Positions 1-64,000 of a DNA stretch of 64,000 nt are shown one piece after another. A model generated the notes under the pieces. The model saw only the letters and a program-made list of their open reading frames with translations, was not told where the DNA came from and searched no databases. The stretch lies in the NCBI GenBank assembly GCA_050084515.1, contig CM114271.1, positions 3,782,001-3,846,000 on the forward strand. The letters run 5' to 3'. This DNA comes from Blasia pusilla. Taxonomy: Eukaryota. A program made the translations under genes and the position numbers. Numbering within the stretch: the stretch's first letter is position 1; each line of letters starts with the position of its first letter.

Positions 1-92
1 ATAGCACAGGGTGGACGAGGCTCGATATGCCGATGTAGATTGAGGAGTGGAGTTTTAGGCCGGGTGTGCCGGTTTTACTACTCTTTATTTTT
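1..92 (+). repeat. 3' part of the 5' terminal repeat (block B) of copy 1
   Basis: Matches 9032-9123 with 3 mismatches, then diverges into internal sequence without a following A block. Confidence 0.9.
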
Positions 93-1393
93 ACATGAGA
101 AAGATGTCAGGGGGCTGGTGGGAATTCGTTGTTTGCTGGTAGGCAAGCGAGTTGCCTTGGTCGGGAGCCCTTGGAGACGTGTGTGTGACGTTGTGTGTCA
201 TTTTTTCTGTTCGGAAGGCCGTGGGCGGAAGCGTTGTCCGTTTTTCTCAGATTTTGCTGGTGCGGATTGATGGGGGATAGCAGCCGAGTGTAGCGTGTGG
301 TGGGGCGTCGCGTGTACGCAAGTAAGGGTGTCGAGAGAGAAGGAAAGGGCAGGTTTGGGTCTTGCAGCCGCCGGGGGGCTGTCAAGTAAAGACGGCTAGG
401 TTAGGTTGCGAAGTTTAGGGTTAGGGCACGGACGGCAGGGCGCGGACAGCAGGGCGCGGACGGCGGACGGCAAGGGCGCGGACGCCGCGGGCCTCCCCCC
501 CCCCGCATTTAGGGCCCAAGGGCCGCATAGGGCAGCGGGCATAGTCGGTCGGACAGTTGTCGCATACGTGGTTGGCAGGACAGACGAGGTTAGTCGGGCG
601 AACGTGAGTGGAGATTTTCCAGACATGAGTGGGAGCCGACCAGGGTGAGTCACGTTACATACCGCGCGTGGGGATAGACAGAGAGGTTTGCACGACATGA
701 TGTTTTGGGGCGCGACAGGGTTGCGAGAGTTTACGATGGAGGGGCAGTGTGCATGATGCCGACGGGTTGTCCGCATCTGTTGACGGGAGGATCGACGTGT
801 TGGTCGAGGGGAGTGTTATGTGGCGGAGATTGTCATATCATGTGGAGGAGTGCATATTGACGGTGCAGCAGGTTGGAGGGCGTGATCAGGTTATCCATTC
901 GAGTCCCTTTTCCCGCACTTGTCGTGTATGATTGAGAGTGCTGGGTATCGGGTAGTAGCTGGTGCTAGATGGGTGCAGTGATGGTGACGAGTGTAGATTC
1001 TTTTCATGTGTAGCATGTTGGTGGATATACGGCGGTTGCCGAGTAGGGGTCGCGTTTATGACCCGAGAGTGTGTCGCTAGGTTAGGTGAGTCAGTTGGGA
1101 GGCTCATGGTGAGCCCGAGTGTTGAGCGTGCGTGAGGCCGGGTATGTCATCATGGGATTGATGTTAGCATAGGTGAGCTAGTGAGGCGTGTGGGAGACTC
1201 TCGGTGAGTCTGAGTGCTTGAGCGGGTGAGACAGGGTTTGTCATCACGACGTTCTTCCAGGGTTCGGAAGAACGGGGTAGTGCGAGCAGTGGTAGTGGTG
1301 TGACACGGAGTGGAGTGAGATACTGAGGGGTTACCACTGAGGAGCTCCCTCGACATCCATCTCGGATGGATCGTCATCATCGGACCGGGTCCG

Positions 1394-2480
1394 GTGACGA
1401 GATCACCGGCGAGAGATAGTAGTACTTGGCAGGAGATGGACGACATGGGCCATCGAGGCATGCGTCGTTTCTCGGGTGCAGTGGGCACCATCGACTTAGA
1501 TGATTTCATCCAGGAGTTTGACACATGGTGCGACTTCCAAGAGATACGGACCCCGACACGGTTCAACCCTTTCATGGCATGGAGGGGTTGTTCCAAAGAT
1601 TTGGAGGGTCCTCCGATGGATGACTACATGGAGTTTCGATCACTATATTCAGAGAGATCGATGCCTGGAGGATGTATTGGGCTCGGGGTATGTGTCCACT
1701 AGTGGTCGAGGCATATGATGGGATTGTGAGAGAGAGAGACCCACACCATCAGCCCGGAGACTAGATGGAGAGGAGGGCGGTGACACAAAGCGATGTGGCG
1801 AGACCTCGGTGGTAGGGGGCCACCGGCTTCAGCCCCACAATGGAGTTCTTCCGACGGTTGGGGAAGAGCTACCAGCGTGCACGCACCGACAAGCTGAAGA
1901 GTCTCAGGATTTTCAACGGCGATCGGGTGAGAGTGCGAGAGAGGCCTTCACATGCATGAGGAGGCTGATCATTGCTACGTTTGGAGGATCGAGGCGCGAT
2001 CGACCCAAAGATTGGCACTGGGTTCGGACCGAGAACTACGGAGGAGAGTCCGAGATGCGGTGATGATTCACGCCGAAGCCCACATTGAGGTGGTCTTTGA
2101 GTTGTCCGAGCGTATTGAGCTCAACATGAGTGAGGAGCAGGTAGTGACCGCTGGATTTTCTCGAGAGTCGACGGGTCCATTTAGCGGCGGTGACCCCACA
2201 AAGTGCCCACGAGCACCGATCACACGGAGCGGACGGTGTGCCTAGAGAGGGCGGGTACCGTGAGCCTATGAGGCAACGACCGCACCTACATATGTTGCCC
2301 GGCGAGGACCGATGTGGTCTTGTTGGGCGTGTGGAGGGGCCCATAGGCAGAGAGGCGCCCACAACATGGGAGAGGACCACAGCGCCTCCGATTGCGCGAG
2401 AGCCCAGAGGATGGCCCCACCACAGCACCAGTGTGACCATTGCCACGATATGGTCACACTAGGGATAGATGTTTTGACCT
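1394..2480 (+). pseudogene. gag: gag (capsid-like region plus CCHC zinc knuckle), frameshifted
   Basis: RFSGAVGTIDLDDFIQEFDTWC capsid-like segment. The knuckle CDHC.RYGHTRDRC is reconstructed across a frameshift at about 2430-2475 and has a counterpart (CDYCERYGHTRARC) in copy 2 at about 53514-53555. Confidence 0.7.
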
Positions 2481-3019
2481 TTGCCAAGGGCACGCGTCAG
2501 AGGTAGGCCGAGGGCCTGGGGCGGCCGCCTGGAGGAGGTCGGGGAGTTCTTCTGGGCGTGGTGTAGAGGACCACCACCAGCCAGAGGAGATGGAGCAGAG
2601 CACGAGCCGGCACTTCTCTCACGATCGATCGGTTGGAGCGGAGGATTGCGCCATGCGATGATGCGGCTTAGGAAAACGGAGGCTGCGGCGCTAGTGTGAC
2701 TCGGTCTCTACCTCTTACCCCGACCCGGGTGAGATCTCTCCAATATGGGATTCATGTGTAGTGTAGCCAGGTTGAGGCGATTGCTGATGGTGACTCGGGG
2801 TGCTGCGAGAGGCACCGAGCCATCGAGAGGTGGAGTTGAGATTGACCCACCAGAGGGGACCGATGGGCGGCAGGCCAGGGTTCCACAGTCGTTCACATTG
2901 TCGGAGGCACTACACACACCATCGATGGTGCCTCGACGACCAGCGGTGCCTACAGTTCAGGCACCTACGTCGACGTCACGAGGAGTTGGAGTGAAAACTC
3001 CTATGCCGGCTCGAGTGGA

Positions 3020-3865
3020 GTGAAAACTCCTATGCCGGCTCGAGTGGAGTCAGTGTCGACTATAGTGTTGGAGGTGGCCACTAGAGTGAGTCAGACTCCG
3101 CTATTTTCCGCCTTAGAGTTGGCGACGTTGGGAGTTGGACCAGTGAGGTGTTCGGTTGGCCGCCACGCGTTGTGTGAGCATGGAGAGATGACTGCTTCTT
3201 GTTCAGAGGTAGTTGAGGAGGTGGTGGACTTGCCCTCAGAGCCGGTGCTTGGGACGTTCCCCACAGAGTCATGGCATGCGGCGGCGGCGAAGTTGGTAGA
3301 TATGCCAGCTCGACCGGCCATAGAGCGAGCAATGGTGACACCTGGAGTAGTGTTACTGGATAACCGAGTTGGATTATTTTGCTTGGTTAGTCCGACGGGG
3401 ACAGTATACCACCCGCAGTGCGTCCTACTTGATTCGGGAGCGCAACCCTTGATGTTAGGGAAGGCGGCGTGTTTAGCGTTGGGATTACGGAAGGCCGACA
3501 TCGAGCCTTGTCCCTTCGAGATACAGACCTCGATTGTGTGCGTATCACCCACTCAGTATATGACTCGACATGAGATTGTTGTGAGAGTCCAGCCAGAGCA
3601 TGCGACGGATAGTGCTATGGTGCGCACACGTGCGATTACGACACCGGTGAGTAAATGCGATGTGTTGGTGGGGAGTACAGTGTTATATCCCCTAGGATTC
3701 ATCCTTGACTTCTGGGAGGAGACCGTTGCTTATCGGCCAGGATGGCGGCTAGGTGACGGTCGGATGAGTCAGTTACCTGTGCAGTTTGCGGGACGAGGTG
3801 GTCGATCACGAGGCGAGTCTGTGACCACGTTGGCGGCTTTCACAGGTAGTGTTAGCTGGCCATGA
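3020..3865 (+). pseudogene. pol: pol: retropepsin-like aspartic protease region
   Basis: VLLDSGAQPLML catalytic motif and downstream CDVLVG; homologous VLLDSGVQPVML in copy 2. Confidence 0.85.
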
Positions 3866-4146
3866 GAGTTGTTGGAGGGGAACGCACATGCGGAGGATGT
3901 CCTAGTAGCGGATAGTCCCAGGGAGAGACAGGCCATGGCGGGTGTCTCTTCCCATGTTAGCGATGCCTCTTCACCATTATGGGGTACGACTCGAGAGCTA
4001 CAGAGGAGTGCCGACGACCTCGTGAGGCAGGCGTGGAGTCATGTTTTTATCCCAGAGCAGCGAGAGTCACGTGGCGATCGGGCTCTTGGAGTGGAGACGA
4101 TGACCCCACTAGATACCACACCTGTTGTGTGGCAGTGCCCAGAGGA

Positions 4147-5085
4147 GGGTGTTAGGGTGTTAGATCTCTTTGGAGGGATTAGCACCGGATTGGCGGCCAT
4201 ATTGCAGGCAGGCATACGGGTGCATTAGTACCTTTATGTGGAGAGAGATGAGACCGCACGGCGAGTATCATTACGTCACGTGGCAAGATTGGTCCAGAGG
4301 TATCATGAGTTGTTGTCGGTATCTGCAGTACGGGGATACCAGCATACGCTACCCGCCGACATATCTTTGGTGGGGGCGCAGGATCTGGATAGAGTTGGCA
4401 CCATTCATTTGGTGATTGCTGGATGGCCATGTCAGGGTCATTCATCAGCTGGCCGAGGATTTGGATTGCAGGATCCGAGGTCAGGGATGTTTTGGGAGAT
4501 GCTGCGAGTAGTACGACACTTGCAGCAGAGTCAGATATGTTCTCCAACGTACATTTTGGAGAACCTGCCGTTGTTGGGAGATATTCGTGCACGTGTGATG
4601 ACGAGTGTACATCAGGTGAGGTCCTGGTTGGGACCGGCTGTGTTGTTAGATGCAGCGAGAGTTGGGTCACGTGCCCATCGTCCACAACTATGGTGGACGA
4701 ACCTGATACCATCAGAGGTACTGAGTCGAGCCTACAGTGGAGTCCAGAGAGCACCACATCTCACGGTGGATGCTATTTTGGACTCAGGGCGTCGATCTCA
4801 GGTGGTGACACGCGATGATAGACCACCATTGGCCACGGCCAATAGGGTGGGGGAGTTGAGGGCAGCCTTACCTACGTTGGTGAGCTTCCCAGCATCCCAT
4901 GCCTTTCGTCAAGGAGGACCAGGCATGATTTGGGATGAGGTGACCGGAGTATTGGAGGAGCCTACAGCAGATGAGCGCGAGCGCGCCATGGGGTTCACTA
5001 CCGGTACTACGGCGGTGCCAGGGATGACTGAGGCATCACGGAGACAGGTGTTGGGGCAGGCGATGGACCTCAACTGTCTCACATG
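4147..5085 (+). pseudogene. C5 cytosine DNA methyltransferase domain (DNMT3/DRM-like) within pol; one internal stop at 4226
   Basis: Motif I VLDLFGGI (about 4157-4180), II YVERD, IV IAGWPCQG (PC at 4427-4432), VI ILENL, VIII AHRPQLWWTNL, IX ERERAMGF, X RRQVLGQAM, in canonical non-permuted order and in the same frame as the protease. Confidence 0.92.
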
Positions 5086-5529
5086 GATAGTGAGCCTAGG
5101 TATGGCTGAGCAGAGACGGATGCGAGTGTCATCCATGCCGTCACGTCCACGAGTTGGACCACTGCCTACAGGGTCTGTATAGGCATTGGCTGGGGGCGAG
5201 ACGAGGAGAGATAGGCACCCATGGACTTCCTGGGACGTCGTTCGAGCAGAGAGTGTGAAGGCGGCTAGAGTAGCACATGTTCATTTTTTGGATGTGGAGC
5301 ATGGTGTAGGAGGTCGAGTGGAATGGTCATTATGGAGGTGGCTAGGGTTGCTACATAGCAACCAAAGCCGGAGGTTGCGTCCTCTCCGAGTGAGGTCACG
5401 ATGGAGACTTAGGAGCCTGTGATAGGTCTCAAGTTGATAGGAGGAGAGCGACGGCGAGTTCATAGGTTTCTGAGAGGGCATGTCAGTTGTTTTGCCTTTA
5501 GTATGAGAGACTTGGGTACGCTGAAGGGT

Positions 5530-6830
5530 CCCGGGATACGGATTGAGTTGGCTAGTGATACGCCGATCTTTCGTTGACCCTACAGGTATTCTGATATGGA
5601 ACGAGCCTTGATTCAGAGCAGGAGTCAGGACTTGTGGAGTTATCACATGGGGAGTATGCATCTGCCACAGTCATGCTGGCGAAGAAGGATATGTATGGCA
5701 ATTAGACGGATAGGCGGATGTGTGGAGATTACCGTCCTATCAACCAACAGACGAGGTCAGATCGGTATGCCATGCCTACTCCTGAGGAGATCTTTGATGC
5801 GGTAGGGCATGCAAAGATCTTCAGTACTTCAGATCTCCGTGCTGGCTATCATCAGCTTCCTATCAGGTTGGAGGACAGGGAGAAGACAACATTCTGGGGG
5901 ATAGATCGGTTTGGGAGAGATTGCTTGTATCAGTGGCGGTTCTTACCATTTGGGTTGAAGAACGCGCTTGCGGAGTTTCAGAGAGTGATGGATAGGATTC
6001 TGGCTGGCTTGGATTTTGTACGATGTTACATAGATGATATTCTTATCTTCAGTTCCACGGTTGAGGAGCATGAGCGACACTTGGAGGAGGTGTTTCGGCG
6101 ATTGCAGTTACATGGACTGAAGTTACATCCAGGCAAGTGCAGATTCTTTCAGGAGCAGATTGAGTACTTGGGACACACCATATACCCGAGTGGGTTAGGC
6201 GTTCAGTAGACGAAGGTAGAGGCTATTGCGCAGATTCCACGCCCTACAGATGTGAGTCGAGTCCGAGCATTTCTTGGACTGGCGAACTTCTATCGACGGT
6301 ATGTCAAGGGTTTTAGTGCGATCGCAAAGTCTTTGACCTTGTTGACGAGACTTGATCAGGTGTGGTTGTGGGGAGATGATCAGGAGTGAGCATTTCAGGA
6401 GCTCAAGGACAGGTTGACGTCCTCACCCATTTTACAGAGACCAGTTAGGGGTCGCCCATTCCAGTTACATACGGATTGGAGCATGTTGGGTCTAGGAGTA
6501 GTGCTTACTCAGAGGGATGACGAGGAGAGGGAGTTCGTTGTGGCTTACGCGAGTTGATCGAACAACATTGTAGAGGCAAAGTACAGCTCCTACGAGGGAG
6601 AGTGCTTGGCTGCAGTGTGGGCCGTGGCACATTTTAGGTGCTATTTATTCGGCAACCCTTTCACACTTATCACTGATCATCAGCCGTTGAGGTAGTTGAT
6701 GGAGTCCGACAAGCTTACGGGAAAGCTTGCCAGGTGGGCTCTATTACTACAGGAGTATGAGTTTGAGGTGGTTCATAGGGCAGGTCGGCTGAACCAGGAT
6801 GCGGATGGGTTGAGTCGTAACCCATGTCCG
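5530..6830 (+). pseudogene. pol: pol: reverse transcriptase and RNase H, with stops and frameshifts
   Basis: RMCGDYRPIN, DLRAGYHQL, PFGLKNA, YIDDILIF, KLHPGKC, YLGH; RNase [44 protein letters not shown]. Confidence 0.95.
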
Positions 6831-7169
6831 AGTCAGAGAGACGACATTGGAGCTCGATGGCACGGAGAGAGTGATGAGGAGATGGTGCCGGGTTGGCATG
6901 CATCTGCCTATCTTTGTTGGTTGACTATGGCAGGTCAGCCACAGGTGATGACTCCAGTGGTGGGATTGGATGATGAGTCTTTGGATCCGGAGGTTAGTGA
7001 GGAGGCGACAGGTGGTCGTGATATCCATGACGACGTGGAGGTTGTGGACTTCTTGCGCACCTTTGGCGTCATTGCGAAAGTACTGATGAGTCTTTGGGAG
7101 CGGATCGGATCCTGAGAGAGCCAAGAGGTTCGGTGGGAGGGACTCACATTTTGCGGGTATGGGGAGATG

Positions 7170-8453
7170 GTAGGATACGAGTGGTACCTCATCCTTCCCA
7201 GCGAGCACGTGTAGTGCGACATGCCCATGAGGAGTTGGGACATTTCGGAGTAAAGCGCATTTACGCCTTACTCCAGGTTGAGATCGGTGGCGCGGCATGC
7301 ATCTGGGTACAACGATTTGTGGCAGATGTATGGTATGTGACAGAGTGCGAGCATCCTTCAATGCTCCCACTCGCAGATTACATCCTTTGCCGATTATGGG
7401 TTTAGGTTATCGGTGGAGTTTAGACTTTGCGGGACCTTTGCCATTGTGGGCGTCATCATAGGTGCGTGTTGGTCATGGTGAAGCATTTCTCCAAGTGGAT
7501 AGAGTTGGTGGCACTACCGGACAAAGCGGCGAGGAACGGCTTATGCGTTTCTAGATCGTGTGCTTAGTCACTTTGGTGCACCGGCAGAGGTGTTGACCGA
7601 CAGAGTACCGAGTTCGGGGGAGAGTTTCAGGCCTTGTGTGATCAAAGGCCGATAGATCACCGCACCACGTCGAGGATCATCCTGAGGCGGATGGATTGGC
7701 GGAGAGAGTGGTACAGACGGTGAAGAGAGGATTGCGCAAGTATGGCTTGCAGCGGGGACAGTTGAGGGAGTGGGACCTCTGAGTTGCCATGGTTGGCTAT
7801 GGGTTATCGCTTTAGTCGGCAGGCATCATTGGCGTCATTTTCACCGTACTTTTTGCTCTTTGGGAGAGAGCCGATTTACTGCAGCGATTCGACGTAACAT
7901 GGCGGAGGTGTTAGATCTGGATGATCCGGATGTGTGGGTGCAAGCATGTTCTCAGAGGGCAGAAGTTTTTCGTAGAGTTATGCCTATGGCCTTTGAGAAC
8001 TTAGCTATTGCCCAGCATAGAGATACATTGAGGTCCGCGACCATTCGTGGAGGAGGTTATCATCCAGGGGTTAGGAGGTTTCATCCTGGAGATTACGTGT
8101 ATTTACAGCAAGCGGCACCCACGACGCTAGATGTCACTGCAGGGCGCACTATCCTACGTGTGCGCGAGGTATTACCGACCGGAGTCCTCATGTTGGAGGG
8201 ACGAGATGGTATGGTTTGGAAGGATCATGTGCGCAATTGTGCGCCATGTCATCTTCCGAACGTAGATGGGATGGTGGATCCAAGCTTGGCAGTAGTACCT
8301 GCAGGCTTGAGGTGTATGTTGTGCGGATCTGCGAGGGGTGCAGCCACCATGTTGGTATGTGATGGTTGTTCTCAAGGGTGGCATATGTCATGTCTGACCC
8401 CCCCTCTTGATGTGGTTCCCACGGGACGATGGATGTGTCCAAGATGTGTATAG
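7170..8453 (+). pseudogene. pol: pol: integrase (HHCC plus rve core) with C-terminal PHD finger
   Basis: AHEELGHFG...C.VC, WSLDFAGPL, EHFSKWIELVAL, FGAPAEVLTD, HPEADGLAERVVQTVK; C-terminal CMLC...MLVCDGCSQGWHMSCLTPPL..VPTGRWMCPRC. Confidence 0.9.
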
Positions 8454-8529
8454 GGTAGTAGGTCATGTCAGAGAGATGTGATATTTTCTATCTGGAGTTA
8501 GGGGGATCCAACTGCCAGCTAGGGGGGCG

Positions 8530-9261
8530 GTTGTGTGATCTCCATGTATATGTATGAGTTTATTTTTGTACATGTGTGGATCGACCCGTGTGTGGGGAAG
8601 ATCGATGTTGTGTGGTGTAGATGTGACGAGCGATGTATGTTGTGTAGCGATATGTATGCGCACGACAACTGTCACATCTGAGTAGCCGATAGGCCGAGAT
8701 CTATCGTTTATAGGGCGTAGGAGCCAACGGACTATCTTGAGTGTAACTTTGTCCCACAGTGTCGGATGAGGTTGAGGATAGGTCCATTGTGTCAGGAACG
8801 TTGTTTCTGACGACTTTCATGTTGAGGTCTTTTACATCCGGGTGACTTGTTGACCAGGTCATCTGCCCCTGGTAACCTGTGCGCGCAGGTTACCAAGGGA
8901 AGGGATATTCTTAGGGGAAGAGCCTTTTGGCTCTTTCCAACCTATATAAGAGAGGAACATGTTGGGCCGTTGGAGCACCTCCCTTGTAGGTGTGTGAGCT
9001 AGGAGTAGGGTGCTAGCGTCCGGATTCCTTGATAGCACAAGGTGGACGAGGCTCAATATGCCGATGTAGATTGAGGAGTGGAGTTTTAGGCCGGGTGTGC
9101 CGTTTTTACTACTCTTTATTTTTGTTGTGTGATCTCCATGTATATGTATGAGTTTATTTTTTTACATGTGTGGATCGACCCGTGTGTGGGGAAGATCGAT
9201 GTTGTGTGGTGTAGATGTGACGAGCGATGTATGTTGTGTAGCGATATGTATGCGCACGACA
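8530..9261 (+). repeat. 3' terminal repeat complex of copy 1: A(8530-8667)-ac-B(8670-9123)-A(9124-9261)
   Basis: The two 138-bp A copies differ at 1 position. B starts TGTC and A ends GACA. A purine run AGGGGGG at 8521-8527 precedes A, and a TATA-like CTATATAAG lies at about 8942 in B. Confidence 0.92.
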
Positions 9262-10339
9262 CTAGACCAATACAAGAATATGGATCTGGTTTAACCCTTG
9301 TGAAGGTCAAGCACCGGCGCCCTAGTGGATCTAAAGACACAGGAACTTGGAAGCCTTACTAAGAAAAACAAACCTTATATAGAGTATTACGATGTAGATT
9401 ATCTCTAGAGGGGAGTTGAAGAGGGAGGTTGCCACCATAGTTTCATTATGACATACATTACTCTAATTATTATGAGTGCGATACAAAAGCATGCCAAAAT
9501 GCAAAGGAAATTTTGAACTAGTTTTTACTTGTTGGGGATGACTATGATGTAAAATATTCGAAAGAAGGAGGAGTGTGGTAAGTTAAAAAAGTTGGGAGGT
9601 TGTCAAGTCCCACGATTTGTAACAATAGCAATTGAGAATTTTTTTTCTAAATATATGCAAAAAGATACATATTAATTGTTCAAAATTTTTTAAGGAGAAG
9701 GTTACGTTTAATCATATGGGTTATTCTTCAAGAGGAGCATATTTCTTAATTTAAAAAAAGTACACTTCAAAAGAGTTACATTTTTTTTCTTAGCATGATA
9801 TTTTTATTTTTTGTCAATTTTGTATTTGGTTTTTGGGGGTAGTTTCAAACATAAGGTCTTTTATTCTAGTTTTATCATGGTGGTTTCAATTTTTTGAAAT
9901 TAAACATAGGTTCTTTAAAGACTTGCATTTTGCGAGCGTTTTAACAATACTCCTCATTTTTTGGAAAGTAAATTATTGACTATTTCCGTACATGTTCAAA
10001 GAGAGCAATGTAGGGTTGAAAAATATAGCTAACTAGATTGGTTTCCATAATTAAAACTTCCATTATAGTATAAACTATATGTTGTGTTTTCATTGAATTT
10101 TTTGTGAACTTTTGACTCATGCAAAAACATCCCAATATTGGCAAGTTGTTATTATAGGGTTTGGTTATAAATCCTCAAATACTCTTATATATTCTTTTCT
10201 TGGTTAGGAGTTTCAAGTTTAGGCATCTTAGAGGATGCTCTCACTAACTTTTGGCTTATATTAATCATTGTCTTGGCTCGGAATTCTAGGTTTAGGCATA
10301 TGTGAGTGAGTTGGTTTTTAGTCACTGGAAAGTCTGAGT

Positions 10340-10560
10340 GGCCTATGGGACCCCCTCCACATATGTGACATTGACATCTCATCCGACACACACCTTCACA
10401 TCTAGATTTCAAACATTTCTATTTTGAAGTTCCCACGGTGGAGATTTGGTTTTTTGAGTGAAGGTCTGAAATCTTTTTGTTTATCTAAATTCTTGACACG
10501 GGAGCATGGTTAAGGCACACACACATGAAGGGCACATAAGGCGAACTCTCTCTCAAACAT
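10340..10560 (+). repeat. Dispersed diverged repeat, second copy at about 46710-46895
   Basis: Shared collinear blocks cttcacatc..atttcaaacattt, aattcttgac, cacac..acat.aa.gg.aca.aagg...ctctc.ctc. Confidence 0.5.
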
Positions 10561-24674: not shown

Positions 24675-25782
24675 GGTGCTGAATGCAATGACCACGAACC
24701 ATAATCAACTCCTTGTTCGAATGCGGGAGTATGAAGCACAACTTGCCATAGCTCAGACAGTTCGGGTATGATCAGATTCAGCTAGTTCTTTCTTAGAAGT
24801 CTCGTCGGGCAAATAAGACCCATGGTACTCGTATACCAACTCAAGCTCTTTCAAGCTGAGAGAATATATATATATATATATATATATGCCGTCATCTTAC
24901 AAGATTTGCAAAATACCTGTCTTGTTTCTTTGAAAGCTATAACAAGATAACCGTACGATACTATGTTATATAGTGTCTAGATCAGTCTATTGTTACTGTA
25001 GGTAGTCTGTTTAGTTCAGAGAGGGGTGAGGATAGCTATCAGTCCTTTTAACTTTTTTCATTTTCATATGTTTTAGAGAGTGTTGTATCCAAGAGTACAT
25101 TCACACATATCTCATTTTATGGGGGCTGGTCCCATCTCGATGTCATCACCTACCTACAATCAAAACTTGCAATTAATTGTTTGGTCTTGTCATTGCAGTT
25201 CCAAACAGCAGTTGATTCAAATGTTCCAGTTGGGGAATCTGTCCTTAAATTTGGAAGGTTCGAGGTAGAGATGAAACATCTGGGTGATCGCCAAGCGCGA
25301 TATTTACCATACTAGATAACCAGAGAAACAGGGTATATGGATAAGAATTGAGGTTCATGCAGTCAAAGCAAGTTATTTGAGACTCGAATGTTGTTGTAGT
25401 CGGGGACAGAATATGTGATGTGTCAAGGGGTGACAAGAATTGTATCTCTCAGAAACATTATGTAACATTGACTTGATGAATGAATTCGATAGGATCTTTC
25501 TGCCACATTAAGGCCACATTTGTGTTTCTATGCTTTCCTCCTGGGTGGAATTGTCCCATGCTAGTTTTTCATGTTTCCCTTCGCCATAGTTGCAACTGGT
25601 TTAGTGCCCTGTAAAGACATAGGTATAGTTAATCTCTGCAAGTGTATTTTCTACTGTGTGGCTTGAACATATCCTGGGAATCACTGTTTCCTGATTAAGT
25701 TTAGGATTTTTCGTACTTGATGTCTTCCTGTCCCCTACCTGCTAGCACTTGAAGGTAAGAGGTTGATTTCTTTTCTCATTTG

Positions 25783-28700
25783 TCAGTTCACGGAGTGTGC
25801 ATCTGACTTGAGTATGCGATCAGCTATTTCCTGGAATGATTTCACCTCCTTCTTCCAGAGCCTGCATCACTTGGTCCATTCTTATCGTTAGAATTCTTTT
25901 CATTCATATTCTGATAATGACTAGGACCTCAAGCTAATGCCAAGCTCAGTCCAAGATACTAGCAGATGAAGACATGTGATCTAAAAAACCATTTGACAGA
26001 CTCTCTGTATTTTTTTCATGTTGTAAGAGCAACAGAGAAAGGACAATAGCGTAAGAACCAGAGAATAACCAGAATCTATCAAAACTACAACAAGTGGCAC
26101 AGGTGGGAGACATCTGGGTTTTTGAGACTGACCATGAATCTATGCCAATGGCCTGTGCACCTTTCTTGTCTGCAGTGGGATCATCTCCGACATGGACTGT
26201 TTGTCTTGCATCTACATTTAGCTGATCTGATAAACAGAGAACCGCAAAGTTTATATCACACTCAAAAATCCTGTGCCAGGTTTGATAGCACGAAAAAATA
26301 AATCGAATTCCTGGAGGACCCGTGCACAACAACAAAATTTAATCGATAGTTAACAAAAGAGGCATCGATAACAGCACATGTAGCCATTTTACTGAACAGT
26401 AGTTCACATGTGAATGGATGAAACTTTACTTACTGAGAGCCGCTTCAAAGATCTGAGGGGCAGGTTTCTCATAACCAATCTCAGATGAGACTATAATAGC
26501 ATCAAATCTGAACAGAAAACTATCCACTATGAGAGGAATCCAACAAATAATAATCTAATAACCAATGGACCTTTAAGTTGGCCATGAAGATATTCTCTTC
26601 ATGGTCGTTATATTGCATAATCAGAGAAAACAGAGTTGGCGAAAATGCAACATGAAAACAAAGTTAATTAAGCTAATGTCACAAGGCTTGATCTATTAGC
26701 TACTTTAATTGGAGAAGCCACAGTGAACATACCATGTTTCATTGGGGACAAGTTCCCATGAAAGAGTTGCATTTTCCAGACATATTAGAAGTTATAATCA
26801 CAAATTATGAAGAATACTCATGGACTTCCACCATCAAGGTTATTGATGAAATAGGAAATGGAACCTTACAAGCTAGACACCTGCAGGTCTTGTAGAACTG
26901 TCCGTAATCGAGAGTCGAAATTTGATACCACAGCAAGTTTAACTGATCCCACCCCAGAAACATTTCAGATACTATATCCACATTCATACACAAGGACTAC
27001 TATCTAGATGGGCTTTGTTCACATGTACAGTAACAGATGCTGTCGGTGTCGTGATCAGCTGGAGATTCGAACCTTTAGCAAGCGACGACTTCTTAGTTCA
27101 TGCAACCTAGTAGCATCTTTGGAGTGAAATTCAGATAAGTTCTTTAATTTCCTACCTCCAGCATCTCGCAGCTGGACCAGTGCCTCCTCAGCACCAGCAG
27201 AAACTCTCCATGCATCTCCCTTTGCAAAGTGCTGGTTTCAGCACATCACATCATCACCAAGACTGTTAGCTACTACGTGCCGATTCATCTTTGTCTTGAT
27301 ATGCCTAATTGCTCTCAAGAATCTGTGAGTAGATACCCTCACAAACACATTGCCATATAGGTGGGAACCAACAGTAGGTAAGTAGGTAATGGTTTCTGTA
27401 GTTGTAATCAGTTTTGAGATTCGAGTATGCTCTCTGAAGTTTGTCTCCTTCGCTACTGTCTCTGTAGCGACACATATTAGCTTTGCAGTTTGCCATGATC
27501 ATTTTGTTTCCAACAGGTTTGACATCTTTCTAGAGGAGGATGAGTTCAACACACTTGAGGACACGAGCAGTGAGGGGATTATGCCACCATTACCTGGTAC
27601 AATTCCTCAAAGTAGGTCTCATTGCTACAACCGGTTGCCATTGCCACAGCATATCTCCAAAAAGGCCTTCCATCTCCCTGAAAATGAAACCCACATGGCA
27701 TGTATAATCATGGAATAAAACTAGGAAACTGGCAGGCCAAGAACTCTTTTTGAACTTAGCTGTGCAGACATTTTTTCGAGCCACATATCTCTTGAGCGGT
27801 TCATGGCACCGATGTGATCAGGACAAAGAAGATGAGAGTGATGTTGCACCTCATAACGTAGTCGTTCAGGCCATGGCTCAGCAAAAGCTTTCTTAAAGCC
27901 CTTCTTGATATCATCTGGTGTGGTCTTCACACCTGCACCCAGGCACACCCCTTAGCTCCACTGCCCAGAAGTTTCTGCTACGTGCAGAGTCAGAACAACT
28001 TGTCGCATTCCCATGGCTACAAGTGTTAACACCCGTGCATCACAAACTGCTGAACTCATAAAAACTCCCGCCCATTTGTTGGTGTCTTCAAACCAAAGAC
28101 AAGAAGCCAGGAGGTCAATTTTGAGAGAAAGAGGTCATAACACTCAGGGGAAACAGACTGTGAATTCCAGCTTTCTTACAACGCTTTCTAGTCAGTCAGA
28201 TCTCGGACTCTGGAATTCTGCTCTTGAAGCTTATGATAGCAAGCACTGCTGAATGTAAACATGTCTCCTAACAAAGTTTCAGAGAGGATTCACTTCCAAG
28301 TTATGCGGGCAATGAATTCAGTCAGCCACTCTCAACTCCATGCTCACAAGAACATTGGCTCACTAAAGCACGGAGAGAACCATGACAAGTACCATACTTC
28401 ACCCCGATGGCAGCATAAATATCCGCAACTGGTTTGGATGTCTCCAGCAAAGTGCCTCCCACGTCCACCAACAAGGCTCCGTAAGCCGGCCCACCTTCAA
28501 AATCAGCACCAGAGACCAAGAATATGCTGCAAAGTGAAAAGAAATTGAGCGCAGGACACCCTAGACCCTTCATTCTCTCCATCCACCTCAGAAACCCAAA
28601 TTTGACGAATACGAGACCTTACAGCTTGTACTTATTCTATGGTATTGTTTATCGATCACCCAGCAGGCGGTCCCAATCATCTCAGCATTGGAGAAATTGC

Positions 28701-30219
28701 AAGGTCAAACGAATCAGTTTTATACAGTTTCCAGGTAAGAAGGTCATCTGTGAGATTTTAGACCCCATCATTGAGTGCTTTGATCTCCTTCCGATGACCC
28801 ATACGTGAAAGAAAGCAGCACTTCAACGCTTAAAATCGATTGACATTGCACAATCTCGTGGCTGAATGCAAGAAAACTACCCAACAATGCACAGCAATTC
28901 CACCCAAGAGTGAGGCATTCCCCCACCTTCAGAACCACTCCGCTCACCAAGAACTAGTAGGCTCCCTCAGATTGCCAAGGACTTTTCCTTATCAACTTCA
29001 TCGAACATCTTGGAAAATGTTGAACAGAAAGAAAAGAAGAGAGAGACTGTGCTCATGAAGTAGTGCCTGTCGTAGCCTTGCGACCATAGACCCCGCGCCC
29101 TGGTTGGACGGTGCTTGAGACTGGGATGGGTGTAGAGAGAGAAGCAAGTGAAGAAGGTACCATATAAGAGGAGGGAGACACTCTCATATAGTGTGAGTGC
29201 TGACCAAACAACGTGTTTGTGCGGAGCTTCCAAGTGTCAACCAAGAAACTCTTCACCACACCATCTACTTTACCTGATTGGGATCCCCAATAGACATTAC
29301 TTACCAGTGCAGCAGCTTTGGGCAATGAATCAAGGCTACTAAATGTGTTGAACAATTCTCGTGTTACCAGCTTAGCAATATCAGCATCTGCTCTTGCTCT
29401 GTGTGTTGTGAATTTTGCGCAGGAGACCAAGTAATGACTTGATGTTTCATCCCCATCGTCACACAAGGCGCAAGAGTTTAGTTGTGTTCCCATCCTGCTT
29501 TTCTTATGGTTCAATGGGATTGCCCCCCGTTCTGAACTTGAACTTGAGCCGGGTTCCCAAGCAAGGGGTTCCCCGCAAATAGTTCTTCAGTTCTGCCTTC
29601 TCAGGATATACCGTCAAAAGAGAGAGGTCAGACATTTTCATGGCTTCCTCCATGCTGTTCTGCTGTGAGCGTTTGCCCACTGCTTTGGTTATGGTATCCA
29701 CGAATGCTTTCTCATCTTGTTCCCACAGTTCAGGCCCTGCTGGGAGCTTGGATGCTTGCACAATCTCTTGAACCTTTTTCGTCCAAGATTTGGCCTGCTT
29801 TACGGGTCTTCTTTGGGTCCAAGTTTTCCCCATCACCTCTTTAGGATAGCGATGGGAGTCCATTGTCTCCAGCTGCCTCCACCATTTCAACTTGGCGATG
29901 TCACGTCTAGCCTCCAAGGGTTCCACACCAAGTTCTCATCTCACACCAACTCGGGCTGTTCGTGAGGAAGTTGACATCATACCCCGAAACGCCTTCCGCT
30001 GCACAGCTTCAAGCCTGTCCCTTTGTTTGGTGTTGGCATCCCACACTGCTGCCCCATATTCCCAAGAAGAGAGAGAGAGAGAGAGAGAGAATGTTCACCT
30101 GAAGCACGTGCACACTGAGTTGCGGGCCTGAGGGCGGATCGGAGCAGGCACGAAGATCGATGGGAGGGTGTGCGGCATGACTGCTTCAGAAACAAGGCTC
30201 TGGATGATAGAAGCGCCAT
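25783..30219 (-). CDS. HAD-superfamily hydrolase, HDHD3-like, with N-terminal organellar transit-like peptide (9 exons)
   Basis: Motif I LLVDVGGTL (about 28440-28475), AFAEPWPERLRYE, GDGRPFW, motif II VVSNFDSRL, III EIGYEKPAPQIF, IV VHVGDD...DKKGA. Exon 1 is 30099-30219 and the stop is at 25783-25785. Confidence 0.92.
29046..30065 (-). mobile_element. 5'-truncated non-LTR retrotransposon (RTE-X-like ORF2 C-terminus) in intron 1 of the HAD gene
   Basis: EYGAAVWDAN...RLEAVQRKAFR...ELGVEPLEARRDIAKLKWW thumb-like region, then LKFKFRTG and a CALC...ETSSHYLVSC zinc-finger-like motif, with stops. It begins abruptly next to (GA)n at 30066-30090. The clade call is tentative. Confidence 0.82.
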
Positions 30220-30249
30220 CTTAACGACGACCCTCACCTTCAAATCACT

Positions 30250-30388
30250 GAGATGGACCCCCACACACTATCCTGATTCAACTGCAGCAACAAGTGCAAG
30301 CGACAATAAGTAAATGGATGGCGAGAACCGGAGACTTGAGATGAACCCCAACACGCTATCGTGATTCAACTGCAGCAACAAGTGCAAG
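30250..30388. repeat. Direct duplication (about 51 bp, 88-bp period) upstream of the HAD start codon
   Basis: gagatg.acccc.acac.ctatc.tgattcaactgcagcaacaagtgcaag at 30250 and 30338. Confidence 0.8.
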
Positions 30389-31230
30389 GGAAAGTAAATC
30401 GAAGGAAGGATGGAAAGGAGCAGAGACCTGTTAGTCACTGGGACTACATTTTGGGTAACACTGGTTTCTACTGCTGAATATGGAATCAATCACGAAAACT
30501 ATCCACTCGCTCCAACGTCAGTGTGGGCATGTATGCTAGTCCATGACTCACAGAGATGGACAACGTGAAACAGCTACTGCAAGAAAAGGTAGAAAATGTC
30601 ATCTTTGATGGCTGGTCTTTATGCAATCTTGGGCTGCGATGTACCTCGTGTCAGCAGACTTCCAGAACTAACGAATCGCTTGCATTCCCCATATCCAAAC
30701 TTCCTTCCTCCGTATTTGAGACACTGCATTCGTCATCTAAATCCTGAGCTGAAACCAGAACCGAGTGCTACTACGAGAGGGGAGTGTTGTCAGGGTGGAG
30801 TTGCGATGGTACTGTTGTAACTGTTCTTCAGTTCTTCAGTTCTTGGGCAGATTCGATGAAATCCTTGATTTCAACCTCTTACACTCAAGAGGGACTTGTT
30901 GGGATCAGGCAAATCGAGATAGCTTCCATGTCCTGACTCGAATGGGCATTTGAAGTATGAAATGAAAAAGCCTGCCACTTAAAAAACCCACCATCATAAT
31001 CGGTAGGGCTACATGTTAAGCATCGAAGTTTGTCATTATGGTTTATGGTTTATAATAAGTGAACCTTAAAGTGATTATTGGGGCTCGTTGCAATCATCGA
31101 AGTTTCTTGTCGTGCTTCATTATACTTGATCCTTTTCAAAATCGAAGGGGCTAGATGTAATCCTCGAAGTTTGTTGATCCCCTTCATCGTTCTTCATCCT
31201 TCCAAATATCTGGTAGTAATATGAAAACTT

Positions 31231-31612
31231 CAAGGTTTGTTGTGATACTCCATGAAACTTGGACCTTTTAGAAACATTATTATGTTTCCATGTCCTCATT
31301 CGAGAGTCTTTGTCAAGCTTCGTTGTGATACTTCATGAAACTTGAACCTTTTGGAAACCTTGTTATTTTCCATGTCCTCATTCCAGAGTAGTAGTCAAGG
31401 TTTGCTATGGTACTTCATGAAACTTGAACCTTTTAGAAGACTAGTTGTGTTTCCATGTCCTCATTCAAGAGTACTGGTCAAGGTTTCTTGTGATACTTCA
31501 TGAAACTTTCTCCTTATAGAAGACTTATTATTCTTCCATGTGGTCATTCGAGAGTACTGGTCAAGGTTTGTTGTGATACGTCATGAAGTTTCAGCCTTTT
31601 AGAAGACTTGTA
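31231..31612. repeat. Minisatellite, about 83-bp unit, about 4.5 copies
   Basis: Recurrent caaggtttgttgtgatacttcatgaaacttgaaccttttagaa...ttccatgtcctcattcgagagta. Confidence 0.9.
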
Positions 31613-33524
31613 CTAGTCTTCTAAAAGAGATACCCTTCATGTTGTTTTTTTCCCACAGCACCATCAAATCAGATCATAAGTCCACGCATATATTCTTAGG
31701 GCAGTCCCACCAGAACTCAGTATTCTACTTTGGAGATATGAGCTCTATTGTCATGCCCTACTTCTTCCATTCGAGTATGTCCAGCATCTTTGGGCCTTTT
31801 CTGCAGTTACAAAACATTGTACTGCTTCTTGGCAACGCTCAAAGATTTCTGAGGCACAATCCATACTCATGGGTTATTCCAGCTTACCAAGTGTGACAGA
31901 CCAGGAATCTACATGGAATCCTCACCAGAATCATGCAAACTCCAATTTCTTCAGATCTGCTGCTGAAGGAAGCTCCAACGATCATACAATACTGAAGCCA
32001 ACAAAGCTATCTAGCTTCAACCATTCATTCATTCGAGTTCACTCCTTCTGCATTTCAGATCAGAATTCAGCACTAGAATTCTTGTGTAGACAGTGTTGGT
32101 ATCAGTAATATGGTACAACCATATTACTGAAACGTATGAACAGTTAAAGGTTCACTATGTCTGTGGCTGCATATTTGATCTTCATCACTTCATCTGAAGA
32201 GAGATGTTTTTGCCATTCTGCAATTGTGAGTATTCTCCCTCTACCGATTTTTGTATCACCCTATAACTCTAACATGACATGAGAGGACTCAGCAGATTTT
32301 AGGTTAAGTGGGAGGTCTAGAATTCTTGCGCCAACACCAGATTATTGATTTATGAGTGTGAACAAAGAAAGGTTATCTTCGAAAGACACGACTACTCTTC
32401 ATGTAGTCTCTTTCGAACATTGAAACTTTCGAACTATTGCCTGTTTCGAACATTGACGCAGCGATGAAAATCGTGGCTATATCCTTCGATTCCTGAATCG
32501 AGAGACTTGATTTCTGTCTAGAAACACATTCAGCTGATTATTCTCCTCTCCAGACTGCTCTCAGTCCCTTCATGTGGATGGTGAGCACTCCCAATATATG
32601 ACAGAGTCTCCATCTTCTCCCTACTTTCTTCACACCCTCCCTCTGCTCTCATCCTCAATCTCTACGAGCACCGTCCTAACCACGAGGCTATGGCAGCCAC
32701 TACTTAATGGGTAAAGCCCCTATACCATCCTTTGATTCTGGTGTTCGAGCCATAGCAGATCTAGTTCATATGTTTAACAACAATTCCAATCCATGCGAGA
32801 CTCCGAGCTAAACATCAAAATATACCCTAGAACCACACCACTGCCATGTTTCCATTCAGTTTCACCTCAGGAATTGCCATTCAGATTGCAAGCAAGCCAC
32901 CACCATAGCTCACACTCAAAAGTGGATACCTACCTGAAGAGAAATAACTATTGGCTCAGCACCAGTACGCTTGGTCCACACCACATAGGATTGCGCTCAT
33001 CATCCTCCGCCATTAAAACAGTCTTCTACCAGAACTATTGTACAACCCAGTCATGCAGCTACGGATGAAGGAAACTGACAAACAAGGTCCTAAGTCTACA
33101 CTCCAAAACTGAGGCCACGAAATTCTTCTTGAGGTTCCAAAGCTTCGCCAAGCTGCTGAACTGCACCCGAATTCAACATATCGATACCACTCGTACGCTG
33201 CTCCAGAGTTTAGGTGTGAAGGCGAATCGAGTAATCCAGCCCTCTCAAAAGTAGCATAACCACCACCTTCCCACAAACTACTCAAGAATCGTCCTGTCAC
33301 TCGACGAACACACGAAAATCCTCCGCGAAAACACGACTGTACAAAGTTGAACTATCTGCAGAATCGAACCATGTGGGCACGATTCCAACTTCTTTTGAGC
33401 CGTTGAGGAGAACAACTGCCATGGAGTTCAGAAGGTAGCCAGAAAAAATCATCTAGATTATGTAGTCAAGAGTGCTAGAGCGGCCAAGATGACAACGATT
33501 TCGAATGGGAGACAGGCCTGGGAA

Positions 33525-34007
33525 TCAGCGCTGGGGTCCTCGAAGGATGGGAATGTCGGAGAAATCTGCGTACTTGAAAATGAGGTAAACATAGCCTCCA
33601 CCGAAGATAGCAAGGCAGACCAGGAGCACCGAAAACCAAAGAACACTTCCGAATTGCTTACCCAGTTCTGCTTCTATCCCCTCCATGATCCCGCCATCAT
33701 CATCATCATCAACTCCTGCACTACTCTTTCGATTCTCATCGGAGCCCACCGCTTCTTCTCTTCCATTCCCCTGCTTATTCCTCACCCGCATCCTGTGGGC
33801 ATGTGATCGCCTTCTCCCCAAACGCAGCGCATGATCTGCATACCCTCGTCCCTGCCATGTCCGAACCTGTCTGCGATTCTTCGTTAGATCTGCTTGCCTA
33901 CAACTCTTCGACACATCTGCTGCTGCTACTGGTCCTCCTGCAACCACAAAGCCTTGAAGGCGGATGTCGAGAGCTGGTGGCTTGTGAATACCCAGAGACA
34001 TAACCAT
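33525..34007 (-). CDS. Putative single-exon 160-aa protein with basic transit-peptide-like N-terminus, acidic linker and C-terminal transmembrane helix
   Basis: Open 160-codon frame with an R/S/A-rich first half, a DDDDD tract and the hydrophobic segment VLWFSVLLVCLAIFGGGYVYLIF. No family recognised. Confidence 0.6.
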   Translation of the reverse strand: MVMSLGIHKPPALDIRLQGFVVAGGPVAAADVSKSCRQADLTKNRRQVRTWQGRGYADHALRLGRRRSHAHRMRVRNKQGNGREEAVGSDENRKSSAGVDDDDDGGIMEGIEAELGKQFGSVLWFSVLLVCLAIFGGGYVYLIFKYADFSDIPILRGPQR

Positions 34008-34843
34008 CGCTGATGCTCGTCACATTCACAGCGCTGCTGCTGCTCTCTTCCTTCCGATGCAAAGTCACCTTTCCATCGATCCCTTCGGCTCAATCCATGA
34101 AAGCCTCCACACGCTCTGCTCTATTCTGCTCTCTCTCGCTCTCTCTCCTTGAAGCTGGACCTCACATTGCAAATCTGGATGTCGTGGGTTATGACTTAGC
34201 ATCTATCCATTCCACGTTTGGCCATGGCTAGGGTAGGCTTACTTGTGAAAGCCACCATTGTGAGTGCTGATTGTTGGAGAAGATGAGAAAACACTATTGG
34301 CGATGGAAAGACTCACTCCTCTATCGTTTCCAGATTCGTTACCAGCTATGAATGCACACCTACACCCCCTTTTCGCATGGGGAGTTTTAATGGAATCCCA
34401 TGTTTTCTGGACATGCCCAATTCGCTATGGAAACCTTGGGAAAGGAAGAAGAGTGTGTGTGGTTGGTTCAACGAATTTTAATCGGAAATAGAACTCGGAG
34501 TGGCGAGTTAGAACATTTCGAAAAGGTCCCAAACCATGCGAGATTTTCCATGGACACGCTGCAATGAAGCTGAGGACGAATTCTAATTCCTCGATGGCTC
34601 GTTCGATTGGGCAACCACCACCACTCTTTTGTGAGCATTATTGTACAATCACCGTTCCAAAATTACGGTCTTGGCTATAGAAGTTCACTGCCTACTGTCT
34701 GCTATCGACTCCGCTGAGGGCCTTCTCGATCTCCCATTCATGCTCAGCTCAGCATGTTCACGGTCATTCATCCTTGCAGTCTTCGTAACAACACATCAAG
34801 AGCTGAAACCCTCGAACTTCCCTCCTAAACTTGCTCGTGTCAA

Positions 34844-34984
34844 TGTGAACCCTCGACTTCGATGGCCGAAGTTGAGGAGTAAGAATATGGCATGTGAACC
34901 CTTGACTTCGATGGCCGAAGTTGAGGAGTAAGAATATGGCATGTGAACCCTTGACTTCGATGGCCGAAGTTGAGGAGTAAGAAT
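34844..34984. repeat. Tandem repeat, 49-bp unit, about 2.9 copies, 3' of the CTL gene stop
   Basis: tgtgaaccct(c/t)gacttcgatggccgaagttgaggagtaagaat(atggca) three times, nearly identical. Confidence 0.92.
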
Positions 34985-35165
34985 TGGGAGCACTTGTCTA
35001 AAGTACATACTGATTGAGGAAAATTTTGATTTTGATAGTTGCAGACGGGCCCCTTCCGTCAAGAAACAAAAATGAGAAAAGAGAAACCCTTCAATTTGTG
35101 CAGAGGTCAAAAAATGTATGGACACGTTTGATGAGAAAAGTGCCGATTCCGAGTTATCTGTAGCT

Positions 35166-38100
35166 TTACCCGTGTGCTCTGCGTTCTTCCTCATGTCGGG
35201 CATGTCTGGCGAGAGTATCCATGAGGAGAGGGGGTGCGTAACGGGCTGTTCCATCGTTCTCCTCACAATCGATGCAGAACGACAGTAGAATGGTATCGAT
35301 GGCCATCTCCACCACCCCAAAGAACATGGAAGCTATAACGTATCCAAAGAGCCAGCAAAACTGCCCACACAAAGGCAAAACAGCCGCTGACAGTGAGTTT
35401 CAGACACACACAAGCACATGATGCATCACATCTTCAGATCCTCAGCTGTTCAGATGAAGCTATAAGCTATGAGAGGTGATCGAAGAAATAAAGACCCTAA
35501 AGAGTACATTCCCCTCACTTCCATAGCTTTCAGTACAAAAAGCTCCGCAGATTCAAGCAAAAGAGAGAAATGGGGAGTAGGCATAGCAACGGGTGACGAT
35601 GACCTACCAGGACAGGAAACAGTGGCGAAGAGATTTTTTTAGATCCTGAATTGTAGACGTGCTGGTCCAGCATGAGGAAGGCGAAAAACGCGCATGCCAG
35701 ACTCACAGAAAGCTTCCCCAAGAACAAAACGATATCTCCAACGATGTTCACAGCTCCTACCCTCAATATGTTGTTGATGATCAACCCAGAAGCCTTTGCG
35801 GCAGCTCCGAAGAACCCTTTACCTTTGATAGCAATCTGCAACAAAGAAAGAAGAAAGCATTCGTGTGACCGCGTAAATGAAACTCAGCTGAGGGCAGAAT
35901 AATATCACACTAGAAGTGCTCATTTTGCACAGAAAGCCAAACGTACAAGATAATCTTGCACCTGTTGAAATGCAATCTTTAGTTCGAAACAAATCGAAAT
36001 CCAGACCATCTAGTCACGAGTAGCAAGAGATTACTAGTTGCATATCCATAGTCGCAAGTGAGAGCGTACCACTATATAAGCGTTTCTGTTGATGAATTTG
36101 ATTGTCCATTCGATACAGCCCAAACAACACTGTGCACAACAGCATAATATCGTGACCAAGCAACCACCAGGAGCCATCTCTGCTGCTTTGATCTTCTTGC
36201 GGATGGCGTCCAGGATGAAACGCACCATCTGAATTACAGCTACCAGAAACGAGCCCACTGCCATAGAACCCAAACTATAACGGACGAGTCGTTTGGCAGA
36301 TGAGAGAACGGGAAAAGTCGGCAGGAGCTGCAATCCAACCAGACCAAATTTGAGAATCCAGGGATATTGGCAAAACATAGATGGTGTGGGTAGCAAATTA
36401 CCTAAGACCTACACGATTCTCCATCTTCCGCTCATCCCAAAATGCCAAGAAAGTCGAAACTACGATTCAGGTCCTCAGCCCACACATACAATAAGCATTG
36501 CAGCAGTATGTTCCTTTTCATGGTTCATTGAGGTATATCAGCTCATTCGATACACTGAGCTGACTGCTGACCAAGTGCATCATGACTAAGATTGCAGTGG
36601 AGCTTACAGATCTGTCACCGCGAACCCAGTAGTAAGACACTACTGCACCAGCGATTATGGTAAGCGAGCATGCGATGATAAACTGAGTTGTCCAGAAGCC
36701 CCCAAATATGTGAAACAAGATAGCCCATACGATGTTTTTGCTGTGGTGAAACTCATATCCACAACAGCCACCACAAGTTACATTTTGTGTTTGGAGGTCA
36801 TAAGCACAGCACCCATTGTTGCATGTATTTTGTGTTATCTCGCCTGCACTGAAGAGGTACAGGAGCACTGCCGTCCAGTAGATGAAAAACATGACCATAA
36901 GAAAAGCTGGGATGATTGGGTAGATCATAAGCGATGGAATCGCTCCGATTGCCTTCGCAGCTACCTGCACATGCAATGATTGACAATTTTGTGACAGTTC
37001 TGTCGCCCACTGACCTTCCCATCTCTGTAAACTAAAGTCTAGCCTTGGACTGGCACAATTCTCTGCATCTCTTTTTGAGCACAAACAAACTTGCTTGCAA
37101 AGAACTCTCAAGCCCATTGTTTTCAGATGCCTGTTTTATTTTGACGCTGTGTTCATTCATATACAGACCCACAGCACTAAATGAACTTTTCTTACATTCA
37201 ACGAGAGGAAGTGATCAGATTAGATCGTAAACTAGAGCTCTTTCGGATGTAGATAGGAAGAGGTTCACTCACCTTGACGACGGCCACCGCAATGAAGACA
37301 CGCTTGATGAGCACCAAGGTGACAAGGACTACTATCACGGCGATGACTGTCATGATAACGGCCACGATCTTCAAGTGATTTTGCATCTGCAAGAGCAACG
37401 ATGGTGATGAGACTCAAAAGGGGAAGTCTAGATTACCATTGGTGCTCGCGAATTTCTTTCTAGTTACTCAATTGACGATCATCTGCAACGCTCTTCAGAA
37501 ACGCTACTCCAACATCCAGACATAGGAATTCGGCTACCCGCTCCACCCCGTTCGATCTGAGTGTCATTCTTGTAACCCACAAAAGGGTGAAGAGTATTGA
37601 CGAAGCTTTAACTGAATTTCCCTTTGCCATACATTGTGTCACTTCGGATCTATGCCATAGTCTTTATGTCTAAGATGTGGTTTATCAACTGACTCACAGA
37701 GTGCGATGTCTCGAGTGCGAGTGAATCGACAGCACCACTACCAATAACAGCGGAAATGGCATTGGTCCCGATCCACCCAGCTGCACAAAACCAGGCAAAC
37801 CTGCACTTCAGTTTCCAGAGAACCCAAACCGCAACAGGCACCCGAACATCCACATACTTATGCCACTCATTGATGGATGCATAAGAACTAATTTCCTGGT
37901 GCACACGAGAGGATTCGTACCTTTCACATAGAAGTAAACAGTTACAGCGATGGTGGCAAAGTTCAGCACAATGATGCTGATCCAGGTGATAACCCCAACG
38001 AAGAGGCGAACAAGGATCAGCCATGTCATGGACAAAATCAAAGGCACAATTCCTCCACATACCACTAGCACGGGCCAGGCATTTCCAAGATCTGCGACAT

Positions 38101-39860
38101 ATCTCTGCACATATGATAAAGTGAGGTAAGATGTCAACACTGCTTTAGATGTTGCTCAGAGCGCTATTATGTGCATTTCCTGTCATCTGTACATCTGCAT
38201 TTCTTATGAACGACCTCCAGCTTAACTTGGGCGGCCCCTACATTGGAAGATGATCATCGAACTAGGAGTGATGGAGACGATCATTGATTGAATACACGGG
38301 TCATCTTCATTGCGAATAGCCATTTGTCCCTGAGACAAGCTGGTAACGAATTCCACTTTCTACCATGAAAAGACACGGAAGATTACCTTGAAGACTACTC
38401 CAGGTGAGCGTAACACGTCTTGAATGGCTTTCACAATAAACTCCCCTTGGTTAATAGCAACACCTCCCTGGGCATTCCATTGCGCGAGACTCTGGTTGGA
38501 GGCTGATGCTGCAAGCTCGCAGCTCCAAAAGACTGCTCCAATTTATGGACACAGAACATTCAGCCAAAGCCAGAACATAAAACCAAATACATTCGAAAGT
38601 AGTGAAATGTACTGAATGCACCCTCTGGCCCCTATCCCACTGCTCTCTCGATCTTGTTTCATCCTTCTTTCTCTTGGCCTCTGCCTTCCTGACTGATTCC
38701 ATCCTACTCTCTTATTTCTCCAATTTCTGGGAAGTAATGGCGAAAGTCATGGCACACAACTGTCCTCTAATTATTTTCTCGTTCCTTCAATCTCTCAGAC
38801 TGAGCCTGAGCACTCGACGAAGTAAGGCTCCACTTTGTAAATCTGAACATTATTTTGATTCTCTGTGCATAGACTGACGAACATCACATGAAAGAATACA
38901 CACGGGAAACGGGACTTACAGTTGGAACTCTCGAAAAGAACCGGGTAACAAGGGCCCTGGAGATTGAGAGAGAAGTTCTTCTGAGCTGGGGTCAGAAGGT
39001 CGAAGTAGTCATAGTTTCTGTCACCCCACTGACTCTTGGTCAAGTCTATGGGGCCCTCAGGGTAGTCACACACCCATGCCAGAGTACCGTTCACAGCAGG
39101 TTTTGGGCACGATTTTAAGCAGATGCTGCGAGCATCCACAATCTTGAATGGATTATCCAGAACACCACTGTCGTATACCTGATTTGGATTCATCCAATAT
39201 TTTACGTCATACTTCCCTTCGCACAGCTGACCCTTGTAGTCGATTGCATTCAGTAGCCTGCGTCCACACAAACAACCCTTCTGCGCAATCGTCAAGCAAT
39301 CTAGCTATGGCTGACTCCGGCGAACGAGAGCATCGTTTTAGGAGGCAGTACAGGGGAACATACTCCACCATTCTGTCTGGTCTTTGTGGGCTTAGCTACC
39401 AGCGCGCCTCAGTGCTACCCAGTACCTGATACTTCGATTCCTTTCACTGGGCTCACATAAGCTGTTCCCCAAATCCTCACAGGCCACTAATAACTCTAGC
39501 AAGCGCATGTCGTATCTCTATCCTTGAGAATCTCACAAATGTGCTGTTGCAGCTATAGGATCGAAGAAGACAAATAATTGAGACTTGTGCCATCATCCAC
39601 AAAACTACCAGACAGAAACCGTTAACTCACCGTTTGGGATTGCCTTTGTTAAGCCCGAAGCTGGAGTTGACAATCATTCCTATCCAGAAAAGCCCAAACA
39701 GAATCATGAATGGAACGTCCCGACAACGTCTTGAGGATTTGATCCGCGGCTTTTCTATAGACATCCTCTCGAAGGGTACTTGTGGACCTCGAGTACCCAT
39801 CTCCACTCCGCCTCCCACAATGGCGCCCTTGGGACCTTCGGGACCCGAATGCCTGCCCAT
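35166..39860 (-). CDS. CTL1: Choline transporter-like protein (CTL1/SLC44 family), about 10 coding exons
   Basis: RRCRDVPFMILF...GMIVNSSFGLNKGNPKR, ICLKSCP, WVCDYPEG, GPCYPVLF, RYVADLGNAWPVLVVCGG, RYSLGSMAVGS, WTIKFINRNAYI, IAIKGKGFFGAA, VVEMAIDTILLSFCIDCEENDGTARYAPPLL; GT-AG boundaries. Confidence 0.95.
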
Positions 39861-41279
39861 TTCTCACCGATTGTCTTCGTCCTCACACCCGACGAGTCGC
39901 TGAAAAAATCCGATATTTGTAGTGAGTGAGTGACCTCAATGCACCTCAATCCGATGGATCTCGAGGTCAAGAAAGACCCAGATTATGAGAGCAAGAGCAC
40001 AGCAGAATTGGCCAAAGGAGGGAGTGAATTTCGATGGCTTGAAGAACGAACCCTCAGACGGTGATTCAGGACTCCAGGCTCCAGAGGTATCTGTTTTGAA
40101 ACCACCTACAGCTAGCTCTCGGCTCTAAACCCCGAAGAAGGGCTCTCTGCTCCCGATTGAACCCAAAAGCAGTCCCAATTCTCTACCACTTTCGTCTATC
40201 TCCACCGCCACCCATCCGCTCTTCCGAGAACAGCTTCAGCTCTCGAACAGACAGAAGTACCACTTCCACCTCTGGAATTACAGAGATCTCATCAGATTAT
40301 TCGAGAGGAACACGCTAGCGCAGCAGACAAGCTCTCCATTCTCGTCCAGTGATAAATGCCAGTGCCAAAACTGCACAAACTACAACGATCGCCCCATCAC
40401 CAACACAGACCCTAAACGAATTCACAGCCTCGAGAAAGATTTCCACACCCAATTGCCCAAAGCACATGAACTACAATGACAGCAGACATAAACAAAAACA
40501 ATCCTTAACACAGATCCGCCGACTACTTCACAATCTCCTGAGAGAGTTCAAGACTCAATCATTCCAATTAACTAAATCCCATCGCACATGAACTACAACG
40601 ATCGATCTACTACAAACACAGCCCTGTAATCCAATCCACAACCTCATGGCAGATCGCTCGCAGCTTCAGTTCCAAGTAAAAATCCTCCTTCACAGCTCAG
40701 AAAATCCCAACTCGCAAACCTCCAAGCACCACTTCCCAAAGCTACTTACTCCCTACGAACACCCACCCACCCCTGACCCAACAACAACCCAGCACACACA
40801 AAAATCTTCCACTCATCTCGCTAGCACATCCAAGAACGAAATCGTCACAATCAACTCTTCTAGATCTCCCAAGGAAACTCTCCGACTTCCGAAATCGCCA
40901 GAGAAGCACCCCAAATGAAAAAAAAAAGCATTCACAGAATTCCCAGACACGAATTTTCAGAAGAACGATCAACAACTCGTCTCTCCGATTCACTAACCGC
41001 CAAATTCCAGGAATCCTGAAGGTGCTGCTAAAATGGGAATCCTACAGACGTTCACAACACCTCTCTGGCGCAAATTTATGTACACTGTCAGGCGGAGAAG
41101 GACTTGAACTCAGAAGTTCACGGCATTGTTGGAATGGGAAGAAAAGCATCTCGCACCGACAGAAAGCTCAGGACTCGGGAATGGAATTCGTCGTTCGGAA
41201 GGGAGCACACCATTCTCCGTGGGACGGATTCTCCGCGAAGCTGCTGTTGAACGCGCCGACGGGATTCCGTCCGGTCAGG

Positions 41280-41600
41280 AGGAGGAGGAGAAGAAGAAGA
41301 GTATTACTCAGTCAACGACTCCCACGACAGGAACGGAAGGGAACGGGAATTGGAACAAGAACGGGAATGGAACGGGAACGGGATAGATCTCTCATAATCC
41401 ACGGAGAGTGCCTTAATCGACGGAACCAGAGGAGGAGGCGCTGAAGAGTCGGGAGGAGAAGAGCATTACTCAGTCAACCGCTACCACGAAAGGGGACGGG
41501 AGGAAACGGGAACATGAACGGAAACTGTAATGGGAACGGGAACGGGAACGGGATCGATATCTCATAATCCAAAGAGTGCGCCTTAATTAACGGAATAAAC
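41280..41600. repeat. About 162-bp tandem duplication containing (GGGAAC)n-like runs, upstream of the CTL gene
   Basis: gaagag(t/c)attactcagtcaac...ggaacgggaacgggat.gat.tctcataatcca..gagtg.cttaat..acggaa at about 41296 and 41458. Confidence 0.8.
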
Positions 41601-42899
41601 ACGAATGACTGCCTCGACGGCAGGAAGGTGCCGATGAGCGGCTGACAAGGGGCCATTAATATCAGCTTCTGCGTTAATATGAGCTTAGTGATGTCCTGCT
41701 ACTAAGTACTTCGGTAATAAGGGGAGGGAGTGGAGGATTATGTGATGACTCGTTCAGTCACCGTTAAGTGGGGCGTTTTCCACGTTTTTTTTAATTAACT
41801 CTGAGTCGATTCCAAACTGATATTACTTTTATAATTAGATCCTGCCTTGTGTATAGTCTACGGGAAACATTAAATTTATTTGTTTTCACTCTTATGTATA
41901 TTATTACGATAATCCTACGTGCATAATAAGACAAAGTATTGTCAAAATAAAACAAAATAACAACATTATATTATTTTGATGAAAATTTATTTGAGAGGGA
42001 ATATATAGTCCATGGGGAAGGTATAATACAAGTGTTAATAATAATAATAAATAATAATTAACAAAGAGTGAAATGAAGAATTTATATCCATAGTGATAAT
42101 AAAGAGTGGGTTGCCTTAAAAGAAATTTGCATTGCACAGGGCAACATATTAGCGTTGAATAATAGCACAGGGCAACATATTAGCGTTGAAAAATGTGTCC
42201 ACATACTTCAAATTCCAAATTTTTTTAATAATTTAAATTTAGAACCTCCTTAATTTCCCTCATCCCTACTGCAATTTGTTTGGTAGTCTGCAACGTGTCA
42301 ATAGATTTATGTCCACATTAAGTGGGATAAAAAATAATATTTAAATGGGAATCTTACATGACACGATTCCTAAGGGCCGCTAGTAATATTTTGCAATATC
42401 TATGGAAATGAAGATATTCCACAAATGGAGAATATAACCAAGAATATATTGAAATGATGCATTAGTAGTTTTTCTCTAGTGCGATACATGGGGTGACTCG
42501 GGTTGGGATGAAAAAATTCACATATGGAAGATGATAATATGAAATTAGAGAACATACAACGAATAAAATTTAATTTCAAAAAAGATTTATACAAATTGAT
42601 TTTTTTTAGAATACATATAACTTGGCTTAAGAAAATTGTTCATAGATTTTCTTTTATTGATTTTGAAGAAATAAATTTTTGCTTTTCCAAATTCCATTCC
42701 CCGTCTTTCAATATCTAAAATGATAAATTACGTACTGCTTCTAAAATATGTCATTTAATATATATTTTTGAAGTAGTACGTAATTTCCCTTCCAAAATAA
42801 ACTTGAAATTAAAATTTTGAGTTTTGTTTCTAAATTTTTAAATAAAACTTTAAGTTTATAAAATTAAAAAATAAACTGAAAATTAAAAATATGTAATTT

Positions 42900-45400
42900 T
42901 TTTCTGGGACTATTTTTTTATTTAAACTTATATTAAAAAAATTTATTATTTAAAAACCTCTTTTCTATCCAAATATTAGCTTAGTATAGGGAAAATTAAA
43001 CAATAATTGGGTCTCTGACATGCTTCACACGTGTCTTTCAGGGGGGAGCCTTCAAGCCAGGGCTAATAGTATGATGTTGAAATTATAAAGTTGACAAACA
43101 AAAGGTAAAGATAAGTTTTTGTTTAAATCTACAAATCATCATGAGACTCTAATTTTGATTTTTAAGAAATTCTTATTAATTTGGAAAGAAATCAGCTATC
43201 CTTATTTTTCCAACCCTCATCCTCAAATAGTAAGAAAAAAAATCACTCATTTTGATCCAAAGTTTGTCCCAAATATTCTTCACAAATCCCTCATAATTAA
43301 AGTTTGAAAATAAAAAAGAAATTAAATTTATTTTCATCTTTTTGACAAATAAGAAATTATCAGCTATTCTACTATTATTTTTATTTTTTCTAAAGTAATA
43401 TGTAATCTCCCTTCCAAAATTCTCTTTAAATACAATTTTTAGTTTTTTATGAAATATTGAAAAAACAAAATTAATTTTTAAAAAATGAAAAAATAAATTT
43501 ATCATAAAGAAGATTCACACTATTTTCATGAAGATTCTATTGTCTCTTAAAATTTATTAAAAAAAATTTGATATAATTATTAAAACCTCTTTTCTATGCA
43601 AGTTTTGGCTTAATCTAGGCAAAATTAGACAAAAATTGAAAAGCTTCACATATGGCCTTCATTGGGCTAGCTTAACGCCCTTAATAGTATGATTACTACT
43701 TAGCATGCCAACTACGAAAATTATTTTTCTAATTATTTATATTAAAAAATTTAAAATCTATTTTTTATTTCTTTTAAATCTTAGAGTAATAAATTTTCAT
43801 TTTTAAATAATACTAAACTCTCTTAAATAATTTCACTATTCAATAAAAGTTTGAATAATACTTATTCTTCCCCTTGCACACATCCCACCAAAAGAACGTC
43901 CACTAATTAAATTGTAAGTGAATATTAATTAATGAACTTATTTCCTTTTTTCTTCCAAATTTATTTTCTTTACTTAAAATATAGACCGCGAATTTAAAAT
44001 GTTTTTTTAATTCATCATATATTTTCATCTCAAAATTTAAATGTGAATTTTTTTTTTAAACTTAGAAGAGTAATAACATTCCACTCTTCAAGTGATTCCA
44101 CTCAATTAAAATTTCAATAATATCCCACTCTCCTAAATAATTCCACATTTCAATAAACTTTTAAAAATATCGAATCCTTCTTCATTAAAATTCATTTCCC
44201 TTTCCCATCAAATATGAATAAAGGGCTCATTAAATTTCTTGTTTTTTTAATTTTTTTTAATTTTTTACTATATATACTTTAAATTACCAAATATAATATA
44301 AGTAAGTTAATTAATAAATTATTTTTCTCTTGCACTCAAATTCATTTTCTCTATCCATCTAATATGATTCAAGGAACAGAATTAAAATATGTTTTTCTAT
44401 TTGTCTTATTCTACATTTGGAGTCGTCCATTATATAAAATATATATGAAATGCATAGTTGGAAAAAGAATTCAATATATGGAAGTTTTTCTTGTTTGGAT
44501 GCATATCATTGGGTTTTAATAGCACAGACTAGTTAGCATGTTGGCTTGCCCACACAAATAAAAAAAATGTACAATTTATAAATATTTTTCATTTCATTTT
44601 TTCATTTTTTTAAAAATTAAATTTATAATAAAATTTCAACTTTTAAAATATTCTACTCTTAAATTATATTGAAATAACACCCAACTTCCCTTAATATTTT
44701 CACCCGCCTCCCCCATAAAAGTTGAAAAAGTATCTACCCTTCCCACCAAAATAACATCCACTAGTTGAATCGTTAGTTAATTTTAATTCATAAAATTATT
44801 TCCCTTTTCCAATCAAAGTCATTTTCCTTTCTCAAAATGTCAAATTTTAGTTAAAATGATTTTAATTTTTTTAACCATATTTTTATTTCAAATATAATCT
44901 CTAGTGTCTCAAATCTTAAAAGAGTAAAAGCATTATAGTCTTCCAAGTGATTACATTCCTAAATTAAAATTTATATAATATCCCATCTTCCTAAATAATT
45001 CCGCCTTTCCATAAAGTTTGAACAATATCTACTACTCTTCCATTAAAATTCATTTTCCCTTCCCATCAAATATGAATAAAGAGACAAATTATTTATATTT
45101 TTCATAATTATTCCACTATATTGTCTTATTATACACCTAGTATCATCCATTATGATATAAAATTAGTTGAATAATTGATTTAAAATTTAGTTAATTGAAA
45201 CATTTTTCCATTCAAATTCAATTTTCTCTTCCTATCTAATGTGAATTAAAGGAAAAATTTCAATAAAAAAAAATTGTCTTATTGTCCCACTATTTTATCC
45301 TATTGTACATATAAACTCACCCATTATACTTTAGATTTCTCTTGTAAAACGTTTTTTTTTACAACAATTTTTTTTGGGAAGTATCAACCAAATATCTTGT
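42900..45400. repeat. Very AT-rich region built of diverged direct repeats (probable non-coding TE interior)
   Basis: About 42945-43073 resembles 43576-43693, and about 43870-44225 resembles 44740-45080 (e.g. tcccatcaaatatgaataaag twice). Confidence 0.55.
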
Positions 45401-47506
45401 ACATTCGTATCAATATGTTGGAGCATTTTATTGGGCTAGAGGAGCCTTCGCAAGCCCTTATGAGAGGGCATACTATTTTCATCTCGATTCAACTAGAGTG
45501 GCGGCACAATCAAGGCAAATTTTGTGAATTAAAGTTGAAAAAAAATTGGATTTGGGATTCATAAGTATAAGGTGTGAACTCTAAAAAACTAAAGTCCTTT
45601 AAGATTCCTCTCTATATGCATTGTATTGTAACAAAATATGAGAATATTGTAGATATGAGAAAATTACATCGTACTACACTTACATAAAGGTTCGAGTAAT
45701 CTAGTGACATATGGAATAATACTTAATTATGGGTAGGTGGAGAAAGAACATATTGCAAAAGTAGAAAATGGATTTTAAAACACTTCAAGACAAATTAAGG
45801 AATTCAAGGGAATCACATATAGAATGGACATTTGAGAGAAACTGCTAAACCTACAAAAAACTTTGAATACAAGCCATTCCATATCACAAATTTGTAGGTA
45901 AGATAACATGAATACGATGGAAGGAAAGAACGAAGGTAAGATAAAAATTTTAAAAATGCAAAGAGGGAACAACGAGATAGACTTTTGGCTTTGGATGACA
46001 CATACAATAGTGAGTGTGGAGTTCTAGTATTAGAATTCAGAGATACATTACATAAGGGAAGAAAGATAATGTGGGTACACTTAGGAAAGGTTTCAGAAAT
46101 GGGAATTAAAATACATAGAGTCTAGAAGTATGATACAAAGACCAAAACTCTTTAGCTTAGTTTTAGCTGCCCTTGTTGACATTTTCTTCAACCTAAACAA
46201 GGCGCATAGGAAATAAGGATTTTAATATAGAGAATCTACTTCAATACACAGGGAAGTAACCTTTCTGAATTAAATATAGATTTTCCCTTCAATATAGAAA
46301 AAGTAAAGATAACATCAACATCATTTAGGTTTGAAATTAAACCCTAGGTACTAAAAATGGTAAGCAATTATGGTTGGTATTGCACAAATATTGGTCCAAG
46401 ATCTTGTTAACGTTTTGCTAACCCACTACCTGCCCATTGCACAAAAGATGCATGTAGGGCCTCATCCTTACACATACCATAAAATCTGAGGATTGATTTG
46501 GGGCCCTAAAGAGAGAGGGGATCCCTCCATTTTGTTCATCCCCTCTCAATAGAATGGAGAGACACTCCATCTTCGCGCTACCCTTGTATGAACCCCTTCA
46601 TCCCTCTTCCAACAATATATCTTCCATCCCATTTTTTCAATACGTATGAATAAAGTTAGATTACTAGTCCACAAAAATACTATAAGACAATGGGAACCCT
46701 TTCCACAAGTGTAATATGACAACCTATTCGAGAGGCATCTTCACATCGACATTTCAAACATTTGTTTCTTGGATTTTCGATGGAGGAATTTATTTTTGGT
46801 AAAGGCATCCATTTTATCGAATTCTTGACTTAGAAGTATAGTCATGTCACACGTACATAAAAGGAACACAAGGGGTTCTCTCCCTCTTAAGCATAAGTCA
46901 CCTAGCTTCTTCTATTGAAAAATCAAACCTAACTTTCCTTCCCATTCATTGAAAATTAAAGACTATGAAAAAATTCCTTATAATACCCTCTCTTGTTGGA
47001 AAAACAAGCATGAAGCCGGTGCTTGTTGGGTAGCTTGGGTGGGATGGGTAGTGTTCACAAGTGCTTTTTTTTGTCGGGTTGCCTAACATACAATGTCATA
47101 CATGTTTAAATTGAGCAATACCAAAGAAGTCACTTCCATAAATATTTGGAAAAAATTAAGTTCTTTTTTAAGGGAGCGGATGTCTTGTTCCAATGCTTAT
47201 CCCATATGGAAATTGGATGACTATGTTGAAATATGGCATTTCCTATGCATGTCATGCTTTGCGAATCTAGAATCCTTATGCTCTAGAAGTACCAATGATT
47301 GTTTGAAAACCTGCATACCATTTACTTATAATTGCTAATATTTAGTATATTTGTACACTTTAAATCATTGTAATTATGAAATCTTACTCAACAAATGACA
47401 TGAAATAGGCCAATTCTTCTCTCTTATATGACAACATACAAACCATGCCCCTAAGTTTAGAGAGTACGAGGATTGTCTATTTTCGGTTGAATCTGATAGT
47501 GCAATG

Positions 47507-47615
<109 letters not shown>

Positions 47616-48729
47616 AGCTTCGCCACATCTCTCCGAGGCTTCAACGTCCTAAACTCTACTTTGTATCTCCTCTAATCCTAAGATGTCGGCCAAAAGTAAA
47701 ATTTTGTATGGTTACTAGAGGGTGTCTAATCTTGTAGAAAAAAAATTCCATGCAATATAGAATCCACTCTAATCCATATTATTGTGGGAGATTGCCTCTT
47801 GATTTTCAAATACCTCTCTTTACGATTGTGCCATTTTCAACCAATCCAATTCTGACATATATACTTAGGCAACTTGGGATCTATTTTAGAGGTTAGTTAA
47901 GTTATGAAATAAATATCAGACTTGGATGGATCTCGTAGTCAATTCATGGATAATGATGGATAAATTAAATTATCCATCATAAACACTGGGTACCAGATTT
48001 AAGTGGTACATTTCTTGAATGGACTTTCTTTTCTAAAACTAACTTATTTTTTTAGCAATAGAACCATGAAAGAATCCCCAACTCCTTCCATAAGCATATC
48101 AATATAAATTATCTATACTACTATTTGAAGAACGTTCCTCAAATGGCAACAACTTAAATCTTCACCACATGTCTTTTTAAAGACAGGAATGTATGATGTG
48201 TGACATGTATGTCTATCATATAAAATAGGTCGAATAAATTAGATGGGGCGTTTAGAATTGGAGGGACGGTTGTCGTGTCGAGAGCCTTTCTTCGAGTAAG
48301 GGCAAGCCTTCTAGCTACGCACACTTGATCGATGCAAGATGAATTCTCTAAGAATATCTCCTTTTTCAATATAAAATTATTATGTATACTCTCCATTCTC
48401 TCACGACAGATATCACAAATGGAAGTGCCGAGGCGATCACTTTTTCGTAACATCGAACCCCGAAATTCCTAACTATAAAATCCCTATAAATTATTTTACG
48501 CTTGTATACGAGGAAGATATCACAACTAGTATTAAACCCTACTTGAGCAGGCCTATTGACGTCCATGGATTGCTATATAAGGACATACAAAGTACAATCC
48601 CATGTCCTTCCATATGTGACGATAGGAAGGATCACCGGAGTTGGAGATTGAATGATCTGGTTCATGAACGCCTCCGCAAAGTGATAAACTAAATAGCGAG
48701 TGAACCAGTGCCTATCTACAAAAAGTATC

Positions 48730-49520
48730 TTGACATGGTATGGATTAAGGAAAGGAAAGTCGGGCACAACTCGTGCTCCACCCGTATCCCTGCTTGACAG
48801 ACATTCTCTACTCTCCTCAAGAATGGGTTTTGGCGTTGTTATTCTCCCAAGAGGGGTAATCCACTCTCATTGGGGAAGTAACAAGCCAAAACATTCACTG
48901 TTTTAGTATGACTAAACTCCTCTAAGGTGACAAACCTCTCATCTCGATACACACACCACACTCTAGAAACCTCTCGAAGAATAGATAATGGTCAAGTTAC
49001 TCTCCCAAGAGGGATGATCCACTCTCATTGTAAGAGCAAGCAATCCCAAAGTCATACACTCAAGAGTGACACGAAAGACTCAAGATGTGGAATAGAAGGT
49101 GATGAACCCTTGAAGGTCCCTCCTCCTTATATACTCACAAGAGACCCACAAGAGTACGAAATAGAGCTAATCTTATCTTGTACCACATGGCTTCCTCTCA
49201 AGGCTTAGCCAATCACATTTTGACACAAGTAGATTTCCTCTTATCTCTTCCAGAATATCCTCTTTTACCCACTTGATATTTTCCAAATAACCCCAACTAA
49301 CCTAGCCACCAACCAAGCCTACTTTTGGTTCTCATTAAAACACCAACCTCACTACTTTACTTTTATAAAGTCATCTTTTATTTATTACCTCTTTTCTAAA
49401 GTTGGGCCCGCATAAAAGAGGCACCATAAAGAGGTTTAAACATGAGGATTTCCTTTTCCTAAGCTAATTTACTTAATACTAATAAAACTCTATCTAAAAC
49501 TTAACGAGGAAGGAGTTTAC
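48730..49520 (-). mobile_element. Possible solo LTR of an unrelated LTR element
   Basis: TG...CA-like ends, an internal duplication (ctcccaagaggg.t.atccactctcattg at about 48844 and 49000) and a TATA-like motif on the minus strand at about 49127. No target-site duplication identified. Confidence 0.3.
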
Positions 49521-52500
49521 ACACTGGTTGATTTTACTATACAACACCGTGTACCATAGGGTCTCTCACAGGTCCTAACAAGTATCTTCTATACTATCAT
49601 AGGATATGGCGCTCTCCTAGTGCAAGCAGATGCGTTGTTGACAAATGGTATTTTAGGCGAATGAGGAAATGGAATGAGGCTCTCTTTTTGTCTCTCACAT
49701 GTGGATGTTTTAGGGTTTTCATAAATCCATTGCAATATTTTCCAACAATTCTTTTAGGGTTTCCAATGGTTGCTTTTCAATGTTTTCAAATTCAATCCTG
49801 GTGACAATTATAATCTGATCGTAAAGGAATATCGGTTGATCAAGTGGCTCTATCATTTCTCTAAGAGTTTTCAGCAAAGATAGGCCGCCCTTAGGATTTA
49901 GGAGCTTGGTGGACGGCATATTTATTGCTTGCACCAAAAATAGTAACTCCATTGTGTGCACTTTAACCCCTTACTCAGATGAGGTCAGATCTTACACACA
50001 TTCATTTAAAATTTTCTCACATGCATTCATTTACAATTTACAAGCCATAGAGGCTTCAGCTTTTGAGATTTATTGATGTGCATAGTGAGTTACAAGTGCA
50101 TATGAATATTTAACGTAGGTTGTATAAGAGGTCTTAGAGCTCTAATGTATCCTTTGTACATACATGATACTATTGTACTATTCATGTAGCTCTACTAAAT
50201 TTATGAGTAGCTCTGCTTCCTGCATACTAGGTTCTCGACAAGTTTCAATAGATTTTTTCTTCGGATTCAGCTCCTGCAATCTCCCTGCTATTCAACAACT
50301 CCAGTCTCCAAGAATTCAAGATTTGAAGTGCTCCTCCATGTTCAACTTTAGCTTCAACTCCAGTACCCTACAACCCATAAATCATTCTCAATAAAGGTGT
50401 AGAACAGAATGAAGCCTCGAACGAAGCAGGATGGCAACAAGAATCACAGCAAAGAAAACACACAAGGGAAAGGAAAGAGTATACAAGGTCCCATCGTCAA
50501 AAAAGCACTATGGTGTAAAGTTGGCTAATCTCCAACCATCAGAGAGTTCCAAGTGGTCTTCCATTTCTAAAGACGATTGTATGCGTTTGAGTGAGTGGAA
50601 GAAGTAGCACTTCCGCAATAGTCCTCCTTGGGAAGAGAGACTCACATCCGAGCACGCTCCAGGCTTTGAGGATGTGATAAAAGATTCCCTCCCCGCTAGA
50701 GAACACCATGCGTTATCAAACAAGGGGTTTATTCTAAATCCGGTTGAAGGCTTGAGAAAAGACGTCCTATTAGAGATCCAAGGATCCCCGCTTATATCAC
50801 AGTAGGAGGCCAAACAACGACAAAAGATACACGATCGAGGAAGAATCTGCAAAGAAACGTCAGAAAAACACCACACTCCAACATGCAAGAGCGTTGCTCA
50901 CCATCTCATAGGAGATGCCCATTCGACCTTGATGTGCCTACTACATCCACCCCAGATCTAGGGGCAACAAAGAAGTTGCCTCATAAAGAGCAAAAGGGGA
51001 AAGGTGTGGGAGTGAATATCCAAATTGTGCTCTGACCTTGGTAGCTAGGAAGACAAAATTTTCAAAATTAGGAATATCATAGCGAGCTAATAGACATGTA
51101 AAGCTTACTTGGAAAAGTAAAGCTACTTGGGGATGAAAAGTTGTGATGACATGTGTGTATGTTAACACTCGCCTCGCCTTGTCTTAAAGTACTAAGCTAG
51201 AGTACTTTAGACTATGCACTCTGGCAAACATAATCTACTTGCACCCGCAAATGCAACCCGAACACCACCCAAAGCCCAATCTTACTTAGCGCTCTAGCCA
51301 AGATAGTGGCACTTGGCGCGATGTTCTCCAAACATTGCGCCCTCCTCGCCATGGGCTGCAAAGCAAACTATGCCATCAACAAGACATTCCCTTAAGCCAC
51401 GGCTATGGCGCCCCAACCAGTGAGGCAACTCAATCTCTTGCATTGCAAACTGTATGAACCCTTCAAACCATGCCCTAAACGCAATGTAGAAGTAGACAAG
51501 ATAGCAAGCGCAGAGGGGAATGGAGAGCAAAGCGGAGGATGCGTTTTGCAGATAGCTAAAGGAGGGTTCAAAATTTTATAAAAGCGGAGCGGATGCTCTC
51601 AAACACTTCCTCAAACAAAGCATACGCACAAGGAGAGTTGAAGTGATAAGAGACGAGAGACGACTCCATCATGAGTTCTCTCAAGAGCACAAACAGGGAC
51701 TATGCTAGGGACTGTTTGGAAGGGAGAATGGCAACACAAGGGCCAAGTGCTGCTCTCGAGTGTGCGGAGCTACTCTTGAGTATGCGGAGCTTCTATCAAG
51801 TGCGGGGAGTGCATCTCCAACAAGTGCGTCATACCAGATAGCGTCCTTGAGTGATCGAGAGCGTCATGCCCGTGTTGCTACTCTCAAGTGAGCGTGCGGT
51901 CAGAGTTGGTACCTATTCGAACACGTCCTCTTGGTGGCAAGCGCATCTTGAGAGCCAATGGTAGAGGGGGAGAGAGAAGTGAGGACATGAGGATATGAGG
52001 TGTGAGGGGATTGGGATAGGGGGGAATGGTGCCTTAGCTAGGCCTATATATTGGATTCAAAATCTAGCAGCTAGCTTCGAAGAGTTTTAGCCGAGATCGT
52101 GGCTTAGTTTTAGCTAGATTTTGAATCCAATAGGCCTAGCTAAGGCGTCGTGATAGAGACCTAGATCTAACGATCTAGCTAGGCCTATTGGATTCAAAAT
52201 CTAATGGCCGCTGGATCTAGGTCGAACGAGGAGGAACGCCAAATCTGTGGAGGCAGCAGCGGCAACACTCTGGGTTGGGTGGGGCACTTAAGTTACGCCT
52301 AGATTTAGGCTACCATACCTAGGTATTTTATAATTTAAAAAAAATTCAAATCCCTTTTCTCTTTTTCCTCTTCCCATCTTTTTTTTCCTAATTTTTTTCT
52401 AAAATTTAATTGTTTTTTCCCTTGTTTTTTCCATTTAATTTTGACCATTATCTTTTAAGTTTTTAAACATTTTTTGTCCTTATTTTGAAAAAATTTTTGG

Positions 52501-55239
52501 TCCTATTACATATTCCTCTTCTCCATAAAAGATTTTTTTCCTTAATTTTCCATTTAATTTTGACCATTCTCTTTTAATTTTTTCAATATTTTTTGTAATT
52601 ATTTTAAAAAAGTTAAAAAATTATGGCCTAATTCATATTTTTATCCTCCATAAAAAAAAAATTTCCTTATTTTCTCATTTATTTTGACTATTCTCTTTTC
52701 ATTTTTTCAATATTTTATATAATTATTTTAAAAATTCTGGCCTACTAAATATTTCTCTTCTCCATATTCTCCCAATCTTACTTCACTTCTCTTCTCAAGT
52801 TTAATTTATAGTTTCGGGGTGTGTCATGTAGATGGCGAGTGTCGATAGATTATTATTGAACATGGAGAGACGACCACTTGGTGTTGTCACAAATACACCA
52901 ATTATGCCACAAATTTCAGGGATCTAAATCAAAGTACCAAAGAATACCTCTCTTATGTAACCACCTTTGTTTTATGCCTTATTTCCATTTCCACAATGAC
53001 ACCTTCCATTCCAATGTTTTCTATGATTATACTTTAAATATGCAATCTCCCCAATTGTTGCACGGTTGTCCTATCCATCAAACCTTACGGATTTGCGTGA
53101 CTTAGGAAGATTGATGCATGCAAAGGCACAACAAAAAAGACGTGCCCATCGCAAGGAAATATTAGCACAACAAACATAAGTTGAAGATGAACCCCTCCCC
53201 GAAACATCTTCAACATAAGTTAATTATTGACAATCATTTACCATGTCCAAATTTACACTACATAATCTCCGCGTTAATTTAATTTTCTTTGTTCTTAAGA
53301 TTCATTTCATGTTCCAGACTTCCCATTCCATCGAATCCTGTCAATGTATGTGATTTCCGAAAGGTTCTATGCAGCAAAACGCAAAAATGAAACCTTGCTA
53401 TTTGTGTTGAGCAGGTGATGGAGCCCATCACCAACGCAAATGCACTCGTCAGGGTCATGGATGCATGCCTCAACCTAGAGGAGGAGATGGTGCTGCACCA
53501 AGAGGTCATTAGTGTGACTATTGTGAGAGGTACGGTCACACACGCGCTAGGTGTTTTAGCTTACACCTTGAGTTACGTCCGAACCGAGGGCCAGAGAGGA
53601 CACCAGAGCAAGTTGCTGGTACGGGTGGGCTAGAGGTCGTGCACCATGTGGTCCTGTTTGGGGACGAGGAGTTGGATTCACCCAAGGGGATGGTGGAGTT
53701 GCTCGTGGAGGAGGTAGAGTCCCACCACCTAGACGCGGTGAGGGAGACGCCAAGCGTGAGGTTGGGATGGCTGCTTAGATATAGCAGCTACAGCAACACA
53801 TTGCCGTTATGGCATTGAGGTTACCCGATGTCGGATCCGTGGCATCAACGTCTTATGGACAAGCCAGAGATATGGAGGGTCCTAGTTGGATGTGCGGGGT
53901 TGCCCAGATGGAGGCCGCCGCAATTATTACACATGGAGCAGCCGCAGAGTTGGATCCACAACGAGGGGAAGCTAGAAAACAGACCAGGCTTCCTCAATCA
54001 TTCACATTGTCTAAGGCGATGATGACTCCATCGATGGGTCCTGATCAGATTTCTTGGAGAGTTGGTGATGTTGTTGGTGTGCAGGCATGGAGGGCAATGA
54101 GAGAAGCGAGTGCGACGACTCCTATTGCTGATGCTCAGGAGGAGCATGTGTCAAGCACGATGGTGGGGGCGGCCATGATGGTGTACCGCCGAGGTCCGCT
54201 GTTTTGTGCTTCCTATGTTATGACGTTAGGAGATATGCCCGCCGAGGTTTTCCGGTTGGCTGCTACGCTAAGTGAGCGTGGAGATGGTACACCTGCATCA
54301 CGCTCAGGGATGATTGCTGAGGAGGTGATGGATCTGCCCTTCGAGCCTATGCTCGGGCTGTCCACGTCAAATTCATGGCAGGCTCCGGCTATTAGGATGG
54401 CGAAGATGCTGGCTAGACCAGCGATAGAGCGTGCCATGGCTTCTCCTAGTGTTGTGTTCTTGGATAATCGGGGAGAGGTCTTCGAGTTGGAGAGTCCAAA
54501 AGGTAGAGTTTTTAGTCCACAGCCTGTCTTGTTGGATTCGGGAGTGCAACCCGTGATGCTGGGGAAAGTGGCATTCAAAGGATTGGGCTTGACGAGAGCC
54601 GATGTGGAGCGTTGTCCATTCCGAATATAGACATCCTTGGGTAGAGCGTACCACAGAGTATATCACCCAACAAGAGGTTGTGGTGAGGATTCGCGTAGGA
54701 CATCCTACATATGAGTCCGTGGTGCACGCCAAGGCGATCGTGAGTGATGCAGAGTCCTACGACGTCTTGGTTGGTGAAGCAGTGTTGTACCCGATGGGTT
54801 TTCCCTGGATTATTGGGAGGAGTCAGTGTCCTACAGACCAGGTTGGCAGTCCCCTCATGGACGAATTTGTTCATTACCCGTTCGATTCACATGTGGAGTG
54901 ATCGAGCGACGGCCAGGAGGGATGGCGACTTTCGAAGCATTTAATAACGCCATCACGTGACCTTCTGATTTGATTGAGGGGCATGTCCATGTAGAGGACA
55001 CCCTTGTGTCTCATACTTCTAGGGAGAGAAGTGTTATGGTAGCCGCATCATTCCGTAAAGGAGAGTTGTCGCTGTGGGGCTCGAGTGAGGAGCTCCTACG
55101 TTTATCTGATGAGCATGTGCAGACGGTGTGGAGTGAGGCGTTTGCACCAAAGTGTGACAAGTGAGAGGAACCCGAGGTAGTCAGAAGTGCTACTATGATC
55201 CCTTTGAACACCACCCTGATTGTATGGTGCATCCTAGAG

Positions 55240-56170
55240 GAGGGTATTTGCGTGTTGGATCTCTTTGGAGGAATCAACACTGGTTTAGTTGTTGTTTTGC
55301 AGCCAAGAGTGCGCGTGCAACAATACCTATACGTTGAGATTGATGATGTTGCAAGGCGCACTTCACTTCACCATGTGGCGTAGTTACGCCTCTACTTTTC
55401 CGACTTGTTTTCTGCCTCCACCATCTAGGGATACTTGAGCTCTCTACCGAGGGACATTTCATTGCTGGGGATGGAGGACTTGGAGGAGGTAGGGACCATA
55501 GATTTGGTCATTGCTGGTTGGTTGTGTGATGGCCAATCGAGTGTTGGACGAGGTAGCGGGTTGGCTGACACTTGATCCATGTTGTTTTGGGAGATGATAT
55601 GGATCTTGCGACACTTGCAGGAACATCAGTCCCATTCTCCAACATACATTCTGGAGAATGTGCCAATTTTGGGCGATTCGAGGTCCCGCGTGGTGACAAG
55701 TGCACATTAGGTGCCTGCATGGATTGGCCCGGAAGTGTTGTTGGATGCAACGAGTGTAGGTTCATGGGCACATCGCCCACGCCTTTGGTGGACCAACTTG
55801 GTGGCACGTGAGGTTTTGCGGAGGGCATATGCGAGAGTGGAGCGCCCCTCCCATTTTTTGGTGGATTCTATTCTGGATCCAGGTTGTCAATCACAGGAAA
55901 TACGACACGATCATTGACCCCCATTGACTATGGTCAAGTGGATAATCATTCCACGAGCAGCCTTTCTCAAATTGGTGAGTTTTCTTGCTTCCTATGCATT
56001 CAAGGAGCCCGAACCAGGCTTAGTTTGGGATGACCAAGTACAACGATTGGTGGAGCCCAATGCCGATGAGTGAGAGCAAGCGATGGGATTCCCCACAGGA
56101 GTGATCGTAGTACCATCACTATCAGAGGCATTAGGACGTCATGTCTTGGGTTAGACGATGGACCTGAACT
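55240..56170 (+). pseudogene. C5 cytosine methyltransferase domain of copy 2, degenerate
   Basis: VLDLFGGI, YVEID, IAGWLCDG (PCQ decayed, Cys kept), ILENV, AHRPRLWWTNL, E*EQAMGF, RHVLG*TMDL; same frame as the downstream RT ORFs. Confidence 0.9.
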
Positions 56171-59100
56171 ACTGGACATGGATTTTCAGCTTAGGAGTAG
56201 TTGAGCCACGTCGTTTGACGATGCGATGGATCACAACTGTTGCGTTGGTGAGCCCCATGCTTATCGAGACTGTTGAGGCACTGGCTGGGGGCGAGACCCG
56301 ACGAGATCGACACACTAGGGGTGATTGGGAGATATACCCTTGGACTTATTAGGATGTTTTGTAGGTATGCCAAGAGATGATAGCAACATCATCGAGCGTG
56401 GTTTTAGGTACTACACGTGGAGGAGATCAAAGTTTGTAGTTGGCTGAAGGAGAGCATGGGTGCTCTATTGTCCAAGGCGGGGTTGCACCATAGCAACCAC
56501 CAACACCAGCGCCGCAGAGTCTTATCGTAGTCACGATGGAGACTTGGGAGCCAGATATGGGCCTTAAGTTGATGGGACGAGAGCGGCGCCAGATAGATCA
56601 ATTTCTGAGGAGTTATATGAATTTTTTTGCATTTAGCATGCATGATTTGGGTACACTAAAGGGTCCCGGCATCCACATTGAGTTGTTGAGCGACACGCCA
56701 ATCTTTTGACGACCCTACAGGTATAGTGACGTGGAGAGGGCTCTGATTGAGAGTAGGAGCCGAGACTTGGTTGGAGGAGGACTAGTGGAGATGTTGCATG
56801 GAGAGTATACATCTGCTACTGTCATGCCCGCCAAGAAGAATATGCATGGCAACTGGACAGATAGGCGGATGTGTGTAGATTATCGACCTATCAATCGACA
56901 CACAAATTCTAATAGGTATGGCATGCCCACCCCTGAGGAGATCTTTGATGCTATTGGGCATGCAAAGGTCTTCAATTCACTAGATCTTTGAGTTGGATAC
57001 CATCAGCTGCCTATCAGATTGGAGGATAGGCAGAAGACAATATTTTGGGGCATCGATCCTCACGGGAAGGATTGGTGGTTCTTACCATTTGGGTTAAAGA
57101 ATGTCCAAGGTGAGTTTCAGAGGGTCATTGATAGGATCTTGGCAGGTCTGGATTTTGCTAGGTGTTATATTGATGAGATCGTAGTCTTTAGCGCCACGAT
57201 TGAGGAGCATGAGTGACATCTAGGGGAGGTGTTTCGACGATTGCAGTTACATGAGTTGAAGCTACATCCACGCAAGTGCAAGTTCTTCTACCTACATATT
57301 GAGTACCTGGGTCATACAATATACCCAAGTGGCCTTAGTGTGCAACACACAAAGGTAGAGGCTATTTCAGGCATTCCACGCCCTACAGATGTGAGTCGAG
57401 TTCGTGCATTCATGGGATTGGCGAACTTCTATTGACGGTATATCAAGGGTTTCAATTTGATTGCAAAGCTGCTAACCTTGCTGACCAAGATGGATCAAGA
57501 GTGGTACTTGGGGAATAAGTAGGAGAGAGCATTTCAGCTCAAGGAAAATTTGACGTTTGCATCCATATTGAGAAGACCAATCAGGGGGCGTCCTTTCCAG
57601 TTGCATACTGATTGGAGCATGTTGGGGTTGGAGCCGTGCTCATCCAACATGACGATGATGGTAGAGAGTTTGTGGTGGCTTATGCTAGTTTCTCAAAAAA
57701 TGCTGGAGAGGCAAAGTATAGCTCGTATGAGGGTGAGTGCTTGGCTGCAGTGTGGGCTGTCGCACATTTCAGGTGTTATCTATTCGGCAACCCCTTTACC
57801 ATCAATACTGATCATCAGCCACTTAAGTGGTTGATGGAGTCCGACAAGCTTACAAGGAAGCTTGCAAGGTGGGCTCTTTTGTTGCAGGACTATGACTTCC
57901 AAGTGGTGCAAAGACATGGGATGCTCAACCAGGATGCACATGATTTGAGTCGTAACCCATGTCTGAATCAGTGAGATGCGACTGGAGCTTGTTCACATAG
58001 TGAGAGTGATGAGGAGTTGGTGCCAAGATGGCATGCGTCAGCCTAGTTGGGCTTGTTGGCTATGGAGAGCCAGATTGCGGAGTCTTCCATGGCGAGGTCT
58101 GATGGAGAGTCCTTAGATCCAGAGATTGGTGAGGAGACAAAAAATGGCCGAGATATTGATGATGATGGAGTAGTCTTGGAGTACCTATGTACTAGCAGTG
58201 TCGCGAGCACAATGGATGCTAGAGAGCGGGATCAGATCCTACAGCAAGCCAAACGGTTATGGTGGGAGGGGACCCATGTGTTGCGAGTTTGGGAGGATGG
58301 TAGAGTATGTATAGTGCCTCATCCTTCATAGAGAACGTGTTTGGTGCAAGGATTTGGGTCATTTTGGAGTGAATTGGACGTACAGCTTGCTCTAGATATA
58401 GTATTAGTGGTGAGGCATGTAGACTGACATTCAACAATTTATTGCCAGGTTTATGGTTTGTGATCGGGTTCAGGCATCGTTCAATGCTTCAACTTCACAG
58501 TTGCATCCACTTCTGATCATAGGTTTAGGTTATAGATGGAGTTTGGATTTTTCATGACCTTTACATTTGATGGAGGGCCATACTCGTTATGTGTTGCTGA
58601 TGGTCGAGCACTTCTTGAAGTGGATAGAGTTGGTTGTATTTCTTGACAAAGCGAGTGAAGGAGTAGCGTATGCCTTCCTAGATCAAATGCTAAGTCATTA
58701 CGTGCACCAGTTGAGGTATTGACAGACCAGGCTACGAAGTTTTGCGGGGAGTTTCAAGCCTTGTGTGATTAGACGCTGATCAACCACCCCACCACTTCGC
58801 GAGATCATCCAAAGGCGGATGGACTAGCGGAGAGGGTTGTGCAGACAGTGAAGAGAGGATTGCGCAAGTATGGCTTGCTGAGAGGTCAACTAGGAGATTG
58901 GGACCTTCAGTTGCCGTGGTTGGTGATGGGATACAGATTCAGCATGCAAGCATCCTTAGCGTCTTTCTCACCATACTTGCTACTTTATGGTCAAGAGCCA
59001 GATTTACCTGTGGCTATTCGTCGAGATATTGGTGAGGTGTTGAACCTTGATGAACCTGATGTATGTATGTGAGCATGTTCTCACAGGGTTGAGTTATTTT

Positions 59101-59382
59101 GGAGAGTGATGCCCATGGCGTTTGAGAACTTGGCGATTGCACAATATCGGGATACGTTGAGGTATGCGACTATTCGGGAAGGTGGTTATCGACCTACTAT
59201 CCGGAGGTTCCATAAGGGAGACTATGTCTACTTGCAGCAGACGGCAAGAGGGCGACTAACAATGGGACCACATGAGCACCCGGAATTTTTGCTCTTAGCG
59301 TCTGAGAGATGTAGGTCATGATAGGTAGGGATAGATGGCTATCTGGAATTAGAGGGACCTAACCATCGACAAGGAGGCAATC

Positions 59383-60167
59383 GGAGATATTTTGGTACTT
59401 CTCGCCTCTATGTTTGGGTGCCATGAGTTAGCATGGGATCGTGCATGTGTATGTGTGTGTTCGATGAGAGCGATGTATGTTGTGTAGCGATGTGTATGCG
59501 CACGACAACTGTCACGTCTTTTAGGATAGATCAGTCAGATCTAGTAGAGCGCCTTTGCAAGTAGTAGAGGACATGCTTAGGAGGTTGAGGATTGCCTATA
59601 GAGGCCCCAGGAAACTTGAGAGAGTAGGTTTCCCTTTCATTTCGGCTCATTTGGAACCATATTGAAAAACTTAATATTTGGGTAAATATCATTTTGGATA
59701 AATGCCATTTTGAATATATGATCAACTTTCTATTTTGGTAAGTGGCCCCTGATCTCCTATATCAAGTCAAGAGCCAATGAGGTGACTTGGGAGCATATGT
59801 TACCATGGAGAGAGCTTGGGGAAGGGGAGGGGTATACCTCAAGGAGGGAGAGCTTGAGAGCTCATTCTCTCTTTGTTGAACCTCTTGGCAGAAGGCATCG
59901 GAGCTATGGTCCCTTGTCTTGTGAGTTTAATCCAAGCCTCTCATTAGGAGAGTGGGTTTGGCTTGACACTGAGAGAGATATATGAGAGAGCGTACATGTG
60001 AGAGCTATGGTGTTGTGAGAGAGATTTGACCTTATTTTAATTGGAGATATTTTGGTACTTCTCGCCTCTATGTTTGGGTGCCATGAGTAAGCATAGGATC
60101 GTGCGTGTTTGTGTGTGTGTTTGGTGACAGCGATTTATCTTGTGTAACGATGTATATGCGCAAGACA
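59383..60167 (+). repeat. 3' terminal repeat complex of copy 2: A(59383-59507)-ac-B(59510-60042)-A(60043-60167)
   Basis: A 125-bp A block is repeated at a 660-bp offset; the junction cgcacgaca-ac-tgtcac is identical to that of copy 1. Confidence 0.92.
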
Positions 60168-60267
60168 AAGGAGTCAATTCTTGGTTCCACCAAGAAATAA
60201 ATAAAAATAAAATATAATTATCCCAATTATTACAACTTCTAATTTTCTTCCCCTTTTTGTTTGTAGT

Positions 60268-61428
60268 TTATCAATCAATAGTGCTGGAGGGCGCTTAGTC
60301 CGTGATGCGATGCTCATTATATGGGACGAAGTACCTATGGCTCATCGTCATGTATTTGAGGTTGTGAATCAAACTTTACAAGATATTATGGGAGTTGTTT
60401 CTTATGATCTACCAGAAATATCATTTGGTGGAAAACTTATGGTATTTGGTGGTGATTTTCGTCAAATGTTGCGTGTTATTCATTATGGGGATCGGCCGAA
60501 ATTCACCAAAGCCACCATAAAGAGGTCATCTCTTTGGTCTAATGTAAAGTTCATGAAGTTGAAAATAAACATGCAAGTTCAAAGGTTGGAAGGTCATTTG
60601 CAAGATGAACAACAAGTTTTTGTTGATTAGTTATTGGAATTGGGAGAGGGTTATGTACCTTTGCACCCTCACATGGGAGAATACTTTATACAATTATCAT
60701 CTGAAATTATAACTAATCTTAATAAGATATGTGATCTTATTGATTTGATATGTGGAAATTTTCCTAGCCGATTCCATTACATTGATTTCTTAAGAGATAT
60801 GGCTATTTTGACTCCAAGAAATAAAGATGTTGACAACACAAATATAAACATGATGTCTCGGTTTCTTGGAGAGGTAATCCTTTTTATCCGTACAAATATT
60901 TTTTCTTATGGAAACTTTATATTTGGGAAGTTTTGATACTAATATTACTTTTTCTCACCAATTTATTACATGTTGTTTATAGGAGCACGTTTACCTCAAC
61001 ATCGACTCTATTCCGAATGAGGGGATGAGTCATATCTATCCAACTAAATTTTTGAATATATGCTTGCCTTCTGGACTTCCTCCGCATCGTTTGTGTTTGA
61101 AGATTGGTGCACCAATCATGCTCTTATGAAACATGAATGGATCACATAGACAAGCAAATGGGGAACAAGATTGGCGATTCGTGGATTTATGCAACATTGC
61201 ATCGATACTAAAATTATCACATGTAAGAACATTGGAGATCAAGTTTTTATTTCACATATCCCATTAATTGCATCAAATTCTAATTTTTTATTTCATTTAC
61301 ATAGGTTTCAATTCCCTATTTGACCGACTTTTGCTATGACTATTAATAAATCTCAAGGTCAAACTTTGCAAAAAGTTAGCATTTATTTGTCTAATCATGT
61401 ACTTTCTCATGGTCGATTATGCGTAGCC
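60268..61428 (+). mobile_element. Helitron-type PIF1 helicase remnant with introns
   Basis: LIIWDEVPMAHR, FGGKLMVFGGDFRQ, L.INM.V, AILTPRNKDVD, SGLPPHRLCLKIGAPIML, QFPI*PTFAMTINKSQGQTL, SHG.L.VA; intron-like gt...ag at about 60874-60982. Confidence 0.88.
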
Positions 61429-61429
61429 A

Positions 61430-63379
61430 CAAATCGGAAGATGGAGTGACTAGCCATAAACTAGAATGTGGACTGATCAACCAAGACTGATGACTAACTC
61501 AAAGGGGAACTGATCGAAGAATATAGGGACAAAGGGATCTGCCCTGCCCGGCTCGACTGAAGAGCAAGGAGATTCGGGTCGGGGCGGTAATGGAATAGCG
61601 GCAGAAAATCGAGAGGTGGACCGACCAGCCAGAATACACGACTAACTCGAAGGGGAACTCACCAAAGAATATAGGGACCTATAAGGCCACCCCGCTGAAC
61701 CCGATCGAAGAATAAGGAGAGTTGGGTTAGGGCGGAAATGGAGTATGATTGACTCGAGATAATAGTACCCAAGAAGGGGAAAGCCTAAAGTGGTGAGCCT
61801 TGAAATGGACTAAGGCCTAAGGAGGGTACTTAAGGAAAGAAAAGGAGAAATTAGAAGAAGAAGGATTAACCGGAAAGTGACAAAGAGAAGGAGTAGGAGC
61901 AAAACCTGGCGAGGTGGCCATACCCGAACAGGGACACCATCAAGAGTTCCTACCACAAGTGAAAGAGAGTGCACTAGACAAGATGCCGCGGTGCATGATA
62001 GCCAGATACTTAGATACGCGTAAAAAAATCAGGAGTGTGATGTGTTGGGGGCAACGAGACAATCAAAACGACAAGACAAGCTTGGAGAGAACTAGACGCA
62101 CATGTAGCCCCCGGGAGAGGACAACAAAGACCATTTGCCAAGACAAAGAAGTGATCGAGAGACAGCACCCGGACTTTGTTCCAAGTCTTCATTTGGAAGG
62201 ATCACCTAATTGAGGGGACCAAGTGGTTGGTGAAGATCTTTAAGCACGTCTGCCCAACACACACACAAGGACCCGAGCCAAGGAATCGCCTTAACAACCA
62301 AGTAAGTACTAACCTTACAAAGAATCTTGAGATAATCCAAGTGAATGTTAGAGGCATAAGACTCAAAGGGGCGATGATCGGTGCATGGGGACAAACGAAC
62401 GAGTGGGATATCATGGGGATCTTGGAAACCCTAGCCACCATATTCTCAATAAAAGGATACGAGGTAGTACAAGCACCACGTTCAAGAAGACTAGGAGAAT
62501 TAGGAGTAGCAATGTCCATGCAACGTGGATTGCAAGTAAGAACGATTGAGATTGATCTGTGTTTCATCCTTGTAATGTTGAGGTTGGGGCGGCAAGAAGG
62601 CAACGCATGGGTCATTGGAACAGTATATTTACAAGGGTGTCGCGCACAAGACCAAGCAAGGTAGAAAGCAACGGAACGCCTACGTCAGGAAATGGAAAAA
62701 GTGTTTGCTAACTTTTCGAGTTGACATGTCATAATAGTGGATGATTTCAATAAAAAGGCCGCCATGGCTCCATCCTTGAGTTTGAATCTCCATGAGCACC
62801 TACGATTTATCCCGGCGGCGGGGGACCCAAGATCAAAATACAAATGGACACAAAAAATGGCTCAACACATTGCCAATGCTGGAACCATACTTGACGTTAG
62901 ATATTGTCATAGCCTTAGCGATCCCCGTCCTTCTCCCCCCACCCCCTGAAGGTGCTCCATGAGGTTGAAATAAGTCCAAATCATGGACCAATATGGGTGG
63001 AAGTCAAAGAAACGACCCACCCCCAACCTCAAGCATAATGGGCATTCAGGGTAAATGGAGACCAACTCAAGAAGGTGGATCCACTCAAGTTCCTGGCGGA
63101 TAGACAATGGAGGCAGATCATGAGCATGGAATAGATCGAATATGAGGAACTAATGCAAATAATGAGGAATATTACTAAGAGTTGGTGCCTTACGGAGAAC
63201 CTAAAGGAAATAAAGAGGGAGAGACAAGAGAAGCACCAAAGAAACCTCATACAGAAAGTGGAGCGCCTCAGGGAAAGCTCGAGATTTACAAGCGAGAGTG
63301 GGTGCACAGAGAATGACAGAGGAGAGGATCGCTGAAATTATGAGGGATCTGAAACGCACAATCCACGCCAAGAACAAGG
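61430..63379 (+). mobile_element. Decayed LINE 5' part (repeat-containing 5' UTR, ORF1 remnant, APE endonuclease), interrupted by copy 3
   Basis: IIQVNVRG, DIMGILET, GVA, IGTVY and DDFN motifs of the EEP/APE fold at about 62330-62760. There is a 148-bp-period direct repeat gactaactc.aaggggaact...aagaatatagggac at 61492 and 61640. Confidence 0.7.
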
Positions 63380-64000
63380 TGTCGTGCGCATACACATCGC
63401 TACACAACATACATCGTTGTCATCAAACATACACATAAACACACACGATCCCATGCTAACTCATGTCATCCATACACATAGGCGAGAAGTACCAAAATAT
63501 CTCCAATAAAGTAAGATCCAATCTCTCTCTACATCATCTCACACTATAGCTCTCAAAGGTGTGCACTCTCTCTCATGTCAAACCAAACGCACTCTCCTAA
63601 TGAGAGGCTTGGGTTACACTCACAAGGCAAGGGACCATAGCTCCGCCGTCTCATGTCAAGAGGTTCAACAAAGAGAGAATGAGCTCTCAAGCTTTCTCTC
63701 CTTGAGGTATACCCCTCCCCTCTCCCAAGCTCTCTCCATGGTAACCTATGCTTCCAAGTCACCTCCTTGGCTCTTGACCTGATGTAGGAGGTCAAGGGCC
63801 ACTTACCAAAAATAGAAAGTCAACAATCCCCAATATGGAAACTTACCCGAAATAGTAAGTTTATCTATATGGCTCCAAATGAGCCGAAACGAAGGGGAAA
63901 CCTGCTCTCTTAGGTTTCTCAGGGCCTCAACAGGTCATTCTCAACCTCCTAGGCGTGTCCTCCACTACTCGTGAAGACGCTCTGCTAGATCCCACCGATT
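63380..64000 (-). mobile_element. Terminal B-A repeat of a third copy (copy-2 subfamily) on the minus strand, continuing beyond the window
   Basis: 63380-63504 is the reverse complement of block A ending CGCACGACA; 63505-64000 is the reverse complement of block B (about 59530-60042). Confidence 0.92.

Follow-up and report, generated by a model that had tools for sequence, protein, structure and literature searches.

The first 9261 bases of the window (the whole 64-kb stretch of Blasia pusilla DNA that was analysed) are a dead copy of a Ty3/Gypsy-type bryophyte retrotransposon family, element 1, with its left end cut by the window. Pfam and tblastn place its domains in the order gag, protease (PR), cytosine methyltransferase (DNMT), reverse transcriptase (RT), RNase H (RH), integrase (INT) and PHD finger. 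The RT-RH-INT order of the Pfam families (PF00078, PF17917, PF17919, PF17921) is that of Gypsy elements, and the integrase is of the DDE type. Altogether the 64-kb window contains three copies (Table 1).

Table 1. Features of the three retrotransposon copies; positions are those of the window.
Feature	Positions	Strand	Evidence or remark
Element 1: terminal repeat A1, end of	1-92	+	97% identity to 9032-9123; A1 start outside window
Element 1: gag region, decayed, scattered across several frames	1436-2443	+	tblastn, Marchantia protein P0123 residues 1-337
Element 1: aspartic protease region; active-site motif LLDSGAQ at 3425-3445	3047-3862	+	Frame is that of the methyltransferase
Element 1: DNMT3-like C5 cytosine methyltransferase domain, interrupted by a single stop (4226-4228); motifs I to X non-permuted	4133-5110	+	PF00145
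Element 1: ORF1/ORF2 boundary TAG CAA CCA	5356-5364	+	Fits type I readthrough context UAG-CARYYA
Element 1: reverse transcriptase	5622-6209	+	PF00078 (RVT_1) E 4.1e-30 on 5706-6209; tblastn
Element 1: RNase H, Gypsy/retrovirus type, three in-frame stops	6372-6758	+	PF17917 E 8.5e-33, PF17919 E 7.8e-31 (X-read translation)
Element 1: integrase, catalytic core preceded by the H2C2 zinc-binding part; interrupted by stops and frame changes	7148-7876	+	PF17921; tblastn P0155 residues 1048-1293
Element 1: PHD finger, C-terminal end of integrase ORF	8313-8447	+	PF00628 E 3.5e-11
Element 1: internal repeat B1	8530-8667	+	99% identity to 9124-9261
Element 1: repeat A2, end of	9032-9123	+	97% identity to 1-92
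Element 1: terminal repeat B2, 3' end of element	9124-9261	+	Same B sequence closes elements 2 and 3
Element 2: more decayed copy, different subfamily	53396-60168	+	DNMT core 55237-56205; B1 59379-59508; B2 60039-60168
Element 3: 3' end (A2-B2) of third copy, leaving window	63380-64000	-	82% identity to 59538-60167, reverse orientation

No intact CCHC knuckle is left in the gag region of element 1. The protease region gives no Pfam match in this copy; relatives of the element match Asp_protease_2. In the Pfam scan of the integrase, PF17921 is found at E 1.6e-4 with 22.2 bits, below the cut-off of 25.5, and the rve core is weak and likewise under its cut-off in element 1 (E 0.15) but clear in the relatives. 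The stop-to-stop ORFs 2846-3865, 3866-4228, 4229-5182 and 5183-5422 share one frame and are divided by single stop codons at 3863, 4226 and 5180 with no frameshift, just as a preceding sequence-only reading had described them. The same reading placed the methyltransferase inside the pol polyprotein, which is only roughly right: the protease is in the same frame, whereas the RT of this copy lies in other frames (5413-5634, then 5622-7061) and intact relatives have a conserved in-frame stop between methyltransferase and RT. Because of the stops at 3863, 4226 and 5180 and further stops and frame changes downstream, element 1 yields none of its proteins and the copy is non-functional.

The methyltransferase domain is continuous in frame with the protease and has no introns. 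Specifically, motifs I (LDLFGGIS, 4160-4183), II (YLYVE, 4229-4243), IV (AGWPCQG, 4418-4438), VI (ILENLP, 4553-4570), VIII (SRAHRPQLWWTNL, 4667-4705), IX (ERERAMGF, 4973-4996) and X (RRQVLGQAMDLN, 5039-5074) follow each other along 4160-5074 in non-permuted order. All the C5-methyltransferase motifs quoted beforehand are present, and the domain matches PF00145 with E 3.2e-8 (33.8 bits, cut-off 22). In a comparison of the single domain sequence with PDB chains, DNMT3A (9.3e-8) comes before DRM2 (2.8e-4) and M.HhaI (5e-3). With a 12-sequence profile the leading matches are DNMT3A (3e-24), DNMT3C (6.9e-23) and DNMT3B (3.6e-22); weaker ones are tobacco DRM (2.9e-13), DRM2 (1.2e-10), and DNMT2 and HhaI (about 2.5e-7). 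An AlphaFold model of the domain (pLDDT 89.5) has DNMT3A, 6f57_D, as its best Foldseek match (E 4.6e-19, TM 0.83), and the best 50 matches are all DNMT3A, 3B or 3C. By sequence, profile and predicted fold DNMT3A/B/C are first among the C5 methyltransferases, with DRM and bacterial enzymes behind. The proposed identity, a Gypsy-type element with a non-permuted DNMT3-like domain between protease and RT, holds, with LLDSGAQ upstream, RVT_1 downstream and DNMT3A as best match. The catalytic motifs are invariant or near-invariant in 30 sequences, all of which retain the catalytic Cys of motif IV, motif VI of the ENV type, and motifs VIII, IX and X.

The element domain shares with the catalytic domain of host DNMT3A/3B/3C the motif order I to X and a small target-recognition region. 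It differs in its low identity (about 20% to the solved mammalian DNMT3 structures) and in being embedded in a gag-protease polyprotein without PWWP or ADD; no Pfam match to either reader domain was found in the window ORFs or the relatives scanned. Plant DRM enzymes are distant relatives of the DNMT3 group, but their motifs are permuted (VI-X before I-V), unlike those of the element domain. Accordingly, in the profile comparison with DRM chains only the N-terminal half aligns, to the C-terminal part of the chain (query 45-171 to chain 228-348), and the match is at least 11 orders of magnitude weaker.

Among solved structures, the terminal PHD finger of the integrase is nearest to those of PHF12, CHD4, KDM5A/B, DPF3 and PHF21A. 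Binding of the unmodified histone H3 tail is a property of these relatives and is predicted for the finger of the element. We considered whether the finger might be a captured ADD domain of DNMT3 and rejected this, as the best 60 of 89 matches include no DNMT3 or ATRX chain. Chromoviruses are Gypsy elements whose integrase ends in a chromodomain. The bryophyte family resembles them in having a chromatin-reader domain fused to the integrase end, but the reader is a PHD finger and not a chromodomain.

The layout of the family is repeat A, ORF1 (gag, aspartic protease, methyltransferase), an in-frame UAG, ORF2 (RT, RNase H, integrase, PHD finger) and B-A-B. In the intact relatives L050 and L054 the two ORFs share a frame, divided by just one TAG. 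The nine boundary bases of element 1 are identical at the homologous place in element 2 (56491-56499), and TAG followed by CARYYA stands at this site in five elements (window elements 1 and 2 and the intact relatives L002, L050 and L054). Variants are TAG CAA CCC in L005 and TAA CAA CCC in L006. The sequence context, as the type I readthrough motif is defined in a passage of PMC5382211, together with the shared frame suggests that the UAG before ORF2 is leaky. Counting the motif by itself is uninformative: TAGCARYYA occurs downstream of the domain in 9 of 62 loci versus 22 of 55 in the upstream control, where the matches come from one conserved out-of-frame site of related copies. The entire window has six matches against 3.8 expected.

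In element 1 the repeats are arranged as A1..B1-A2-B2. The sequence from 93 onwards has no B match and B1 precedes A2, which makes these split direct repeats and not flanking identical LTRs of the classical kind. A2 may start at 8668, directly after B1; A1, with which it would be compared, is cut by the window. The whole pattern is present in L032, and A1/A2 are visible in four of the seven loci with long flanks. Element 2 is 74.5% identical to element 1 in DNA (blastn, 5395-8061 against 56530-59190) and has the methyltransferase domain; 30 in-frame stops were counted in this element. Its B1..B2 part was found, with no detectable A1. With element 1 truncated on the left by the window and A1 undetected in element 2, the A-coding-B-A-B layout rests on one complete relative (L032) and partial cases.

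The methyltransferase is a family-wide module retained by selection and not a chance insertion. Among 58 longer proteins 20 are named, and all 20 are from bryophytes: 17 belong to Marchantia polymorpha, two to Sphagnum and one to Calypogeia. A pattern scan of metagenome contigs gave 241 matches, of which 116 were confirmed as carrying the domain. Cluster representatives at E <= 1e-30 number 580, and 77 of the best 150 have at least 1000 residues. A tree built from 43 domains groups the two window copies with all 10 named bryophyte rows in one clade with 99% support. The position of the domain is the same in liverwort and moss relatives; there is also a related architecture with the methyltransferase domain between RNase H and integrase.

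Most copies are decayed: 8 of 50 DNMT cores are free of stops, and an ORF of at least 1000 residues surrounds the domain in 3 of 80 loci. Between the DNMT cores of elements 1 and 2 pN is 0.26, pS 0.65 and omega 0.21; omega values between the window copies are rough, because synonymous sites are near saturation (pS 0.54-0.73). The pN and pS of the other regions are 0.27 and 0.59 (integrase), 0.37 and 0.73 (protease) and 0.115 and 0.61 (RT), so that the DNMT core is similar to integrase and protease in these values. Among 50 copies none of the 858 usable pairs reaches an omega of 1, after 362 pairs were left out as saturated; the median over all 50 copies is 0.565. When the window copy is compared with metagenome relatives, synonymous sites are saturated in four of seven pairs and dS exceeds 3 in two more. 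These alignments indicate that the methyltransferase domain is under purifying selection, with non-synonymous change far below synonymous change.

Sibling copies in Blasia pusilla are transcribed in sense. From three runs with the same species label, 1932 RNA reads were aligned, their first mate mostly on the minus strand. In the bin 5891-6200 RNA depth is 16-23 on one strand and below 1.6 on the other. Of all 1932 reads, no more than 48 are at least 99% alike. Positions 5704, 6207 and 6694 fall within stop codons of this copy, and almost every read shows a different letter there.

This kind of element is already known, its first description being that from a green alga in 2018. The sequence-only reading correctly named de Mendoza et al. 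2018 (PMC5890265) as having reported retrotransposons with a DNMT. One of these, KnitGypsy-Dnmt3 of Klebsormidium nitens, is of the same sort as the family described here. As described there, it has the Gypsy domain set, a non-permuted DNMT3-like domain that lies without introns in the coding region, and the DIRS-like repeat order A-coding-B-A-B (legend of Fig. 4c). Purifying selection is likewise common to both (Ka/Ks < 0.2 in that description, the rough omega of 0.21 between two subfamilies here). By the same description the hosts differ, a charophyte alga there and a land plant, a liverwort, here; none of the relatives returned by our searches is a protein named as Klebsormidium. SymbioDIRS-Dnmt3 of Symbiodinium, in the account of PMC5890265, is likewise a retrotransposon that has both a DNMT3-like domain and the A-coding-B-A-B repeat order, and de novo CG methylation by it was demonstrated in yeast. 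That element is a DIRS with a tyrosine recombinase, whereas the bryophyte elements have H2C2 and rve integrase domains and no match to PF00589 in the window or the relatives scanned.

The novelty first claimed for the Blasia element was consequently too high, all the more as dozens of bryophyte copies are present in public protein sets as hypothetical proteins. As to the remark that no description in land plants was known, none of DNMT-bearing retrotransposons was found in the literature searched. The main text of a plant LTR survey (PMC6317226) contains no methyltransferase, PHD, Marchantia or Klebsormidium, and the relevant passages of a Marchantia review (PMC9516144), of PMC11982613 and of PMC12885004 do not mention element-borne DNMTs. 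Within this literature three things appear to be new: the occurrence of the family in land plants, here with a liverwort host; a methyltransferase that shares ORF1 with gag and protease and is followed by a conserved in-frame UAG in readthrough context; and the related architecture, in which the domain comes after RNase H and ahead of integrase.

The explanation that we consider probable as a whole is that the locus holds a dead copy of a bryophyte Ty3/Gypsy element whose ORF1 encodes a DNMT3-like enzyme before a leaky UAG, with methylation of the element's own DNA and PHD-steered integration as the proposed roles. We infer the function of the enzyme as follows. Being upstream of a stop that is probably leaky, the methyltransferase would be carried by every gag-protease translation product, and because of this placement it would be made at gag-like abundance, far above RT or integrase. 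It would probably be freed by the protease inside the particle and then probably methylate the new DNA of the element, as cDNA or at integration. Protease release, packaging and methylation of new cDNA, the mechanism put forward by the sequence-only reading, also appear in the text of PMC5890265, as speculation. The PHD finger of the integrase would probably guide the element into chromatin whose histone H3 tail is unmodified. If this is true, new copies would probably profit by resembling host-methylated DNA from the moment they enter the genome, or by being quiet, tolerated insertions.

The identity of the element could be the same and its own cDNA nevertheless not be the target. The enzyme might act on RNA or on host DNA near the insertion site, or it might have no catalytic role and serve the gag-protease product as a DNA-binding or chaperone part. 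We regard this as unlikely, though deserving consideration. According to PMC5890265 the domain of the Klebsormidium element gave no DNA methylation in yeast, the only published assay of the nearest known element and a result called inconclusive by its authors, and RNA is raised in the discussion there as a possible substrate of some element-borne DNMTs. A role in structure or in nucleic-acid binding would also agree with the place of the domain in ORF1 together with gag. On the other hand, the catalytic Cys and the other motifs named above are kept across 30 sequences, and the fold best matches DNA-bound DNMT3, with DNMT2-type RNA enzymes about 17 orders of magnitude worse.

Other origins of the domain have very little room. 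An intronless DNMT3-like domain could have come from a host DNMT3 gene or processed pseudogene that fell by chance into one Gypsy copy, but we think such a one-off capture highly improbable. It is contradicted by the 74%-identical second copy, the 17 Marchantia polymorpha models, Calypogeia, Sphagnum and the 116 metagenome stretches, and by selection; moreover, the domain is in frame with the protease, keeps its position in liverworts and mosses and is only about 20% identical to mammalian DNMT3. The earlier view of the domain as a family member and not a single capture is thereby borne out. That these are domesticated host genes with pseudogenes in the window is very improbable: Marchantia annotations do call them gene models and RNA reads exist, but the sequences are multi-copy, flanked by the repeats of the element, joined to RT, RNase H and integrase, mostly decayed, and present three times in this one 64-kb window. 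A bacterial origin of the methyltransferase might be read from P0031, a close relative labelled 'MAG TPA: DNA cytosine methyltransferase [Candidatus Obscuribacterales bacterium]' (49% identity), and from the many JGI matches named site-specific DNA-cytosine methylase. We rule it out, leaving it practically no probability. P0031 comes from a contig of 2410 bases, its 90% cluster includes a 1359-residue protein with aspartic protease and methyltransferase, L050, almost its twin, is a full element that also has RT, RNase H and integrase, and bacterial enzymes rank far below DNMT3 by profile and fold.

Beyond the explanation involving a dead Gypsy copy with an ORF1 enzyme, a wider scenario can be put forward tentatively. 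There may be one old streptophyte lineage of methyltransferase-bearing split-repeat Gypsy elements in charophyte algae, liverworts and mosses, to which the elements with the domain after RNase H and ahead of integrase would also belong. In its bryophyte branch the leaky UAG would give enzyme in gag-like amounts, the cDNA in the particle would be methylated and the PHD finger would read the unmodified H3 tail. This would make a self-silencing or camouflage module by which the family could persist over hundreds of millions of years.

Cytosine methylation is the main host weapon against transposons. A transposon with its own methyltransferase is a paradox, which the 2018 report left unexplained. 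The placement before a putatively leaky stop and the integrase PHD finger narrow down the mechanisms worth testing. Klebsormidium is hard to manipulate, and the abundance of the family in liverworts and mosses (at least 17 Marchantia polymorpha gene models, sense transcripts in Blasia pusilla) moves the question to plants for which genetics and methylome tools are well developed. Since liverworts, among them the transformable Marchantia polymorpha, contain and transcribe the family, what an element-borne DNMT does becomes directly testable. For annotation, it is important to note that element domains raise the apparent number of 'DNMT3' genes in bryophyte genomes, and that at least one domain in a metagenome bin carries a false bacterial label.

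In element 1, the ORFs that the sequence-only reading had placed in one frame were recovered as the stop-to-stop stretches 2846–3865, 3866–4228, 4229–5182 and 5183–5422, and in the ORF scan single stops at 3863, 4226 and 5180 are the only breaks between them. The methyltransferase motifs quoted in that reading are all present at 4160–5074, running from I to X without permutation, and the HMM check it proposed gave a PF00145 match (E 3.2e-8) above the Pfam cut-off. Element 1 extends from the start of the window to 9261. Downstream of the reverse transcriptase (RT) lies RNase H (PF17917, E 8.5e-33), next a weakly matching zinc-binding and core part of an integrase, and last a PHD finger (PF00628, E 3.5e-11).

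Features of the three elements and of the host gene, in window positions
Feature	Position	Strand	Remarks
Aspartic-protease motif LLDSGAQ, element 1	3425–3445	+	upstream of the methyltransferase, same frame
RT, element 1	5706–6209	+	PF00078, E 4.1e-30
TAG CAA CCA, element 1	5356–5364	+	homologous place to the ORF1/ORF2 boundary
TAG CAA CCA, element 2	56491–56499	+	homologous place to the ORF1/ORF2 boundary
Element 2, copy of the other subfamily	~53396–60168	+	contains the methyltransferase; B1...B2 arrangement as in element 1
Element 3, 3' end of a third copy	63380–64000	-	
Choline-transporter-like host gene, exons	35530–39304	-	PF04515 in relatives

Three independent measures (single sequence, profile and predicted fold) point to a DNMT3-like methyltransferase. 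Specifically, a single-sequence search of solved structures placed DNMT3A (9.3e-8) before DRM2 (2.8e-4) and M.HhaI (5e-3). A 12-sequence profile matched DNMT3A at 3e-24, DNMT3C at 6.9e-23 and DNMT3B at 3.6e-22, followed by tobacco DRM (2.9e-13), DRM2 (1.2e-10) and DNMT2 and HhaI (both ~2.5e-7). The domain was modelled by AlphaFold from a 30-sequence alignment (pLDDT 89.5, pTM 0.89), and the best 50 Foldseek matches listed for this model are all DNMT3A, 3B or 3C, with 6f57_D at the top (E 4.6e-19, TM 0.83 on the target, about 20% identity). The element methyltransferase has neither a PWWP nor an ADD domain and is thus a catalytic domain only. Its catalytic motifs are conserved across its relatives.

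The methyltransferase domain is family-wide. A one-off capture, the alternative raised in the sequence-only reading, is not what we see: the domain occurs in the proteins of relatives, in their loci and in the second copy in the window. A near-length protein search gave 222 relatives; the named ones are from Calypogeia, Sphagnum, Marchantia and Riccia, and a further one carries the label of an Obscuribacterales MAG. Among 58 longer proteins, all 20 named ones are from bryophytes (17 Marchantia polymorpha, 1 Calypogeia, 2 Sphagnum), and the longer relatives have the architecture gag-PR-DNMT or PR-DNMT-RT-RH. A pattern search of metagenome contigs yielded 241 matches, of which 116 could be confirmed. 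E values of 1e-30 or lower were reached by 580 of 1.84 billion cluster representatives; the best 150 of these are all at or below 1.6e-78, and 77 of the 150 are at least 1000 residues long. A tree built from 43 domains puts the two window copies and every named bryophyte sequence into one clade with 99% support. Elements 1 and 2 are not paired there, and therefore two old lineages coexist in the genome. A bacterial origin of P0031, the protein with the Obscuribacterales label of DNA cytosine methyltransferase, was rejected, the label being a binning artefact on a fragment of a eukaryotic retrotransposon of this family. P0031 comes from a contig of 2410 bases, its cluster mate is a 1359-residue protein with protease and DNMT, and its near-twin, locus L050, is a whole element.

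A second architecture has the DNMT between RNase H and integrase, in 3 of 7 proteins or ORFs in one scan and 4 of 6 long representatives in another; the integrase is followed by a PHD finger in 6 of these 7 cases. Members are two metagenome loci (L076, L078) and five proteins (P0165, P0257, P0261, P0271, P0277) with the order RT-RNase H-DNMT-integrase-PHD; for P0165 the RNase H-DNMT-integrase order is seen in its sequence. These domains have 35–42% identity to the window methyltransferase, and the PHD-tagged integrase is common to both architectures. Either the DNMT3-like domain changed place inside a single element backbone, or it was acquired on two occasions.

The domain shows purifying selection; the other alternative considered in that reading was neutral evolution in otherwise intact copies. 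Comparison of elements 1 and 2 gives pN 0.26, pS 0.65 and omega 0.21 for the DNMT core, and no pair among 858 usable ones from 50 copies has omega of 1 or above (median 0.565; 362 pairs dropped as saturated), all omega values being rough because synonymous sites are near saturation. Integrase (pN 0.27, pS 0.59) and protease (pN 0.37, pS 0.73) are constrained to a similar degree, RT (pN 0.115, pS 0.61) more strongly. The median among the copies reflects much neutral decay.

In the frames followed, element 1 is interrupted by 15 stops and several frame changes, and element 2 by 30 stops; TAA is not among these 45 stops, each of which is TAG or TGA. In the decay of both elements point stops are far commoner than indels. 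Their coding strand is strongly C-poor, with a GC skew of +0.25 and +0.21, respectively, as compared to +0.11 to +0.13 in the related loci L050 and L054, about 0 in the second architecture and −0.09 in the host stretch 26000–42000. C-to-T change at methylated sites would fit the stops and the C-poor pattern, strand asymmetry apart. RNA reads from three runs under the same species label cover element 1, the first mate mostly on the minus strand, which means sense RNA in most stranded libraries. Depth is 1–7 from gag to DNMT and 9–23 from RT to integrase. Only 48 of the 1932 placed reads are at least 99% alike and over half continue into dissimilar sequence, so the reads come from sibling copies and not from element 1. 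At positions 5704, 6207 and 6694, within stops of element 1, nearly all reads have another letter; the family is thus transcribed, from copies with less damage at these places.

In the intact relatives L050 and L054, a lone TAG separates ORF1 (gag-PR-DNMT; 1369 and 728 residues, respectively) from ORF2 (RT-RH-INT; 1047 in each), which lies in the same frame. PMC5382211 gives UAG-CARYYA as the consensus for type I readthrough. The six bases after the TAG fit it in L050 (CAG TTA), L054 (CAA TCA) and a third locus, L002 (CAA CCA); the boundary sites of two further loci, L005 and L006, are one base off each. Beyond the stop, coding goes on in frame and includes a conserved ...TWEP... motif, and the Marchantia model P0123 likewise stops after the methyltransferase. 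Motif counts of UAG-CARYYA gave no added support for leaky termination. From context and frame we infer leaky termination at this UAG. If this is true, the methyltransferase would be made with every gag-protease chain, and RT and integrase on readthrough only.

We propose that ORF2 would be translated by readthrough of UAG, that the enzyme would be released by the protease and then packaged, and that it would methylate either fresh cDNA or the newly inserted copy. The PHD finger may steer integration. Among solved structures it is closest to PHF12, CHD4, KDM5A/B, DPF3, PHF21A, AIRE and UHRF1, several of which read the unmodified H3 tail. Methylation of cDNA was put forward for DIRS elements by de Mendoza et al., and the Klebsormidium element domain gave no methylation in yeast, an assay that the authors held inconclusive (PMC5890265).

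The repeats of element 1 differ from ordinary LTRs. Repeat A (1–92 and 9032–9123, 97% identical) and repeat B (8530–8667 and 9124–9261, 99% identical) are so placed that the layout is split as A1-coding-B1-A2-B2. Exactly this A-coding-B-A-B layout is given for SymbioDIRS-Dnmt3 in the figure legends of PMC5890265. The complete relative L032 has the full A1...B1-A2-B2 pattern; among the seven metagenome loci whose flanks reach 4.5 kb or more on both sides, four have A1/A2 and one of these four also B1/B2. Element 2 is 74.5% identical to element 1 over 2.7 kb of DNA.

DNMT-bearing Gypsy retrotransposons are already known as a kind. The sequence-only reading knew of no land-plant description, and we found none for bryophytes in the literature searched; supplements, e.g. 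that of PMC5890265, may list bryophyte cases. Readthrough placement, PHD-tagged integrase and second architecture have no mention in the portions of text that the literature search covered. The practical value is that the open question on element-borne DNMTs is carried into Marchantia.

Regarding other features of the window, the choline-transporter-like exon at 36518–37135 (-) is closest to proteins of the liverworts Marchantia (76%), Riccia (75% and 73%) and Calypogeia (74%), with Ginkgo, fern and moss proteins next at 60–66%. The window is thus from a liverwort that has no close kinship with these three genera. A PIF1-like helicase fragment immediately behind element 2 (60211–60630, +; PF05970, E 3.4e-29) probably belongs to a Helitron-type element. 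ORFs at 29053–29935 (-) weakly match the reverse-transcriptase zinc-binding region (PF13966, E 5.4e-4, under the cut-off) and are probably a non-LTR retrotransposon remnant. Just past element 1 lies a repeat array (11578–12703; units of ~210–320 bases, 81–97% alike), adjoined by a tRNA-Asn (GTT) gene at 12809–12882 (-). The stretch 42001–46000 is very AT-rich, with GC of 0.25–0.26 as compared to 0.30–0.58 in the rest of the window.

Follow-up and report, generated by a model that had tools for sequence, protein, structure and literature searches.

A Ty3/Gypsy-type retrotransposon of Blasia pusilla combines split direct repeats with a DDE integrase

Introduction

In textbook LTR retrotransposons and retroviruses a linear DNA is inserted into the target, and the substrates of the integrase are the tips of the two LTRs. 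Elements that move by a recombinase, such as those of the DIRS, PAT and Ngaro types, typically lack a target-site duplication. The DNA analysed here, a stretch of 64,000 nucleotides from Blasia pusilla (contig CM114271.1, positions 3,782,001 to 3,846,000, referred to as the window), contains members of an abundant family that has a normal-looking DDE integrase and whose relatives are flanked by 4-bp duplications, and yet has no matching LTRs; the ends expected for the integrase lie abutted inside a repeat. How, then, is such an element copied, and from which DNA ends is it inserted?

Results

Three copies in the window share a split-repeat layout

Copy 1 occupies the beginning of the window on the plus strand, and its 3' end is built from two kinds of repeat block. 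Block A (A1, 8530-8667, 138 nt) is followed by the spacer 'ac' (8668-8669), by block B (8670-9123, 454 nt, starting with TGTCAC) and by a second block A (A2, 9124-9261), which is 99% identical to A1 and whose end is the 3' end of the copy. The window begins inside the 5' B, the remainder of which lies upstream of position 1; positions 1-92 are 97% identical to the last 92 nt of B (9032-9123) and are followed by an unrelated leader, with no A after the 5' B. The block coordinates of the first-pass annotation, and its observation that the 5' repeat matches B alone, are thus exact.

Copy 2 (53513-60167, plus strand) belongs to a sister subfamily and ends in the same arrangement, A at 59379-59507, 'ac', B at 59510-60038 and A at 60039-60167, its two A blocks being 89% identical to each other. 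In copy 2 neither B nor the first half of A is related to its counterpart in copy 1, as had also been noted from the letters, and the repeat stretch common to both copies comprises 52 nt across the A/B junction (8628-8679 versus 59468-59519) with 96% identity, which exceeds the 65-79% identity of their coding DNA. The 5' end of copy 2 is missing or unrecognisable, and a BLAST search within the window did not find it; likewise, the missing half of a PIF1 gene that copy 2 seemingly interrupts was sought and not found. Copy 3 lies on the minus strand, from 64000 down to 63380, shows B and then A at its 3' end and is cut by the end of the window. All three copies share the end ...GCGCACGACA and the B start TGTCAC. 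Hence split direct repeats of the A1...B1-A2-B2 type, as in DIRS, PAT or Ngaro elements, are present, and two identical TG...CA LTRs are absent, the 5' end consisting of B alone and the 3' end of A-NN-B-A.

The element encodes a Ty3/Gypsy polyprotein with a DNMT3-like methylase and a PHD finger

Copy 1 is a decayed Ty3/Gypsy-type retrotransposon with gag, protease, DNMT3-like methylase, reverse transcriptase (RT), RNase H, DDE integrase and PHD finger, and its polyprotein is broken by many in-frame stops and frameshifts. As all close-family relatives are decayed, intact open reading frames come from a single relative, L060, a contig of 8,399 nt with three ORFs covering 504-7804. ORF2 of L060 encodes the protease (Asp_protease) and the DNMT, ORF3 encodes RVT_1, RT_RNaseH, Integrase_H2C2, rve and PHD domains, and the two align to window positions 3281-5122 and 5422-8465, respectively.

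Along the plus strand of copy 1 a decayed gag-like region (1424-2503) gives no Pfam match and a weak tblastn match to L060 ORF1 at 1424-1627. The region of the protease and the DNMT3-like cytosine methyltransferase (3281-5122, in-frame stops at 3863 and 4226) matches L060 ORF2 with 40% identity (tblastn, E 8e-131); PF00145, the C5 cytosine methyltransferase family, is matched within 4229-5179, and the motifs LLDSGAQ, DLFGGIS, PCQ and ENLP are readable in the translation. RT and RNase H follow at 5422-6926 (RVT_1 at 5706-6206, RT_RNaseH at 6390-6692), a region matched by residues 28-534 of L060 ORF3 in tblastn, with 68% identity over 5631-6926. The integrase, composed of the H2C2 zinc-binding domain and the DDE core, is frameshift-broken and lies at 7148-7885, as located by tblastn with residues 599-847 of L060 ORF3, which contain PF17921 and PF00665. 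At the C-terminal end of the integrase a PHD finger (8313-8447, PF00628, E 3.5e-11) is followed by the pol stop codon (8451-8453); copy 2 has no PHD finger.

Both copy 1 and L060 show the order protease, RT, RNase H, DDE integrase that is characteristic of Ty3/Gypsy elements (Metaviridae), and the nearest solved structures of the L060 pol are Ty3 Gag-Pol (7q5b, E 8e-102) and the PFV integrase (E 2e-20). A tyrosine recombinase (PF00589) was found neither in the ORFs of the window nor in the three ORFs of L060; the earlier description as a Gypsy-type element with protease and rve integrase applies to both. For the L060 methylase the nearest solved structures are DNMT3A, DNMT3B and DNMT3C. Among named proteins, the best matches of the methylase are from liverworts and mosses, with 63-74% identity; fused DNMT-RT-integrase-PHD proteins are present among the unnamed database matches, and a protein search shows that a model liverwort carries related copies. 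No Klebsormidium protein is named among the 120 and 58 matches listed.

Reads and contigs cross the unusual junctions

Four public runs (reads and contigs) were mapped onto window positions 1-9400. Both the transition from B to the leader and that from B to A2 are crossed by raw reads and by contigs of these runs. In run X20 the depth is 745 at position 88, 4 nt before the leader, and 1208 at position 9119, 4 nt before A2; bins of internal sequence have depths of about 500-1100, comparable to that at the transition from B to the leader. B followed by the leader is therefore a normal feature of the family and not a deletion in copy 1, and the layout is not an accident of assembly. At the end of A, 771 reads continue into unlike flanks (agreement 0.33), and in one contig the match begins exactly at 8670 with 21 unmatched letters in front. 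With the two directions added up, about 1% of one WGS run gave a depth of about 60 to 2,000 reads at each position, and only bin 315-628 drops under about 450; the family is very abundant. As reads passing from B to A outnumber those passing from B to the leader, solo-like B-A units probably exist as well. Among the differences between copies, C>T (815) and G>A (978) predominate. Counting the different forms by the relative depths of A, B and the internal parts was considered and dropped, because the conserved end of A also recruits reads that belong to other subfamilies and B diverges more rapidly.

Relatives start with B, end with A and are flanked by 4-bp duplications

A profile search of metagenome contigs with the methylase yielded 80 loci; in the counts that follow, duplicates with identical flanks count once. 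These relatives are metagenome contigs with common ancestry, in which assembly errors are possible. Scanned for exact patterns, viral contigs gave no match to the A/B junction and metagenome contigs none to the B start. The B...A-NN-B layout recurs beyond the window in L004, L014, L049, L058 and the intact L060, which, together with the three window copies, bears out the earlier view that it is a family trait.

It had been predicted that the element starts at B with no A before it. All 19 distinct 5' B starts among the relatives (TGTCATGACC, opening with TGTCA) follow unlike flanks and run into the leader; no A lies in the 400 nt upstream of any of them, and A is equally absent downstream of the 5' B in all 19. 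Further loci without a full 5' B (L013/L017 and L040) are rearranged or truncated and uninformative on the 5' end. At the 3' side A-NN-B is found at five distinct loci (L004, L014, L049, L058=L059 and the rearranged L070=L072), and the last A after the 3' B is reached in L049, L014 and L070. The complete example, L049, comprises B (1766-2074), internal sequence, A (10381-10494), 'AT', B (10497-10838), 19 nt and A (10858-10971). A simpler form, in which the purine tract is followed by one A and then by flanking DNA without a second B, is represented by 14 distinct loci, and at two loci internal-deletion derivatives end in A. Accordingly, 5 of 21 3' ends carry the 3'-duplicated form, and the converse 5'-duplicated form (B-x-A-NN-B-internal-A) was seen at none of the 19 5' ends.

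A short target-site duplication of 4-6 bp is a trait of Ty3/Gypsy elements, and one matching the bases after the last A had been predicted for this element. In the nine elements that have both ends within a contig, we compared the tetranucleotide preceding B with the one that follows the last A. The duplication is perfect in six of them (L031, L034, L037, L049, L064 and L070; chance 1/256 each), with 3 of 4 bases matching in L023 and L041 and 2 of 4 in L054. In L049 it encloses the entire B...A-B-A unit, and 4 of the 14 single-A loci are insertions with a perfect duplication. By analogy to the relatives, ctag directly after A2 of copy 1 (9262-9265, plus strand) is the predicted target-site duplication, its partner being expected upstream of position 1. 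In the relatives the prediction is borne out, and their duplications point to a staggered insertion by the integrase rather than by a DIRS-like recombinase route. The first-pass annotation had suggested that the element may replicate by a DIRS-like, tRNA-independent route; the target duplications speak against the DIRS-like part.

Purine tract, junction and promoter-like motifs occupy permuted positions

The purine tract aggggggcg (8521-8529, plus strand) adjoins A1 and is likely the plus-strand primer (PPT). The same tract, CTAGGGGGGCG, immediately precedes A both in the window and in the relatives, where ~40 nt upstream of it are conserved too; B has no purine-rich sequence in front of it. 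At the junction of A1 and B lies the palindrome gaca-ac-tgtc (8664-8673, plus strand), in which the 3' end of the element is joined to its 5' end with a 2-nt spacer. This ...GACA-NN-TGTC... is conserved, NN being AC in the window copies, GC in L004, L014 and L060, and AT in L049. The terminal TG/CA is found at this inner junction, whereas the outer ends of A-NN-B, GTTG.../AGTTG... and ...TTTTT/...TTTTC, are without it. The last 39 nt of A show 4 differences between the window and the relatives, although the DNMT protein is only ~65% identical. The DNMT domain, the purine tract adjoining A and the palindromic junction do not appear in the first-pass annotation.

Within B of copy 1 a TATA-like tatataa (8943-8949, plus strand) lies ~170 nt before the B end, and a hairpin is found at 8917-8937 on the same strand; a TATA box is present in the relatives as well. 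The minus-strand primer site would be expected at the leader start after the 5' B (93-116, plus strand). A tRNA-type site (TGG...) adjoins B neither in the window, as stated previously, nor in the relatives, and ARAGORN run on the window and the 80 loci reported one tRNA, an Asn tRNA at 12809-12882 of the window. In 7 of 10 relatives examined (of the 19 distinct ones) nt 1-10/12 of the leader are a perfect complement to B ~30 nt after TATAAA, the complement beginning at nt 1 in six relatives and at nt 3 in one. The leader of copy 1 has no complement of at least 8 nt in B, and its best duplex with B is weak (-23.3 kcal/mol, at the B hairpin, 8920-8940; 2.7% of shuffles are as good). It is therefore the relatives, which share ancestry and are not independent of each other, that point to self-priming. 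A 9-nt complementarity between the A end and the leader of L049, spotted by eye, is unmatched in the window copy and was treated as chance.

Between the 3' B and the last A lies a joint, termed x, that differs between elements. In the window copies and in L014 its length is 0 nt; in L049 it measures 19 nt and is a partial duplication of B; and in L070/L072 it measures 15 nt, of which the first 10 are those that open the leader, the expected primer site. A contig of run X1 has a similar joint of 9+6 nt.

Discussion

A proposed permuted LTR cut at its internal junction

Taken together, the DNMT domain, the purine tract at A and the palindromic junction point to a permuted LTR more than to an entirely different mode of replication. 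The reading we favour, tentatively and at slightly under an even chance, is that the integrated copies carry circularly permuted LTRs which result from the integrase cutting the A-NN-B junction. Reverse transcription would produce the repeat A-NN-B at both ends of the cDNA, with the purine tract at the A start as plus-strand primer, the promoter and the terminal redundancy R in B, and a minus-strand primer site that adjoins the B end and, judged from the relatives, has the look of a Tf1-type self-primer rather than of a tRNA site. The integrase would ignore the outer ends of this repeat and act on the ...GACA-NN-TGTC... palindrome in its middle, where two nicks after the CA's, 2 nt apart, would release the B-start end and the A-end, both already 3'-processed and ready for an insertion that duplicates 4 bp of the target. 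Were both ends to derive from the left repeat's junction, with the host joining the B end to the A start, the product would be B-internal-A-NN-B-x-A; this joining of the leftover cDNA ends, before or after insertion, would create a joint of the type known from 2-LTR circles. If the ends came from two different repeats, or from a one-repeat circle, B-internal-A would result.

Both predicted products exist, the single-A form at 14 loci and the full form at 5, with duplications, and x varies (0, 15 and 19 nt) as end-joining would give. Use of the right junction, on the other hand, would yield 5'-duplicated insertions, of which there is none among the 19 distinct 5' ends, and this counts against cutting at the junction. 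The single-A copies may just as well have arisen later, through deletion when A1 recombined with A2. The circle junctions of classical retroviruses comprise 4 nt, versus the 2-nt spacer of A-NN-B.

A more general formulation, which we advance with a little more reserve, is that the element separates two kinds of ends that coincide in an ordinary LTR: those of the repeat made by reverse transcription, A-NN-B, and those used by the DDE integrase, which may cut a built-in palindrome like a restriction site and insert from a joined or circular cDNA.

Alternative explanations

The full form B-internal-A-NN-B-A might instead be the only product, made as a linear cDNA by a template switch like that of DIRS or PAT elements and then inserted by ordinary integrase action on its genuine ends. 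A-NN-B would serve as bridge or template, B-x-A2 would be copied from RNA, and single-A copies would be later deletions between A1 and A2. We regard this as rather unlikely, and the evidence is divided. The exclusive occurrence of 3'-duplicated forms, with no 5'-duplicated form among the 19 5' ends, is what a deterministic route would give, and x is 0 in all window copies; joints of 15 nt that resemble each other, composed of 9-10 leader nt and a further 5-6 nt, occur in two distant hosts and could have been inherited. In addition, short direct repeats only 340-450 nt apart are prone to deletion. Against a template switch stand the three different joints (0, 15 and 19 nt) in three related elements and the excess of single-A over full copies among the relatives (14 to 5); moreover, from the positions of the purine tract and the primer site we could derive no priming scheme that places A after the 3' B.

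A true DIRS/PAT/Ngaro-type element, moving by a tyrosine recombinase via a closed circle with the integrase as an inactive part or a passenger, would account for the repeat layout, which matches the A1...B1-A2-B2 order of PAT and Ngaro as well as the DIRS arrangement 'A-coding region-B-A-B' given in the Fig. 1e legend of de Mendoza et al. 2018 (PMC5890265). This is nevertheless very improbable, as searches of the window's ORFs and of the three from L060 gave neither PF00589 nor another recombinase, 4-bp target duplications are found, and RT and RNase H are closest to Ty3.

Even less can be said for a conventional LTR element, with an LTR of the form B-A or A-B-A whose 5' copy lost A by deletion at a microhomology. 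Such a microhomology, tttatttttacatg, is indeed present (81-98 versus 8562-8577 and 9156-9172). Reads from B into the leader are, however, as common as internal sequence (745 at position 88), the 19 distinct relatives are without A on either side of the 5' B, and the purine tract precedes A, not B; by the read depths and the relatives a deleted A is refuted for the family. An assembly artefact, or a small B-A element nested beside a B-internal-A element, is just as implausible, for although repeats invite misassembly and B-A units of a solo-like kind are probable, the junctions are crossed in independent runs and contigs, only 2 nt separate A1 from B, no duplication surrounds B-A while that of L049 surrounds the whole B...A-B-A, and the same structure recurs in all three window copies as well as in relatives of other origin.

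Comparison with known elements

The first-pass annotation had considered the mechanism possibly undescribed. The same combination has been noted once before, without explanation, for a charophyte element: the Fig. 4c legend of de Mendoza et al. 2018 (Nat Commun 9:1341, PMC5890265) describes KnitGypsy-Dnmt3 of Klebsormidium nitens as having Gypsy domains, DIRS-like repeats and a DNMT. The layout of a DNMT-bearing Gypsy element is thus already in print, without a mechanism, and the window element is a further example, likened to it by description. By that description the two share the Dnmt3-like methylase inside a Gypsy polyprotein and the DIRS-like repeats; they differ in that the host there is Klebsormidium, whereas the best named relatives of the present element are from liverworts and mosses. 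The passage and legend on this element in the 2018 paper mention no target duplications, purine tract before A, palindromic junction, single-A copies or mechanism. A full-text literature search for 'KnitGypsy' returned this paper alone, and a 2026 preprint refers to 'streptophytes (Gypsy-DNMT3)'. Among the listed titles and abstract openings on split direct repeats with an integrase, and on bryophyte Gypsy elements with methyltransferase or PHD finger, none points to this layout in a DDE-integrase element.

With PAT-like, Ngaro and DIRS elements, including SymbioDIRS-Dnmt3, the family shares the split direct repeats and an internal junction in which both element ends are joined; it differs from them by its DDE integrase, its Ty3-like RT/RNase H, the 4-bp duplications of its relatives and the absence of a recombinase. 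The order PR-RT-RH-IN and the 4-bp duplication are those of Ty3/Gypsy LTR elements, duplications of 4 or 5 bp being typical of plant LTR lineages (Neumann et al. 2019, PMC6317226), and the putative primer site of relatives would complement the presumed transcript start, similar to the self-priming of Tf1/sushi and of plant Tcn1 elements (PMC6317226). In contrast to Ty3/Gypsy elements there is no identical LTR pair, the integrase end sequences lie inside the repeat made by reverse transcription, and DNMT and PHD finger are extra. In the main text of the survey by Neumann et al. (PMC6317226) the terms PHD, methyltransferase, Marchantia and bryophyte have 0 occurrences each.

Insertion sequences of the IS3/IS911 type integrate via a circle junction. 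Among retroviruses, the integrases of HIV-1 and foamy virus cleave a palindromic LTR-LTR junction into processed ends (PMC1905944, PMC1180852), so that there, too, a DDE enzyme cuts abutted inverted ends into two processed 3' ends. For the retroviruses this cleavage is a side pathway, acting on a junction that ligation of the LTR ends creates; in the element described here the junction would be built into every repeat and would be the main substrate.

Implications

To the earlier figure legend the present analysis adds the occurrence of the layout in relatives of liverwort and moss elements, the target duplications, a purine tract, promoter and primer site that fit a permuted LTR, and the existence of a repeat-free B-internal-A form. 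Read as a separation of two kinds of ends, the arrangement would resemble the circle-junction route of IS3-type elements combined with the transcript logic of circular pararetroviruses. If the integrase does cut the junction, a natural element would integrate mainly by an activity that is a sideline of the HIV-1 and foamy-virus integrases, and split direct repeats with and without recombinases would share a mechanistic explanation, which bears on the origin of the DIRS-like layout. As the family carries a DNMT3-like methylase and a PHD finger of its own, it is also of interest for the epigenetic conflict between transposons and their hosts.

Single-A and deleted forms among relatives

Insertions in which block B, the internal region, the purine tract and block A follow one another without a second B or A were found in 14 of the metagenome relatives (L018, L021, L031, L034, L037, L040, L041, L042, L052, L053, L056, L057, L063 and L064), and four of these 14 repeat-free insertions are flanked by perfect 4-bp duplications. 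The repeat-free insertions are either direct integration products or the outcome of A1 × A2 deletions, i.e. deletions involving the two A copies at the 3' side. Internal-deletion derivatives were identified as well: in L023/L061 and L032, block A is joined directly to the RT coding sequence.

Domains encoded by the two copies

Both copies carry a DNMT3-like cytosine methyltransferase region between the protease and RT of the polyprotein, a domain that goes unmentioned in the initial note, located at 3281-5122 in copy 1 and at 54388-56235 in copy 2, and methyltransferase motifs I, IV and VI are still legible although the region is interrupted by stops. The copies differ at the C-terminus of the integrase, which bears a PHD finger in copy 1 (8313-8447) and in L060, the relative with intact ORFs. 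In copy 2, by contrast, the similarity to L060 ORF3 ends at L060 residue 925 and only about 130 nt remain ahead of block A (near 59246-59378), indicating that copy 2 lacks the PHD finger.

Surroundings of copy 2 and other features of the window

A PIF1-like helicase fragment (60211-60627; PF05970, E 3e-29, profile positions 86-203) starts 44 nt past the end of copy 2. A Helitron-like or PIF1 gene may have been the insertion target of copy 2; the remaining half of the PIF1 gene was sought upstream of copy 2 and was not found.

Elsewhere in the window, an exon-like ORF (36518-37132, minus strand) encodes a plasma-membrane choline transporter domain (PF04515, E 6e-25) and is probably a host gene. 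A remnant of another retroelement is suggested at 29053-29583, where zf-RVT is matched weakly. Positions 11545-12700 form a complex tandem array whose nested repeat periods measure about 321, 222, 99 and 75 nt; it adjoins a minus-strand tRNA-Asn gene (12809-12882). Further A+T-rich repeats, tandem or dispersed, whose periods are close to 83 nt and 120 nt, are located at 31230-31615, 52357-52766 and 44101-45102.

Abundance, base composition and divergence of the copies

Comparison of positions 1-9400 with reads of the public WGS run X20 revealed that the element family is extremely abundant: in 29 of 30 bins each position is covered by about 450-2,000 reads, the depth being summed over both directions and taken from roughly 1% of this one run. 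The G+C-rich low-complexity stretch at 315-628 has a depth of about 59 in the same run and is almost missing from other copies. Parts of the element are also present in some air-metagenome runs.

The coding strand of 1-10000 and 54000-60000 exhibits a strong excess of G over C (GC skew 0.18-0.32). Among the differences between copies in run X20, C>T (815 places) and G>A (978 places) prevail, each other type accounting for at most 235, and this dominance is as expected for methylated, deaminating repeats.

Follow-up and report, generated by a model that had tools for sequence, protein, structure and literature searches.

A Ty3/Gypsy element of Blasia pusilla with split repeats and an internal att junction, a candidate for integration through a circle-like intermediate

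In the textbook account, a retroviral-type integrase acts on a linear cDNA with its att sites at the tips; circles are by-products, and cleavage of their junctions is a disputed side activity. The opening of abutted ends across a short spacer by a DDE enzyme is the practice of IS3/IS30/IS21-type elements, but these are bacterial DNA elements without reverse transcription, whereas the element described here is reverse-transcribed. Foamy virus integrase cleaves the 2-LTR junction with a loss of only two bases (PMC1180852), and the published accounts of foamy virus and HIV-1 present a retroviral-type integrase able to cut a CA...TG circle junction (PMC1180852, PMC1905944, PMC4372172). In these accounts the junction arises by ligation of the cDNA tips and serves as a side route, whereas in the present element it is an inherited internal site, apart from the seam where cDNA tips would meet, and its cleavage would be obligatory.

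Split direct repeats of the order A1-B1-A2-B2 are described for PAT, TOC, Kangaroo, Ngaro and VIPER (PMC4157794, PMC6681497). The elements in these descriptions use a tyrosine recombinase, whereas the present one has a DDE integrase, TG/CA att sites and 4-bp target-site duplications (TSDs). Self-priming from a site complementary to the RNA 5' end is described for Tf1-type Ty3/Gypsy elements, including Sushi and the plant chromovirus Tcn1, which is present in mosses and club-mosses (PMC4600332, PMC6317226); here it is indicated by complementarity. Tf1, Sushi and Tcn1 are described with two full LTRs and chromodomains, in contrast to the split repeats, methyltransferase and PHD finger of the present element. 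Pfam scans of the window copy and its relatives gave no chromo match on the integrase, which is followed by the PHD finger instead.

The closest described system is KnitGypsy-Dnmt3 of Klebsormidium nitens (de Mendoza et al. 2018, PMC5890265). It shares the Gypsy domains, a Dnmt3-related methyltransferase within Pol and the order of the repeats, for which the Fig. 4 legend gives the repeat structure of DIRS elements, written there as A-coding-B-A-B. Neither the text nor this legend describes a junction sequence, a spacer, a TSD, priming sites, a short form or a mechanism. A literature search on split repeats combined with a DDE integrase, which left most subscription papers and Repbase outside its range, found nothing beyond this legend; in the literature searched, the layout has been glimpsed once before and the mechanism proposed below is new. 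No Klebsormidium name occurs among 33 matches and the best 120 of 192, most of which carry no species name.

Layout of the element in the window

The window, a 64,000-nucleotide stretch of B. pusilla DNA, carries parts of copies 1, 2 and 3 of the element. Copy 1 spans positions 1–9261, with open reading frames interrupted by stops and frameshifts. One end is absent from each copy, and TSDs are readable in relatives only. In the list below, A and B are the two segments of the repeat.

1–92, plus strand: A1 of copy 1, the final 92 bp of its left repeat, whose start lies beyond the window; 96.7% identical to 9032–9123, the identity ending at 92/9123, with no B after it
93–106, plus strand: position of the self-priming primer-binding site, degenerate in copy 1, where the complementarity is not significant (no better than in shuffles, 219/500)
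1436–2481, plus strand: Gag-like region with Cys/His knuckles, frameshifted (tblastn with P0001)
3047–5305, plus strand: protease (DSG) and C5 cytosine methyltransferase, with in-frame stops (PF00145, E = 7e-8; 56% to P0001)
5368–6842, plus strand: reverse transcriptase and RNase H, broken (PF00078, PF17917, PF17919)
7139–8447, plus strand: retroviral-type integrase (H2C2, DDE core, frameshifted), then a PHD finger at 8313–8447 (PF17921, PF00628)
8517–8529, plus strand: G-tract, polypurine-tract-like, the predicted plus-strand primer, abutting B1; one of two G6 runs in copy 1
8530–8667, plus strand: B1 repeat, ending in GACA; 99.3% identical to 9124–9261
8668–8669, plus strand: 2-bp spacer (ac) of the att junction, from the junction comparison
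8670–9123, plus strand: A2 repeat, starting with TGTCAC, with a TATA-like box at 8943–8949, from the repeat comparison
9124–9261, plus strand: B2 repeat with the right terminus GACA, from the repeat comparison and the GACA motif search
53396–59363, plus strand: internal region of copy 2, which belongs to a different family and has its left end missing (tblastn; 65–73% to copy 1)
59379–60167, plus strand: right end of copy 2, with B1 at 59379–59507, ac at 59508–59509, A2 at 59510–60038 and B2 at 60039–60167
63380–64000, minus strand: copy 3, of the copy-2 family; A leaving the window, then B at 63510–63380, ending in GACA

The domain order is Gag, protease, C5 methyltransferase, reverse transcriptase, RNase H, DDE integrase and PHD finger; the methyltransferase is presumably Dnmt3-like, judging by its motifs. 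The order of protease, reverse transcriptase, RNase H and integrase, together with the DDE integrase and, in relatives, TG...CA termini and a 4-bp TSD, is that of Ty3/Gypsy elements, and four related families have a primer site after the left repeat and a polypurine tract before the right repeat block. The Ty3/Gypsy trait that is absent is a pair of complete LTRs: the left repeat has no B, and the right end reads B-nn-A-B, where nn is the spacer, or B alone. A 40-bp imperfect palindrome lies in A2 at 8863–8902, upstream of the TATA-like box, and the first half of A has hairpins in related families as well.

The segment 8630–8676 had drawn attention as nearly identical in copies 1 and 2 within repeats that have otherwise diverged, and this is borne out. 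It matches 59470–59516 in 45 of 47 bases. Counted outward from the junction in bins of 10 bases, the two copies agree at 9–10 of 10 from −40 to +10 and at 1–6 of 10 elsewhere; blastn aligns 52 bp (96%, E = 5e-17). The sequence GCGCA(C/A)GACA has its 3' ends at 8667, 9261, 59507, 60167 and 63380 (minus), and all three outer termini (9261, 60167 and 63380 minus) do stop exactly at GACA, as first noticed. With one mismatch allowed, the 10-mer by itself gives seven matches against a shuffle mean of 3.3, so the significance of the junction is taken from the 52-bp alignment and not from the short motif. The junction is the B1-nn-A2 boundary of a bryophyte-type Ty3/Gypsy element with the layout A1-ORFs-B1-nn-A2-B2.

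The junction is also transcribed in the copy-2 family. In two stranded RNA runs of the organism that best matches the window sequence, first mates fall mostly on the minus strand, which means sense RNA in the usual library type; reads enter at 8631 with copy-2-type B sequence (67 and 140) and leave at 8679 with copy-2-type A sequence (91). Among the best-supported loose ends and joints of the RNA reads mapped to the window, there is no clear start or poly(A) site.

Beyond the element, the window holds a PIF1-like helicase fragment at 60271–60900 (PF05970, E = 2e-30), directly after copy 2, which is probably a decayed Helitron-type gene and the insertion target of copy 2 or its neighbours. An open reading frame with a PF04515 choline-transporter-like match at 36518–37117 (minus strand) is an exon of a host gene. 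Complex tandem arrays occupy 11545–12703 (units of ~99/222/321 bp and 75 bp) and 31230–31621 (units of 82–83 bp).

Ends, junctions and priming sites of related copies

Related loci number 65 from a metagenome scan plus L066 from a prokaryotic genome scan. All 65 entered the motif search, and the repeat screen was applied to metagenome loci of at least 6 kb. Loci with the same flanks were merged as duplicates before counting (L011/L013, L010/L034, L036/L058, L021/L041 and L026/L032). Relatives named for the methyltransferase region are Marchantia polymorpha (71%), M. paleacea, Riccia, Calypogeia and Sphagnum; among the matches listed, close relatives with a named host come from liverworts and peat mosses, which makes a bryophyte host most likely. 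Viral contigs, searched by DNA patterns and protein alignments, gave no match. L066 represents a distant family and is assembled as a collapsed single unit. This contig, a retrotransposon of plant type with open frames, comes from a cyanobacterial genome bin, where it is likely a stray eukaryotic sequence.

The integrase core (PF00665, rve) is found in all five relatives scanned (L066, L049, L010, L005 and P0017). Relatives with open frames encode rve, H2C2 and PHD domains and also give the protease and methylase Pfam matches; the open rve domains of L066 and L049 contain the D, D and E motifs. The best PDB matches of the integrase are Ty3 Gag-Pol (E = 5e-21) and foamy virus integrase. No tyrosine recombinase occurs among the 16 ORFs of at least 100 residues in L066, the sixteenth of which, pol, was scanned separately. 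The position of the methyltransferase differs between relatives (P0024 and P0026–P0031 versus P0017 and P0021–P0023): it lies in the RNase H/integrase interval in some and in the protease/reverse transcriptase interval in others.

The ends of relatives are uniform. All 16 independent left ends start with TGTCA (TCTCA in one) next to flanks that vary, and none has B before the start; right ends stop at GACA or AACA. A 4-bp TSD is exact in five of the seven copies with both ends and has at most one mismatch in all seven; its sequence varies between copies. Cross-paired flanks, used as a control, gave 0/42 exact 4-bp matches and 4/42 within one mismatch, and lengths of 3, 5, 6 or 7 bp are exact in none of the seven. 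The original prediction had taken a fixed TSD of 4–6 bp as the mark of DDE integration, which the complete related copies display.

It had likewise foreseen a constant 2-bp spacer across family members and held that variation in its length or sequence would speak against an att pair. The length is constant, at 2 bp in nine of nine B1–A2 junctions from five families. The sequence is variable (ac in four, gc in three, gt and tc in one each; n = 9), which is harmless to the model because the spacer corresponds to the two bases lost at integration. These nine remain after four of 13 matches to the two-base junction motif were dropped, one being L010 read in reverse and three lying away from the end of B. 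A looser pattern also flagged L026/L032 and L045 as junction carriers, yet no A2 is present in them. In seven aligned junctions ACGACA-nn-TGTCA is invariant across families; L005, outside this alignment, reads TATCA. Conservation across families extends ~40 bp into B and only 5–8 bp into A, and within these conserved last 40 bp of B the triplet CGA recurs every 16–18 bp. A look-alike of the junction, ACGACA-n5-TGTCA, lies inside B of a second family (L016:149–165 and L062:4556–4572). In view of the termini, the 4-bp TSDs, the fixed spacer and the invariance across families, and as originally proposed, the segment 8630–8676 joins the two att ends of an element with a DDE integrase; the rve and H2C2 domains of the relatives agree with this.

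The positions of the priming sites set this element apart from the textbook arrangement. In four related families, complementarity indicates a self-priming arrangement, in which the site directly after A1 is complementary to a stretch of A ~30 nt past the TATA-like box (29–32 nt in L066, L063 and L064). The exact complements are 16 nt long in L010/L034 (with one insertion), 15 in L049, 12 in L066, 14 in L063 and 14 in L064; among 500 shuffles, those that match the duplex energy number 0 for L010/L034, 0 for L049, 1 for L066, 0 for L063 and 2 for L064. Each family has its own sequence at the site, and the changes between L049 and L066 are paired and compensatory. Several old related copies retain complementarity of only 6–11 nt. 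A tract of six or seven G abuts B1 in window copy 1 and in the L010, L049, L066 and L062/L016 families, being the sole G6 run of the L010 element; copy 2 has only a purine-rich remnant in its place.

Under the standard model of LTR reverse transcription, a cDNA begins with the base that follows the polypurine tract and ends with the one that precedes the primer site. Since the primer site follows A1 and the G-tract precedes B1, the predicted cDNA is B-nn-A-internal-B-nn-A. Its tips are the start of B and the end of A, and the att pair is therefore internal to it, 105–176 bp from the left tip. The integrated full form corresponds to this predicted cDNA with the leading B shifted to the far right, and the A2/B2 seam (9123/9124 in copy 1) coincides with the two predicted tips, that is, with the primer-site edge of A and the G-tract edge of B. 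In copy 1 the seam TTTTT-GTTGTG joins the TTTTT that ends A1 before the primer position to the GTTGTG that starts B1 after the G-tract. It is equally exact in L005, L023 and L016 and one base off in L010. No insert from the primer site or G-tract is found at the seams of L005, L010, L023, L016 and window copies 1–3, the comparison for copies 2 and 3 being made with the A1 edge missing. In one DNA contig, position 101 is joined to 8530 through six other bases, giving A, nine bases of the primer position and then B; this single contig, which was given no weight, is either a seam that kept part of the primer site or the result of a deletion.

A proposed circle-like intermediate and its alternatives

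The best explanation, with a probability of about 0.7, is a Ty3/Gypsy element whose att sites have moved inside the reverse-transcription repeat. The RNA would start in A1, ~30 nt past the TATA box, and prime itself in the manner of Tf1 at the site after A1; plus-strand synthesis from the G-tract would complete the linear cDNA B-nn-A-internal-B-nn-A. Ligation by the host, or an end-to-end jump of the reverse transcriptase, would probably connect its tips, the end of A and the start of B, to form a circle or circle-like intermediate, in which the integrase would open CA-nn-TG with a 2-nt stagger. Nicking after CA on each strand of one junction would produce two processed ends together, and their insertion would create the 4-bp target duplication. 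A cut beside the leading A would give A1-internal-B1-nn-A2-B2, the sole form able to replicate again. Joining of the tips and opening of the circle at CA-nn-TG would thus account for the observed full structure in one step. Such a single 2-bp staggered cut in a circular-type intermediate was one of two options originally considered, and it fits the positions of the priming sites.

The right ends of the main related family occur in two forms: eight independent copies are short (G-tract, B, flank, with no A2) and four are full. Short copies with both ends and a TSD are L011, L020, L045 and L027, and a second family contains a short copy as well (L062); L031 was excluded from the count, an internal deletion having removed its G-tract. 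Where they can be aligned, short and full copies look similar in age, with nearest-neighbour distances of 0.055–0.095 for five short and 0.055–0.074 for four full copies; the three other short copies are unalignable. In L027, L045 and L026, the last 900 bases before the end of B cannot be aligned to other copies, which suggests a subfamily with a longer region between the PHD finger and the G-tract. The short form A-internal-B would be the product of cutting a one-repeat circle or of pairing two junctions. The related loci are short-read assemblies of old copies, and the short forms could also be due to B1/B2 recombination or assembly collapse. Within one old-family copy, B1 and B2 show 7–8 differences in 114 positions and are no closer to each other than to other copies, and regeneration of B2 from B1 is visible only between families.

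A symmetric closed circle with two repeats has two equal junctions and should therefore yield the mirror form A-B-nn-A-internal-B too. This form is found in none of the 16 left ends, an outcome with a chance of 0.01 if it made up a quarter of copies. Hence either the intermediate is asymmetric, or mirror forms must have been lost through A–A recombination or assembly collapse. Reverse transcriptases are capable of end-to-end jumping, and a jump from the A tip to the B tip could expose the leading junction only; mirror forms, for their part, might be reduced to the short form by way of the two A copies that they carry nearly in tandem.

The missing mirror form, and the excess of short over full forms (8 to 4), would also follow if no circle were made, with the integrase nicking linear B-nn-A...B-nn-A cDNA at internal CA sites in a Mu-like fashion with later trimming of the flanks. 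The product would mostly be the short form, and the full form would stem from occasional ligation or recombination of two cDNAs or tips. This is unlikely, for the full form is the only template for a next round and is found with a clean seam in at least four families, which speaks for a regular step; moreover, cleavage at the internal junction would still be needed. It is less probable again that the junction templates both unprocessed tips of an ordinary linear cDNA (nn-A...B-nn), with extra template jumps and ordinary 2-nt processing, the second of the original options. The termini and 2-nt spacer are compatible with such processing, and no circle has been observed; however, primers would be required at the junction, whereas the G-tract precedes B1 and the self-priming site follows A1, neither of them at nn, so that B starts at one tip and A ends at the other, and the seam sits exactly on the edges of the G-tract and primer site. 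L049 and L066, in which B-nn-A runs straight into the primer site, were considered as evidence for real circles and set aside, the 127-base terminal overlap of L066 being typical of a collapsed assembly.

Two further readings have very little probability. In one, largely refuted, the locus is an ordinary LTR element with A-B as its LTR, a local duplication of the U5 end and a decayed 5' LTR, the junction being a relic. A2-B2 by itself does resemble a TG...CA LTR, but B is absent from all left repeats examined, and the same priming site follows most of them; the layout is shared by families (L049 and L066) whose ORF1 is only 32–33% identical to the Marchantia protein, and the spacer is constant in length in 9/9 junctions. 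In the other, a tyrosine recombinase acting in trans integrates the circle and the DDE domain is a passenger, as the A1-B1-A2-B2 order, described as typical of PAT, Ngaro and VIPER (PMC4157794, PMC6681497), might lead one to expect. Against this stand the 4-bp TSDs of varied sequence, the TG/CA termini, the open rve domain with its D, D and E motifs in L066 and L049, and the absence of a recombinase from the other L066 ORFs.

Meaning for the element family

The anatomy of the element makes internal junction cleavage very likely. Several distant families have an att pair internal to the cDNA, and integration is, by this anatomy, impossible without internal cleavage, and the form that can replicate is impossible without joining of the cDNA tips. 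The element would thus be a natural and testable case of integration by the circle route with a Ty3-type integrase. At slightly better than even odds, it belongs to a widespread green-plant Ty3/Gypsy lineage in which circle integration is obligatory, with att sites inherited in the transcript, programmed joining of tips, and an integrase that treats a 2-bp junction as an IS transposase would. This integrase may dock at the CGA repeats conserved on the B side, and one can speculate that the element's own methyltransferase marks which junctions, chromosomal or in new cDNA, may be cut.

On this interpretation, split direct repeats would be able to arise with DDE chemistry and not just with tyrosine recombinases. 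Finders that require two full LTRs will miss or mis-annotate a high-copy class of bryophyte elements.
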